Part shown: piece after piece, positions 1 through 44,644 of the stretch
Numbering within the stretch: position 1 is the stretch's first letter
How the letters are laid out: each line of letters starts with the position of its first letter
The notes under the pieces: model-generated
What the model was told of the DNA's origin: nothing
The model's database searches: none
Seen by the model: the letters and a program-made list of their open reading frames with translations, nothing else
NCBI GenBank assembly: GCA_944372565.1
Contig: CALVZR010000120.1
Location: 1 to 44,644, forward strand
Origin: an uncultured Clostridia bacterium
GTDB lineage: Bacteria; Bacillota; Clostridia; Christensenellales; Borkfalkiaceae
Length of the DNA: 44,644 nucleotides
Direction of reading: 5' to 3'
Translations under genes and position numbers: made by a program

Positions 1-82
1 GATTCCCCGCCGAAAAATTATTAAACGCCGCCCCGTCTATATTTTCATTATCGATGCCGTTTTGTTCAAGTATTTTAAACAT
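1..82 (-). CDS. Phage protein, N-terminal fragment only (runs off left edge); probably another distal tail or fibre-region gene
   Basis: ATG at 82..80 preceded by AGGAGAAAATA. Reads MFKILEQNGIDNENIDGAAFNNFSAGN and stays open to the window edge. Follows the tail genes on the same strand. Confidence 0.45.
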   Translation of the reverse strand, partial: MFKILEQNGIDNENIDGAAFNNFSAGN

Positions 83-159
83 TATTTTCTCCTGTTTAAT
101 AACAAAAAAATAACAGTATACATGAGAAAAACCAAACATGCTATTGTAATCGGAACCAT
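82..159 (-). CDS. Possible 25-aa hydrophobic micro-ORF (MVPITIACLVFLMYTVIFLLLNRRK)
   Basis: ATG at 159..157 with TAAGGT 8 nt upstream. One hydrophobic helix followed by RRK. The TAA stop overlaps the ATG of the next gene (TAATG). Not in the ORF track because it is short. Confidence 0.25.
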   Translation of the reverse strand: MVPITIACLVFLMYTVIFLLLNRRK

Positions 160-182
160 CAAGAATACCTTAAGTATTTTTA

Positions 183-1067
183 TCATAACGGATCTGCTTC
201 CCAACCAAATTTTCCGATATTTAATGTATATAAGGCTATAGGGGTAGAGCCCCCATTCTGCGTTCCAATATACATACGATTCGACTGCAATGTTGAAACT
301 CTCAGCTCTACGGTAGTATAATATTGCGTGCCTGACCCAATATGTAATAGGGTTACTGTTTCTCCCCCGACTCCGGTGATTCCCTTGGGGAAAAACTGAT
401 TTATGGAAAAACCTTCGTCCGGAATTATGACAATACTTTTCCTTCCGAAATCGCTATCCCTTTCAAATTCGCAAATAACATAATTTCCTTGTCTCGTGAT
501 CGTGCCAATTTGGTCGCCCATTCCTGAAAAAGTATCATAATTGAACAGGCGACCCGACTTAAAACCCAGGCTATCGAGCCTCTCTTCGATGTTTTTTAAT
601 TGGGGGGACGTATATTCTATCGCCTGAACTTTTTTCTGCACGGAGGCGATCACGTTATTTGTCACCGTAAACGTATAAAGCAGCAAGCGGGCGGTTCCCG
701 TCGAGTTCTGCGTAAGATCGTCGCCCGCGTCAAAACTCGGATACGTTCCCGTGCTGTACGCAGATTTTATGCTCGTTGTCTGCGTGGCGAGGTTTACCTC
801 GTAAAAAATATTAAAATAGCGCATTGAGGATGCCCCCGCCGTTGAAATTTCCACGCCGCCCGCATCGACTTCGCTTTCATACCCTTGCAGAGAAACCACG
901 CCGCTCGTCACGCGGAACGTGCTTCCGTCTATCTGGTAGCCGATTTCGCTGCCCTTGTTTTTCACATACCCGTCCTGCCCGCCATACGCATAGCGAATCA
1001 TGCGCGCATCATCCGAATTTGCGACATTCGGCGTATCGCTCGGCTGTCTTATAAACCTCAGAGCCAT
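183..1067 (-). CDS. Phage distal tail / receptor-binding candidate protein (function unassigned)
   Basis: ORF-track 183..1163 trimmed to the ATG at 1067, which is preceded by AAAGGAGAG; the upstream gene stops at 1079. Lies after the Dit/Tal genes. No motif recognised. Confidence 0.6.
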   Translation of the reverse strand: MALRFIRQPSDTPNVANSDDARMIRYAYGGQDGYVKNKGSEIGYQIDGSTFRVTSGVVSLQGYESEVDAGGVEISTAGASSMRYFNIFYEVNLATQTTSIKSAYSTGTYPSFDAGDDLTQNSTGTARLLLYTFTVTNNVIASVQKKVQAIEYTSPQLKNIEERLDSLGFKSGRLFNYDTFSGMGDQIGTITRQGNYVICEFERDSDFGRKSIVIIPDEGFSINQFFPKGITGVGGETVTLLHIGSGTQYYTTVELRVSTLQSNRMYIGTQNGGSTPIALYTLNIGKFGWEADPL

Positions 1068-1078
1068 TTTTCTCTCCT

Positions 1079-2134
1079 TTATTCGATAAATTGCAGTCCG
1101 GTAAACCGATACCCCGCCTGAACTTTTACCAAACCGCTCGCATCGTAATGCAGTTCTCCGCACGGCAATTCTTTATACGGGGTTTTATCGCCGCGACGAA
1201 CGTAAATGCTGAATTTCGTATTAAAATCTGCGTTGATTCCCGAAAGTTCGATATTCTCGTTAAAAAGCGATTCGCAAAGCGTTTGCAGCGCTTCCTTGCT
1301 CGCTTCCGCCAATAAGGAAACAACATCTCCCGTGTTATCCGTCTCCTTTAAGATCACGCGGCGTTTTACCGGGAAAATATCCCTGTTTTCTGCATTCGTC
1401 GTGATCGCGTTTTGAGAAGTCAAAATCCATTTATAGTCCGTCATCGTGATCCGATTGGCCGTCTTATCCAAAACCGCCCCCTGCGTTTCGTTTACGTCCG
1501 CAACCCATTTGCCGTAATCATAGATGCCGAACTCCCATAATTTTATATTCATATTTTTCGTCATCGATTTTCCGACGCGGAATACGATCATTTTGTTTAC
1601 GATATCCATTTCGGAAGTCATAAACAGGTTATAAAATTTTAAGAACGGAGCGAAGATGTCCTCCCAAACGTCATACACGCCCTGTTCGTCTCCGACGGTC
1701 AGATCCGAAAGCGGTATCGTGCCAACATCGTCGTCAAAACTCAGCTGGCATATAAAATAATTCTGATTTACCTGCGTTGCCCATTGATTGAAAACATAAT
1801 AAAACAACGTGTTTACCGTACTTTGACTCAAATTTGCGAAATTCAGCACTACATCGCTTTTGAACATGGTTTTCAAGTCCGAGCCCGTGATCTTTGTTTT
1901 ATTCTCCGCCGTCAGTTCGGGAATCCCGGCAAGGCAGGAATAGATATAATTTCCGATATCGTTTTTCACGACGATAAACGTCGGCTGAATATTTTCCGTA
2001 AACGGCTCGCAGGTACAGGAAAGCTCGTCCAGATCCACGCCGCGGCGAATCAGCGAATAACTTGAAACGTCTATGACCAAACTTGCATTTGATTGCAATC
2101 CCTTGAAATCTTTATCCAAAAACGAAAGGATCAT
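1079..2134 (-). CDS. Phage tail-associated protein (Tal / Sipho_Gp37-like by position and recall)
   Basis: 351-aa ORF with an ATGA overlap with the Dit stop. Second gene after the tape measure. Confidence 0.6.
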   Translation of the reverse strand: MILSFLDKDFKGLQSNASLVIDVSSYSLIRRGVDLDELSCTCEPFTENIQPTFIVVKNDIGNYIYSCLAGIPELTAENKTKITGSDLKTMFKSDVVLNFANLSQSTVNTLFYYVFNQWATQVNQNYFICQLSFDDDVGTIPLSDLTVGDEQGVYDVWEDIFAPFLKFYNLFMTSEMDIVNKMIVFRVGKSMTKNMNIKLWEFGIYDYGKWVADVNETQGAVLDKTANRITMTDYKWILTSQNAITTNAENRDIFPVKRRVILKETDNTGDVVSLLAEASKEALQTLCESLFNENIELSGINADFNTKFSIYVRRGDKTPYKELPCGELHYDASGLVKVQAGYRFTGLQFIE

Positions 2135-2970
2135 AAACTGTACTGCCTCCAGCTTCCCGTCAGAATTCCGCTGTCGCTCGGCGCAAAATTGATGGAGATC
2201 TTTGAAATCCCCGTTTTTGCCCGCAAAAACGTGTCGAAACTCGGATCTGTTTCCGCCGAATAATCGACAAGCGTGGCCCCGTCGAAGTACCAGATCTTCC
2301 GCGACGCCGAATTGATTAAAACGTATTGCCCTTCCTGAAGCGTCAGATCGGGGAACCTCACGCGGTTATACGCATCCCCCGCTTCGTCGAGCAGCTGCAC
2401 ATCCGGGTGTTCCACCGTTCCGGAAATCTTTACCGTTACCGGAATATCCAGAATGTACGGATTATTTATTTCGTCGTTCGTCACCTGATTTTTCCCGTAT
2501 GCATACGGATATTTGAACGGATAACTTTTTCCCGACGCCGCCATTTCGATTTTGATTTCGTTCTGTATATTCTGAAAAAACGGCGTCAGCGGCCGGAACG
2601 TCGCCGCCTGCGCGAGGTCTCCGAACTCGTCCTTTTCGCTCTTGTCGAGCTGCACCACCTTCCCCTCCGAGTAGCGCTTTTTCGTTCCGTCATCGTATTC
2701 GAGCGCCAGCCGCGCGTCCGCTCCCGAATATTTTTGCAGCCACTGTACGAGGATGTTTGATTTCTGATAACTGTTTTTAACGAAATTGATCGTCATTTTC
2801 GCATCGATTTTTTCCTGCACGACTTTGGTCAGAATGTTTTCCACATCGCCGTTTACCGTCGATAACGTCAGTTTGAACCCGAGCCCGCTCAATTCGGTTA
2901 CCAGGTCGAGCGAAAACCTGTCCAAAATCGTATTGTCAATATCGAAAACGACAAATGCGAACTTGCGCAT
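2131..2970 (-). CDS. Distal tail protein (Dit-like)
   Basis: 279-aa ORF immediately downstream of the tape measure, RBS GAGGAGG. Position is canonical for siphovirus Dit. Confidence 0.65.
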   Translation of the reverse strand: MRKFAFVVFDIDNTILDRFSLDLVTELSGLGFKLTLSTVNGDVENILTKVVQEKIDAKMTINFVKNSYQKSNILVQWLQKYSGADARLALEYDDGTKKRYSEGKVVQLDKSEKDEFGDLAQAATFRPLTPFFQNIQNEIKIEMAASGKSYPFKYPYAYGKNQVTNDEINNPYILDIPVTVKISGTVEHPDVQLLDEAGDAYNRVRFPDLTLQEGQYVLINSASRKIWYFDGATLVDYSAETDPSFDTFLRAKTGISKISINFAPSDSGILTGSWRQYSL

Positions 2971-2972
2971 AT

Positions 2973-4841
2973 TTACCTCCTCGCCTGTTTCAGCGTTGCG
3001 ATCTCTTTGCTTACCGCCCGCGCGATCTCCTCTGCGGAAAGATTCGTCCCGTTTACCGTAATATTGATCGTATCGCTGCTCGAATAGCTGTTATCCGAAT
3101 AATAATCCCCCGCCGCCCCGCTGTTCGGCTGCAATACGGTGGATTCGTAATTCCCGCTCATAATGTCGGAAGAGAGACGGTCAAAATTATATTGATTTCT
3201 ATCAGAATCTATCTTTGGTGTCTCTTTCTGCTTACTCTCGCCCCGTGAAAAACCAAAAAGATTTCCGATCCCCTCTATCGCCTTTCCGATAATTGAATTT
3301 GAAACAAAATCTATAATATAAGATATACCGTCTATAATTGGACCGATAATTTCATATATGATATTCAAAACATCCGCTATCGCCCTTAAAATCGGTTCCG
3401 TCATCTTCAGAGCAGGCAACAACACTACTGCAACAATGTTTCCAATAAGTTCAAGCACCGGAGCTATCGTGCCTGAAAGGATGTTCCCTATCAGTTTTAA
3501 GATGGGAGTTAAAGCCTCCAACAGCGTTCCCGCCAAGTTGTTTATTGACTCTCTGAATTCTTCATTAGCCATATAAGCGGCAGCAAGCACCCCTATAATG
3601 ATGCCGATAATTCCAAACGATGAGGCGGCCGCTGAGCTAAGTTGCCCCAATATACCTATCAACGAACCTATTCCCGAGGAAATCTTTCCGATGATGATCA
3701 AAAGCGGCCCGGCGACCGCAACGATGCCGAGTATGCCCAAAATGGCGTTCTGCATTCCCGGACTCAGATTTCCGAACCATTCCGCAAGGCTCTCCAAGGC
3801 GGGAACGAGCGACGCCTCGATCCATTCGACCACGCGCTCGATCACGGGCGCAAACGCGAGCCCGAGCTGCGCCGTGGCGTATTGCATCGTCGTGTTCAGC
3901 CGATTGAAAGTATCGTCCAGCAAGGCAAGCGCCGCCGCCTCTTCGCCCGTTAAACTCGGCATCTCGTCGAATTCCGCATTCCATTTCGCCAGATCTTCCG
4001 CACCCGCGTTGATATACGGCAAAAGCTGCGTGGCGATGCGATCTCCGAATATTTCGTTTGCATACGCCGTCTGCAGTGTAGAGTCTTCCACTTTGGAGAG
4101 GGCCTCGATGATTCCGTCGAACATCTCTTCGTCGCTGCCGAACTGATCAGCCGCGATGCCCAACTCCTCAAGCGCCTGCGTCGCCGCATTTGACGTTCCC
4201 GTTGCAAGATCCGCCATCGCCGCGCGGGCGCGGATGAGAGCCCGCGTGAACGACGTGGAATCCACGCCCGCCTGTAGCGCAAGATAGCTCCATCGCTGGA
4301 TCGTTTCTGCGGAAATATCGAACTGCTGCGTCATATCGTCTATTTCCGCGCCCGTTTCCGCCGCCTTTTTTCCGATCGCGGCGGCGCCCGCGATCGCACC
4401 CGCCGCCGCAACGGAAAAAGCGGACAGCTTTTGCCCCGCCGCCGTAATTTTATCCCCCGCATTTTTAAATCCGTCGGCAAGGCGCGTAACGTCTATGTTT
4501 TTGATTTCCTCGAGGCGGTTTTTCAGGTCCGCCGCCTTTGCCTCCGTTTTTGCGAGTTCCAGCTCGAGCGCCGAATAACTTTCCTCGTTTAGCTTTCCGC
4601 CCGCTTCCAGTTCTTTGAGCTTGTCCCGAAGCCGCTGCGCTTTTGTTTCCGTCTGTTCGAGCGCCGCCTGAAACTGTTTTTGCGCCTGCGCCGCCCGCTG
4701 TCCGTCAAATTCAAATTCCAGGCTCTTTGCGAGGTTGTTCGCGGTCTTTTGCGTTTTGTTGATCTCGCGGTCGGCTTTCTGCATCTCTTTCAGAAAATCC
4801 GAAGTGTCGCCGCCGATCTTTACGGTAACGCTTTTCGGCAT
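2973..4841 (-). CDS. Tail tape measure protein
   Basis: 622 aa. Coiled-coil E/K/A-rich N-terminal part and a Gly/Ala/Ile-rich hydrophobic central block. Follows the G/GT chaperones; RBS AAGGAGGGAG. Confidence 0.9.
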   Translation of the reverse strand: MPKSVTVKIGGDTSDFLKEMQKADREINKTQKTANNLAKSLEFEFDGQRAAQAQKQFQAALEQTETKAQRLRDKLKELEAGGKLNEESYSALELELAKTEAKAADLKNRLEEIKNIDVTRLADGFKNAGDKITAAGQKLSAFSVAAAGAIAGAAAIGKKAAETGAEIDDMTQQFDISAETIQRWSYLALQAGVDSTSFTRALIRARAAMADLATGTSNAATQALEELGIAADQFGSDEEMFDGIIEALSKVEDSTLQTAYANEIFGDRIATQLLPYINAGAEDLAKWNAEFDEMPSLTGEEAAALALLDDTFNRLNTTMQYATAQLGLAFAPVIERVVEWIEASLVPALESLAEWFGNLSPGMQNAILGILGIVAVAGPLLIIIGKISSGIGSLIGILGQLSSAAASSFGIIGIIIGVLAAAYMANEEFRESINNLAGTLLEALTPILKLIGNILSGTIAPVLELIGNIVAVVLLPALKMTEPILRAIADVLNIIYEIIGPIIDGISYIIDFVSNSIIGKAIEGIGNLFGFSRGESKQKETPKIDSDRNQYNFDRLSSDIMSGNYESTVLQPNSGAAGDYYSDNSYSSSDTINITVNGTNLSAEEIARAVSKEIATLKQARR

Positions 4842-4856
4842 AGCCTTCTCCCTCCT

Positions 4857-5123
4857 TTACAACGCGTCGAATTCTTCGCTCGTCGCCGAACGAATTTCCT
4901 TGATTCCCGCTTTCGCCCTTCTTTCCTTGTTTTTCGCATCCAAAACCTGCCGCGCCGCCGAAATATTCAACGCACATACGAGGCTGAACGCATCGATGAT
5001 ATGAATCCCCCGCCAATCTATTCCCGCCTCGGAAAGAATGCGGATATATCTCAAACTCAGCGGCATCAGGTGGCGATTGCCTTCTTTGGGCAGATCGCGG
5101 ATCTTTTTAAATACCGCGATCAT
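4857..5123 (-). CDS. gpT-like -1 frame extension of the tail assembly chaperone (expressed as a G-T fusion)
   Basis: This frame is the -1 frame relative to 5141..5515. It is entered at the A_AAA_AAC heptamer just before the G stop, reading ...EKKLKRHQEEMIAVFKK... Confidence 0.75.
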   Translation of the reverse strand: MIAVFKKIRDLPKEGNRHLMPLSLRYIRILSEAGIDWRGIHIIDAFSLVCALNISAARQVLDAKNKERRAKAGIKEIRSATSEEFDAL

Positions 5124-5140
5124 CTCCTCCTGATGCCTTT

Positions 5141-5515
5141 TCAGTTTTTTTCCGCTGCGGTATCGAATACGACGTCGAAAGCGTTCTTTAAGTCCTTGAT
5201 CAGTTTATCCGTATATTCCTTTTGGGAAAAATCGAACAGTTTGAGAAATTTCAGGAAAGGAATATCCATCTCCAAAAAGCAGAATATTACTTTCAGCGCC
5301 GAGATCACTTTCGGCAGCGACATTCCCTCCTGCCCTCTGATCCTCTCCGCATAATCGACGATGCTGCCCTTTGCCGCAAGTTCCGGGAAACAGCTTTCAA
5401 AGCGCATTTGCGCAGCCATCGTGTTGTTCATCTCGATCTGCTCTTCCGCATATTCGAAAATGCGTTTGCCGTCTTTCAGTTCGTCTTTTTTTACGATGTG
5501 TAATGTAATTTTCAT
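5141..5515 (-). CDS. Tail assembly chaperone (gpG-like)
   Basis: ORF-track 5141..5602 trimmed to the ATG at 5515, preceded by GAGGGATAAA. 124 aa, located between the major tail and tape measure genes. Confidence 0.8.
   Translation of the reverse strand: MKITLHIVKKDELKDGKRIFEYAEEQIEMNNTMAAQMRFESCFPELAAKGSIVDYAERIRGQEGMSLPKVISALKVIFCFLEMDIPFLKFLKLFDFSQKEYTDKLIKDLKNAFDVVFDTAAEKN
5144..5150 (-). promoter_or_regulatory. Programmed -1 ribosomal frameshift slippery heptamer A_AAA_AAC
   Basis: The minus strand reads GCG GAA AAA AAC TGA. The heptamer is in the X_XXY_YYZ register directly before the stop, and the -1 frame continues open to 4857. Confidence 0.75.
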
Positions 5516-5534
5516 TTTATCCCTCGCTCTATAA

Positions 5535-5600
5535 GGTGGAGCGGAACGGGAGTCGAACCCGTTTGCGCGATAGAGCCGCACCCTGCCCGGCAGTCCGCCC
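5535..5600 (-). ncRNA. tRNA-like element: canonical T-arm plus 7-bp acceptor helix, but shortened D and variable regions
   Basis: Minus strand: GGGCGGA ... ACGGG TTCGACT CCCGT TCCGCTC CACC. The acceptor helix GGGCGGA/TCCGCTC has one G-U pair. Candidate anticodon arm is GTGCG GCTCTAT CGCGC. Only 62 nt between the acceptor ends, so this is not a canonical tRNA. Confidence 0.25.
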
Positions 5601-5605
5601 ATATA

Positions 5606-5632
5606 CCCGCGCAGGGCAAAGCCTCGCGCGGG
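5606..5632 (-). other. GC-rich hairpin downstream of the major tail gene (possible attenuator or terminator without a U-tract)
   Basis: CCCGCGC..GGC TTT GCC..GCGCGGG (7+3 bp with an internal mismatch), followed by TATAT. Confidence 0.3.
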
Positions 5633-5668
5633 GCAACAAAAGAGAAGTATGGCATAAAGCCTTGCGGC

Positions 5669-6292
5669 TCAAACGCTTGCCTTTTTCGGCACGGGTACGC
5701 TGTCGAGAAAAGTTTCGTACCCGGTATCTCCGGGAAGACAGCTTAACGTGTACACCCTGACGGTCATTCCGTTTTCGTCCACATAGTCTTCCGTTCCGTC
5801 CGAATCTTTCATGTTTTCTCCGTAACCCGTATAATTGTAATCAAACGTGCTTTCGGTGATATCGTCCTGATTCTGCGTTAAACTTTCGTTCGGCGGAGTG
5901 ACGGTCGCGTTCAGAACCCACACCTTTTTGGTCTTGACAGGCAGACCCTTTTCCTTGTACTCCGTTTCAAATCCGAAATTGATGCGCACGGATGATTTCA
6001 CGGCGATTTCCGCAAGTCCGTTCGCGGCGGCCTCGGCAAGCCCGATATCTTTTTCAAAATCGGCATCGCGGGCCGTTGTTCCGATCGCGCCGGTGATCGA
6101 GCGATCCGAATTCAGCGAATCCTGCAATTCTCCGTCGCCGTAAAGATTTTTCACCGTTACGTTTCTGTCTTTCGTGAACGTATTCATAAAGGTAAGCGGT
6201 TTCACGCCGCCCGAGGCGCCGCTGACCGCATAAACCGCGTTTTTCACATTGAACTGAACGAGCGTTTTGCCCGTTTTACTCGGTACCGACAT
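5669..6292 (-). CDS. Major tail protein (phi13-type by recall)
   Basis: 207 aa, RBS AAAGGAGAAA. Lies between the head-tail connectors and the G/GT chaperones. Confidence 0.8.
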   Translation of the reverse strand: MSVPSKTGKTLVQFNVKNAVYAVSGASGGVKPLTFMNTFTKDRNVTVKNLYGDGELQDSLNSDRSITGAIGTTARDADFEKDIGLAEAAANGLAEIAVKSSVRINFGFETEYKEKGLPVKTKKVWVLNATVTPPNESLTQNQDDITESTFDYNYTGYGENMKDSDGTEDYVDENGMTVRVYTLSCLPGDTGYETFLDSVPVPKKASV

Positions 6293-6674
6293 TTTCGATT
6301 TCTCCTTTTATAATGTTGATGATGTTCTCCTGTTCCGCCTCGATCGTCTTTCGGATAAACGGCTTGCCGCGGCTTCCGAATTCAAGCAGATTCACGACGG
6401 GAATTCCTTGATCGTTCACCCTCGTGTTGTTGATATAACGGACGTTCGTGTAATTGAAATTCGTTTCCCAAGAGGATCTCGTCTGTCCCGTTGCGCCTTC
6501 TGTTTCTTCCGGCGTGGCGGCTTCCAGCTTATCCTGCGCATAGTTCGCCGCCTTATCGAGGCCGCGATCGACGCGCTCGTAAAGCTCTTCCGTAATCCCG
6601 TCGAGAACTTCTTTCAGTGCCGCGCCGAAATTATCCAGCGTCGGTTTTAAACTTCCGCGTTTCTTTTTAGCCAT
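6276..6674 (-). CDS. HK97 gp10-family tail-completion protein
   Basis: 132 aa with an NLLEFGSRGKPF motif typical of the gp10 family. Overlaps both neighbouring genes. Confidence 0.7.
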   Translation of the reverse strand: MAKKKRGSLKPTLDNFGAALKEVLDGITEELYERVDRGLDKAANYAQDKLEAATPEETEGATGQTRSSWETNFNYTNVRYINNTRVNDQGIPVVNLLEFGSRGKPFIRKTIEAEQENIINIIKGEIENVGTE

Positions 6675-7053
6675 AAATAAACGTCACGCTCCAGGAATAT
6701 TGCGAAATTTTCTGCACGTCGTTATATCCGAGGTTGTACCCCGTGTATTCCGCGTCCGCCGCCCGCAGCAGCGCCTCCACCTTCGCTTTGTTTACGTTGT
6801 GAATATCCGTACTCACATCGCCTTTCGATTTCGAAACGAGGGTGATATCGCAGTTTGATCTGCGCAAAAGCGCCTTTCCGTCCCCGTAAATCCGCCCTCC
6901 GTTCGTGATGTCCGAGCGGATGAGAAGATAACTTTCCGGCGTGCTGTTTTCGTCCTCGCTCATAATTTCCTTATAAACGGGGATTTCATCCGCCAGCGGA
7001 GATACGATGCTCCAAAGAACATCGGCTGCATTTTCCGAATTACAGATTTGCAT
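6667..7053 (-). CDS. Head-tail connector / tail-completion protein (family unassigned)
   Basis: 128-aa ORF in the connector block, RBS GAGGAG. Confidence 0.55.
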   Translation of the reverse strand: MQICNSENAADVLWSIVSPLADEIPVYKEIMSEDENSTPESYLLIRSDITNGGRIYGDGKALLRRSNCDITLVSKSKGDVSTDIHNVNKAKVEALLRAADAEYTGYNLGYNDVQKISQYSWSVTFIYG

Positions 7054-7399
7054 CGATCCACTCCTCTATTGCCGCCTGCACGGCTTTGTCGTCGCACTTC
7101 TGCACATTCAACAGCATTTCGGATTCCGACTTCGCTTTGCCGAATGTTTTGATTTCATACGCCGCCTTGTCGAAATATAAATACTTTTCCGAAGCGTACT
7201 GCACGCGCGGGACGATTATGCTGAAAGAAAGGGTAAATCCCTGCATCTGCCCGAGCTGGGCGGTATTTACGCCGACCAGCTCGACAGTGCAGGCGATCGC
7301 TTTCGCATTCGTGACTTTTTTGGATCTGTCGCCCGTCTCCGCATCCTGCTGCGATGCGGAAACATCCGCCAGAATTACCCGTTTATTCCCCGTCAGCAT
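7040..7399 (-). CDS. Head closure / head-tail adaptor protein
   Basis: 119 aa, second gene after the capsid gene, RBS AGGGGAG. Overlaps its neighbours. Confidence 0.6.
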   Translation of the reverse strand: MLTGNKRVILADVSASQQDAETGDRSKKVTNAKAIACTVELVGVNTAQLGQMQGFTLSFSIIVPRVQYASEKYLYFDKAAYEIKTFGKAKSESEMLLNVQKCDDKAVQAAIEEWIDANL

Positions 7400-7667
7400 A
7401 ACGCTCCCCTTTTGTTTGTGCGGAAAGAGTGTTGCGGAGCAGGTTCAGCGTCGGATCGTTGGCAATGTCCTTTTTGTTCATCAGCGCTTCCGCCCATAAA
7501 ACCGTCGTCGCCTTTCCGAGATCGGAATTCAACACGCTTTCTGAAATATCGTTGGATTTGATTTGTTCCGCCGCCATATTCAGAAAATTCGAATAATATT
7601 GATCGAGCGGATTATCGGGCGTAAAATCGCCGATCGTCATTTTGAACATCGCCAACAATTCGTCCAT
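7383..7667 (-). CDS. gp6-like head-tail connector (DNA-packaging) protein
   Basis: 94 aa immediately after the capsid gene, RBS AAGGAG. Confidence 0.65.
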   Translation of the reverse strand: MDELLAMFKMTIGDFTPDNPLDQYYSNFLNMAAEQIKSNDISESVLNSDLGKATTVLWAEALMNKKDIANDPTLNLLRNTLSAQTKGERYADGE

Positions 7668-7677
7668 AGTTTACTCC

Positions 7678-9012
7678 TTAGCCGCTCGTTTTGGGGATGG
7701 TTACGACGATAAATCCTTTATCCACGACAACAGAGCCGCCCGCCATCACTTCGCCCATGACCGTCAAAAGCCCTTCGGCGAATTTATACTCATCCGAAAC
7801 CATCACGCCGAAGTCTCCGAAGATCACTTCTTTGAAGTTAAACGGCGAACCGTAGATCATGGTCTGCACCGCAGCGGTCGTCTGCGCGGTGCCCTGATGC
7901 GCCGTAAGCGTGGGAACGAGACAGTAAGGCACGGCAAGCCCGCCGTCTTCGATGATACCGATATTCGGGTTGGTCGCGTTCGGCGTAATCTTATATACGG
8001 GCAGCTTGTTGTTCGTTCCGCGAACGTCGCCGAATGCGATCAGGTCCGCCTTGTTGAGATACAGCACGGCGTTTCCGTACACATTCGCGTCGCCGCCGTA
8101 AGACATCGCGATGAGCCGCAGCGTGCGCTCGTTGATCTGCCCGTTCGTGGCGTTGAGCAGGCCGTTTGCCGTGCTCGCTTCGAGCGTCTGATACATCGGA
8201 TTGGAAGAATCGTCCATGCCCGTCTTGATTTTCGTCACGATATCCTGCGCCAGCTTAACGCGGAGCGCGATCATCGCGGATTCCGTAACTTTTCCGAGGT
8301 AATTGAGCGGCGTAACCTTCTGCAACTCTCTCGAAACATAGCTCGTTACGGCAATGTTCTGCGGCGCGATCGTAACGGTGCCGAACGTGGGATCGGAAGC
8401 GGTCTGCGCCGTTCCTTCCGTCTTTGCGCTCGCAGTCGGAGACGCCTTCATAAACGATTCCTTATAGGAACCCGCGCCGCTCATATCGACGACCTGCACC
8501 TGATCGAAAATTGTGATGAGCTCGTTGAACGGATTCGTGATTCCCCCGACAAGCGTGGGCTTGGCGATGCCGGCGGTGGACGTCGTGATATTCCGTTTCC
8601 CGGAATTCGAAAGCCCGACGATCTCTTCCGCCGAAATTCTCAAATTCCTGCTCTTCTTGAACTCTTCCGCCCGTTTTTCAAACGCCTTGCGTATTTCCCT
8701 GTGCTCCATCGCGGAAAGGTCGTATCTGAGGATGTCCGTACTCCTCAGCTCTTTTTCTTCAAACATCTTTATCGTTTTTTCTCCTGAATTTTTATTTTCC
8801 GATTCGGAAATTTCCGAAAGCCTGTCCCGCAGCTCCGTTTTTGCCGCGAGTTCGCTGTCCAGTTTTTCTTTTTCTGCCCTGATTTCCGCAAACTCTTCCG
8901 CGGTAATTTGCGCACGGTGCTCTTCGAGCTTTTTGCGGAGTTCTTCCTTTTTTGCCTTGATCTGTTCGATTTTGAGGTTTACGTTCCTCAGCTGTTCGAT
9001 GACCTTTTCCAT
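7678..9012 (-). CDS. Major capsid protein, HK97 family, with N-terminal coiled-coil delta/scaffold domain
   Basis: 444 aa. The first ~110 aa are E/K-rich coiled coil. Follows the prohead protease; RBS GGGAGG. Confidence 0.9.
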   Translation of the reverse strand: MEKVIEQLRNVNLKIEQIKAKKEELRKKLEEHRAQITAEEFAEIRAEKEKLDSELAAKTELRDRLSEISESENKNSGEKTIKMFEEKELRSTDILRYDLSAMEHREIRKAFEKRAEEFKKSRNLRISAEEIVGLSNSGKRNITTSTAGIAKPTLVGGITNPFNELITIFDQVQVVDMSGAGSYKESFMKASPTASAKTEGTAQTASDPTFGTVTIAPQNIAVTSYVSRELQKVTPLNYLGKVTESAMIALRVKLAQDIVTKIKTGMDDSSNPMYQTLEASTANGLLNATNGQINERTLRLIAMSYGGDANVYGNAVLYLNKADLIAFGDVRGTNNKLPVYKITPNATNPNIGIIEDGGLAVPYCLVPTLTAHQGTAQTTAAVQTMIYGSPFNFKEVIFGDFGVMVSDEYKFAEGLLTVMGEVMAGGSVVVDKGFIVVTIPKTSG

Positions 9013-9016
9013 CTTC

Positions 9017-9601
9017 TTAAACCTCCCAATTCTGAATGGTCTTTTCGATTTCTTTTTTCAGATTTTGTTCCCGTTTTGCCCGCTCTTCCTCATTTTGACG
9101 GGCTGCCATTACGACCGTTTCCTTATATGCGGGGAACGGCGTAATCGTGATTTCGTGCAATGCGTTGAAATGCGTGATCGTCCGCGTAAGCGTTTCGGGA
9201 TTGACTATATCCGAAAACTCAAACCAAAAACTCATTCCGTCCACGATTTTCGCTTCGATAAGGTTGTACCAATCCCTCGCGTATTGCGTATTCGGCATTT
9301 CGCATTCCATAAACAGCCCCGTATCGTCTGTTTCCAAACGCATATTGATTCCGTTCTTGCCGAGCACGTTATCCGGATTATGCCCGACAAGCAGATATAC
9401 GTTATCCAAATCGACGCCGTCGAGAGCCGTCGGAAGAATCGTCTCCGTAATCTCGCCGTAAAACCAGTCATATACCTTTGTCGGCGTATTGAACAAAATC
9501 GGATAACCGCGGACGACCAGCTTTTTTCCGCTTCCGTCTTCGGCCCGCACTTCAGTTTCAAAATTTACGGATCTGAATTCATTTTTCCTGTTATTCTGCA
9601 T
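9017..9601 (-). CDS. Prohead serine protease (HK97 / S78-like)
   Basis: 194 aa between the portal and capsid genes. Has a VGHNPDNVLGK motif; RBS GGAAGGAGGAG. Confidence 0.85.
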   Translation of the reverse strand: MQNNRKNEFRSVNFETEVRAEDGSGKKLVVRGYPILFNTPTKVYDWFYGEITETILPTALDGVDLDNVYLLVGHNPDNVLGKNGINMRLETDDTGLFMECEMPNTQYARDWYNLIEAKIVDGMSFWFEFSDIVNPETLTRTITHFNALHEITITPFPAYKETVVMAARQNEEERAKREQNLKKEIEKTIQNWEV

Positions 9602-10865
9602 TTTCTCCTCCTTCCGACGCCGCGGAAGCGGGGGCTTTCGGTTCTGCCGCAGGTTCCGCCGCCTTCTTGACGCCGTTTTTTGCCAACTGGTATTCGTCGG
9701 CGCGCTCTATATTTACCGTATCCGCGGTGACACGGTACATCTGACCGTATCCGCCCGGAATCGGGGGAAGCCCGATGATTTCGCGCATCTCGTCCAAATT
9801 CATCACGCCCTGTCTCGCCGCCACACCGAACAGCGCCGTCTTTGCCGATAAGGTGCTGATGGAAAGGCTGAAAGTATCGAGTTCGAGACGGTTCCCGAAC
9901 TCCTGTTCCCTTTTTGTGAACAGCTTTGTCGTAAATTCCTGCTCCACTTGCCGCGCGATGGGTTCGATTTTGTTTTTGATAAACATTTCGTATTCGATTT
10001 CGCTCGCCTTGTTGTTGATGATCGAATCCGTTATGCCGAAATAGTTATACACGACGTTTATCGCAAACTGCATCAGTTCGCGGTTGACGTCGTTTTCCTG
10101 CCAGTTGATTGGCGTGATTTTCCATTGCGGGTCAAAGTAGGCGATTCCCTTTACGTTGTTATCGAAATTCGCCTTGACGTCATCCATCGTCCCTTTTTTG
10201 TCGCCCGGTTTCAGGTTTCCCTGATGCCCTGTATTTGCCTGCAAAATCGCGCGCGGCTTTTTGGGATCTGCCACGTTGATAGCCTGCGCCGCGAGCGCCT
10301 GGATCACCGTTTCGTATAAACCGAGATCGTTGCGAGGTCCGCCGCCCAGCGCCGAAAATCTGTTCAGATAAATCAGGCTGTCGAGGTTATACGTCTTTCC
10401 GAGCGACATAAATTCGACCGTCGCCGTATCGTCGTAAAGTTTGAAATCGAACTGGTCCTCCGGCAGCACGTAAAGCTGTTTCAGCTCTCCCGTCTTCCGC
10501 TCAAAAACGGGCTCGATAAAAACATTGTTGTACAGCATATACTGCGTGACGACGTTCACCCAGAACTGCGTGGCGTTTTGCAGGGGATTTGCCCGCATCG
10601 TCAAAACCCTTGACGAGTTGTTTTCGAAGTACGTTATATGCCCGTCTTTATCCTTCCGCTCGAAATACTTCGGGATGGTCGCAAAGATCTGCGCGAAGGC
10701 GTCGATCGCCGTGCGCACTTCCGGAATATTGTAAATATTGCTCGCATAGTTGTAAGCGAACCATCCGACGTTCCCGCCGTAATATTCGTAGATAATCGTC
10801 CGAAGATCTTTCGGCTCTTCGGATTTTTTGAACATTCTGGCTATAAAATTTCGGAACTTTCCCAT
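9591..10865 (-). CDS. Portal protein (HK97 family)
   Basis: 424 aa directly after the large terminase; RBS AGGAGAAAAG. Confidence 0.9.
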   Translation of the reverse strand: MGKFRNFIARMFKKSEEPKDLRTIIYEYYGGNVGWFAYNYASNIYNIPEVRTAIDAFAQIFATIPKYFERKDKDGHITYFENNSSRVLTMRANPLQNATQFWVNVVTQYMLYNNVFIEPVFERKTGELKQLYVLPEDQFDFKLYDDTATVEFMSLGKTYNLDSLIYLNRFSALGGGPRNDLGLYETVIQALAAQAINVADPKKPRAILQANTGHQGNLKPGDKKGTMDDVKANFDNNVKGIAYFDPQWKITPINWQENDVNRELMQFAINVVYNYFGITDSIINNKASEIEYEMFIKNKIEPIARQVEQEFTTKLFTKREQEFGNRLELDTFSLSISTLSAKTALFGVAARQGVMNLDEMREIIGLPPIPGGYGQMYRVTADTVNIERADEYQLAKNGVKKAAEPAAEPKAPASAASEGGENAE

Positions 10866-10873
10866 CTTTTCTC

Positions 10874-12640
10874 CTAAATGGCAAATAATTCGGGCAGCAT
10901 CGTTTTATATTCGTCCAGCTCTTTTGCCCGCTGATAACCTACGAACGCATTGAATATGCCGATCGCGCCGTCGATGTGCCCCGTGGATTTCGCCTTATGC
11001 GGGGCAAGATTGTTGTTCGCATCCTGTCTCACCTTCAGATTGTAAAAGCAATACGGCAGAAGTTTGTTGTTTTCGTCGTACTCGATCGCTTCCGCCTCGA
11101 AAAGACTCCTGATGATCTTGATCGGCTCCGAAAGCGTCCAGCCGCCCTGCGCGACCTCGGTTAAAATACCGTAGTCTCTTTCGATCGTCTTATCCTCTTT
11201 GCTGTACGTAATCTTTTCATGCGAAAAACCGTTTTCCTGCATATCCGTGAGCCACTCTTTCGAGAGCGCTCTGTCATAGCCGATTTTCAGGAAATTCACC
11301 TTGTATTCGTCGCGCAGCATCACGAACCAGCGCGTAACATACTCTTTCTGCACATAGGCGCCCGGAGTGATGATCACCAGCCTCGACGTCACGGTATTGT
11401 CCTCGTTCAGATGCTGCATCCGGGCATATTCCTGCTTGTCCCGTTCGCTGTTTCTCTCCAGTCTTCCCTCCGCGATGAAATAAGCCTGAATATAGATAAA
11501 TTTGCCCTTATCCGTTAAAATCTGCGCCGTCGCGTTGCAAAGGTCGGTCGTTTCCGCCAGATCCACGCCGCCCGTCGCGTATGTATCTACGATTTCTTCC
11601 GAAAAGATCTTGCGCATTCCGCGGCTGATCGCCGCCAGGTCGAAGAAATCTATCGCCGCGCCGATCTGGCGGTTCAGATGCTTTGCCAAAAAATTACTCA
11701 GCATAGCGGGCGATTTTTTCATACTTTCAAACTGCGATTTCAAAAACGCGAGCCGCGGCCGCCCGTCTTTCATCCCCGGATTCGCTTTTGGCCAACAAGT
11801 CGGATCGTTGTAATCGTCCTCTTCGTCGATGCCGAACATCAAGGCGAAAATGCGGTCGTCCCGCCCGAGTTTCTTTTTCCTTAAAAACTCCCTGTTCCTT
11901 TCAAAAATCCTTTCGTACAGGCTCGCGGGCGTCGTTCCCGCAGAAGAGATGACGATCATCATCGGCTGTTCGCGCGCGCCCATTCCCGTTTTTAATGCGT
12001 CGTACTGATTGAAATGGATGATTTCGTGCGCTTCGTTCACAACGGCTACGGACGGATTGTCGCCGTCCTTTCCCTTCGAGCGCCCGCTCAGATATTCTAT
12101 CCTGCCGTTATTGAACTTGCATCGGATGTATTTTTCCGTTTTTCTTTCGGAAAACATTTTGCTCAGCGGATATTGCCCCACCGCGGTTTTTATCAGGTCA
12201 TACGTTCTCTTTGACTGCTTTTCGTTTTCTGCGACGATCTGGCACCAGGGCCGCGCTTCCTTTTCCAGCCCGACGAACCAGCCTATCAACGTGACGATGA
12301 ACGTATCTTTCCCCCACTTTCTCGCCACAAAGAGATCGAGCTCGTTGAAATATCTGACATATTTCTTTTCCTGCTTGTCGTACAGCTTGATCCCCAAGAT
12401 ACAAGCGACGATATATTTCTGTTCCAGATCGAGCTCGATGGGCTTTCCCGCCCATTTCCCCTCCTGATGCCGAAACAGCCGCGCGAACTCCCGAAACGCG
12501 ACGGGATCGCTCTCTTTGTAGAAAACATTTTTCCGGGCAAGCAGTTCCTTGATCTGCCTGACGTTATCCTTCACGTCTTTGTTGTACTGAAACGGATGAT
12601 CTTCCACATATTTGAAAAAATCCGTGATCCATTTCAGCAT
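10874..12640 (-). CDS. terL: Terminase large subunit
   Basis: 588 aa between the small terminase and portal genes; RBS GGAGGAAC. Confidence 0.9.
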   Translation of the reverse strand: MLKWITDFFKYVEDHPFQYNKDVKDNVRQIKELLARKNVFYKESDPVAFREFARLFRHQEGKWAGKPIELDLEQKYIVACILGIKLYDKQEKKYVRYFNELDLFVARKWGKDTFIVTLIGWFVGLEKEARPWCQIVAENEKQSKRTYDLIKTAVGQYPLSKMFSERKTEKYIRCKFNNGRIEYLSGRSKGKDGDNPSVAVVNEAHEIIHFNQYDALKTGMGAREQPMMIVISSAGTTPASLYERIFERNREFLRKKKLGRDDRIFALMFGIDEEDDYNDPTCWPKANPGMKDGRPRLAFLKSQFESMKKSPAMLSNFLAKHLNRQIGAAIDFFDLAAISRGMRKIFSEEIVDTYATGGVDLAETTDLCNATAQILTDKGKFIYIQAYFIAEGRLERNSERDKQEYARMQHLNEDNTVTSRLVIITPGAYVQKEYVTRWFVMLRDEYKVNFLKIGYDRALSKEWLTDMQENGFSHEKITYSKEDKTIERDYGILTEVAQGGWTLSEPIKIIRSLFEAEAIEYDENNKLLPYCFYNLKVRQDANNNLAPHKAKSTGHIDGAIGIFNAFVGYQRAKELDEYKTMLPELFAI

Positions 12641-12661
12641 ACGCTCCGTTCCTCCGATTTT

Positions 12662-13174
12662 TTATTCGTCGCTGCGCTCCATCAGTTTCCTGAATATTTC
12701 TTCATCGTCTTTTGCGTTTGCCGCCTGCAACCCGGCACGGGCGCGTGCCAGCGGGGATAATCCGAGCTGATCGAACAGCTTGATGCAGATCAGCGCGTTA
12801 TCGTGCCGCCGCTTGATATTCGGATTCGGCTTTGCCGTCGTCCTGTCCTCGCCGTCCTTGTCCTTGCCGAGCGTAACGATGATATACGGGCGCGGATCGT
12901 TCTTCAGCTCCTCGTCCGCCCTGTCCGTCTCTACCTTTGCGCGGCAATACAGTTCCATCAGATGAACGTCTGCATCCGACACGCGGCAGTTCACCGTTTC
13001 GCGGAACACCTTCGTCAGCCACTTCCATACGACGCGCTCTTCCGCCGTCAATGTTTTCGGCGGTTTGAAATTCTGACTCTGATAAACGGGCGTAAGTTCC
13101 TCCCGGTTGCACAAATGCTCATTGCTGCGCTTCTGCGTTTGTTTATCGGCGTCTGTTCTCGGGGCTCTCGCCAT
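12662..13174 (-). CDS. terS: Terminase small subunit (P27 family by recall)
   Basis: 170 aa, C-terminal ...LFDQLGLSPLARARAGL. The start overlaps the 3' end of the HNH gene by 32 nt; RBS GGGAGA. Confidence 0.8.
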   Translation of the reverse strand: MARAPRTDADKQTQKRSNEHLCNREELTPVYQSQNFKPPKTLTAEERVVWKWLTKVFRETVNCRVSDADVHLMELYCRAKVETDRADEELKNDPRPYIIVTLGKDKDGEDRTTAKPNPNIKRRHDNALICIKLFDQLGLSPLARARAGLQAANAKDDEEIFRKLMERSDE

Positions 13175-13490
13175 TTTTTAACGTCTCCCAAAATGTTTCA
13201 AATTTTTGCAGCGGGCTTTCCCTTCCGTGCGATTCGTTGTGGCACGCGGGGCAAAGCAGTTCGAGATTTCCGATTTTCAGCCTTAAATCCCACCGCTTTT
13301 CAATCGGCACTATGTGATGCACCTCTTTTCCCGCCGTAATTTTTCCCTTTTTCAGACATCGCTCGCATAATCCGTTCGCCTGAGCAAACTTTTCCGCCCT
13401 CAGCGTTTTCCACGCCGCAGAATTATAAAAATCGTTGAATTTTTTATGATAATTTTCCATATCCGCCGCCCGTAAACGAAAATTTTTCAT
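13143..13490 (-). CDS. HNH endonuclease (packaging-associated)
   Basis: CERC ... HHIVP ... N ... CPACHNESH motifs, immediately upstream of terS. The start is uncertain (the alternative ATG at 13460 has a slightly better RBS). Confidence 0.85.
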   Translation of the reverse strand: MKNFRLRAADMENYHKKFNDFYNSAAWKTLRAEKFAQANGLCERCLKKGKITAGKEVHHIVPIEKRWDLRLKIGNLELLCPACHNESHGRESPLQKFETFWETLKNGESPENRRR

Positions 13491-13723
13491 TTGCGGAAAT
13501 ATTTATAAAAGTGCATTTGGCGGGCTTTAAACGCGCGGGCGCATCGTGCATGCATATAGGGGGGGGTATGCTTTTTCGTTTCTTTTGCAAAAAGGGAGAG
13601 CAAACGCAGCCCGCCTGCCCTCCCCCGCAACGATAAAAACGAAAGGGGTTTTCGTTTTCGGGAAAGCCGGTCTTCCCTCGGTTATAGTGTAACACATAAT
13701 TTTTGCCATTTTTTGTTGTCTTT

Positions 13724-14098
13724 TTAAATCCCGCATTTATTTTTGAATTCGTCCAAAAACGCCTTAACCGAGCTTTGAGCCGAAAGCCGTTTCAAAGCGG
13801 CATCTTCGAGGTGCGTGCAGTAGCTGTACGAATAATTCACCCTCGCCGCGATCTCATCCCAGCTTTTCCCGTCCACATAATGCAGTTCGATGATCCGTCG
13901 TTCCTTGATGCTCTCCGTCTGCCCGATGATATCGAATCCGGCTTTTATGAACGAGGCAATCTCTTCGGTTTCTTTTTGGTATCTGCCCCGCTCTTCATCC
14001 GTCACCGCAAACAAGATCCGCCGCGAGAGTTCTTTTTCACGCGTTCTGTAATCCCGAAACCGCTTGAAATACTTTCGTAAAAGTTTTATGTATTCCAT
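13724..14098 (-). CDS. Sigma-70 region-4-like late transcriptional activator (RinA / ArpU / DUF1492-like)
   Basis: ORF trimmed to the ATG at 14098, preceded by GGAGGAAAAAGAGG. C-terminal helix-turn-helix ERRIIELHYVDGKSWDEIAARVNYSYSYCTHLEDAALKRL. Last gene before the packaging module. Confidence 0.7.
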   Translation of the reverse strand: MEYIKLLRKYFKRFRDYRTREKELSRRILFAVTDEERGRYQKETEEIASFIKAGFDIIGQTESIKERRIIELHYVDGKSWDEIAARVNYSYSYCTHLEDAALKRLSAQSSVKAFLDEFKNKCGI

Positions 14099-14112
14099 CC
14101 TCTTTTTCCTCC

Positions 14113-14946
14113 TCATTGCCGAACGCGGCATAATTTTGCGTAAATATACGCCCCGCTGATAAAGTCGCTTACCGAAATATTCAACGCCGTCAGTTTGAAT
14201 TTCGGATTGATCTTTTCGAGGATCTCTACCGCATCCTCATAGTGTTCCGCCAGTCTGGAAACCTTTTTCCTCGTGAACAACGTATCGGACACCGTGATCT
14301 TCGGCTTTTTCAGGTTTTTGGATGCAGCCCACATCTTTTCATACTTCACCGATCTGCTTTTCGTGATATACCGCGCGAGCCCCTCCAAGCCGAATTCATC
14401 CGGCTGCAGGCGCCTTGTTTGCGTTCTCGCTCCCCCGTTCCATTTTTTCTCTGCAATATCCCTGTCCGGGAAGTTCATAACGATATGATGGTGAATGCGT
14501 ATTTTTTTGCCGTCGTTTATGTATTCCGTGACATAGACGTACTTCAGCTCGCCGAGACCTCTTTTCTTCATCCAATAATCCAGCCTGCGCAGATATCTCT
14601 GTACAAACCTCTTCGCGGCGTTCACGTCTTCCGGCAAGTGTTCGTTATCGTAAGTAAACGTGCCCCAAATGTCTTTTTCCGTAAAATTCGCGTTCAGAAG
14701 ACGGATCAGCCGTTTCTGTGAATTCTTCTTGTTATACTTCGCGACGGCAGCTTCGGAAGGCTTTTGGTACTCGTTTCCCCTTTTTAAGTCCCGCCTTGAC
14801 TTGTATATCGGGTAGATCTCCACCTCTCTCTGATTTCCCGCGGTGATCGTCTTCGCCCGGTATCCGACCACGCCCTTTCTGTCTATGTACCCCGCAAACT
14901 CTTTTTCGAACAGTTCTTCCCGCTCGGCCGTAAACCCCTTCTTCAT
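14113..14946 (-). CDS. HUH-superfamily rolling-circle replication initiator-like protein
   Basis: All three classical RCR motifs are present in order: GTFTY (aa 95-99), HHHIVM (aa 152-157) and a YITK tyrosine motif (aa 193-196). RBS AAGGGAGAAG. Confidence 0.7.
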   Translation of the reverse strand: MKKGFTAEREELFEKEFAGYIDRKGVVGYRAKTITAGNQREVEIYPIYKSRRDLKRGNEYQKPSEAAVAKYNKKNSQKRLIRLLNANFTEKDIWGTFTYDNEHLPEDVNAAKRFVQRYLRRLDYWMKKRGLGELKYVYVTEYINDGKKIRIHHHIVMNFPDRDIAEKKWNGGARTQTRRLQPDEFGLEGLARYITKSRSVKYEKMWAASKNLKKPKITVSDTLFTRKKVSRLAEHYEDAVEILEKINPKFKLTALNISVSDFISGAYIYAKLCRVRQ

Positions 14947-14987
14947 TTCTTCTCCCTTTTTGTTTTTCGTTGACTTGTTAATACTGA

Positions 14988-15064
14988 TTACGAGCCCGCA
15001 AAAGCCTTCTTTTTAAGGCTATATATAATGTATATAGCAATGCGGCACGGGCTCTTACGAGCCC
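14988..15064. repeat. Structured intergenic region: two copies of TTACGAGCCC, two hairpins and an AT palindrome (candidate origin or regulatory region)
   Basis: TTACGAGCCC occurs at 14988-14997 and 15055-15064. Hairpins are GGGCTC-TTAC-GAGCCC at 15049-15064 and GCCTT-CTTTTT-AAGGC at 15004-15019. The palindrome CTATATA-taatg-TATATAG is at 15019-15037. Confidence 0.5.
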
Positions 15065-15084
15065 CGCCGCCGCTGCTTTTTTCT

Positions 15085-15483
15085 TCAAACGACCTCTTCC
15101 TGGTTCGTTTCGCTGTAATTTTTTTTGAATATCAGTACGCCTTTCGGGTTCTTCTGAATGACGATTTTTATCTGCGATATTTTTATATTTATCGCATCGA
15201 TAAATTCATCGAGCACGCACATTGCGCCGCTTCTGAGAATTTCCGTCGTATTCTCCACGAAAAACACTCCTCTCTTTTGGCAAAACTCGCGGACGCTTTC
15301 GATCGCCCCTTCGATGCGCCTGACGTTCTTTTCCCTCAGTTCCTCTCTTTCCTTGTCCGCCCTGTATTGAACTGCATCCCCGCAATCGCAATGCATCGTC
15401 GCATACTCGGCGGCTTCCTCTTCGGTTTTGAATTCCCGATCCGCTATAATTTGAAAATCACAAAATTTACAATGCGCCAGCAT
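15085..15483 (-). CDS. Hypothetical protein with N-terminal Cys cluster (CxxC...CxC)
   Basis: 132-aa ORF, RBS GAGGAGGA. No family recognised. Confidence 0.6.
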   Translation of the reverse strand: MLAHCKFCDFQIIADREFKTEEEAAEYATMHCDCGDAVQYRADKEREELREKNVRRIEGAIESVREFCQKRGVFFVENTTEILRSGAMCVLDEFIDAINIKISQIKIVIQKNPKGVLIFKKNYSETNQEEVV

Positions 15484-15501
15484 TTTTTCAATCCTCCTCG
15501 T

Positions 15502-17061
15502 TCAACTCGCTTTTTCCAATATCATCGGCAACAACACCTTATCCTGCCAAAGCCTGATAAAACTCCACACCTGCGGAGACGGATTCCCGTTTTGAAAAGC
15601 ACGCGCCTGCACTACATTCAGATTTTTCGGATCGAGTTCGAGCGTTACGAAAGGCACATCCGGTTCTGTTTCCTTTCTGATAAACAGAATCACGCTTCGT
15701 TCCTCCGCCACTCTTTCGATATATGTGCCGACGCAATGCCGCATCGCCTTTCCTTCCTCCTTAATCTCTGCAGCGTTATGCGGCGCGCGGAGGATCAGTC
15801 CCGCATTTTTGTAATTGTATAAATCCGCCGCCGCCCGACACATTTTCTCGCACATACTGTTTTTCAGCTCTTCGCTCAACTCCGCTTTCAGGCGGGTTGC
15901 TCTGTCGTGCATTTCCTTAAAATTCTTCGGCTTTGAATACATCGTATCTCCGACGTTGTACCCGAGCAACACACACGCGCAAATGTAATCGCGGTAATCC
16001 AGCGAGAACCTTCCCCACTCGGACGGGCTTTTCCGCTGCGTTTTCAGGTAATTAAAAAACGTGTAAAACCCCACTTTTTCCGCAATATAATCCAAAGCAT
16101 TTCCGTTTGCGTTCGCCACGACCTTCAAATACTGCGGTTTCGGAGGGATCTTGTTTTTCTCCATCCACTGAAGAGCCGCGATTCCCCTGCTCCTTAAATT
16201 CCGGCGGAGAGCGAATGTGTAATATTCTTTCCGATGCAGTTGCAAAAATTTTTTCAATTCGTTCTGCCTGTAGTCAACGACTTCGCAAAGCGAGCTATAA
16301 CTGTAAATCAGCTCGTCCGCCAGTTCTGATAACCCCACTTTCACGAGATATTCGATCTGCGGCCTCGAGCGCATCCGCTCTATTACCACCGCCGGATCTT
16401 CATAGCGTTTGCCGCACAAACGGGCGACGGGCATAAACCGATATCTTTCGTACTTTTTCAAAATACTTCGGATGTTTTTCGTGTAAACCAGTCCGCATTC
16501 CGGCAAAACGTAAGAAAAATGCGTCTGATATATACCGTTTATCCATTTTTTTTGATAATCGCCGTTCGAATCTCTTTTCTCCCAATCGGTGCGCGATTGA
16601 AAATAACGCACTCCTCCGTCCGAACAGACGAAAGCACGCTGCAGTTCCGTCATTGAAAAACACGTGAAGTTTGCATAATGATAGCCGTAATGAATCTTAA
16701 AGTAGCGCACCATTATGCCCTCGTTGTTCCCCGCGTCCGAAATGTTTTCCATATAAATCGCCATATCTTCGAGCATACCGTTACATCTGTCGTGCGTGTT
16801 TCTTACCTGAACGGGCTTTTTACAAACGAGGCATTTTGTCAGTTCGCCTTTTTTGATGTTCGTCATCACGGACTTTTGTTTGCAGTGCTGGCATTCGACT
16901 TCATACGTCTTCGGCGCGATCCTCGTCGCAAATAAAAATTTTATCCCGTGATGCATCTTTTTCTTGCAAAATTCCGCGAAATCCACGGGCAAGTCGCCGA
17001 CCTGTTCCATCAGCCACTCTCTCCCGAGCATATTCTTTACCATTTTCTTCCGTTTCGGCAT
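15502..17061 (-). CDS. PcfJ-like domain protein
   Basis: ORF trimmed to the ATG at 17061 (GGAGGA upstream; the upstream gene stops at 17063). The C-terminal EEGKAMRHCVGTYIERVAEERSVILFIR block is characteristic of PcfJ-like domains (recall). N-terminal CxxC..CxxC ribbon. Confidence 0.65.
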   Translation of the reverse strand: MPKRKKMVKNMLGREWLMEQVGDLPVDFAEFCKKKMHHGIKFLFATRIAPKTYEVECQHCKQKSVMTNIKKGELTKCLVCKKPVQVRNTHDRCNGMLEDMAIYMENISDAGNNEGIMVRYFKIHYGYHYANFTCFSMTELQRAFVCSDGGVRYFQSRTDWEKRDSNGDYQKKWINGIYQTHFSYVLPECGLVYTKNIRSILKKYERYRFMPVARLCGKRYEDPAVVIERMRSRPQIEYLVKVGLSELADELIYSYSSLCEVVDYRQNELKKFLQLHRKEYYTFALRRNLRSRGIAALQWMEKNKIPPKPQYLKVVANANGNALDYIAEKVGFYTFFNYLKTQRKSPSEWGRFSLDYRDYICACVLLGYNVGDTMYSKPKNFKEMHDRATRLKAELSEELKNSMCEKMCRAAADLYNYKNAGLILRAPHNAAEIKEEGKAMRHCVGTYIERVAEERSVILFIRKETEPDVPFVTLELDPKNLNVVQARAFQNGNPSPQVWSFIRLWQDKVLLPMILEKAS

Positions 17062-17062
17062 A

Positions 17063-17380
17063 TCACAGAAAATCCTCCAGATCCCGCACCTTTTTTTGAA
17101 TTTTCTTGCTTGCCCGCGTATAAGATACGCCGAGCGTTTCGGCAATCAGTTCGGCAGCCCGAAACGGACCGACGCAGTGCGCCTTGGAGGATTTTCCCTC
17201 TTTTTCGATAACCGCCCATAAATCGTCGATCCCCTTTTGCGAATCGATCTCCTCGGCGGAGGATGTTTGGGATAATGCGATCTCGGCGCAGTCTATCACC
17301 TCTTTGAGCAGTTCCTTTTTTACGTCGTCGTGCGTTTCGATATCCTGTAAAAGCATCTCGATGTATTCGTGTTTATTCAT
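17063..17380 (-). CDS. Hypothetical early protein
   Basis: ORF trimmed to the ATG at 17380, which forms an ATGA overlap with the upstream stop. 105 aa. Confidence 0.55.
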   Translation of the reverse strand: MNKHEYIEMLLQDIETHDDVKKELLKEVIDCAEIALSQTSSAEEIDSQKGIDDLWAVIEKEGKSSKAHCVGPFRAAELIAETLGVSYTRASKKIQKKVRDLEDFL

Positions 17381-18249
17381 AAACCGTACTCCTCCATTAC
17401 GCTGCGAAGCGCCGCTTTGCATTTCGTTTTCTTTTCCTGTTCCATTTCCGCCAAAAGTTCTAAAATTTCATTCAGCACGGTTTGCAGATCTTCGAATTTG
17501 ACTTTGAATTTCACCAAATTCTGATCTGCCGCGATCTCCAGTTTTTTCGTGACGGCAGCGAGCTCCTCTTCGGCTGCGCTGAGCGCCTTCTTCGTTTTTT
17601 CGAGTTCCGCCGCCGTTTCGGGGTTCTCTATTTTTTCCACGGTCGGCGGCAAAGACTCGATTTCTTCGATTTTTCTTTTCAGCGCATCGCGTTCTTCTTC
17701 GAGCTTTTTTGCCTTTTTTCGTTCTTCCTGCGTTTCCTTCTCTGTTTTTTTCAGCTTGTCCGCGGCATCTTCTTTTTCCGTTTCGAGCATTGAAAGCTGC
17801 TCCGTATGCTGTTCTTTCTCCCTTTCGAGTTCTTCTATTCTCGCTTTCAGTTCCCGCACGGTCATTTCATCCGATGCCGCGTTTTCGGTCAGTTTTGAAC
17901 GAATATCTTCCGGCGCGGATGCCAATAAAGAAAGTTTCGTTATCCCCAACTTTGCATTTGACTGCAAAAATTCATCCGTAAATTCGTCGAGAATCTTGAT
18001 GTAGTTGTATGCCTGCCGTTCCTTTATGCCGACGGCATCTTCCGCATATTTTCCGAAAGACGAGAATCCCGCCGCCGTGTAGAGTTCGGCGTCTTTCATT
18101 TTCTTCAGATTCCTCGCTAACTCCACAACGAACTGCCCCGCCATGTTCCCGCAGTACATAATTTCGTTGTGTACCTGCAAAAATCTCCGCTGCTCTTCGC
18201 TGGCGGACACCTCGCCGCCAAGCATCAACTGATTGAAAACTTCGTTCAT
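17377..18249 (-). CDS. DUF3102-like N-terminal domain plus long E/K coiled-coil protein
   Basis: 290 aa, RBS AAAGGAG. The C-terminal half is a strongly E/K/L heptad-like coiled coil. Family assignment is from recall only. Confidence 0.55.
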   Translation of the reverse strand: MNEVFNQLMLGGEVSASEEQRRFLQVHNEIMYCGNMAGQFVVELARNLKKMKDAELYTAAGFSSFGKYAEDAVGIKERQAYNYIKILDEFTDEFLQSNAKLGITKLSLLASAPEDIRSKLTENAASDEMTVRELKARIEELEREKEQHTEQLSMLETEKEDAADKLKKTEKETQEERKKAKKLEEERDALKRKIEEIESLPPTVEKIENPETAAELEKTKKALSAAEEELAAVTKKLEIAADQNLVKFKVKFEDLQTVLNEILELLAEMEQEKKTKCKAALRSVMEEYGL

Positions 18250-18503
18250 TTGTTTGACTCCTTTTCGTTTTTATTAAATCTGGCGTTAAATTCCGCCAAT
18301 TTTTTCGTGATTTCGTGTAATTCGAAAACCCATTCGGACTTTACCCATTTCGACTCTCCAAAACGGACCTCCGTTTCTCCTTCTTTGTTTATCAAAATGC
18401 CGGTGATCACCCCTTCCCGCACGATCGGATCATTCGAAACGGGGCTTTGTTCTATAATTGCCACTCGTTTTCCCAAAACGCTTTTATCTACAATGATTTC
18501 CAT
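18246..18503 (-). CDS. Hypothetical protein
   Basis: 85 aa, RBS GAGGGATGGG. Overlaps both neighbours. Confidence 0.5.
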   Translation of the reverse strand: MEIIVDKSVLGKRVAIIEQSPVSNDPIVREGVITGILINKEGETEVRFGESKWVKSEWVFELHEITKKLAEFNARFNKNEKESNK

Positions 18504-18666
18504 CGCCCATCCCTCTGACGGCCTTTCCCCAGTCTATGGGGATCTCCATATATTCGAGCTTGCCGTTTATATACCAGCGTTCCGCCGCCATAAACGGCGT
18601 TGCCCGCATTCCCATGCCTTTTACCGAATTTTTTCTACTCTTTGCGATCTCTTTGCCCTTTTTCAT
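18484..18666 (-). CDS. Hypothetical protein
   Basis: 60 aa, RBS GGAGAGGGTGA. Confidence 0.45.
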   Translation of the reverse strand: MKKGKEIAKSRKNSVKGMGMRATPFMAAERWYINGKLEYMEIPIDWGKAVRGMGDGNHCR

Positions 18667-18892
18667 TCTCGTTCACCCTCTCCTTTTCTTCGATCTTCTC
18701 TGCCTGCAAAAAGTCAAGCATACAGGCACAGCAGTTATTATTCATTGCTTCACAACGCTTTTGAAATTCGTGCTTGTAATCGCAAATGCAAGGCTTATTC
18801 ATCCAATCGCCAGATTCGCGGAGGTCGTGTCTGTTTATATATTTCGCAAATTCCTCATCGGGCAAAGATTGTATGTATTCACGGTTCGTCAT
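18635..18892 (-). CDS. Hypothetical Cys-rich protein
   Basis: 85 aa, RBS AAAGGAGAAGG. Several Cys residues (CICD, CCAC). Confidence 0.5.
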   Translation of the reverse strand: MTNREYIQSLPDEEFAKYINRHDLRESGDWMNKPCICDYKHEFQKRCEAMNNNCCACMLDFLQAEKIEEKERVNENEKGQRDRKE

Positions 18893-19236
18893 TTTCCTTC
18901 TCCTTTCGGTTCCGCGAGGCGGGCTTTTACAGCTTCTTCTGTCAAAAAAATACTTTTTCCGATTGCTCTTTCGTCAAAGGCGATTCCTGCCGTTTCAAAT
19001 ATTATACTTCTTATTCTGCTTGCATAAATATTTCCTGCATGATCATATTGATACACCGTATCTCCTACCTTACACGGCAACTCCACCGCCTTTTCCAACC
19101 TCTCGCACATGGTGGCGTTTTCGGCTTTGAGTCGGTATATATACGCAAGGGTTCCCGCGTAATCAAAGTTCATTACGTCCGTTGTCTTGCAAATTGCAAG
19201 CCGTTCAAGGCAACGCTCTATCATTTGTTCAGTCAT
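18889..19236 (-). CDS. Hypothetical protein
   Basis: ORF trimmed to the ATG at 19236 (ATGA overlap with the upstream stop; GGAGGAAG RBS). 115 aa. Confidence 0.55.
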   Translation of the reverse strand: MTEQMIERCLERLAICKTTDVMNFDYAGTLAYIYRLKAENATMCERLEKAVELPCKVGDTVYQYDHAGNIYASRIRSIIFETAGIAFDERAIGKSIFLTEEAVKARLAEPKGEGK

Positions 19237-19802
19237 TTTTCTTCCTCCACATAACACCACGACTGCGGCGGACGGGTGATTCGCTTATTGACGCGCCTCA
19301 CGCAATCGAAATTATGATTTTTGCAATAATCGTTCCAGCAACCTATTTCTTTGCCTGTTTCGCATGCAAAAGGGGTTCTAAACTCCGACAACTTTCTCGG
19401 CTTGTCAAACAGTTTCGTCTCGGTGATGTGCCAGCCGTAAAGAGACTTTCCGTTGCTGTATTCAAACATTTCTTCCGCTGTCAAACACGCTCCCGCATTA
19501 TAGCGTTTATGTTCAGCGACCTCTGCCCCGTTTACCTCAAACTTTGCGCACGCTATTGTTGCATAAGCGTATTCGTCAATCCTATCGCACACGAACGAGC
19601 CGATGACTTTTCCGCGCCCATAATATTTAATGTCGCAACCGTCGTAATGCTCAATATCGGTTGTTTTTGTTTCATACACATAAACAGTAAACGGCGTTTC
19701 CAACTTCGGCGCGGTCTTGCGCACCTCTATAGTCTTTTCCCCGTTAAAAATCTTCTCGCACCATTGAGGGCGAATACTCATTAAAATTGCTTTCATTTTC
19801 AA
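19233..19802 (-). CDS. ASCH (PUA-like) domain protein
   Basis: The N-terminal SIRPQWCEKIFNGEKTIEVRK is typical of ASCH domains. The ORF-track start at 19802 is TTG; an ATG at 19796 is the alternative. Confidence 0.7.
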   Translation of the reverse strand: MKMKAILMSIRPQWCEKIFNGEKTIEVRKTAPKLETPFTVYVYETKTTDIEHYDGCDIKYYGRGKVIGSFVCDRIDEYAYATIACAKFEVNGAEVAEHKRYNAGACLTAEEMFEYSNGKSLYGWHITETKLFDKPRKLSEFRTPFACETGKEIGCWNDYCKNHNFDCVRRVNKRITRPPQSWCYVEEEK

Positions 19803-19830
19803 TACCTGATAACTCCCTTTCCGTAAAGTT

Positions 19831-20064
19831 TTACAGCCCTTCTATTGTGTCGCGCGTCAACGCGATCAGCGAATCCGCAGTCACGCAACGTTCACGCTTA
19901 TATCCGTTCACATGCGTGATAAGAACGACCTCCTCGCCCGTATCCTGATCCTTTATGTACTCCGCTTTGGCAACATTGATGCCCGCCGCCCGTAAAAGCG
20001 GAGAAAGATAGTCTGACACAAATTTTTCTTTCTGTTTGCTTTCTTCAGTTGCTAAATCTTTCAT
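19831..20064 (-). CDS. Hypothetical protein
   Basis: ORF trimmed to the ATG at 20064, preceded by GGAGGAAGAAG. 77 aa. Confidence 0.5.
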   Translation of the reverse strand: MKDLATEESKQKEKFVSDYLSPLLRAAGINVAKAEYIKDQDTGEEVVLITHVNGYKRERCVTADSLIALTRDTIEGL

Positions 20065-20695
20065 CTTCTTCCTCCAAATATACTTTTCGGATTTTCTCCC
20101 ATTCTTTATCAAACACAAGCCCCCAATTATTTAACTCGTCTTTGTCTGGCTTCTCGTTGTATGTTACTTCGCCGATATAACGCTGTCCTTGCGAATACGT
20201 GTCGTAAGATACATATCCGGCGGGAATCACCCCTCCCGCTGGTGGACGATGCGTACAGAAATAACGATATTTTCCCTTCGCCGCAATCGCCTTTTTTAAT
20301 ATATCCGTATATGTCGCCGCGCGTAAAACCTGTTTTCCGATGCGTTTTGTGTAATATTCCGATGTAAAAAAATACCAAGTTACGCGATATACTAAATCGT
20401 CATATTCGTCTGTATCCCAAAACGCATGAGCTCTTGCTTCGTATGTATATTTAACCGAGTCGTAAACTTTATCGCCATATCCGCAATGTTCATATGCATT
20501 TTCGTATTCATACTCTTCAGAATCTTCGCCTTGCTTTATTTTTTCGGCTATAGCTTTTATTTCGTCGGGTATATATTCCCTCCCGAAAACCAAAGAATAT
20601 TCTCTGATTAAACGATTCGCAGTCCGAACCAGCGTATTTTTTGTTTTTTCGCCATTGGATATCGGATATCCTTTATCAAAAAACTTTTCTATCAT
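20045..20695 (-). CDS. Hypothetical protein (acidic middle region, C-terminal RPPAGGVIPAG motif)
   Basis: 216 aa, RBS AGAGGTGAG, ATGA overlap with the upstream stop. No confident family. Confidence 0.6.
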   Translation of the reverse strand: MIEKFFDKGYPISNGEKTKNTLVRTANRLIREYSLVFGREYIPDEIKAIAEKIKQGEDSEEYEYENAYEHCGYGDKVYDSVKYTYEARAHAFWDTDEYDDLVYRVTWYFFTSEYYTKRIGKQVLRAATYTDILKKAIAAKGKYRYFCTHRPPAGGVIPAGYVSYDTYSQGQRYIGEVTYNEKPDKDELNNWGLVFDKEWEKIRKVYLEEEDERFSN

Positions 20696-20895
20696 TTCTC
20701 ACCTCTTAAAACGGCTGACAACCTTTCTTTAATATCCGCCGCCGCTTCGGTATAAAACTTTGCCGGTTCCAATACGCCCATTTTTATCCATCCCCTTCTT
20801 GCGTTCTCCGCATCGAGCAGCGCGGCGCTCAATTCTTCGGTGTTCGTACACCGCGCGACTTTGCGCTTCAAATAACTTTCCGAATATACAGCCAT
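20692..20895 (-). CDS. Hypothetical protein
   Basis: ORF trimmed to the ATG at 20895, preceded by GGAGGAATAGGA. The upstream gene stops at 20898. 67 aa. Confidence 0.5.
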   Translation of the reverse strand: MAVYSESYLKRKVARCTNTEELSAALLDAENARRGWIKMGVLEPAKFYTEAAADIKERLSAVLRGEK

Positions 20896-20897
20896 TC

Positions 20898-21359
20898 CTA
20901 TTCCTCCAAAGAAAAACCCGCCGCCCGCAGTGTGTTTGCGATCGTCTGAAGGTCTGCGTTCATCCAAACAAAAATATCAATGAAACTTGACCAGATCATA
21001 GACTTCGCTCCCGACTTCCTTTCGAGGTTTTTGCAACTTTCGAAAAATATTTCGTAAATCAAATCGTCCGTCGGATTCGCATGCATATTCCGCCCCGCTT
21101 CCAGGGCCGCTAAAACGTCGCCTATCGGTATGCTTTTCTGTTTTGGGGCGCAAAAAGGCACGCCGCCTCCAACGCGATCGGCGTGCGCCGTTTTTATCCG
21201 TTCCTCCACCAGCTCAAAGGAACTGTTTAAAACACGCCGGGAAATTTTCGTCAATCTGCCGTTTTCGTACTCTATGCAGATCTCTGTCACGCCGCCTTCC
21301 TCTCTTGCGATTACGGTAACGATTTTTCCGTTCACTTTATCCCCGTATGTTTCTATCAT
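20898..21359 (-). CDS. Hypothetical early protein
   Basis: The ORF-track start at 21398 has no RBS. The ATG at 21359 is preceded by AAGGGGT and is used here. Confidence 0.5.
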   Translation of the reverse strand: MIETYGDKVNGKIVTVIAREEGGVTEICIEYENGRLTKISRRVLNSSFELVEERIKTAHADRVGGGVPFCAPKQKSIPIGDVLAALEAGRNMHANPTDDLIYEIFFESCKNLERKSGAKSMIWSSFIDIFVWMNADLQTIANTLRAAGFSLEE

Positions 21360-21399
21360 TGCTTTTACCCCTTTTATTTTTTTGCTGCAAAATGCCATT

Positions 21400-21600
21400 C
21401 TACAGAATATCCGATACAGTGCATTTCAATGCTTCTGCTAATTTGAGCAAAATATCTTTTCTTGGAAACCTATATCCGCTTTCATAAAAATAGATTGTCT
21501 GATTATCGACTCCGATAATTTTTGCAAGTTCGGTTTGCGTCATCCCTGCATTCATTCTTTTCGTCTTTAATTTGTTCATCGGCGAATATTTTTTAATCAT
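21400..21600 (-). CDS. Cro-like XRE-family helix-turn-helix regulator
   Basis: Helix-turn-helix MTQTELAKIIGVDNQTIYFYESG. The ATG at 21600 is preceded by GGAGGATGAA; the ORF-track start at 21612 lacks an RBS. First gene of the leftward early operon. Confidence 0.8.
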   Translation of the reverse strand: MIKKYSPMNKLKTKRMNAGMTQTELAKIIGVDNQTIYFYESGYRFPRKDILLKLAEALKCTVSDIL

Positions 21601-21612
21601 TTCATCCTCCAT

Positions 21613-21685
21613 TTTCTCACTATTTGTTAGTATTTTATAACACTATGTGAGTATTGTCAAGTATTTTATAACTATTTGTGAGAAA
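21613..21685. repeat. Operator-like repeats of the cro/cI switch
   Basis: The inverted pair TTTCTCAC (21613-21620) and GTGAGAAA (21678-21685) brackets two 22-nt direct repeats, GTATTTTATAAC..GTGAG, at 21630-21651 and 21661-21682. These are identical over the first 12 and last 5 nt. Confidence 0.6.
21632..21660 (-). promoter_or_regulatory. Candidate leftward early promoter (P_cro)
   Basis: On the minus strand: TTGACA (21660..21655), a 17-nt spacer, then TAAAAT (21637..21632). Overlaps the operator repeats. Confidence 0.55.
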
Positions 21686-21708
21686 TTTTTGTATTTTTCT
21701 TTTTCATC

Positions 21709-21737
21709 TTGTCAATAATCTAACAATATGTTATAAT
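21709..21737 (+). promoter_or_regulatory. Candidate rightward repressor promoter (P_cI)
   Basis: TTGTCA (21709-21714), a 17-nt spacer, then TATAAT (21732-21737). AAAGGAGAAAA RBS, then the ATG at 21760. Confidence 0.65.
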
Positions 21738-21759
21738 ATTAAAAAGGAGAAAATGAAAA

Positions 21760-22158
21760 ATGTCTCTCGGTAAAAGAATCAAAGAATTACGGAAAACCAA
21801 AAATTTAACTCAAATTGAATTTGCCAAACTCTTTCAAATTTCGAGCGGCACTATTGCCATGTGGGAAACCGATAAACGGCAGCCTGATTTTACTACATTG
21901 CAAAAACTTGCCGATTTTTTCGGCGTTTCTACCGATTATCTTCTCAGCAGAACGGAAAACGCACTTGACCGCCGCCCCGCTTCGGATATCGCGGAAAATT
22001 TTATAAAGGAGTTTGGGGAACTTTTTTCGGATGAAAATTTTCAAAAACTGGCAGGGATTTATAAAGTTATGAATGAGATTCAACGCCGCGAGATTTTATT
22101 ATATTTGATCGGCTACGCCCGCGGTGCGGGAATAGATACAAAAATCATCGGATATTAA
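21760..22158 (+). CDS. CI-like XRE-family repressor
   Basis: N-terminal helix-turn-helix LTQIEFAKLFQISSGTIAMWETDKRQP. Divergent from the cro-like gene across the operator region. Confidence 0.85.
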   Translation: MSLGKRIKELRKTKNLTQIEFAKLFQISSGTIAMWETDKRQPDFTTLQKLADFFGVSTDYLLSRTENALDRRPASDIAENFIKEFGELFSDENFQKLAGIYKVMNEIQRREILLYLIGYARGAGIDTKIIGY

Positions 22159-22174
22159 AAACGGGGGTGAAAAT

Positions 22175-23335
22175 ATGAAGTGGTTTCGTAATTTAGAGAA
22201 ATGGGAAAAAGTTGTTTTGATTTTTGCGGCATTAGTGTTGTGCGGTATTTTTTCGATTATTGAAATCATCTGGCTTTCGACCATTTTTCTTATTATTGCA
22301 GTTTTACTTATAGTTTTTACTATCCGCACAGAAAAACTTAAAAAGAATAAACACAATAACCCTGATTTTGATGAAGAACGCCCGCGGACGCAGCCCCTGA
22401 TCGTTCCTTATCAAGTAAAAACTTACGCATTGGATGAAATCGACGGAAACAACGGAAGGCGTTCGAGAAAGAACATTATCAGGCGTATGTATTGGAATGA
22501 CGGGGATTATGAAATACTTTACCCTCGCGTTATCACTTTAAGCGCCGAAAATAATAAATACGACGTTTTTGTAAACGGCGAAAAAATAGGCGCCATTCCC
22601 GAAAAATATACTTGGGAAGTAAGACTCATCTATAACAGGATCGTGAAAATCGATATGTATATAGAACACGAACGCGAACCGGGAAATACGCTTTACGAAC
22701 CGGTGATAACTCTACACTATTATACGGAAAACAGTTTAGCGGAAAATCCGAACTTCCTTTATAAAAACCAGGGAAAAAGACTTTCGACTTACTCTTCTCC
22801 CTGTTTTCTCGACGAATATATCGTGATCGATATAGAAACAACCGGGTTAAATCCTTTAACGGACGACATCCTCGAAATCGCCGCTTTACATATAAAAACC
22901 GGATCTGTGGCAGACAGTTTTTCCGAATTTGTTTATTCTGATAAAATAACCGAAAAATCGATGGAAATCAACCACATCACTCCAGCACGGGTGGCTAATG
23001 CCCGCAAATGTTCGGAAGTATTAAAAGATTTTACGAATTTTATTTCCGAGTTGCCGCTGATCGGTCATAATATTTGCTTTGACCTGAGTTTTATTCGCAC
23101 AAAGATTTCTATCGATAATTCTTTCGATGATACCTGTGCGCTAAGCAAAAGATATCTATGCGACGGTAAATACGGCATCATGCTTGAGAATTGCAAACTC
23201 CCTACAGTTTGCGCCGCATTAAACATTTCTTTCGTTCCGAATCATCGCGCTTTGGACGACTGCAAATGCACATTTGAGTGCTATGAAAAAATAAAAGGCA
23301 TTTTAAATCAGCCCGAAGAGGCTGTAAGCCTTTAA
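22175..23335 (+). CDS. Membrane-anchored protein with C-terminal DEDDh (DnaQ/epsilon-like) 3'-5' exonuclease domain
   Basis: Two N-terminal hydrophobic helices (aa ~13-50) flanked by K/R residues. Exo motifs: IVIDIETTG (D219, E221), GHNICFD (D303) and HRALDD (H357, D362). Starts 16 nt after the cI stop, with a GGGGGTGA RBS. Confidence 0.8.
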   Translation: MKWFRNLEKWEKVVLIFAALVLCGIFSIIEIIWLSTIFLIIAVLLIVFTIRTEKLKKNKHNNPDFDEERPRTQPLIVPYQVKTYALDEIDGNNGRRSRKNIIRRMYWNDGDYEILYPRVITLSAENNKYDVFVNGEKIGAIPEKYTWEVRLIYNRIVKIDMYIEHEREPGNTLYEPVITLHYYTENSLAENPNFLYKNQGKRLSTYSSPCFLDEYIVIDIETTGLNPLTDDILEIAALHIKTGSVADSFSEFVYSDKITEKSMEINHITPARVANARKCSEVLKDFTNFISELPLIGHNICFDLSFIRTKISIDNSFDDTCALSKRYLCDGKYGIMLENCKLPTVCAALNISFVPNHRALDDCKCTFECYEKIKGILNQPEEAVSL

Positions 23336-23354
23336 AAAAATGTCATAAACCTAT

Positions 23355-23382
23355 TTATCATCCTTCTTTTCCGCGATATAAT
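23355..23382 (+). promoter_or_regulatory. Possible integrase promoter
   Basis: TTATCA, a 16-nt spacer, then TATAAT upstream of the int RBS. The -35 element is weak. Confidence 0.3.
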
Positions 23383-23417
23383 GAAAGTCCACAACTTAAG
23401 GAGGAGGATGATGTACA

Positions 23418-24635
23418 ATGGACAAGTTTATTCAGGAATGCCTTTCTGTCCTTTCCGGCGCGGCCCGAAACATACAATCGGCAGTGATCGGATTATCCGG
23501 TTATTTTTCCGGTATGGACTATGCGGAAAAAGCGCGCGGCGAACCGCCGCCACGAATTTTAATCGAAAATAAAACAGAGCAAGTTTCGGAGTTTTTAGAA
23601 TTTACCGAAAAGGAGATTTTGAAAATGCCGAAAGAATTTAGAAAATTATTTAAAACAAAAGGAGGCGCTGCCCATATACGAAAAAAGAAAAACGGAGTTT
23701 ATGAGATCCGACGCATGATCGACGGCGTAAATTATTACGCCGCGTCAAAGAACCTTGCTTTGGCAAAGAAAAAATTTATCGACATACTGAATCAAATTCC
23801 TACTGCCGCCGCCGTTACAATACAGCGGCCGTCCGTAAAACTATTTAAGGATTGGATCGACGACTGGTTGGAAATCGTTAAAAAGCCCAAAATCAAAGAG
23901 GTTACTTTCCTTAATTATCGCAACTACATCGATAAGCATATTATCCCGAAATTCGGGGATGCAGACGTGAAAAGCGTGATGTCGATAGATATTCAGCAAT
24001 TTATCAATTCTTACGGAGAAAGCAGGACCGCACAACGCATTTATGAAGTAATGACCAGTTTTTATACATACGCCGAAAACGCGGGGATAATCGACCGTTC
24101 CCCCATGCGCGTCATCGGAAAGCCCCTGCATTATGTCGAGGAAAAAAAGCCCTTAACTTTGGCGGAAGAAAAAGCGTTTGTGGAAACGCTTTTTTCAAAT
24201 TCCAATCCGTATCGATATGTTTTCGTCGTCATGCTTTACGCGGGGTTACGCCGTTCCGAAGTGAAAACGAGCGTAATTGATGAAAATTGGATCACGGTAA
24301 AATGCGCAAAGCAGCGCCGAGGACAGCCGGTAAAGTTCCGCAAAATACCCGTTTCGCCTATGTTACGTAAATTTTTCCCGATCGGCACGTTTCCAAACGT
24401 AGGCGATGACGTCTTGACGCGCGTATTCAAAAAAATTTGCCCGAATCATAATCTGCACGAGCTGCGGCACACCTTCAACTCTCGGGCCAGAGAGTGCGGC
24501 GTTCCGAAAGAACTTGTTCAAAAATGGTGCGGGCACAAGCCACCGAGCCGGGATGTAAACGAATCCGTTTATATGCATTATTCAGATGAATATCAGTTAA
24601 GGGAAATAAAAAAAGTAGAATATACTTACGAATAG
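23418..24635 (+). CDS. int: Tyrosine recombinase / phage integrase
   Basis: Catalytic signature: AGLRRSE (Arg), HELRHTF (H-x-x-R) and a C-terminal VYMHY Tyr. GGAGGAGG lies before the ATG at 23418. An alternative start at 23625 (AAGGAGA RBS) would remove a 69-aa N-terminal extension. Confidence 0.9.
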   Translation: MDKFIQECLSVLSGAARNIQSAVIGLSGYFSGMDYAEKARGEPPPRILIENKTEQVSEFLEFTEKEILKMPKEFRKLFKTKGGAAHIRKKKNGVYEIRRMIDGVNYYAASKNLALAKKKFIDILNQIPTAAAVTIQRPSVKLFKDWIDDWLEIVKKPKIKEVTFLNYRNYIDKHIIPKFGDADVKSVMSIDIQQFINSYGESRTAQRIYEVMTSFYTYAENAGIIDRSPMRVIGKPLHYVEEKKPLTLAEEKAFVETLFSNSNPYRYVFVVMLYAGLRRSEVKTSVIDENWITVKCAKQRRGQPVKFRKIPVSPMLRKFFPIGTFPNVGDDVLTRVFKKICPNHNLHELRHTFNSRARECGVPKELVQKWCGHKPPSRDVNESVYMHYSDEYQLREIKKVEYTYE

Positions 24636-24641
24636 CGCGGA

Positions 24642-24665
24642 TTTAGTCCCAAATTCAGTCCCAAA
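24642..24665. repeat. Tandem 12-mers TTTAGTCCCAAA / TTCAGTCCCAAA (candidate integrase/Xis arm-type sites)
   Basis: Two adjacent 12-nt units, 11/12 identical, starting 7 nt after the int stop, between int and the tRNA 3' end. Confidence 0.4.
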
Positions 24666-24685
24666 AACTATTCAAAAGAATGCAG

Positions 24686-24737
24686 AATTAAAAAAGAAAA
24701 AGCACCTTTGCGATATAAAAACATATCACAAAGGTGC
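24686..24737 (-). terminator. Rho-independent terminator downstream of tRNA-Ala(GGC)
   Basis: 15-bp stem (one mismatch): GCACCTTTGTGATAT / ATATCGCAAAGGTGC. On the minus strand it is followed by TTTTTCTTTTTTAATT. Confidence 0.8.
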
Positions 24738-24741
24738 GATT

Positions 24742-24817
<76 letters not shown>

Positions 24818-24822
24818 GCTAA

Positions 24823-24855
24823 AAAATTAACGCTTGACGCGCAAGCGTTAATTTT
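24823..24855 (-). terminator. Strong hairpin with T-run between the two tRNA-Ala genes
   Basis: Perfect 12-bp stem AATTAACGCTTG / CAAGCGTTAATT (extendable to 14 bp) with a 5-nt loop. On the minus strand it is followed by TTTTTAGC. Confidence 0.55.
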
Positions 24856-24860
24856 CAATT

Positions 24861-24936
24861 TGGTGGAGATAAGGGGATTCGAACCCCTGGCCTATGCGTT
24901 GCGAACGCATCGCTCTACCAACTGAGCCATATCCCC
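24861..24936 (-). tRNA. tRNA-Ala (anticodon CGC)
   Basis: 76 nt: GGGGATA-TG-GCTC..GAGC. Anticodon arm ATGCG-TTCGCAA-CGCAT, T-arm GGGG-TTCGAAT-CCCC, G3-U70 pair, encoded CCA. Confidence 0.93.
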
Positions 24937-24953
24937 GCCCCGTTAGCATTGTT

Positions 24954-24982
24954 ATTTTACTACGACTTAAAAAAATAGTCAA
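24954..24982 (-). promoter_or_regulatory. Promoter of the tRNA-Ala genes
   Basis: On the minus strand: TTGACT, a 17-nt spacer, then TAAAAT. The -10 hexamer ends 17 nt upstream of the tRNA-Ala(CGC) 5' end. Confidence 0.65.
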
Positions 24983-25011
24983 CCGTTTTGCGAAAAAAAC
25001 AGTAAAATTGT

Positions 25012-25040
25012 TTGACAAATTTTTTGGAAAAGTGCATAAT
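25012..25040 (+). promoter_or_regulatory. Promoter of tRNA-Val
   Basis: TTGACA, a 17-nt spacer, then CATAAT, 11 nt upstream of the tRNA 5' end. Confidence 0.7.
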
Positions 25041-25051
25041 AGATACTGCGC

Positions 25052-25128
25052 GGAGGCATAGCTCAGTCGGTTAGAGCGCCTGCTTCACATGCAGGAGGTC
25101 GTAGGTTCGAGTCCTACTGTCTCTACCA
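25052..25128 (+). tRNA. tRNA-Val (anticodon CAC)
   Basis: 77 nt: GGAGGCA-TA-GCTC-AGTCGGTTA-GAGC. Anticodon arm CCTGC-TTCACAT-GCAGG, T-arm GTAGG-TTCGAGT-CCTAC, encoded CCA. The acceptor stem has two G-U pairs. Confidence 0.85.
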
Positions 25129-25133
25129 AACCC

Positions 25134-25161
25134 GTGCCTGCCCTGTGCAGGCACTTTTTTT
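25134..25161 (+). terminator. Rho-independent terminator after tRNA-Val
   Basis: GTGCCTGC-CCTGT-GCAGGCAC followed by TTTTTTT. Confidence 0.85.
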
Positions 25162-25195
25162 ATGCGCGGCGAACGCCGCAAAAAGGAGAGATCCG

Positions 25196-25834
25196 ATGGA
25201 CTGCGTTATCTTCGATTTCGACGGCACGATCGCAAACACCGTTCCCCTGTGCGTGGAGGCGCTCCGCCGCGCCGTGCAGAACCTGACGGGAATAAAACCG
25301 ACGGCGGAAAAAATCGAAAGCACGTTCGGCCCTTCGGAAGAAGGCACGCTCGCCGCGTTCGCGCCCGGCCGCGCAGACGAGGGAATGCAAATCTATCTCG
25401 GCATTTACAGGGAACTGCACCCCGTCCTCTGCCCCGCCCCCTTCGGCGGGCTGGAACAGGTGTTTTCCGTCCTGCGCGAAAAGGGAGTGAAAACCGCCCT
25501 CGTTACGGGAAAGAGCGCCCCCTCGCTCGCCATCGACCTCGAACTCTTCGGTATGCGGGATTTGTTCTGCCATATCGAAACGGGCAACCCCGCCCGCGCG
25601 GATAAACCCGTTTGCATCGCCCGCACGCTTTCGCGCCTGGGCGTTCTCCCCCAAAACGCCCTGTATGTCGGCGACACCGTGAGCGACATTTTTTCCGCAA
25701 GGGAATCGGGGATGCGGATCGCGTCCGCCGCCTGGGCGCCCACCGCAAACGCCGAAGAACTCGCGCGGCACCGCCCCGATCATCTCTTTTCCTCGGTCGG
25801 CGCGTTCGCCGTATGGCTGAAACAGACGATTTAA
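25196..25834 (+). CDS. HAD-superfamily hydrolase (phosphoglycolate-phosphatase-like)
   Basis: ORF trimmed to the ATG at 25196, preceded by AAAGGAGAG. Motif I is FDFDGT; a GDTVSD motif lies near the C-terminus. Confidence 0.85.
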   Translation: MDCVIFDFDGTIANTVPLCVEALRRAVQNLTGIKPTAEKIESTFGPSEEGTLAAFAPGRADEGMQIYLGIYRELHPVLCPAPFGGLEQVFSVLREKGVKTALVTGKSAPSLAIDLELFGMRDLFCHIETGNPARADKPVCIARTLSRLGVLPQNALYVGDTVSDIFSARESGMRIASAAWAPTANAEELARHRPDHLFSSVGAFAVWLKQTI

Positions 25835-25842
25835 AACGCTCC

Positions 25843-25880
25843 GCCCCGCCCGTCTTCTGACGGGCGGGGCGTTTTTCTTT
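25843..25880 (+). terminator. Rho-independent terminator between convergent genes
   Basis: GCCCCGCCCGTC-TTCT-GACGGGCGGGGC followed by GTTTTTCTTTT on the plus strand. There is no T-run on the minus strand. Confidence 0.8.
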
Positions 25881-25887
25881 TGCCGGT

Positions 25888-26598
25888 TCAGCGGGGCTTA
25901 TCCGCCACGAAGATCGCCGTGCTGCCGTTTTCGTAAACGGTTTCCGCGCGGAACCCCGCGGCGGAAAGCAGCCCGATCTGCCGCGCCTTCGTGAGCGGGA
26001 TGTCGATATGCAGATACCCTTCCCGCACGTTTTTGCGGCGTTCGTAATCCTTGCGGCAGAGCTCTTCCTCCTCTTCGCAGCAGGCGACGTAATCGCATTC
26101 CACATACCGCCCTCCCTTTTTCAGGGCACGGAAGATCTTTCGGTAAAGTTCCCCTTTCTTTTCGCCGGGGAAGTGGTGCAGCGTTTCAAAGGAAAGCGCG
26201 GCGTCGAACGCCTCTTCCCCGAAGGGGACGGCAAAATAGTCGCCGCAGACGAGTTCGGGCGAATACGCGGCGTATTTTTTTCTCAGCTCGGAAAGCATTT
26301 CGGCGGAGAGGTCTATCCCCTTCACGCGCACGGCGGGAAAGCGGGCGTAAACCGAGCCGAGTTCCAGCCCCGTGCCGCAGCCGATATCGAGCAAAGACGC
26401 CGTTTCCCGCCCCAGATAATCGGCGATGTGCGCATATTCTTCCGCCCATCTGCCGAGATGCACGTTCTCATAAATCCCCAGCCGCTTTGCGAAAAAGGCG
26501 GACATCTCCTCCGCAGGGTCCGCCTGCGCGCGGCTTTCGGCAAGGGCGCTTAAATAGCGCTCTCTTTCCTCTTTTGTAAAAGGTTTGCTCTTCAACAT
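25888..26598 (-). CDS. Class I SAM-dependent methyltransferase
   Basis: Motif I LLDIGCGTGLEL; RBS AAGGGGAAAA. Confidence 0.85.
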   Translation of the reverse strand: MLKSKPFTKEERERYLSALAESRAQADPAEEMSAFFAKRLGIYENVHLGRWAEEYAHIADYLGRETASLLDIGCGTGLELGSVYARFPAVRVKGIDLSAEMLSELRKKYAAYSPELVCGDYFAVPFGEEAFDAALSFETLHHFPGEKKGELYRKIFRALKKGGRYVECDYVACCEEEEELCRKDYERRKNVREGYLHIDIPLTKARQIGLLSAAGFRAETVYENGSTAIFVADKPR

Positions 26599-26663
26599 CC
26601 CGTTTTCCCCTTTGCCCGTTCCGAAACGCGTCGCAACCGCGTTTGCGCATATTTTTTCCTCTT

Positions 26664-26696
26664 TGCAAAAGCGCGGAACTTTTTTTCGTTCCGCGC
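26664..26696 (-). terminator. Rho-independent terminator ending the glycoside hydrolase operon
   Basis: The minus strand reads GCGCGGAAC-GAAAAAAA-GTTCCGCGC followed by TTTTG, directly after the GH29 stop. Confidence 0.7.
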
Positions 26697-26701
26697 CGCA
26701 A

Positions 26702-27682
26702 TTATTTCAGTTTTTTCAGAATATCCGTCGCCGCGGCGGGGAACCTGCCGAGCGCGTCCGGCCCCACGTTGAGCAGATAGTTGATGCCGCGCGAATTGAG
26801 GTGTTCTTTGATGCGCTTCACCTCCTCCGCGCTCTTCCAGTTCTGATCGTACGATTTATATCCCCAGGTATCGTTCAGGGTGGCGGGCGTTTCAAACAGC
26901 CCTTCTTTCATATACTCTTCGGGAATCTCGTTATCGCCCCAGCTGCGGTAATCGAATTTGTATTTATCCGTGCCGTCCTCGATGTTCCCGAGGCGGGAAT
27001 TGATGAGGCAGTCCGGCTGATATTTCTTTACCAGATCGTAGAGCGCAACGGACTGCGCCTTGGAGATGCTCATAGGCGTATCGAACCAGATGAGGGCGAG
27101 ATCGCCGTAATTTTTCACGAGTTCTTCCACCTGCGGATACATCTTGCGCTCAAAACATTCGGTGTAGTTTTTCTCCGCCGCGTTCGGGAAATCCCAGTCG
27201 TTGCACCAGGGCAGGCCGAGATTGTCGCCGCAGTCCGCCTCGTAGCCGCCGCCGTTTTTCTCGTGCCAGTCGAGCGCCTGGGAATAGTAAAGCCCGAGTT
27301 TGAAATTCTTCCGCGCGCAGGCGTTCGCCAGTTCCTCGATGAGATCCCTTTTGAAAGGCGAAGCCTTCACGGACGTGAAATCGTCCGCCCTGGAATCGAA
27401 GAGGGCGAATCCCTCGTGATGCTTGGAGGTAACCACGAGATATTTCGCCCCGCAGTCCTCCGCAACGGAAACCCATTCGTCCGCATCGAAGTACAGCGGA
27501 TCGAACGCGCCCGCCAGTTTTTCGTATTCGGCGTTCGGAATCCTGAAATAGGGCTGAATCCATTCTCCGATGAAGCTGCCCATCCTCTTGCCGCGGTATT
27601 CGCCGCCGAGCAGGGAGTACAGGCCGAAATGCACCATCAGCCCGAATTTCGCCTCTTTGAACCATTTCTGATTTTCACGCAT
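26702..27682 (-). CDS. Alpha-L-fucosidase (GH29), catalytic domain only
   Basis: FGLMVHFGLYS and SKHHEGFALFDS motifs. At 326 aa it is shorter than the usual GH29 with a C-terminal beta-sandwich. No signal peptide. Confidence 0.8.
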   Translation of the reverse strand: MRENQKWFKEAKFGLMVHFGLYSLLGGEYRGKRMGSFIGEWIQPYFRIPNAEYEKLAGAFDPLYFDADEWVSVAEDCGAKYLVVTSKHHEGFALFDSRADDFTSVKASPFKRDLIEELANACARKNFKLGLYYSQALDWHEKNGGGYEADCGDNLGLPWCNDWDFPNAAEKNYTECFERKMYPQVEELVKNYGDLALIWFDTPMSISKAQSVALYDLVKKYQPDCLINSRLGNIEDGTDKYKFDYRSWGDNEIPEEYMKEGLFETPATLNDTWGYKSYDQNWKSAEEVKRIKEHLNSRGINYLLNVGPDALGRFPAAATDILKKLK

Positions 27683-27693
27683 TGCATTTTACC

Positions 27694-29205
27694 TCACTTG
27701 AACCTGAAATTTTTCACGCGCGAAATTTCGAGTTCCATCTCCTCCGCGCTCTTTGCCCGCACCCCGTTGAACGAGATGTTTTCGAACGAAATATCTTTGA
27801 ATGCAAACCCTTCGTAAAACGAAACGATACGGCTCGCGGGGAAACAAGCCCCCTCTTCGACGTATGCGCGGATATTTTCAAAACGGACGTTTTCCACCGT
27901 GCCCCGCCGCGGATCGGCGAGCTGTTCTTCGGTGAACAGATACCGGTACATTTCCATATCCGTCATCGCGTAGTTGCCCACGGCGATGAGCGCGGGGCGC
28001 ATCTGAGCGCCTTCCGCGTCGTACTCCGCGGGGGAAGTCTGCATTTTTTCGGGCAGCGCGCCCGCCTCGAATTCGGCGGAAACGTCCTTGAAAAGCACAT
28101 CACGGATACGGGCGTAATTGCCCGCCTGCACGTCGAGCGCGGCGGCGGAATTGTGCACGAGGAAACAGTTTTCAAAAAAAATGCGCTCGTACGTTTCGCA
28201 CGCCGTTTCCAGCCCGATTTCCAGCGTTCTGCCCCAGTCGCACCACAGCGTGCAGTTCTTTACCGAAATATCCGTTACGTTGCCTTCAAACTGTTCCACG
28301 GCTTTGAGGCAGACGGAGTCGTCGAAACTGCGCACGAAAGAGTTTTCGATCTTCACGCGGCGGCTGTTCATAATGTCGATGCCGTCCGTGTTGTACCGCC
28401 ACTGCCCTACGATCTTCACGTTGTCCACAAAAATATCTTCGCATTCGTACATGGAAAAACACCAGTTTGCCGAATCGCGCAGAACGATGCCCTCCACCGA
28501 AACGTCTTTGCAGTTGTAAAGGCGGATATTGCCCTTCGTATAATCCTCGTAGCAGTGCGGGGCGATGCGCACCTCGTAGCTGCCGTCCAGCACGCCGCCG
28601 CCGTAAATTTTCACGTCCTTCGCGCCGTGCGCCAGGAGCGAACCGTACACGACGGCGCCGTTTTCGAGATACACGCGGTCTCCGTCTTTGAGACGGATGA
28701 CCCCGGGGAAATGGATGCCCGCGCCGAAGAAGTACGTCGCGCCCTCTTTTTCATATGCGCGGGGCGCGTCCACGAAGACGTGCAGCGCCGCGTGCCGCCC
28801 GTACGGTTCAAAGACATAAGCGCCGCTTTGCTCTATCGTGAAAACGGCGGCGTTGCCGTCTTCCGCCACGGAAATATTTTTCTCCAGCGGACGGACGAGC
28901 GCGGGCGCGCGGAAGGTCTTTTTCGCCCCCGTCAGAACGGACGCGGGGCAATCGGACGGCGCGGGCGCGAATTTCACCTCGAAGCGCAGCGGCTCGTCCG
29001 CCGTAACGCGCACGAACGCCGCCGTTTCCGACTGATTGCGCGGGCGGGCGAACGCCACGCCCGTATCGTTATACCCGTTGTAGGGCACGGCCGAACAGCG
29101 CGCGTTATATACGGGGCATTCCTTTCCGTTCACGAACACCCGATAATCCTTGTTGAGCGGTTCCGCGAAATCCTTGATTGCGGGAACGCTGAAAAATTCC
29201 CTCAT
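27694..29205 (-). CDS. Right-handed beta-helix glycoside hydrolase, clan GH-N (GH28/GH49-like)
   Basis: RYNTDGIDI ... SFDDSVCLKA signature. The N-terminal beta-sandwich-like region begins YRVFVNG. No signal peptide. Confidence 0.7.
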   Translation of the reverse strand: MREFFSVPAIKDFAEPLNKDYRVFVNGKECPVYNARCSAVPYNGYNDTGVAFARPRNQSETAAFVRVTADEPLRFEVKFAPAPSDCPASVLTGAKKTFRAPALVRPLEKNISVAEDGNAAVFTIEQSGAYVFEPYGRHAALHVFVDAPRAYEKEGATYFFGAGIHFPGVIRLKDGDRVYLENGAVVYGSLLAHGAKDVKIYGGGVLDGSYEVRIAPHCYEDYTKGNIRLYNCKDVSVEGIVLRDSANWCFSMYECEDIFVDNVKIVGQWRYNTDGIDIMNSRRVKIENSFVRSFDDSVCLKAVEQFEGNVTDISVKNCTLWCDWGRTLEIGLETACETYERIFFENCFLVHNSAAALDVQAGNYARIRDVLFKDVSAEFEAGALPEKMQTSPAEYDAEGAQMRPALIAVGNYAMTDMEMYRYLFTEEQLADPRRGTVENVRFENIRAYVEEGACFPASRIVSFYEGFAFKDISFENISFNGVRAKSAEEMELEISRVKNFRFK

Positions 29206-29222
29206 GGTTTTTTCTCCGTTTT

Positions 29223-30521
29223 TTAAAGGACCTCGATCCCGGCGAATTCGTTTTTCAATACGATCGCGCTCCCCGCCTCGACCTTTTTCCCCGCCACGAT
29301 CATATTTTCGAGCGTTACGCGCGAAACGCGGCGGGTTTCGTCCTGCCCCAGCACCACGCCGCAGCCGTGCACGGGCGTGCGGCAGACGATGTTTTTCATC
29401 CCGATGTTTTCAATCGATTTTCCCACCGTGCTCGCATACGCCTCGGTAAAGCGGAAACTGAACGGGCGGCCGTATTCGATGCGGTCAATCTCGATGTCTT
29501 TCCAAAAAATGTTCCGTATAACGGCGTTATCCGCGGCGAAGATCGCCATCACGCCCTGATACAGTTCGTGGTATTCTTTATGTTCGAGCACGCGTATGTT
29601 TTCAAATACGATGTTTTCGTATATGTTTTCCGCCGCGGGGTCGGATTCCGGGCCGATGAGCATACTGTGGGCGCAGTCCCCCCAGAGGATGCAGTTTTTC
29701 ATAGAAATGTCGCGGCAGTCCCCCGCGATCTCCCCCGCTTTCGCCTTTACGGAAATATTGTCGTCGTAATTGCGCAAAAAGCAGTTTTCTATGCGCACGT
29801 GCGAGGACGCGCAGATGTCCAGCCCGTCGCTGTTCCTGGCATAGCAGATCTGCTTTACGTTTTCGATCTTCACGTTTTCGCAGCCGATGCAGCAAAGCGT
29901 CCAGGAAGGGGAATCGAGCATAAACACGTCCTCGATCACGAGGTCTTTGCAATGTTTCGCGCAGAAGAGCATTTCGCGCGGCTTGGTATCGTCGTGCTCA
30001 AAATCCGAACCGCACAGCACGCCGTAGCCGCACACGCGGATGCCGTTTCCCTGCGCCTTCACCACGCCGCGCACATACGCGCCCTCTTCGAGATAGAGCG
30101 TTTGCCCTTCTTTTAATTCAATCACGCCCGCGTCGTGTTCGCCCTCGGGAAAGGCGATCACGTCCCCGCGCGGGGAATATTCCTTCTTCTGCTCCGCAAA
30201 CACGTGCAGGTTGCCGAAAAGATCGCCGTCGAACTCCACGGAAAATTTCGCGGGCGCGGCGAGCGTGAGGCGCACTTCCCCGTTTTTGAAAACGAAATCC
30301 GTTTCGGGGCGCACGCGCGCGCTCTTTGCGGGAAAGTTCGGGCGCACGGTGATTTCGGCGGGCGCGGCGAAGTCGTGCGAAAAGAGGCACGCCCCCGCGT
30401 CCACGATGTCGAAATAGCGCTCTCCCCCGAAAAAATAAGCGTTTTTCACGGGGGCGCGCAGCACTTTCTTCTCTTCTCCGTTCACAAAAACGGAGTAGCG
30501 TTTCGTATAGATCTCTTTCAT
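29223..30521 (-). CDS. Right-handed beta-helix glycoside hydrolase, clan GH-N (GH28/GH49-like), paralogue of 27694..29205
   Basis: RNSDGLDIC ... NYDDNISVKA signature. The N-terminal YSVFVNG region parallels the neighbouring gene. ATGA overlap with the GH38 stop. No signal peptide. Confidence 0.7.
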   Translation of the reverse strand: MKEIYTKRYSVFVNGEEKKVLRAPVKNAYFFGGERYFDIVDAGACLFSHDFAAPAEITVRPNFPAKSARVRPETDFVFKNGEVRLTLAAPAKFSVEFDGDLFGNLHVFAEQKKEYSPRGDVIAFPEGEHDAGVIELKEGQTLYLEEGAYVRGVVKAQGNGIRVCGYGVLCGSDFEHDDTKPREMLFCAKHCKDLVIEDVFMLDSPSWTLCCIGCENVKIENVKQICYARNSDGLDICASSHVRIENCFLRNYDDNISVKAKAGEIAGDCRDISMKNCILWGDCAHSMLIGPESDPAAENIYENIVFENIRVLEHKEYHELYQGVMAIFAADNAVIRNIFWKDIEIDRIEYGRPFSFRFTEAYASTVGKSIENIGMKNIVCRTPVHGCGVVLGQDETRRVSRVTLENMIVAGKKVEAGSAIVLKNEFAGIEVL

Positions 30522-33514
30522 CTTTCTACTTTGAACGTAAGAATCTCAAAGGGTTTGAACGCCGCCCCGAACGCCCTGCCCGAAAGCGGGAGTTCTTCGA
30601 TGACGTTTTCCATCAGGTCGCAGAGATACGCCTTTTTCGCGTCGAACCCGAGGTTGAAATGCGCGTTTGTCCGTTTGCCGAACGCTTCGTAAGCGCGCAG
30701 GACGATCGCGTTTCCGTCCTCCGCCCTCTTCACGGTTTCCATAATCACGCCCTCTTCCTCGGCGCACGCGAGGGAATAGCTTTCGGGCAAAACGCCGCCG
30801 TGTTTTCCGGTCTTTACGGCGCAGAGGGGCACATTGAAAACGTATGCCTCCCTTAAAACGCCCGCTTCCCTGTAATCGCCGATATGCGGGAGCAGCGCGC
30901 AGCCGAAGGTGTGCCGCCCTTTATCCGAATCGGGGTTGGGGTAGGTTGCCGCTTTGAGCAAAGACAGCGTCATCACGCCGTTTTTGACGGAATAGCCGTA
31001 TTTGCAGTCGCTCAGCAGGCTCACGCCGTAGCCGTATTCGGAATAATCCGCAAACTTGTGTGCGCACACTTCGAACATAGCGGTATCCCAGCTGGTGTTG
31101 TTCGTGGCGTTCCGCCGCGCCGCGCCGAACTGGATGTCGTACGTCGCGTAATCCGAGCGGATATCCACGGGGAACTCGTTTTTCAAGAGGATGTGCTCTT
31201 CCTTCCAGTCCACGTCGAACAAAAAGTCGATGCGCGGCGAACGCGCGTGCAGTTTTATCGTTTCCGAGATCGTCGATTTGCCGAACGCATAGGTGATTTT
31301 CACGCCCGCGCTCTCCCCTTCCGAAACGATCTCCGCGCTCTGCACCTTATCCACGGGCCAGGGCTTGTCGCGGTAGTAATCGCTCAGCTCCCACGCGTCG
31401 TAATCGTAGGGATAATCTTCGTAGGCCACCAGCCCCGCGGGCGCGCTCAGCACTTCGCGGCGGGCGCGCTTGTCGTAAAGGGATACGATGCGGTACGTTT
31501 CATCGAAAGTGATCTCGTAGCAGTCGTTTTCCAGTTTCTTCCCGTCGCACACCGGCGCGGCGGCGGCACGGGGCTGCACGACTTTCCAGCCCTTGGCGGG
31601 CACGTTCTCCGCAAAGATCATCCCGTTTTCCGCCGCGGCATAGCCGCTGTAAACGAAGGAATGCGGGTTGAACACCACATAGCCGCCCTCCGTGTTCACC
31701 GCGGAAACGATGCTTTCCATCGCGCCGCGCGCGAGTTCGCCCACTTCCGAAAGGACGGCGGCATATTCCCTGTCGCACTGTTCGTAAACTTCCTTGATGG
31801 AAGAGCCGGGCAAAATATCGTGGAACTGGTTGTGCAGCACGATCTCCCAGTTTTTATCGAGCGCCCGCTTGGGATACGCCGCGTTTTGCAGCACGCCGTT
31901 CATCACCGAAAGCCACTCGGCGCTTTGCAGCAGGTATTCCGAACGGCGGTTGTTCTTTTTGTTGTTCGCCGCCGAAGTATATGTGCCGCGGTGATATTCG
32001 AAATACAGTTCGCCCGACCACACGGGGAATTTGTTCCCGTGCGCCTTCGCGCGCTCGGCAAAGCGGTCTAAAAAGGCGATCGCGTCGCCCGGTTCGGTCT
32101 TGGGGCAATTGGGGATACCGTAATTCATGCGGCGGATGTTTTCCAAAAACTCGCGGGAAGGTCCGCCGCCGCCGTCGCCCCAGCCGTAGGGCATCATCAC
32201 CTCGTCGGTCATTTCCTTCTGCGCGAAACGCGCCACCGTGCCCGCAACCATCTTCGGTTCGGCAAAGCCTACGTACGTGCAGTAATTCACCGTTGGGTTT
32301 TTGGTCTTTTCCTGCGTGGTGATGAAATACGCGAGCACGCTCGTGCCGTCTATGCCCTTCCAGTAAAAGGAATCGTAGGGCATGCGGTTGGTGTCGTTCC
32401 AGGTGATTTTGGTGGTTACGAAATAATCCACACCGGATTTTTTGAGGATCTGCGGCAGCGCGGCGGAATAGCCGAACACGTCCGGCAGCCACAAAATGCG
32501 GTTATCCGCGCCGAATTCTTCTTTGAAAAAGCGCTTGCCAACGAGGATCTGCCGGACTAAACTTTCGCCGGAAGAGAGGTTGCAGTCCGCCTCCGTCCAC
32601 ATCGCGCCTTCGGGTTCCCATCTGCCCTCCTTCACGCGCTCTTTGAGCTTTTCGTAAAGATAAGGGCATTCTTCCTTGAACATCTGATAGAGCACGGGCT
32701 GGGAAGAAAAGAACTTGAATTCGGGGTACTTGTCCATCAAATCGAGCACGGTGGCAAACGAACGCTGCACCTTTTCGCGCGTTTGCGCGAGCGTCCAGAG
32801 CCAGGCGATATCGATATGCGTGTGGCCGACCATGCACACGCTCGCGCTCGCCCTGCCGCCGTATTTTTCGTAATATTCCTTTCTGAGATATTCCGAAGCC
32901 CGGTCCAGGCTCTCTTCGTACGCCGCGGAATGCACTTCGCGGAAATCCACGAGGTCTATCGCGCGGTTGAGCGCGAGCATGGTATCGGCGTATTCCTTGC
33001 TTTCGGGGTCGGAATAGGAAAGCACGGTAGCGGGAACTTCGAGGTCGAACGCGAGGCGTTCGGACTTCTCGCACACCTCTTCGAGGACGGCGAAGAGCGA
33101 AAGGCGGGCGTCTATCTTCTGCCCGCTGTACGCGTAGAGCATCACATCGCAGTCCTTATCGAGATAAACGTGCGTGTGGTTGGTATCCAGCCCCTGTTTA
33201 AGGCGGCCGTCTATATACGCCATGAGCTGCGGATTGACCGCGTCCCACCCGCCGAGGTTGGTATTGATCTTCAAACGGTAAACCCCTTTCTTTTCGGGAA
33301 GGGTCACATGGAAGGAAAACCAGGCGTGGCTGTCCCACGCGCCGCCCCAGGTGTCGTGTTCGCCGAAGGGGACGAAATCCTTCGTATCGGGCAGTTCGGA
33401 GCCCGATTTATAGCCGCAGGGGCAGTATTTTACCCCAGATACAGGTATAGCCTGCTTTACGGTATATTCGCGAAGCAGGCTAATGTACTTTCCCAATCTT
33501 TCTGAATAATGCAT
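30518..33514 (-). CDS. Alpha-mannosidase (GH38)
   Basis: 998 aa. The VGHTHIDIAWLW motif and overall size are typical of bacterial GH38 enzymes. No signal peptide. Confidence 0.85.
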   Translation of the reverse strand: MHYSERLGKYISLLREYTVKQAIPVSGVKYCPCGYKSGSELPDTKDFVPFGEHDTWGGAWDSHAWFSFHVTLPEKKGVYRLKINTNLGGWDAVNPQLMAYIDGRLKQGLDTNHTHVYLDKDCDVMLYAYSGQKIDARLSLFAVLEEVCEKSERLAFDLEVPATVLSYSDPESKEYADTMLALNRAIDLVDFREVHSAAYEESLDRASEYLRKEYYEKYGGRASASVCMVGHTHIDIAWLWTLAQTREKVQRSFATVLDLMDKYPEFKFFSSQPVLYQMFKEECPYLYEKLKERVKEGRWEPEGAMWTEADCNLSSGESLVRQILVGKRFFKEEFGADNRILWLPDVFGYSAALPQILKKSGVDYFVTTKITWNDTNRMPYDSFYWKGIDGTSVLAYFITTQEKTKNPTVNYCTYVGFAEPKMVAGTVARFAQKEMTDEVMMPYGWGDGGGGPSREFLENIRRMNYGIPNCPKTEPGDAIAFLDRFAERAKAHGNKFPVWSGELYFEYHRGTYTSAANNKKNNRRSEYLLQSAEWLSVMNGVLQNAAYPKRALDKNWEIVLHNQFHDILPGSSIKEVYEQCDREYAAVLSEVGELARGAMESIVSAVNTEGGYVVFNPHSFVYSGYAAAENGMIFAENVPAKGWKVVQPRAAAAPVCDGKKLENDCYEITFDETYRIVSLYDKRARREVLSAPAGLVAYEDYPYDYDAWELSDYYRDKPWPVDKVQSAEIVSEGESAGVKITYAFGKSTISETIKLHARSPRIDFLFDVDWKEEHILLKNEFPVDIRSDYATYDIQFGAARRNATNNTSWDTAMFEVCAHKFADYSEYGYGVSLLSDCKYGYSVKNGVMTLSLLKAATYPNPDSDKGRHTFGCALLPHIGDYREAGVLREAYVFNVPLCAVKTGKHGGVLPESYSLACAEEEGVIMETVKRAEDGNAIVLRAYEAFGKRTNAHFNLGFDAKKAYLCDLMENVIEELPLSGRAFGAAFKPFEILTFKVER

Positions 33515-33544
33515 TGCGGTTGATCCTTATCGATTTTTTACTTC

Positions 33545-33573
33545 ATTATAAAGGATAAAAATGTCGTTGTCAA
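33545..33573 (-). promoter_or_regulatory. Consensus sigma-A-type promoter of the GH38 operon
   Basis: On the minus strand: TTGACA (33573..33568), an exactly 17-nt spacer, then TATAAT (33550..33545). An AAGGA RBS and the ATG at 33514 follow. Confidence 0.75.
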
Positions 33574-33582
33574 TCCCTTTTT

Positions 33583-33613
33583 TTCCGCGGAAGAAACTTT
33601 TTCTTCCGCGGAA
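33583..33613. promoter_or_regulatory. Twin palindromes TTCCGCGGAA spaced 21 bp centre to centre (candidate operator), also foldable as a 14-bp hairpin
   Basis: TTCCGCGGAA occurs at 33583-33592 and 33604-33613. Together they form the perfect inverted repeat TTCCGCGGAAGAAA-ctt-TTTCTTCCGCGGAA, 9 nt upstream of the -35 hexamer. Confidence 0.5.
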
Positions 33614-33638
33614 GGGAAAAGGATTTTCGATTGATCTT

Positions 33639-36600
33639 TTACTGCTGATTCCACTCCTGCACGGTGCCGGTGCCGCCTTTCGCAAACTGAATGGTCGTAT
33701 CGTTGCTGTATGCAGTACAATTCGTGAACACGGGCGTATATCCCGTCATATCGCCGAATGCGGAAACTTCTGTTACCGGACGGGGAGAACCGTTATACGT
33801 GTCCGTATTAATGTCTTCCGGAATATTTACATAAACAGTAACATCCATAAAAGAACTTGCTTGCAAATTGCTCGTCAATGCGCCGCCGGACCAATTGATA
33901 TCCATACTTTGTGCAGTATATAACGTCCACGTTGTTGAAAGGGTTACGGTCGCTTGAATATTTTGCAACACGCTGTTTCCGGTGATCACCCAACCGAACA
34001 CGCCGCCCCAGGTGCCTACCGTACCTTCAATGACGATATCCTTCACGGCAGCGCCGTCGAGCCCCTGGAACAAACGGCTCTGCAAATTACTGAGCGTATG
34101 GCCGTTTCCGTCAAAAACGCCGCTGAAATTACTTGCATGATAGATTACAGTCTGTTCAAAATTGGATGTGAGCGCAATATCGTTTGCTAACATATACCAT
34201 TTCGAATAATAAGACGGATCCGCATACATCGCCGTAAAATCATCGGTTGTGCTCAAAAAGCTATCGTAAACCGTAATATCAAACACATGCAGCTGTCCGT
34301 CGGAAACAGCGTAAATGAACACGTTTCCGTGCGCAACGGCAGTAACAAGCCCCGTTTCGCTTACCGTGGCGATTTCGGGATTTGCGGAGGTGTAGGAAAC
34401 TTCCGTCCCCTCCACGGAGAGCTGCGCGGTATTCGTCTGCCCTGCCGTTACGCTCAGGTTTTCAAAAGGCGTTTGCTGCACGGTGCCCGTGGAGTTCACA
34501 AGTTGCGAACTCTGCACGCCCGCCGCGAAATTCACCCGTGTATCACTGCTGTATGCAACGCAGTTTTCAAAGGTAACGACGCCGTTTTGCGAAAGAGAAA
34601 CCATACCGAAAGCCGACATCATCTCTACCGTAAAGGTATTTCCCGAAGTATCCGTGGAGATCAATTGATTATCGGGGATATTCACATAAACCGTTACGTT
34701 GCGGAGCGTGCCGTTGTTTATGATATTGTAAACCCCGCCCGCGGCTCTCGTAAACCAACTCACCGCGTCGCCGTTTGCCACCGTCTGCGTTATTTTCACG
34801 CTTACGGTCACATTTTCCACAAGACCGCCCGCCATGGAATCGCCGAGCACACCTGCCCAAGCGTCCACCGCGGCGCTCTCGATATTCAGGTTGCGTATAA
34901 TGCCCCCTTCGACCATGTTGACCATCAAGCGGTGTGTCAGCCCGCGAAGCGTATAACCGCCCCCGTCGAACACGCCGGCAAATCCGTGCGATGCATCGTA
35001 AATCACTCTGGATTCATAATCGGTAGTCAGCGTAACATCCGCCGTCATCTTATACCAATTATCGAAATAAACGGGATTTTCCGCCGTTCCCGCGGGAAGT
35101 CCCGCCAACGTTTCGTACATCGTACCGAAATCGGCGTCGTTTGTCAGGAACATGTCGTACACCGTCACGGTGAAATCGCAGGTAAATCCCCTGTACGAAG
35201 CGGTGATTACCGCTTCTCCGTGCCCCACGGCTGTGATGTTACCGTTGTCGTCCACCGTGGCGATCTCGTCGTCGGAAGAGCTCCACGCGATACCCGAAAC
35301 GACAGGCTCGCCGTTATCTTCCGCGTTCACCGCGGCTTGCGCCGTACCCGTCTGCCCGGAAGTTAAACTCAAATCGAATTCGGTAGCGGAAGTCGCCTCC
35401 ATGCTCACGTCTGCGGGCATATAGTACAGTTTGAGCACCAACGCCCCGTCGAGCGTAACGACGCCGCTCGTCACGTTGCCCGAATAGCCCTCGTTGAAAG
35501 CGTAGCCTTCGATCTCGATGGGCTCCGCAGTCACGGTCTTGTTATAAAGACCGCTCAGCACCTGCGCTTCGCCGTACAGTTCATATCCCGAATCGCCGTA
35601 GATATAATGTTCTACCGTATAATTTGCGTTCCATGCCTGCACGGTGCCGTTATCTTCGCCGAGCGTGAACTGAATGGAGGTATCATTGCTGTATGCCGCG
35701 CAGTTCGTGAACGTCGCCGCGCCTACATGATCGGTCACATTACCGAACGCGGAGATCTCGGAAACAGGACGAGTAATGCCTTCCGGATAAGTCGTCGTGA
35801 TAATATCTGCCGGGATATCCGTATAAACTGTAACGTTTGTAAAGGTTCCGCTGTAAATATAGTTTGCCAAAGCACCTAACGGTCTGCTGGTATAATTCGT
35901 CGTGTGGTAATTCCCGTAAGAAGTTAAAAGAGTAAGTCTAACTTCCACATCTTCGATTATGCTGTTTTCAATCGAATCGCCGAACAGCCCGGACCAAGAA
36001 CTCATCGAACCGTTGACTTTCAAATTGCGGATCGTTGCTCCGTTCAAACCGTTGAAAATACGGCTGCCAACGTTATTTAGCGTATATCCGCCGCCGTCAA
36101 ACACTCCGTTAAATGCAACGATGGGACGATTCGTCGCAATAACGACTTCCTGCACGCCCCACGTGGGATCGGTGATCGTGATATTATCTTTCATCAAATA
36201 CCAGGAATCTTCATAACCCCATTTGAATGCATCTTCGCTGCCGACATTACTGTACATGGAAAGGAAGTCCGCCTCGGTTATGATATACCGCGTATATACC
36301 GTTACTTCAAAGGCATACGCCGCGCCCATATAGTTCGCGCGGATATACGTCTTGCCGCCTTTCAGTCCGGTAACGAGCCCGCTTGCGTTTACGGATGCAA
36401 TCGCATCGTCGTCGCTCGTCCATACGATCGTCGCGTTGTCCACGGGCGAGTCTCCGCGCATTGCCTTTGCGGAAAGCTGCCAGGTATTGCCCTGTTCCTC
36501 CGCCGCCGAAAGCACTTCGCTCGTTTCGCCCATATCCGTGACGATCTCCAGATCGTTCCAGGTATAATACAGTTTGAGCACGAGCGTTCCTTCAAGATCC

Positions 36601-38345
36601 ACAACGCCGCTCTTTACGTTCATGCCGTATTCGGAGGCGAATACCAAGCCGTCTATCGCCATTTCTTCGGCGGTAGCCGTCTTATTATACAGCCCCTGCA
36701 GTTCTTCGGTTTTCTGCAAAGTGAAATCTGTTCCGTCCTCGTTGGGGACATAGTGTTCCACTTTGTAATCGCCATACCAGCCCTGCACCGCACCCGTGCA
36801 GTTCACGAACTGGTTTTCCTGCGCGCCCGCTGCGAACTGGATAGAAGTGTCGTTCGCAAAAACGGAACAGTTTTCAAAAGTCGCAGTGCCGCTGCCGTTC
36901 CCGAATGCGGAAATCCCCGCCACATCGAAATACTGCGCTACGTCGGTATTCGGGAATTGGTTGATATTGTCGGGAATATCGACATAAAGCGTTACGTTCC
37001 TGAGAGTGCCTCCCTCCGCATAATTGAACAAAGCGCCGGCGGCCCTTCTAAAATACTGCCCGGCTAACGCCGTATTTGCGGATTCTGTCTGTTTTAGCGT
37101 AACCGTCGCTTCCACGTTTTCCACAAGTCCATCTGACATGAAGTCTCCGAACACGCCGCCCCACAGCTGCAATGCGGCATTTAATTTCAGGTTGCGTATC
37201 GTTCCGCCGTTCAGACCGGAAAACAGCCGTACCTGTACGCCGTTTATCGTATGTCCGCCGCCGTCCAGCACGCCCTCAAACTGCGGTTCGCCGAAAATCG
37301 TCTGTACCTGATAATCTGCATTGTGATCGTCCGTAAACGTGATATCGTCTGTCAGCAGATACCAGCCCGTAAGGTCTTTTTCGGTGACATTGTAAAGACC
37401 GTCTCCCACGTTTTCCACGTCATACATGTCTGTATAGATCGCCCCGAATTCATCCGCCGTGGCAATATAATTCGTCCACACCGTCACTTCGCAGGAAACG
37501 CTGCCGATGTCGTAAGACGCGGTGATCGTTGCCGTGCCGTGTCCGACCGCCGTAACGACGCCGTTTTCGTTTACCGTGGCGACCGTTTCATCGGAAGAAC
37601 TCCACACGATCTCGCCCGCGGGGATATCGGTTTCGCCGTCGTCCGTCGTTTCCTTCACCGTAGCGGTGATCGTGACGGTTTTATCCTCGTCGTCCGCGGA
37701 AAGCGAAAGATCCTCTTCGTCCGAAGAGATCTCAAACGAGAGATCGCGCAGCACGGTTACGGTGAACGTTGCCAAAACGGGATCGCCATCTTCGGGCGTA
37801 TAGGTGACCGTGATGGTCGCCTGCCCTGCGCTCACCGCCGTCACTTCGCCCGTCGTTTCGTTTACCGCGGCGATCTCGGGAGCGGAAGAGGAGAAGGAAA
37901 ACGTTGCGCCCTCCACGCGGTCGCTGCCGTATTTCAGAACGGGGCGGATGGTATAGGCATCCTCCCGCTCGAGGTTGACGCCCGCGCCGTCCTCTTCAAA
38001 GCTCAGCGAATAGGTGCCGTCGAGCGAAGTGTCGCGTTCCACGCGGACGGTCACGCTCGCGCTCTGCCCTTCCGCGCTCGCCGTGATCACCGCGGAGCCT
38101 TCCGCCACCGCAGTGACCAGCCCCGTAGCGCTCACCGTGGCGTTCGCCTCCGAAGAGGAACTCCACGTAACGGTTTCGCTGCTGTTCGTGTTCACTTCGA
38201 GCTGGAGGGTTTCGCCCTCTGTCAAAGTGCGTTCCGCCGCGCCCTCGATCGAAATGGTGATCGGGGTGCGGTTGTCGTTGCACGCCGCCGCGCCGACCGC
38301 ACACGCGATCACCAGCGACAGCAGTACGTAAAGTAATTTTTTCAT
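33639..38345 (-). CDS. Giant modular surface lipoprotein: Big_2-type Ig domains alternating with four beta-helix-like modules
   Basis: Signal peptide and lipobox MKKLLYVLLSLVIAC; RBS AAGGAGGGAGG. About six Big_2-like segments (..ATVSATGLVTAVAEGSAVITAS..). Four modules each begin G-V-F/L-D-G-G/N-G-x-T and end N-C-x-x-Y/F-x-N/S-D-T. Confidence 0.85.
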   Translation of the reverse strand: MKKLLYVLLSLVIACAVGAAACNDNRTPITISIEGAAERTLTEGETLQLEVNTNSSETVTWSSSSEANATVSATGLVTAVAEGSAVITASAEGQSASVTVRVERDTSLDGTYSLSFEEDGAGVNLEREDAYTIRPVLKYGSDRVEGATFSFSSSAPEIAAVNETTGEVTAVSAGQATITVTYTPEDGDPVLATFTVTVLRDLSFEISSDEEDLSLSADDEDKTVTITATVKETTDDGETDIPAGEIVWSSSDETVATVNENGVVTAVGHGTATITASYDIGSVSCEVTVWTNYIATADEFGAIYTDMYDVENVGDGLYNVTEKDLTGWYLLTDDITFTDDHNADYQVQTIFGEPQFEGVLDGGGHTINGVQVRLFSGLNGGTIRNLKLNAALQLWGGVFGDFMSDGLVENVEATVTLKQTESANTALAGQYFRRAAGALFNYAEGGTLRNVTLYVDIPDNINQFPNTDVAQYFDVAGISAFGNGSGTATFENCSVFANDTSIQFAAGAQENQFVNCTGAVQGWYGDYKVEHYVPNEDGTDFTLQKTEELQGLYNKTATAEEMAIDGLVFASEYGMNVKSGVVDLEGTLVLKLYYTWNDLEIVTDMGETSEVLSAAEEQGNTWQLSAKAMRGDSPVDNATIVWTSDDDAIASVNASGLVTGLKGGKTYIRANYMGAAYAFEVTVYTRYIITEADFLSMYSNVGSEDAFKWGYEDSWYLMKDNITITDPTWGVQEVVIATNRPIVAFNGVFDGGGYTLNNVGSRIFNGLNGATIRNLKVNGSMSSWSGLFGDSIENSIIEDVEVRLTLLTSYGNYHTTNYTSRPLGALANYIYSGTFTNVTVYTDIPADIITTTYPEGITRPVSEISAFGNVTDHVGAATFTNCAAYSNDTSIQFTLGEDNGTVQAWNANYTVEHYIYGDSGYELYGEAQVLSGLYNKTVTAEPIEIEGYAFNEGYSGNVTSGVVTLDGALVLKLYYMPADVSMEATSATEFDLSLTSGQTGTAQAAVNAEDNGEPVVSGIAWSSSDDEIATVDDNGNITAVGHGEAVITASYRGFTCDFTVTVYDMFLTNDADFGTMYETLAGLPAGTAENPVYFDNWYKMTADVTLTTDYESRVIYDASHGFAGVFDGGGYTLRGLTHRLMVNMVEGGIIRNLNIESAAVDAWAGVLGDSMAGGLVENVTVSVKITQTVANGDAVSWFTRAAGGVYNIINNGTLRNVTVYVNIPDNQLISTDTSGNTFTVEMMSAFGMVSLSQNGVVTFENCVAYSSDTRVNFAAGVQSSQLVNSTGTVQQTPFENLSVTAGQTNTAQLSVEGTEVSYTSANPEIATVSETGLVTAVAHGNVFIYAVSDGQLHVFDITVYDSFLSTTDDFTAMYADPSYYSKWYMLANDIALTSNFEQTVIYHASNFSGVFDGNGHTLSNLQSRLFQGLDGAAVKDIVIEGTVGTWGGVFGWVITGNSVLQNIQATVTLSTTWTLYTAQSMDINWSGGALTSNLQASSFMDVTVYVNIPEDINTDTYNGSPRPVTEVSAFGDMTGYTPVFTNCTAYSNDTTIQFAKGGTGTVQEWNQQ

Positions 38346-38421
38346 CTACCTCCCTCCTTGATTAAAGATTCTCAAGTATCTTTTCTCCGCCTCTCCGCCG
38401 CTGCGGGAAAAGGCGGTTTTT

Positions 38422-40191
38422 TCAGCAGATTTCGAGGAAATCCCCCTCGTTGTAAACGAGAATGCCGCTCGCCTTGCAATCCGCCTTGAACCGCTCGATC
38501 TTGCGCGGCAGTTCGCTGCCGTAGTCGTTGCCGTAAACGGCGAGCAGGATGGAGCGCACGGACAGGCTGTCCTTGGTAAGGCGCGGGCGGAGCAGCACGT
38601 ATTTATCCCATTCCGCGGCGCGCAGCAGTTCGAGTTTGGCGCGGGCATCGTTCAAAACGCTCATGCAATAGGTGAGGAATTCTTTTGGCCAGAATTCGCG
38701 CAGGTTCCAGCAGGAAGAATCCCCCGCCCCCGTGCGCGCGCCCTCGCCGAGCGCCTCTTCGATGAAATCCCAGCGGGAACGGATAAGTTCCCAATAGTGT
38801 TTCATGTGCGGCGCGATGTCTTTATAATAGTTTTCGAAAAACTCGTCCGTCAGCTCTTCCTGGCTCTGATCAAGATTCCATAAAAGCTGCGACTGCAAAA
38901 ACTGCCTCAATTCTTCAAAGCACGGCGTGGGCGAGTTGTGCGAGCCCTGATCGAAGATAAAGCTCACGCCCAGATCGCGCAGAATGGTGTAATTCTTTTT
39001 CATGGTGCCCCAGTTGTTGAAATTGATGAGATAATTGTCGAAGTTGGTGCAATACGTCCATACGTGCAAATTTTTCGCCACGGCGTGCCAGCCTTCAAAG
39101 TTTTCCGCCGTGCGGAGATTGTATTTTTTATCCGTATATTCCTTGGAATACACGCAGGAAAAGGGCACGACCATCACCGCGAGGTTGTCTTCCGCCACCA
39201 CGCCGTCGCACGCGGGAACGAGGTTCCCCTGCCCGTCCTTTTTCACGGGGGGCGTGCTCGTCGCGTTGTAGGCGAAGGTAACCAGCGTGAGCGGGCGGTG
39301 CGGATCGGTTTCTTTCAGCCAGGCGCCGATTTCGCGCGCCACCTTATTGGCGAAGCGCATCATCACCGCGGCGGGGCTGCCGGTCTCTTTCACGAGCGCC
39401 TTACAGCGTTCGCATCCGCAGAACCCGAAATTGTCTTCCTGGCCGATCATCACGTAATGCCCGGGGGTTTTTGCGATGATCTCTTTCAGATTTTCGATGA
39501 ACTGCGCCGTCATCTCCTCGTTCGTGAGGCAGAGGTTCATGCCGTCCGGGCTGTACCAGTCGGGATGTTCGGCAAAATATTTTTCCTTCGGCAGAATGAG
39601 GAAGTACGTGTGCGCGGACAAAATCCAGTCCGAATAGAGGTTGCGCCCGAGCTTTAAGCGGGCGGCGTGCTCCTTGTTGCCCTCGCATTCGAATTTGTAC
39701 GTGGACCAGAAGCCCAGGCTTCTCGCCGCGATGTCCGGCTTTTCGAAAACTTCCGTTTTGTAAAGCGGGTAGCTTTCGGCTTTCTCTATGGCGATCTCCG
39801 TCTTGGCGTAGTACCGATAGCCGAAGTGGATGCGGCAGAATTCGTACACGCCGAAATAGGTGCCGCGCTGAAAGCCGAAGATATACACGTCGTTCCCCTC
39901 CGTGCGGATTTTATATCCGTCGTACGAGAAGGTTTCAAACGTCGGCTTTTCGCCCAGCTTTTCCAGCGCTTTCGTATAGCCGAGGAAAATCCTGCAATCT
40001 TTCGCGGCGAGGTCGTTTTCCGGAACGACTTCGGGCTTCACTCCCGCCGCCATATCGAAAATCCGGCAAAGTTCGCCCGCGGCGAACGTTTCGTATTCCG
40101 TCGGCTCCTGCGGCAAAACGACGGTATATGCCGTTTTGCCGCGTTCCGCCAGGACGGTATTTGTCTTTTCAGTCGTTTTCTTTATGACCAT
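38422..40191 (-). CDS. DUF4838-like (GH-associated TIM-barrel) protein, cytoplasmic paralogue
   Basis: ORF trimmed to the ATG at 40191; the upstream gene stops at 40182. Shares GQEDNFGFCGCERCK and many other blocks with 40182..42059. No signal peptide. Family name is from recall. Confidence 0.65.
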   Translation of the reverse strand: MVIKKTTEKTNTVLAERGKTAYTVVLPQEPTEYETFAAGELCRIFDMAAGVKPEVVPENDLAAKDCRIFLGYTKALEKLGEKPTFETFSYDGYKIRTEGNDVYIFGFQRGTYFGVYEFCRIHFGYRYYAKTEIAIEKAESYPLYKTEVFEKPDIAARSLGFWSTYKFECEGNKEHAARLKLGRNLYSDWILSAHTYFLILPKEKYFAEHPDWYSPDGMNLCLTNEEMTAQFIENLKEIIAKTPGHYVMIGQEDNFGFCGCERCKALVKETGSPAAVMMRFANKVAREIGAWLKETDPHRPLTLVTFAYNATSTPPVKKDGQGNLVPACDGVVAEDNLAVMVVPFSCVYSKEYTDKKYNLRTAENFEGWHAVAKNLHVWTYCTNFDNYLINFNNWGTMKKNYTILRDLGVSFIFDQGSHNSPTPCFEELRQFLQSQLLWNLDQSQEELTDEFFENYYKDIAPHMKHYWELIRSRWDFIEEALGEGARTGAGDSSCWNLREFWPKEFLTYCMSVLNDARAKLELLRAAEWDKYVLLRPRLTKDSLSVRSILLAVYGNDYGSELPRKIERFKADCKASGILVYNEGDFLEIC

Positions 40192-42059
40192 ACGGAATCC
40201 CAGTTGCTCCCTTCGCTCGCCATCGTGATACCGTAAGAATAGCAGTCGTTCACGAATTCGTTGCGCGCGGCGTTGATATCCGCGAAGTTGCCCGAATGAT
40301 AGGTAAGTTCGCAGAAACGGATCCAAAGCCCCTCTTTTTCGATGCGGGACACGAGCGTTTCATAGAGCGCGCTGTCCGTCGATTCGAGCGGTTTCACCGC
40401 TTCCAGGGCCTCGTCCAGCTTGTCGAGCATGCGCTCGAGCAGCAGATAATCCCAGTTGTTCGCGTTCATGATATAATTGCCGTTGGACATCACCGAAGCG
40501 CCGCTCTCCACGAGTTTCATCAGGTGGTTGACGTACATTTCAAAGAGCTCCTTCATCTTCGGAGCGGCGTCTTTATAATACGCGTTCATGAACTCGTCGA
40601 TGAGTTCGCCCGTCGAAAGCGAGGTATCCCGCGCGAGGGCGGACATCACGAACAGGCGCATTTCCGTAAAGGTGGCGGTGTTCGTGTTGTGGCTGCCCTG
40701 TTCCACCACGTAGTTCACGCCGTATTGCGAAAGCGTTTCGTAGTTGGTCTTCATGGTCCCCCAGTTGAAAAGGGGTTCCATGTAGTTATCGAAGTTGGTG
40801 GAATACTGCCAGATGGTGATATCGTCGGTAACCAGGCTCCATCCTTCCAGCATGGACATCACGCTGGCGTTTTCATAATAGGGAACGGCATAGTCCACCG
40901 AGTTGATCACGAACATCACCGAAAGGTTATCCGCCGCCTTGACCGAATCGCTCACGAGCACCTGATTGCCGTTCACGTCCGTCTTTGTCGGCGGGTTTTT
41001 GGTGTGGTTGTATGCGAACGTCATGAAATGCACGCCGCGTTCGGGATAATTTTCTTCCAGCCACGCGTTCACGCGCTCCACCACCTCGTTGGTGAATTCC
41101 ATCATCACCGCGCTCGAAGAACCCAATCTCTCGATCTCGGCCTTACAGGATGAGCAATCGCAGAACCCGAAGTTATCTTCCTGCCCGAGCATGAAATAAT
41201 TGCGCGTTTCGTCTTCCTCGATGAGCGTTTCCACCCGTTTCACGAATTCGTCCACCATTTCGTCGCTCCGCGTGAGGCAGAGGTTGGGGCCGGCAACGGG
41301 GTTGCCGTCCTCGTCCGTGGCGGGGCTGTACCAATCCTCATGATCTGCAAAATACGTGGCCGGCGGCAGGATTTTGAAGTACGTATGGGCGTACATATCG
41401 GAGATCCAGCTCTGATAGTAGTTGATGGAGCGCAGCCGTCTCGTGTACTGCATACCGTTGTTGAGTTCGCCGTACATGAAAGCCATGTTGTCGATATCCG
41501 GCACGTTGCAATATCCCGTGAAGTTTAGAAGATTGGCGCTCGTAACGGTATCGATGGCGATCTCGTCTTCCGCATAGAAACGGTAGTTGAAGGTGAAATC
41601 GAGGAAGTCGTACACGGCGTTGACGTCGCCGAAAGAGGTGTCTCCGAAGAGATACACGTTGCTTCCCGAAGTCTGCAAACAGCTGCCCGTATCCTTGAGA
41701 TCTGCCGAAGCCTCAATGTTCGCGTTTTTCCGCATTTCGGTATCGCCGATGACGATCAGCCGCTCGGTTTTGGCCACGTCGGATTCCTCGTAAACCGCGA
41801 GGGTCGCGCCCGTCGCTTCGCGGAAGAAATACACGAGTTCGTTTGCGGCGAACACCGTTTTGTCGTCCGCGTCGTCGGGAATGACGATGCTGTAATCCGT
41901 GCTCTGATTCTGCGCGAGAACGTATTCGGTTTTTTCGAAGGTCGGGCGGGTGCTGCCTTCTTCTTCCTGATGATTGTTGCAGGAAGCGCTCACCGCCCCC
42001 GCCGCCATCGCAATCGCGAGGACGGCGACGATCAGGATTTTATACAAAGCTTTTTTCAT
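40182..42059 (-). CDS. DUF4838-like protein, lipoprotein paralogue
   Basis: Signal peptide and lipobox MKKALYKILIVAVLAIAMAAGAVSASC. Has a GQEDNFGFCDCSSCK block. Collinear similarity to 38422..40191. Confidence 0.7.
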   Translation of the reverse strand: MKKALYKILIVAVLAIAMAAGAVSASCNNHQEEEGSTRPTFEKTEYVLAQNQSTDYSIVIPDDADDKTVFAANELVYFFREATGATLAVYEESDVAKTERLIVIGDTEMRKNANIEASADLKDTGSCLQTSGSNVYLFGDTSFGDVNAVYDFLDFTFNYRFYAEDEIAIDTVTSANLLNFTGYCNVPDIDNMAFMYGELNNGMQYTRRLRSINYYQSWISDMYAHTYFKILPPATYFADHEDWYSPATDEDGNPVAGPNLCLTRSDEMVDEFVKRVETLIEEDETRNYFMLGQEDNFGFCDCSSCKAEIERLGSSSAVMMEFTNEVVERVNAWLEENYPERGVHFMTFAYNHTKNPPTKTDVNGNQVLVSDSVKAADNLSVMFVINSVDYAVPYYENASVMSMLEGWSLVTDDITIWQYSTNFDNYMEPLFNWGTMKTNYETLSQYGVNYVVEQGSHNTNTATFTEMRLFVMSALARDTSLSTGELIDEFMNAYYKDAAPKMKELFEMYVNHLMKLVESGASVMSNGNYIMNANNWDYLLLERMLDKLDEALEAVKPLESTDSALYETLVSRIEKEGLWIRFCELTYHSGNFADINAARNEFVNDCYSYGITMASEGSNWDSVWS

Positions 42060-42070
42060 CTCTCTCCTCC

Positions 42071-44503
42071 TCAGCGGACCTCGATGACGATATCCAGATA
42101 AGCGGTATTGTAATCGGGATCCTGCGCGTAAATGCGCACGGTATAAGTGCCTGCTTTTTCAAACGTGTATGCGCCGTTATCGAGCGAAGCGTGCACGTAA
42201 TCGGGGTCGATCACGTAAACCGTGGTGTAGATCTCGGCCGCCGTGAACCGGCTGCCCTCCACGTGGAAGGACGGCGCGGTGAACGTATCGCCCACTCTCC
42301 TCGACGTGTTCACGTTTCCGTCCAGAACGACGGAAAGCTGCTCGTTGCTCACGCAATAGACGGGATACGTCTGATTGCGCCTCTTGCCCGCAGAACCCTG
42401 CAGCGTATAGACGATGCGGTAGGTGCCGTACTGATCGATGGTGATCGTCCTGTCGGTATCCGCAGCCACGCTGTCGAAGAGTACGGTGCCGTCCGGCGCG
42501 GTGACCGAGAGGGTCATCGTCACGGAGCCGAGCACGTCGGACGCATTCGCGGAATAGACGGTAACGGTTTCGCCGTAATCGGCGAGCGGGGAGTATTCCC
42601 CGTTCAGACCGAGCATCGGGCGGATGAAGTCCTCGATCGTGGAGTTGTAAAACGCCTGGTTGTTCCCGAGGCTGGAAACGAATACGTCCGCATTGCCGCT
42701 CACTTCGCCCGTCTCTATCGTGATGTTCACAAATCCGCTCGGGAACCCGTTGAACGCGCTGCCGTCCGGCATGTTGCGCACGTAGCCGATGTTGAGGTTG
42801 GCTTCCGTTTCGGCGTCCGCGGAAACGAGATACTGCGTGCTGTCGTTATAGCTGATGCGGAAGATGCCGTCGGTGCCGTTGCCGTTCAGATCGCCGCTCA
42901 CGTCGTATTCGGTATCCGTGCCCGCGATGCGGAGTTTACTCTGATCGCCGTTGGCGGTGAAGATAAATTCCACGTAGATCGAGCTGTCCAAACTGTCCGT
43001 CAGGCGGACGGTCACGCTGTCCGCGCCGCCGCGCATATAGAAGTTGACCGTCGCGTTGCCCGCGATCATCGGGCGGACGTATTGCAGCGTGGCGCCCGAT
43101 CCCGCCGTGCGGTAAACGAGGGGTTTCGCCCCGTCCTCTTCGGCGGCGGGCTCGTCGATCACTTCGTAATCTTCCCCGTAGAAGAAACGGGAAAGTACAT
43201 AGCCGGGATATCCTTCTTCCGTCGTGCCGTTGAGGTTGACCACCCAGACGTCGTAGGAAACGCTGTCGCTCCCCTCCGCGCCCGCGGCGGTATAGGTGAC
43301 CGTCATCGGCAGCCCCGCGGTGTTCTCGTCCTCGATGACGGGCGTGAACGTGCGGTCCGCGCCGAGCACGGTGTCTTCGCCGTTGAAATTGACGGAGATG
43401 CTCACCGTTGCGGGCGCGGCGGAGCCGCTGCTGTAATCGGTTGCGGTGAGTTCGGGCAGGGTGATCGCCTCGCCGGCGACCGCCACCGCGGGAACGTCCA
43501 CCGTGCCGAACACGGGCGTGTTGTTATCCTTCACCGTGAGTTCGAAGTCCGCCGTGAGCGTGCGCCCGATATAGTCCGTGCCCTTCACGGAATAAAGATA
43601 GGGGCCCGTCTTTTCGGGAACGAAGGTCAGTCCGTTCAATTCCACAGGGTTGCCGTCCGGATCGGTGAGCGTGCTCTCCACCGTCACGTTGCCGTGCGCG
43701 GAGCGCGCCGTGAGTTCGGGGAGCGTATAGCTCAGACCCACGGCGACGGTGCCGCTCTCCTCTGCGAGCGAGAACGTAAATTCACCCGCCTCTGCAAGCG
43801 CCGTTACGGTGTAGGAAACCGAGCTCGCGTTGCCGGAAGCGTCCGTCGAGGAATACACCAGCGTGTATTCTCCCGCAACGGACGGCGTAAACGACCCGTT
43901 ACTCATCGAAACCGCCACGTTGACGCCGTTGACCTTGCGGTAAACGTTCACTTTCACGTCCTTCTCGCCGTCCACCACGTCGTAAGCGGTGGCGGGGAAC
44001 GCCGGATAGGGATGCCCCACCGCGGCGGCGGGCAGTTCTTCATAATCGCCCAGATCCACGGTGATCTCGGGACCTTCGGTATCGGAAAGCACGGGCGAAT
44101 CCATGGAAACGCCGTCGATCTCCTTGATCATGAAGGTCGCCGTGGATTCGAGCACTTCCTTGGTTTCCATCGTTAAGACGGCGGTGCCGTTGGTGAAGCC
44201 TTCGAAAGCCTCGTCGAAATACAGCGGGTTATCGAGGTCGATGACCATCACGCCGTTGGCGTACACCGCCTTGGTCGCGTTGTCGTAGGAAAGTTTCACG
44301 GTATCCACGTATTTCGTAAAGCCGTGGTTGATCATCGTGCCCCAGTTGTCCTGATCGTAAAGCGCCTCGCCGCGCAGTCCTTTGAGGATCTGCCCGTTCG
44401 CGCTCGCCTTCACGTCGGACATGTTGTCCATATCGAGGTCGTTTCTCACCTCGATGGTGATATAATTGTTCGGATCTTCGGTGTCCGTGAGGGTGATCTG
44501 CAC
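42071..44503 (-). CDS. Ig-like / HYR-like repeat protein, start atypical (GTG, no signal peptide)
   Basis: 810 aa with repeated about 90-aa Ig-like segments (..EGPEITVDLGDYEELPAAAVGHPYPAFPATAYDVVDG..). The ORF-track start codon at 44503..44501 is GTG, preceded by GAGGAAG. Confidence 0.65.
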   Translation of the reverse strand: MQITLTDTEDPNNYITIEVRNDLDMDNMSDVKASANGQILKGLRGEALYDQDNWGTMINHGFTKYVDTVKLSYDNATKAVYANGVMVIDLDNPLYFDEAFEGFTNGTAVLTMETKEVLESTATFMIKEIDGVSMDSPVLSDTEGPEITVDLGDYEELPAAAVGHPYPAFPATAYDVVDGEKDVKVNVYRKVNGVNVAVSMSNGSFTPSVAGEYTLVYSSTDASGNASSVSYTVTALAEAGEFTFSLAEESGTVAVGLSYTLPELTARSAHGNVTVESTLTDPDGNPVELNGLTFVPEKTGPYLYSVKGTDYIGRTLTADFELTVKDNNTPVFGTVDVPAVAVAGEAITLPELTATDYSSGSAAPATVSISVNFNGEDTVLGADRTFTPVIEDENTAGLPMTVTYTAAGAEGSDSVSYDVWVVNLNGTTEEGYPGYVLSRFFYGEDYEVIDEPAAEEDGAKPLVYRTAGSGATLQYVRPMIAGNATVNFYMRGGADSVTVRLTDSLDSSIYVEFIFTANGDQSKLRIAGTDTEYDVSGDLNGNGTDGIFRISYNDSTQYLVSADAETEANLNIGYVRNMPDGSAFNGFPSGFVNITIETGEVSGNADVFVSSLGNNQAFYNSTIEDFIRPMLGLNGEYSPLADYGETVTVYSANASDVLGSVTMTLSVTAPDGTVLFDSVAADTDRTITIDQYGTYRIVYTLQGSAGKRRNQTYPVYCVSNEQLSVVLDGNVNTSRRVGDTFTAPSFHVEGSRFTAAEIYTTVYVIDPDYVHASLDNGAYTFEKAGTYTVRIYAQDPDYNTAYLDIVIEVR

Positions 44504-44551
44504 CTTCCTCGTTTCTATCGTCCCCCACGTTTCGGGAGGCCGGGAGAGGAC

Positions 44552-44644
44552 ATGCCGCCTTATCCGGGCACGCTGCTTCAGATCGGATCGCGCGGGGAAG
44601 CCGTGCGCTTCATGCAGAACCGCCTGCGTGAGATCTCCATCTAC
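44552..44644 (+). CDS. Peptidoglycan-binding (PG_binding_1-like) domain protein, 5' fragment running off the right edge
   Basis: The ATG at 44552 reads MPPYPGTLLQIGSRGEAVRFMQNRLREISIY. This matches the YPGxxLxxGSxGxxVxxxQxxLxxIS pattern of PG-binding domains. Too short for the ORF track. Confidence 0.55.
   Translation, partial: MPPYPGTLLQIGSRGEAVRFMQNRLREISIY

Follow-up and report, generated by a model that had tools for sequence, protein, structure and literature searches.

A prophage repressor operon from an uncultured Clostridia bacterium carries a candidate membrane-held exonuclease against incoming DNA

We analysed a 44,644-nucleotide stretch of DNA from an uncultured Clostridia bacterium (the window). 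It carries a prophage whose repressor operon and integrase gene comprise, with their surroundings, the following features (coordinates are those of the window):

21400-21612, minus strand: cro-like HTH gene, 70 aa, divergent to the repressor operon (Pfam HTH_3, E 2.5e-15)
21610-21759, no strand assigned: switch region with divergent promoter-like sites and operator-like repeats (consensus matches only)
21760-22158, plus strand: cI-like repressor, 132 aa, gene 1 of the operon (Pfam HTH_3 at residues 7-61, E 1.7e-17)
22159-22174, plus strand: spacer of 16 nt with the ribosome-binding site GGGGGTG at 22163-22169 (sequence reading)
22175-23335, plus strand: open reading frame (ORF) of 386 aa with an ATG start, encoding a three-part protein
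23355-23382, plus strand: promoter-like site before int, TTATCA-16-TATAAT, 10/12 positions (consensus match only)
23418-24635, plus strand: tyrosine integrase, last of the prophage genes ahead of the host flank (Pfam Phage_int_SAM_3, E 1.5e-13, and Phage_integrase)
24742-24817, minus strand: tRNA-Ala, beyond the integrase

The 386-aa ORF begins one spacer length after the TAA stop of the cI-like gene (22156-22158), and the GGGGGTG motif lies 5 nt ahead of its ATG. We scanned the plus strand from 21760 to 23335 for terminator-like hairpins and found none. A first-pass annotation of this DNA had described a gene between cI and int, 16 nt behind cI, with its own ribosome-binding site and neither a hairpin nor a promoter in between. 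The sequence and the terminator scan bore out all of this except the last point, because a weak promoter-like match (9/12) lies at 22073-22102, within the 3' end of cI. Within the prophage repressor operon the exonuclease gene comes second, and from this position its product should be made in lysogens. The operon, exonuclease gene included, runs on the strand opposite the early and replication genes.

In the switch region, the plus-strand site is TTGTCA-17-TATAAT with a TG upstream (21709-21737) and the minus-strand site is TTGACA-17-TAAAAT (21660-21632); each agrees at 11/12 positions, as a match to the consensus only. Three direct repeats of 31 nt, all imperfect, span 21610-21692. Pfam detected nothing in the cI-like repressor beyond its N-terminal HTH, and no S24 peptidase domain. 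If the promoter-like site at 23355-23382 is real, int could do without read-through from the repressor operon. GC content was 0.38-0.40 over 21-24 kb; the structural genes reach 0.44-0.56 and the host flank 0.55-0.63, with a climb to 0.60 from ~25 kb onward. This agrees with the earlier impression of a locus more AT-rich than the late operon.

The protein opens with a two-helix membrane hairpin, continues with a linker and a middle domain, and ends in an intact DEDDh 3'-5' exonuclease:

22199-22354, plus strand: two-helix transmembrane hairpin, residues 9-60, predicted, with a minimal loop at about E30 (hydropathy, AlphaFold2)
22355-22408, plus strand: polar linker, residues 61-78, poorly conserved (pLDDT, alignment, dN/dS)
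22409-22810, plus strand: middle alpha/beta domain, HIRAN-like, residues 79-212 (hhalign, fold search)
22811-23335, plus strand: DEDDh (DnaQ/PolC-type) 3'-5' exonuclease, residues 213-386 and the stop codon (Pfam, PADLOC, PDB, Foldseek)

The exonuclease domain matched Pfam RNase_T (PF00929) over residues 216-368 (E 2e-23; 84 bits against a cut-off of 24). The Exo motifs read earlier as D219-x-E221, D303 and H357-x4-D362 proved correct: Exo I (DxE), Exo II (D) and Exo III (Hx4D) align with those of 2p1j, and all five catalytic residues were invariant in 14/14 family clusters. Judged by its sequence, the active site is catalytically intact. The closest PDB sequence match was 2p1j (E 1.2e-20). 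Foldseek retrieved 8h2f and 8h18 (8h2f: E 1.6e-12, TM 0.82 over the target), which share the RNase H-like exonuclease fold, and the Cas-associated DEDDh model of PADLOC matched with E 6.7e-34. DNA exonucleases head the matches of this domain (the exonuclease domain of PolC, structures 8h18/8h2f of a DnaQ domain from S. thermophilus, Cas2-DEDDh 8fy9 and DinG), and we infer that its substrate is DNA. Cas2-DEDDh/Cas2-DnaQ proteins and PolC-type proofreading domains (8fy9, 8h18, 2p1j) are the closest sequences and structures, with the same fold and active site, and act on DNA 3' ends. They differ from the protein described here, which has no Cas2 or polymerase fusion and adds a hairpin and a middle domain; its gene adjoins cI and the integrase gene, not cas genes.

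These likenesses raise the question of whether the protein is simply an epsilon or PolC-like proofreading subunit, or an exonuclease of phage replication. The protein did match PHROG 192, 'DNA polymerase exonuclease subunit' (E 3e-41), and GenBank phage records label related genes 'DNA polymerase' or 'DNA polymerase III epsilon'. However, its NCBIfam equivalog scores fell far under the cut-offs (best NF005289, 116 vs. 335 bits; polC, 97 vs. 873; dnaQ_proteo, 44.6 vs. 222.7), and none of the ten larger prophage ORFs scanned had a polymerase domain. The hairpin and the extra domain ahead of the exonuclease also speak against this explanation, as does a gene placed in the repressor operon, opposite in strand to the replication genes. 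We regard it as very improbable, and a housekeeping epsilon or replication exonuclease was rejected on NCBIfam scores, gene position and architecture.

The architecture had not been recognised as a named defence family, and the PADLOC run agreed. With the PADLOC defence candidate PDC-S48, only model positions 5-161/411 (and 20-116/512) aligned, and these correspond to the exonuclease. We rejected membership of a named defence family because PADLOC models covered the exonuclease domain only, with no full-length match. PDC-S48 and TONDO are comparable as single-gene DEDDh proteins with an auxiliary domain that are tied to defence islands or prophages. TONDOs were identified as relatives of the RNA exonuclease ISG20; these ISG20-like prophage exonucleases are active against RNA phages and restrict them (PMC13344964). 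Whereas TONDOs are kin of RNA exonucleases, the exonuclease domain described here is nearest to DNA exonucleases.

Kyte-Doolittle analysis of the N-terminus revealed one hydrophobic block at residues 9-56 (~40 aa; maximum 2.89) with a polar break at E30, and the block was found in all full-length homologues. AlphaFold2 placed helices at residues 9-28 and 32-60 (pLDDT ~90). Hydropathy and model thus agree with the two back-to-back hydrophobic helices between K/R-rich flanks that had been proposed at about residues 13-50. Residues 1-12 contain four K/R, and residues 51-60 (RTEKLKKNKH) contain five K/R and a His. Both ends of the hairpin are predicted to be cytoplasmic by the positive-inside rule only. 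The linker region was poorly modelled (residues 57-76, pLDDT <50) and the linker is the most variable stretch of the family alignment A1, with a dN/dS of 0.67.

The middle domain holds a basic helix NGRRSRKNIIRRMYW and a motif VNGEKIGAIPEKY. A Foldseek search against the PDB, using a structure model with a mean pLDDT of 73 only, placed the HIRAN domain of HLTF on top (4s0n, 6kcs, 4xzg; E 0.035-0.1). HLTF HIRAN made up 6/8 of the top PDB fold hits, all weak (E 0.035-0.15, probability 0.47-0.84, TM 0.31-0.39). The search of viral folds (BFVD) brought up small uncharacterised phage proteins, several helicases and one protein with the annotation 'HIRAN domain' (probability 0.97, TM 0.42). Pfam scans of nine middle-domain sequences gave no HIRAN (PF08797) match even at E <=10. 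PDB sequences searched with profiles of alignments A2 and A4 returned nothing relevant, and hhalign of A4 against one HLTF HIRAN sequence (approximate) aligned 20 columns with 3.6% probability. Those 20 columns fall in the expected 'NG..G' strand.

The middle domain is homologous to that of a sister family whose members mostly lack a nuclease. Aligned by hhalign with the sister-family domain (alignment A4), the middle domain scored a probability of 99.3% (E 2e-20). The sister family comprises at least 455 clusters, mostly from gut-associated metagenomes, of proteins of ~185 aa; 94 of the 124 checked have the hairpin-linker-domain layout and no nuclease. HIRAN was the sole recurring Pfam family in it (4/17 members), with a best E of 4.5e-4 that we take to be under Pfam's threshold. 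HIRAN, assigned tentatively earlier, is the leading candidate for the middle domain by fold and by Pfam, but a weak one, in which no hit is strong and no Pfam profile matches the domain itself. The middle domain is a probable DNA 3'-end binder. All five sister-family contexts that we checked were prophage accessory slots. Three of the genes lay directly upstream of an integrase gene, and one of these follows cI and ImmA exactly as in the exonuclease locus arrangement. Some sister genes adjoin lysis genes at the opposite prophage end, a typical moron slot. PADLOC gave no match at all for the sister family.

The full architecture is kept in a small family known from metagenomes only, with ~10 clusters at 50% identity among 1.84 billion representatives. 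Among viral and species genomes, full-length members were absent from the best 80 IMG/VR loci and from the best 80 matches listed for GTDB species genomes, and 0/79 matching GenBank phage records covered 80% of the query. Used as queries to see whether the slot varies within the phage lineage, neither the integrase nor the ParB-like protein nor an alignment of PcfJ retrieved usable relatives from IMG/VR. All three modules are conserved down to 38-47% identity, and dN/dS against an 84%-identical homologue was 0.20 overall (hairpin, 0.31; middle domain, 0.28; DEDDh, 0.07). All domains are under purifying selection, and conservation to this depth at such a dN/dS makes the architecture more than chance.

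We then looked up nine full-length homologues (38-91% identity), which come from one phage lineage (PcfJ, REP_ORF2-G2P and ParB-like genes) and hence are not independent. Homologues had been expected to recur between int and cI, and 9/9 lie in that slot, in the order cro on the minus strand, cI on the plus strand, an ImmA-like gene in some, exonuclease, integrase and host genes; 0/9 lie in a replication module, and the family does not consist mainly of epsilon-like subunits. The divergent cro-like arrangement recurs at all related loci. The start MKWF and tight or overlapping gene spacing are conserved among the homologues, and in relatives an ImmA/IrrE-like protease gene lies directly upstream and overlaps the exonuclease start. 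In distant members, the integrases are ~23% identical compared to 38-47% for the exonuclease. Against the closest relative, the exonuclease gene has a dS of 0.40, cI one of 0.85 and int one of 0.10, which indicates that the exonuclease gene travels with the immunity module. Defence morons typically show presence/absence variation; at these loci inheritance is stable instead. Within the lineage, and over nine loci only, the gene thus looks like a fixture of the repressor operon that is passed on stably, not like a swappable moron.

Relatives of the exonuclease domain occupy a similar position in other phages. Among 45 non-redundant IMG/VR relatives, 22 follow a same-strand HTH gene, compared to 6.7% of control ORFs, and 17 have an integrase downstream. 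The closest viral DEDDh relatives are mostly DEDDh-BRCT proteins (PRK06195-like, in temperate Clostridia and Bacillota phages), often encoded after a cI-like gene and before the integrase gene. They differ in being soluble, with a C-terminal BRCT in place of the N-terminal hairpin and HIRAN-like domain. A literature search on DEDDh-BRCT genes in the repressor-integrase interval found no paper. One member of the full-architecture family, P0095, has the middle and exonuclease domains without the hairpin and with a weak BRCT match, and bridges the two architectures.

This synteny also suits an exonuclease that serves the prophage's own life cycle and lysogeny, not defence. Such an enzyme might process DNA ends when lysogeny is established or during integration and excision, or it might feed a DNA-damage signal into an ImmR/ImmA-type switch. 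In every lineage member the gene keeps its synteny with the repressor and is inherited vertically along with it, the repressor has no self-cleavage domain, and the protease gene upstream in relatives overlaps the exonuclease start. In many unrelated temperate phages DEDDh-BRCT genes hold the same cI-int position, and BRCT and HIRAN are classic DNA-damage and repair modules. However, a membrane anchor fits poorly with work on the chromosome or an integrated prophage, and a 3'-5' exonuclease does not create RecA-loading 3' single-stranded tails. Nuclease-free sister proteins also occur beside lysis genes, in the moron slot noted above, and in phiCT9441A a related exonuclease lies between the endolysin and attR, away from the switch. 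We consider a role in lysogeny unlikely on balance, but a serious alternative.

The reading that we prefer, and to which we give slightly less than an even chance, is a DNA exonuclease that lysogens express, that is held at the membrane and that attacks entering DNA at its ends. A defence or exclusion role is inferred from gene position, anchor and domain content; the gene is a good candidate for one whose product destroys incoming foreign DNA. The hairpin would hold the product in the cytoplasmic membrane, with the flexible linker, the HIRAN-like probable 3'-end binder and the intact exonuclease all facing the cytoplasm. When linear foreign DNA crosses the membrane, be it a superinfecting phage genome or possibly transforming DNA, the tethered enzyme would grab the free 3' end and resect it. 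Once resected, the DNA could no longer anneal at its cos ends and circularise, and it would stay exposed to host nucleases. The chromosome would be spared because the enzyme is confined to the membrane and requires a free end.

A 3'-5' exonuclease by itself is a weak weapon against double-stranded DNA. In natural transformation, single-stranded DNA enters 3' end first, and the polarity of the enzyme and its putative 3'-end-binding domain suit single-stranded 3' ends better than duplex phage ends. The protein may thus be a barrier to other incoming DNA instead of phages, through which the prophage could guard against its own replacement by recombination with empty-site DNA. The predicted membrane anchor and lysogen expression fit this explanation as they fit the attack on phage DNA. 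It leans on the same inferences, and we give it a small probability.

The sister family allows a broader form of the preferred reading, which we hold to be possible yet doubtful: prophages may encode a large, undescribed class of exclusion proteins whose basic unit is hairpin, linker and HIRAN-like domain, and the 386-aa protein may be its armed version. At the inner face of the membrane, this unit would catch the free end of entering DNA and distinguish self from non-self by where the DNA is and whether it has an end. Fusion of a DEDDh domain would turn a cap into a shredder. The same task would have a third solution in the soluble DEDDh-BRCT proteins encoded in the cI-int slot.

Conservation of the unit in at least 455 clusters without a nuclease implies that its role does not need one, and this speaks for an abortive-infection sensor-effector. 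In such a protein the HIRAN-like and exonuclease part would sense free DNA ends that an infecting or replicating phage produces, and the hairpin would oligomerise, damage the membrane and kill or arrest the cell. Short two-TM modules are membrane-disrupting effectors in several defence systems, and the PADLOC library includes '2TM effector' models. The match of our protein to the 2TM effector model, however, was insignificant and lay outside the hairpin (E 0.038, residues 243-267). The invariant catalytic residues and the dN/dS of 0.07 in the exonuclease, its most constrained part, argue that catalysis is the output, beyond mere sensing. We find this mechanism improbable.

The idea of a membrane-held nuclease that hits entering DNA is no longer new since the 2025 description of SNIPE, a nuclease that sits in the membrane and cuts phage DNA as it is injected (Saxton et al., bioRxiv 10.1101/2025.11.03.685801). 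SNIPE combines a membrane anchor, a DUF4041 middle domain and a GIY-YIG nuclease; the E. coli protein has a single TM segment with the N-terminus outside, and 7% of homologues have two TM segments (10.1101/2025.11.03.685801). Like SNIPE, our candidate is a single protein with an N-terminal anchor, a middle domain and a C-terminal nuclease that faces the cytoplasm, here by prediction. The middle domain of SNIPE binds DNA, as that of our candidate probably does. Both show the same conservation gradient, the nuclease being best conserved and the N-terminus most variable. In contrast, a HIRAN-like domain and a DEDDh exonuclease here replace DUF4041 and the GIY-YIG endonuclease, neither of which Pfam scans of the 386-aa protein detected, and a hairpin with both ends predicted inside replaces the single TM segment of E. 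coli SNIPE. There is no homology in any part, so that the two are analogous, not homologous. The activity of SNIPE has been demonstrated, whereas the exonuclease protein is known from sequence and models.

The position of the gene has a second parallel. Sie2009 of the Lactococcus phage Tuc2009 and Ltp of the S. thermophilus phage TP-J34 are superinfection-exclusion proteins encoded between repressor and integrase. Proteins of this type are small, membrane-associated and lysogen-expressed, and stop DNA entry of other phages. The shared features are a membrane protein (here predicted) encoded in the int-repressor interval on the repressor's strand. Sie2009 and Ltp are not known to carry an enzymatic domain, whereas the 386-aa protein has a DEDDh exonuclease, and the nuclease-free sister family (hairpin and HIRAN-like domain) is conceptually nearer to them than our protein is. 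No similarity to the Sie2009/Ltp type was detected, and PHROGs returned exonuclease families only.

If the function is confirmed, the protein would be a second, evolutionarily independent case of the SNIPE principle, immunity through a nuclease stationed at the membrane, which no DNA but that of invaders crosses. The parts would be different, an exonuclease and an end-binding domain, and the carriers would be prophages of uncultured gut-associated bacteria. The analysis provides leads for uncharacterised genes, namely those of the nuclease-free hairpin and HIRAN-like proteins and the DEDDh-BRCT genes, which are routinely mis-annotated 'DNA polymerase III' in temperate phage genomes, and it suggests a possible role for bacterial HIRAN-like domains. 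If the exonuclease instead controls lysogeny, it would reveal a new component of ImmR/ImmA-type switches.

P0095 has no hairpin, and soluble DEDDh-BRCT proteins make up most of the related exonucleases encoded in this slot. Being at the membrane may therefore be just one of several options and not what the function hinges on, and the data do not require action at the point of DNA entry. Separate TM-DEDDh fusions were observed among the viral relatives (L047, L051, L058, L077 and L018), with the layout TM, FtsK-gamma, two DEDDh domains and BRCT in L018.

A siphovirus-like prophage is represented in the window by its right-hand part; its opposite end lies off the contig. Its structural genes are on the minus strand, and the exonuclease gene lies between a cI-like repressor gene and the integrase gene. 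We observed the following features, with promoter-like sites coming from consensus scans:

7678-9012, minus strand, capsid
9591-10865, minus strand, portal
10874-12640, minus strand, terminase large subunit
14-18 kb, early genes REP_ORF2-G2P, PcfJ and DUF3102/ParB-like
21400-21612, minus strand, cro-like gene, divergent from the cI-like gene
21610-21692, three imperfect direct repeats of 31 nt each
21660-21632, minus strand, promoter-like site in the switch region
21709-21737, plus strand, promoter-like site in the switch region, divergent from the preceding one
21760-22158, plus strand, cI-like gene
22175-23335, plus strand, exonuclease ORF
23355-23382, promoter-like site 5' of int
23418-24635, plus strand, tyrosine integrase
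24742-25128, tRNA-Ala(ggc), then tRNA-Ala(cgc) and tRNA-Val(cac)

The first-pass annotation had described an AT-rich ORF that starts 16 nt past the cI stop, with its own RBS and no intervening hairpin. The spacing is as described, GGGGGTG precedes the start, the plus strand of the cI-exonuclease unit is free of terminator-like hairpins, and this region is the most AT-rich of the window. The direct repeats, together with several inverted repeats in the same interval between the divergent cro and cI promoter-like sites, are probably operators. The tRNA cluster, whose first gene begins 106 nt after the int stop, is likely the attachment site and prophage border. Beyond it the host flank is marked by a jump in GC content, from ~0.40-0.45 to 0.55-0.63. 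Within the high-GC part of that flank (25100-29300), long ORFs overlap on opposite strands (25145-25834, plus, against 25160-25783, minus; 27682-29226, plus, against 27694-29205, minus); the antisense ORFs are most likely composition artefacts.

We modelled the protein with AlphaFold2 from a 14-sequence family alignment (mean pLDDT 79, pTM 0.69). The two-helix hydrophobic N-terminus with basic flanks proposed earlier was recovered both by hydropathy, as one ~40-residue block with an internal polar break and basic residues on either side, and by the model, as two helices (9-28 and 32-60, pLDDT ~90) that form a hairpin. From the positive-inside rule we infer that both termini are cytoplasmic. 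A linker that is disordered in the model (residues 57-76), an alpha/beta middle domain (~79-190) and the exonuclease domain (214-377) follow. The C-terminal domain is unambiguously a DEDDh exonuclease, in agreement with the initial assignment: it matches Pfam RNase_T (E 2e-23), and all five catalytic residues are invariant in the family alignment. Among solved structures, those nearest to it are the PolC-type exonuclease domain of T. maritima, the DnaQ-domain structures 8h18/8h2f from S. thermophilus, DinG, Cas2-DEDDh and epsilon, all of which act on DNA 3' ends. The domain is not an orthologue of the proofreading subunit, because all NCBIfam equivalog scores fell far below their cut-offs, and we give ordinary proofreading almost no credence. 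The protein thus belongs to the DEDDh superfamily; for each of the proofreading subunit, SNIPE, PDC-S48 and Cas2-DEDDh, a defining feature that we tested was absent.

The middle domain sequences had no Pfam match of their own. An exhaustive search of 1.84 billion representatives with the middle-domain profile returned ~10 clusters of the family at the 50% level and ~30 weak matches to short proteins with a common motif, VAGVTFKNGRKSRQTILR...EYEG.PA..V..NGEQIG..PKE. Profile-profile comparison of the middle domain with the domain of this sister family (99.3% probability, E 2e-20, 105 columns) shows that the two are homologous. A sister-domain profile recovered at least 455 clusters at E < 1e-5 (median length 185 aa). 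Of the 124 sequences examined, 94 are nuclease-free and begin as the window protein does, with about two TM helices forming a hairpin and then a low-complexity linker. The sister family has neither a PADLOC nor a Pfam model. Members were located at the following loci:

L176-L178 5001-5567
L179 5001-5561
L180 2219-2821
L185 5001-5573
L186 5001-5573

All five sister-family contexts that we looked up are prophage accessory positions. Three of these genes lie directly upstream of an integrase gene and two are neighbours of the endolysin block, at the opposite end of the prophage, so they are themselves candidate exclusion proteins. The REP_ORF2-G2P prophage at L185 has the order cI, Peptidase_M78, sister protein, integrase; here the sister protein occupies the exonuclease's very slot. 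The window protein is best described as a hairpin-plus-domain unit to which a DEDDh exonuclease has been added. Some sister-family prophages also carry RVT_1 genes beside tail-fibre-like genes (BppU_N, DUF6273; L176-L178 8158-9225, L180 7570-7821), and these loci look like diversity-generating retroelements.

The first-pass suggestion of a HIRAN-type middle domain is the best available answer, supported by fold matches and sister-family Pfam hits, although the scores are weak and do not amount to proof. In a PDB fold search, HLTF HIRAN structures made up six of the top eight matches (E 0.035-0.15, probability ≤0.84, TM 0.31-0.39; model pLDDT 73). In a viral structure library, phage proteins that are small and uncharacterised scored best (E 1.6e-4, TM 0.58); helicases and a protein with the annotation 'HIRAN domain' (probability 0.97) ranked lower. 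HIRAN was the only recurring Pfam family in the sister family (4 of 17 members, best E 4.5e-4). HIRAN domains, as known from HLTF, bind free DNA 3' ends, and such binding would fit fusion to a 3'-5' exonuclease.

The full architecture is rare. A search of 5.8 billion proteins yielded only 14 clusters (39-91% identity), and we found no full-length member in GenBank phages, among the 80 best IMG/VR loci or among the best 80 GTDB loci listed. Hairpin, middle domain and exonuclease are kept across the family except in P0095, a homologue with no hairpin and a weak BRCT match; some members carry C-terminal extensions (e.g. TPR-like in P0093). All nine members traced to contigs have the gene order cro (minus), cI (plus), exonuclease, integrase, host genes. 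These prophages form one lineage (PcfJ, REP_ORF2-G2P and ParB-like genes), and the contexts are therefore not independent. Within them, the exonuclease gene is stably linked to the immunity module. In four of the nine loci, cI and the exonuclease gene are separated by an additional 136-aa ImmA/IrrE-like gene, its stop overlapping the exonuclease start (ATGA):

L001 7594-8004
L003 7591-8004
L087 5594-6004
L088 5594-6004

Its matches to Peptidase_M78 are near the gathering score (E 4e-5 to 2e-4 in two members and 0.025 in a third), and it has EELGH where HExxH is expected. The window phage lacks this gene, and its cI is longer (132 aa versus 110-115 aa).

Compared with the closest relative, L093, identity was 99% for int, 98% for the ParB-like protein, 94% for the DEDDh domain, 93% for PcfJ, 78% for the middle domain, 73% for the hairpin, 72% for cI and 35% for cro. 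Synonymous divergence (dS) fell from 0.85 in cI and 0.40 in the exonuclease gene to 0.10 in int. The drop between the last two places a recombination joint at 23336-23417, the interval that separates the exonuclease stop from the int start. The exonuclease gene thus moves together with the immunity module, and int moves with the remaining phage. In distant relatives the integrase is ~23% identical versus 38-47% for the exonuclease. The dN/dS against L093 was 0.20 overall (hairpin 0.31, middle domain 0.28, exonuclease 0.07); the gene is real, with each part under constraint.

A membrane-anchored nuclease that acts on entering phage DNA has a precedent in SNIPE, which combines a TM anchor, a DNA-binding DUF4041 and a GIY-YIG nuclease, cleaves lambda DNA during injection and is toxic without its TM segment (bioRxiv 10.1101/2025.11.03.685801). 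The membrane-nuclease logic demonstrated for SNIPE is proposed here for the window protein, and in both conservation declines from nuclease to middle domain to N-terminus. No part of the window protein is homologous to SNIPE, and the likeness is therefore convergence at most. TONDO proteins, relatives of the RNA exonuclease ISG20, act on RNA phages (PMC13344964); prophage DEDDh exonucleases can thus be antiviral. DEDDy dinucleases encoded beside HTH or HIRAN genes on mobile elements offer a loose parallel, and the window gene has the same genomic position as superinfection-exclusion genes of Gram-positive phages. The concept is known; the parts and the family of the window protein are undescribed.

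In the reading best supported by the evidence, a lysogen would transcribe the exonuclease gene together with the repressor gene and anchor the product in the cytoplasmic membrane, its catalytic part facing inward. There it could bind and resect 3' ends of linear DNA crossing the membrane, so that a superinfecting genome would fail to circularise. The host chromosome would be spared because the enzyme is confined to the membrane and free ends are absent. We consider this putative exclusion or defence mechanism plausible but tentative. The earlier interpretation is partly supported, and the observation beneath it is confirmed. Against the proposed mechanism, a 3'-5' exonuclease should be of limited effect against duplex DNA, soluble BRCT variants occupy the same slot, and the gene behaves as core-like within one lineage. 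We think it unlikely that the gene instead serves the phage itself, in its lysogeny or induction circuit. A device for abortive infection, with the hairpin as effector, seems improbable, and we are equally doubtful that the protein acts against transformation rather than phages.

Additional leads come from the sister family and from the cI-DEDDh-int pattern. We grouped the 80 IMG/VR relatives nearest to the exonuclease domain (L007-L086) into 45 clusters at 70% identity. In 22 of 45 clusters, a same-strand HTH repressor-like gene lay ≤800 bp upstream, versus 6.7% of 580 control ORFs from the same loci; an integrase gene lay downstream in 17, and both were present in 15. A literature search on the cI-DEDDh-int arrangement found nothing. 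All five non-TM examples scanned were DEDDh-BRCT proteins, mostly 300-350 aa. Such genes are usually annotated 'DNA polymerase III epsilon', and their role in lysogens appears undescribed. Membrane-anchored DEDDh proteins without the HIRAN-like domain, at L047, L051 and L058 (two-TM hairpins) and L077, are independent versions. The 839-aa viral protein at L018 (7362-9881), encoded downstream of a cI-like gene, has a TM segment at its N-terminus together with BRCT, two DEDDh domains and an FtsK-gamma DNA-binding domain. The lysogeny and accessory regions of temperate Bacillota phages thus repeatedly carry DEDDh exonucleases joined to one or another DNA-binding or localising module. Relatives in cultured phages are annotated 'DNA polymerase (III)'. 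Gene 78 of C. tetani phage phiCT9441A (L175 3776-4918), a 380-aa DEDDh protein labelled 'DNA polymerase', follows holin and endolysin and is the final gene ahead of attR; since this is a moron rather than a replication position, the annotation is probably misleading.
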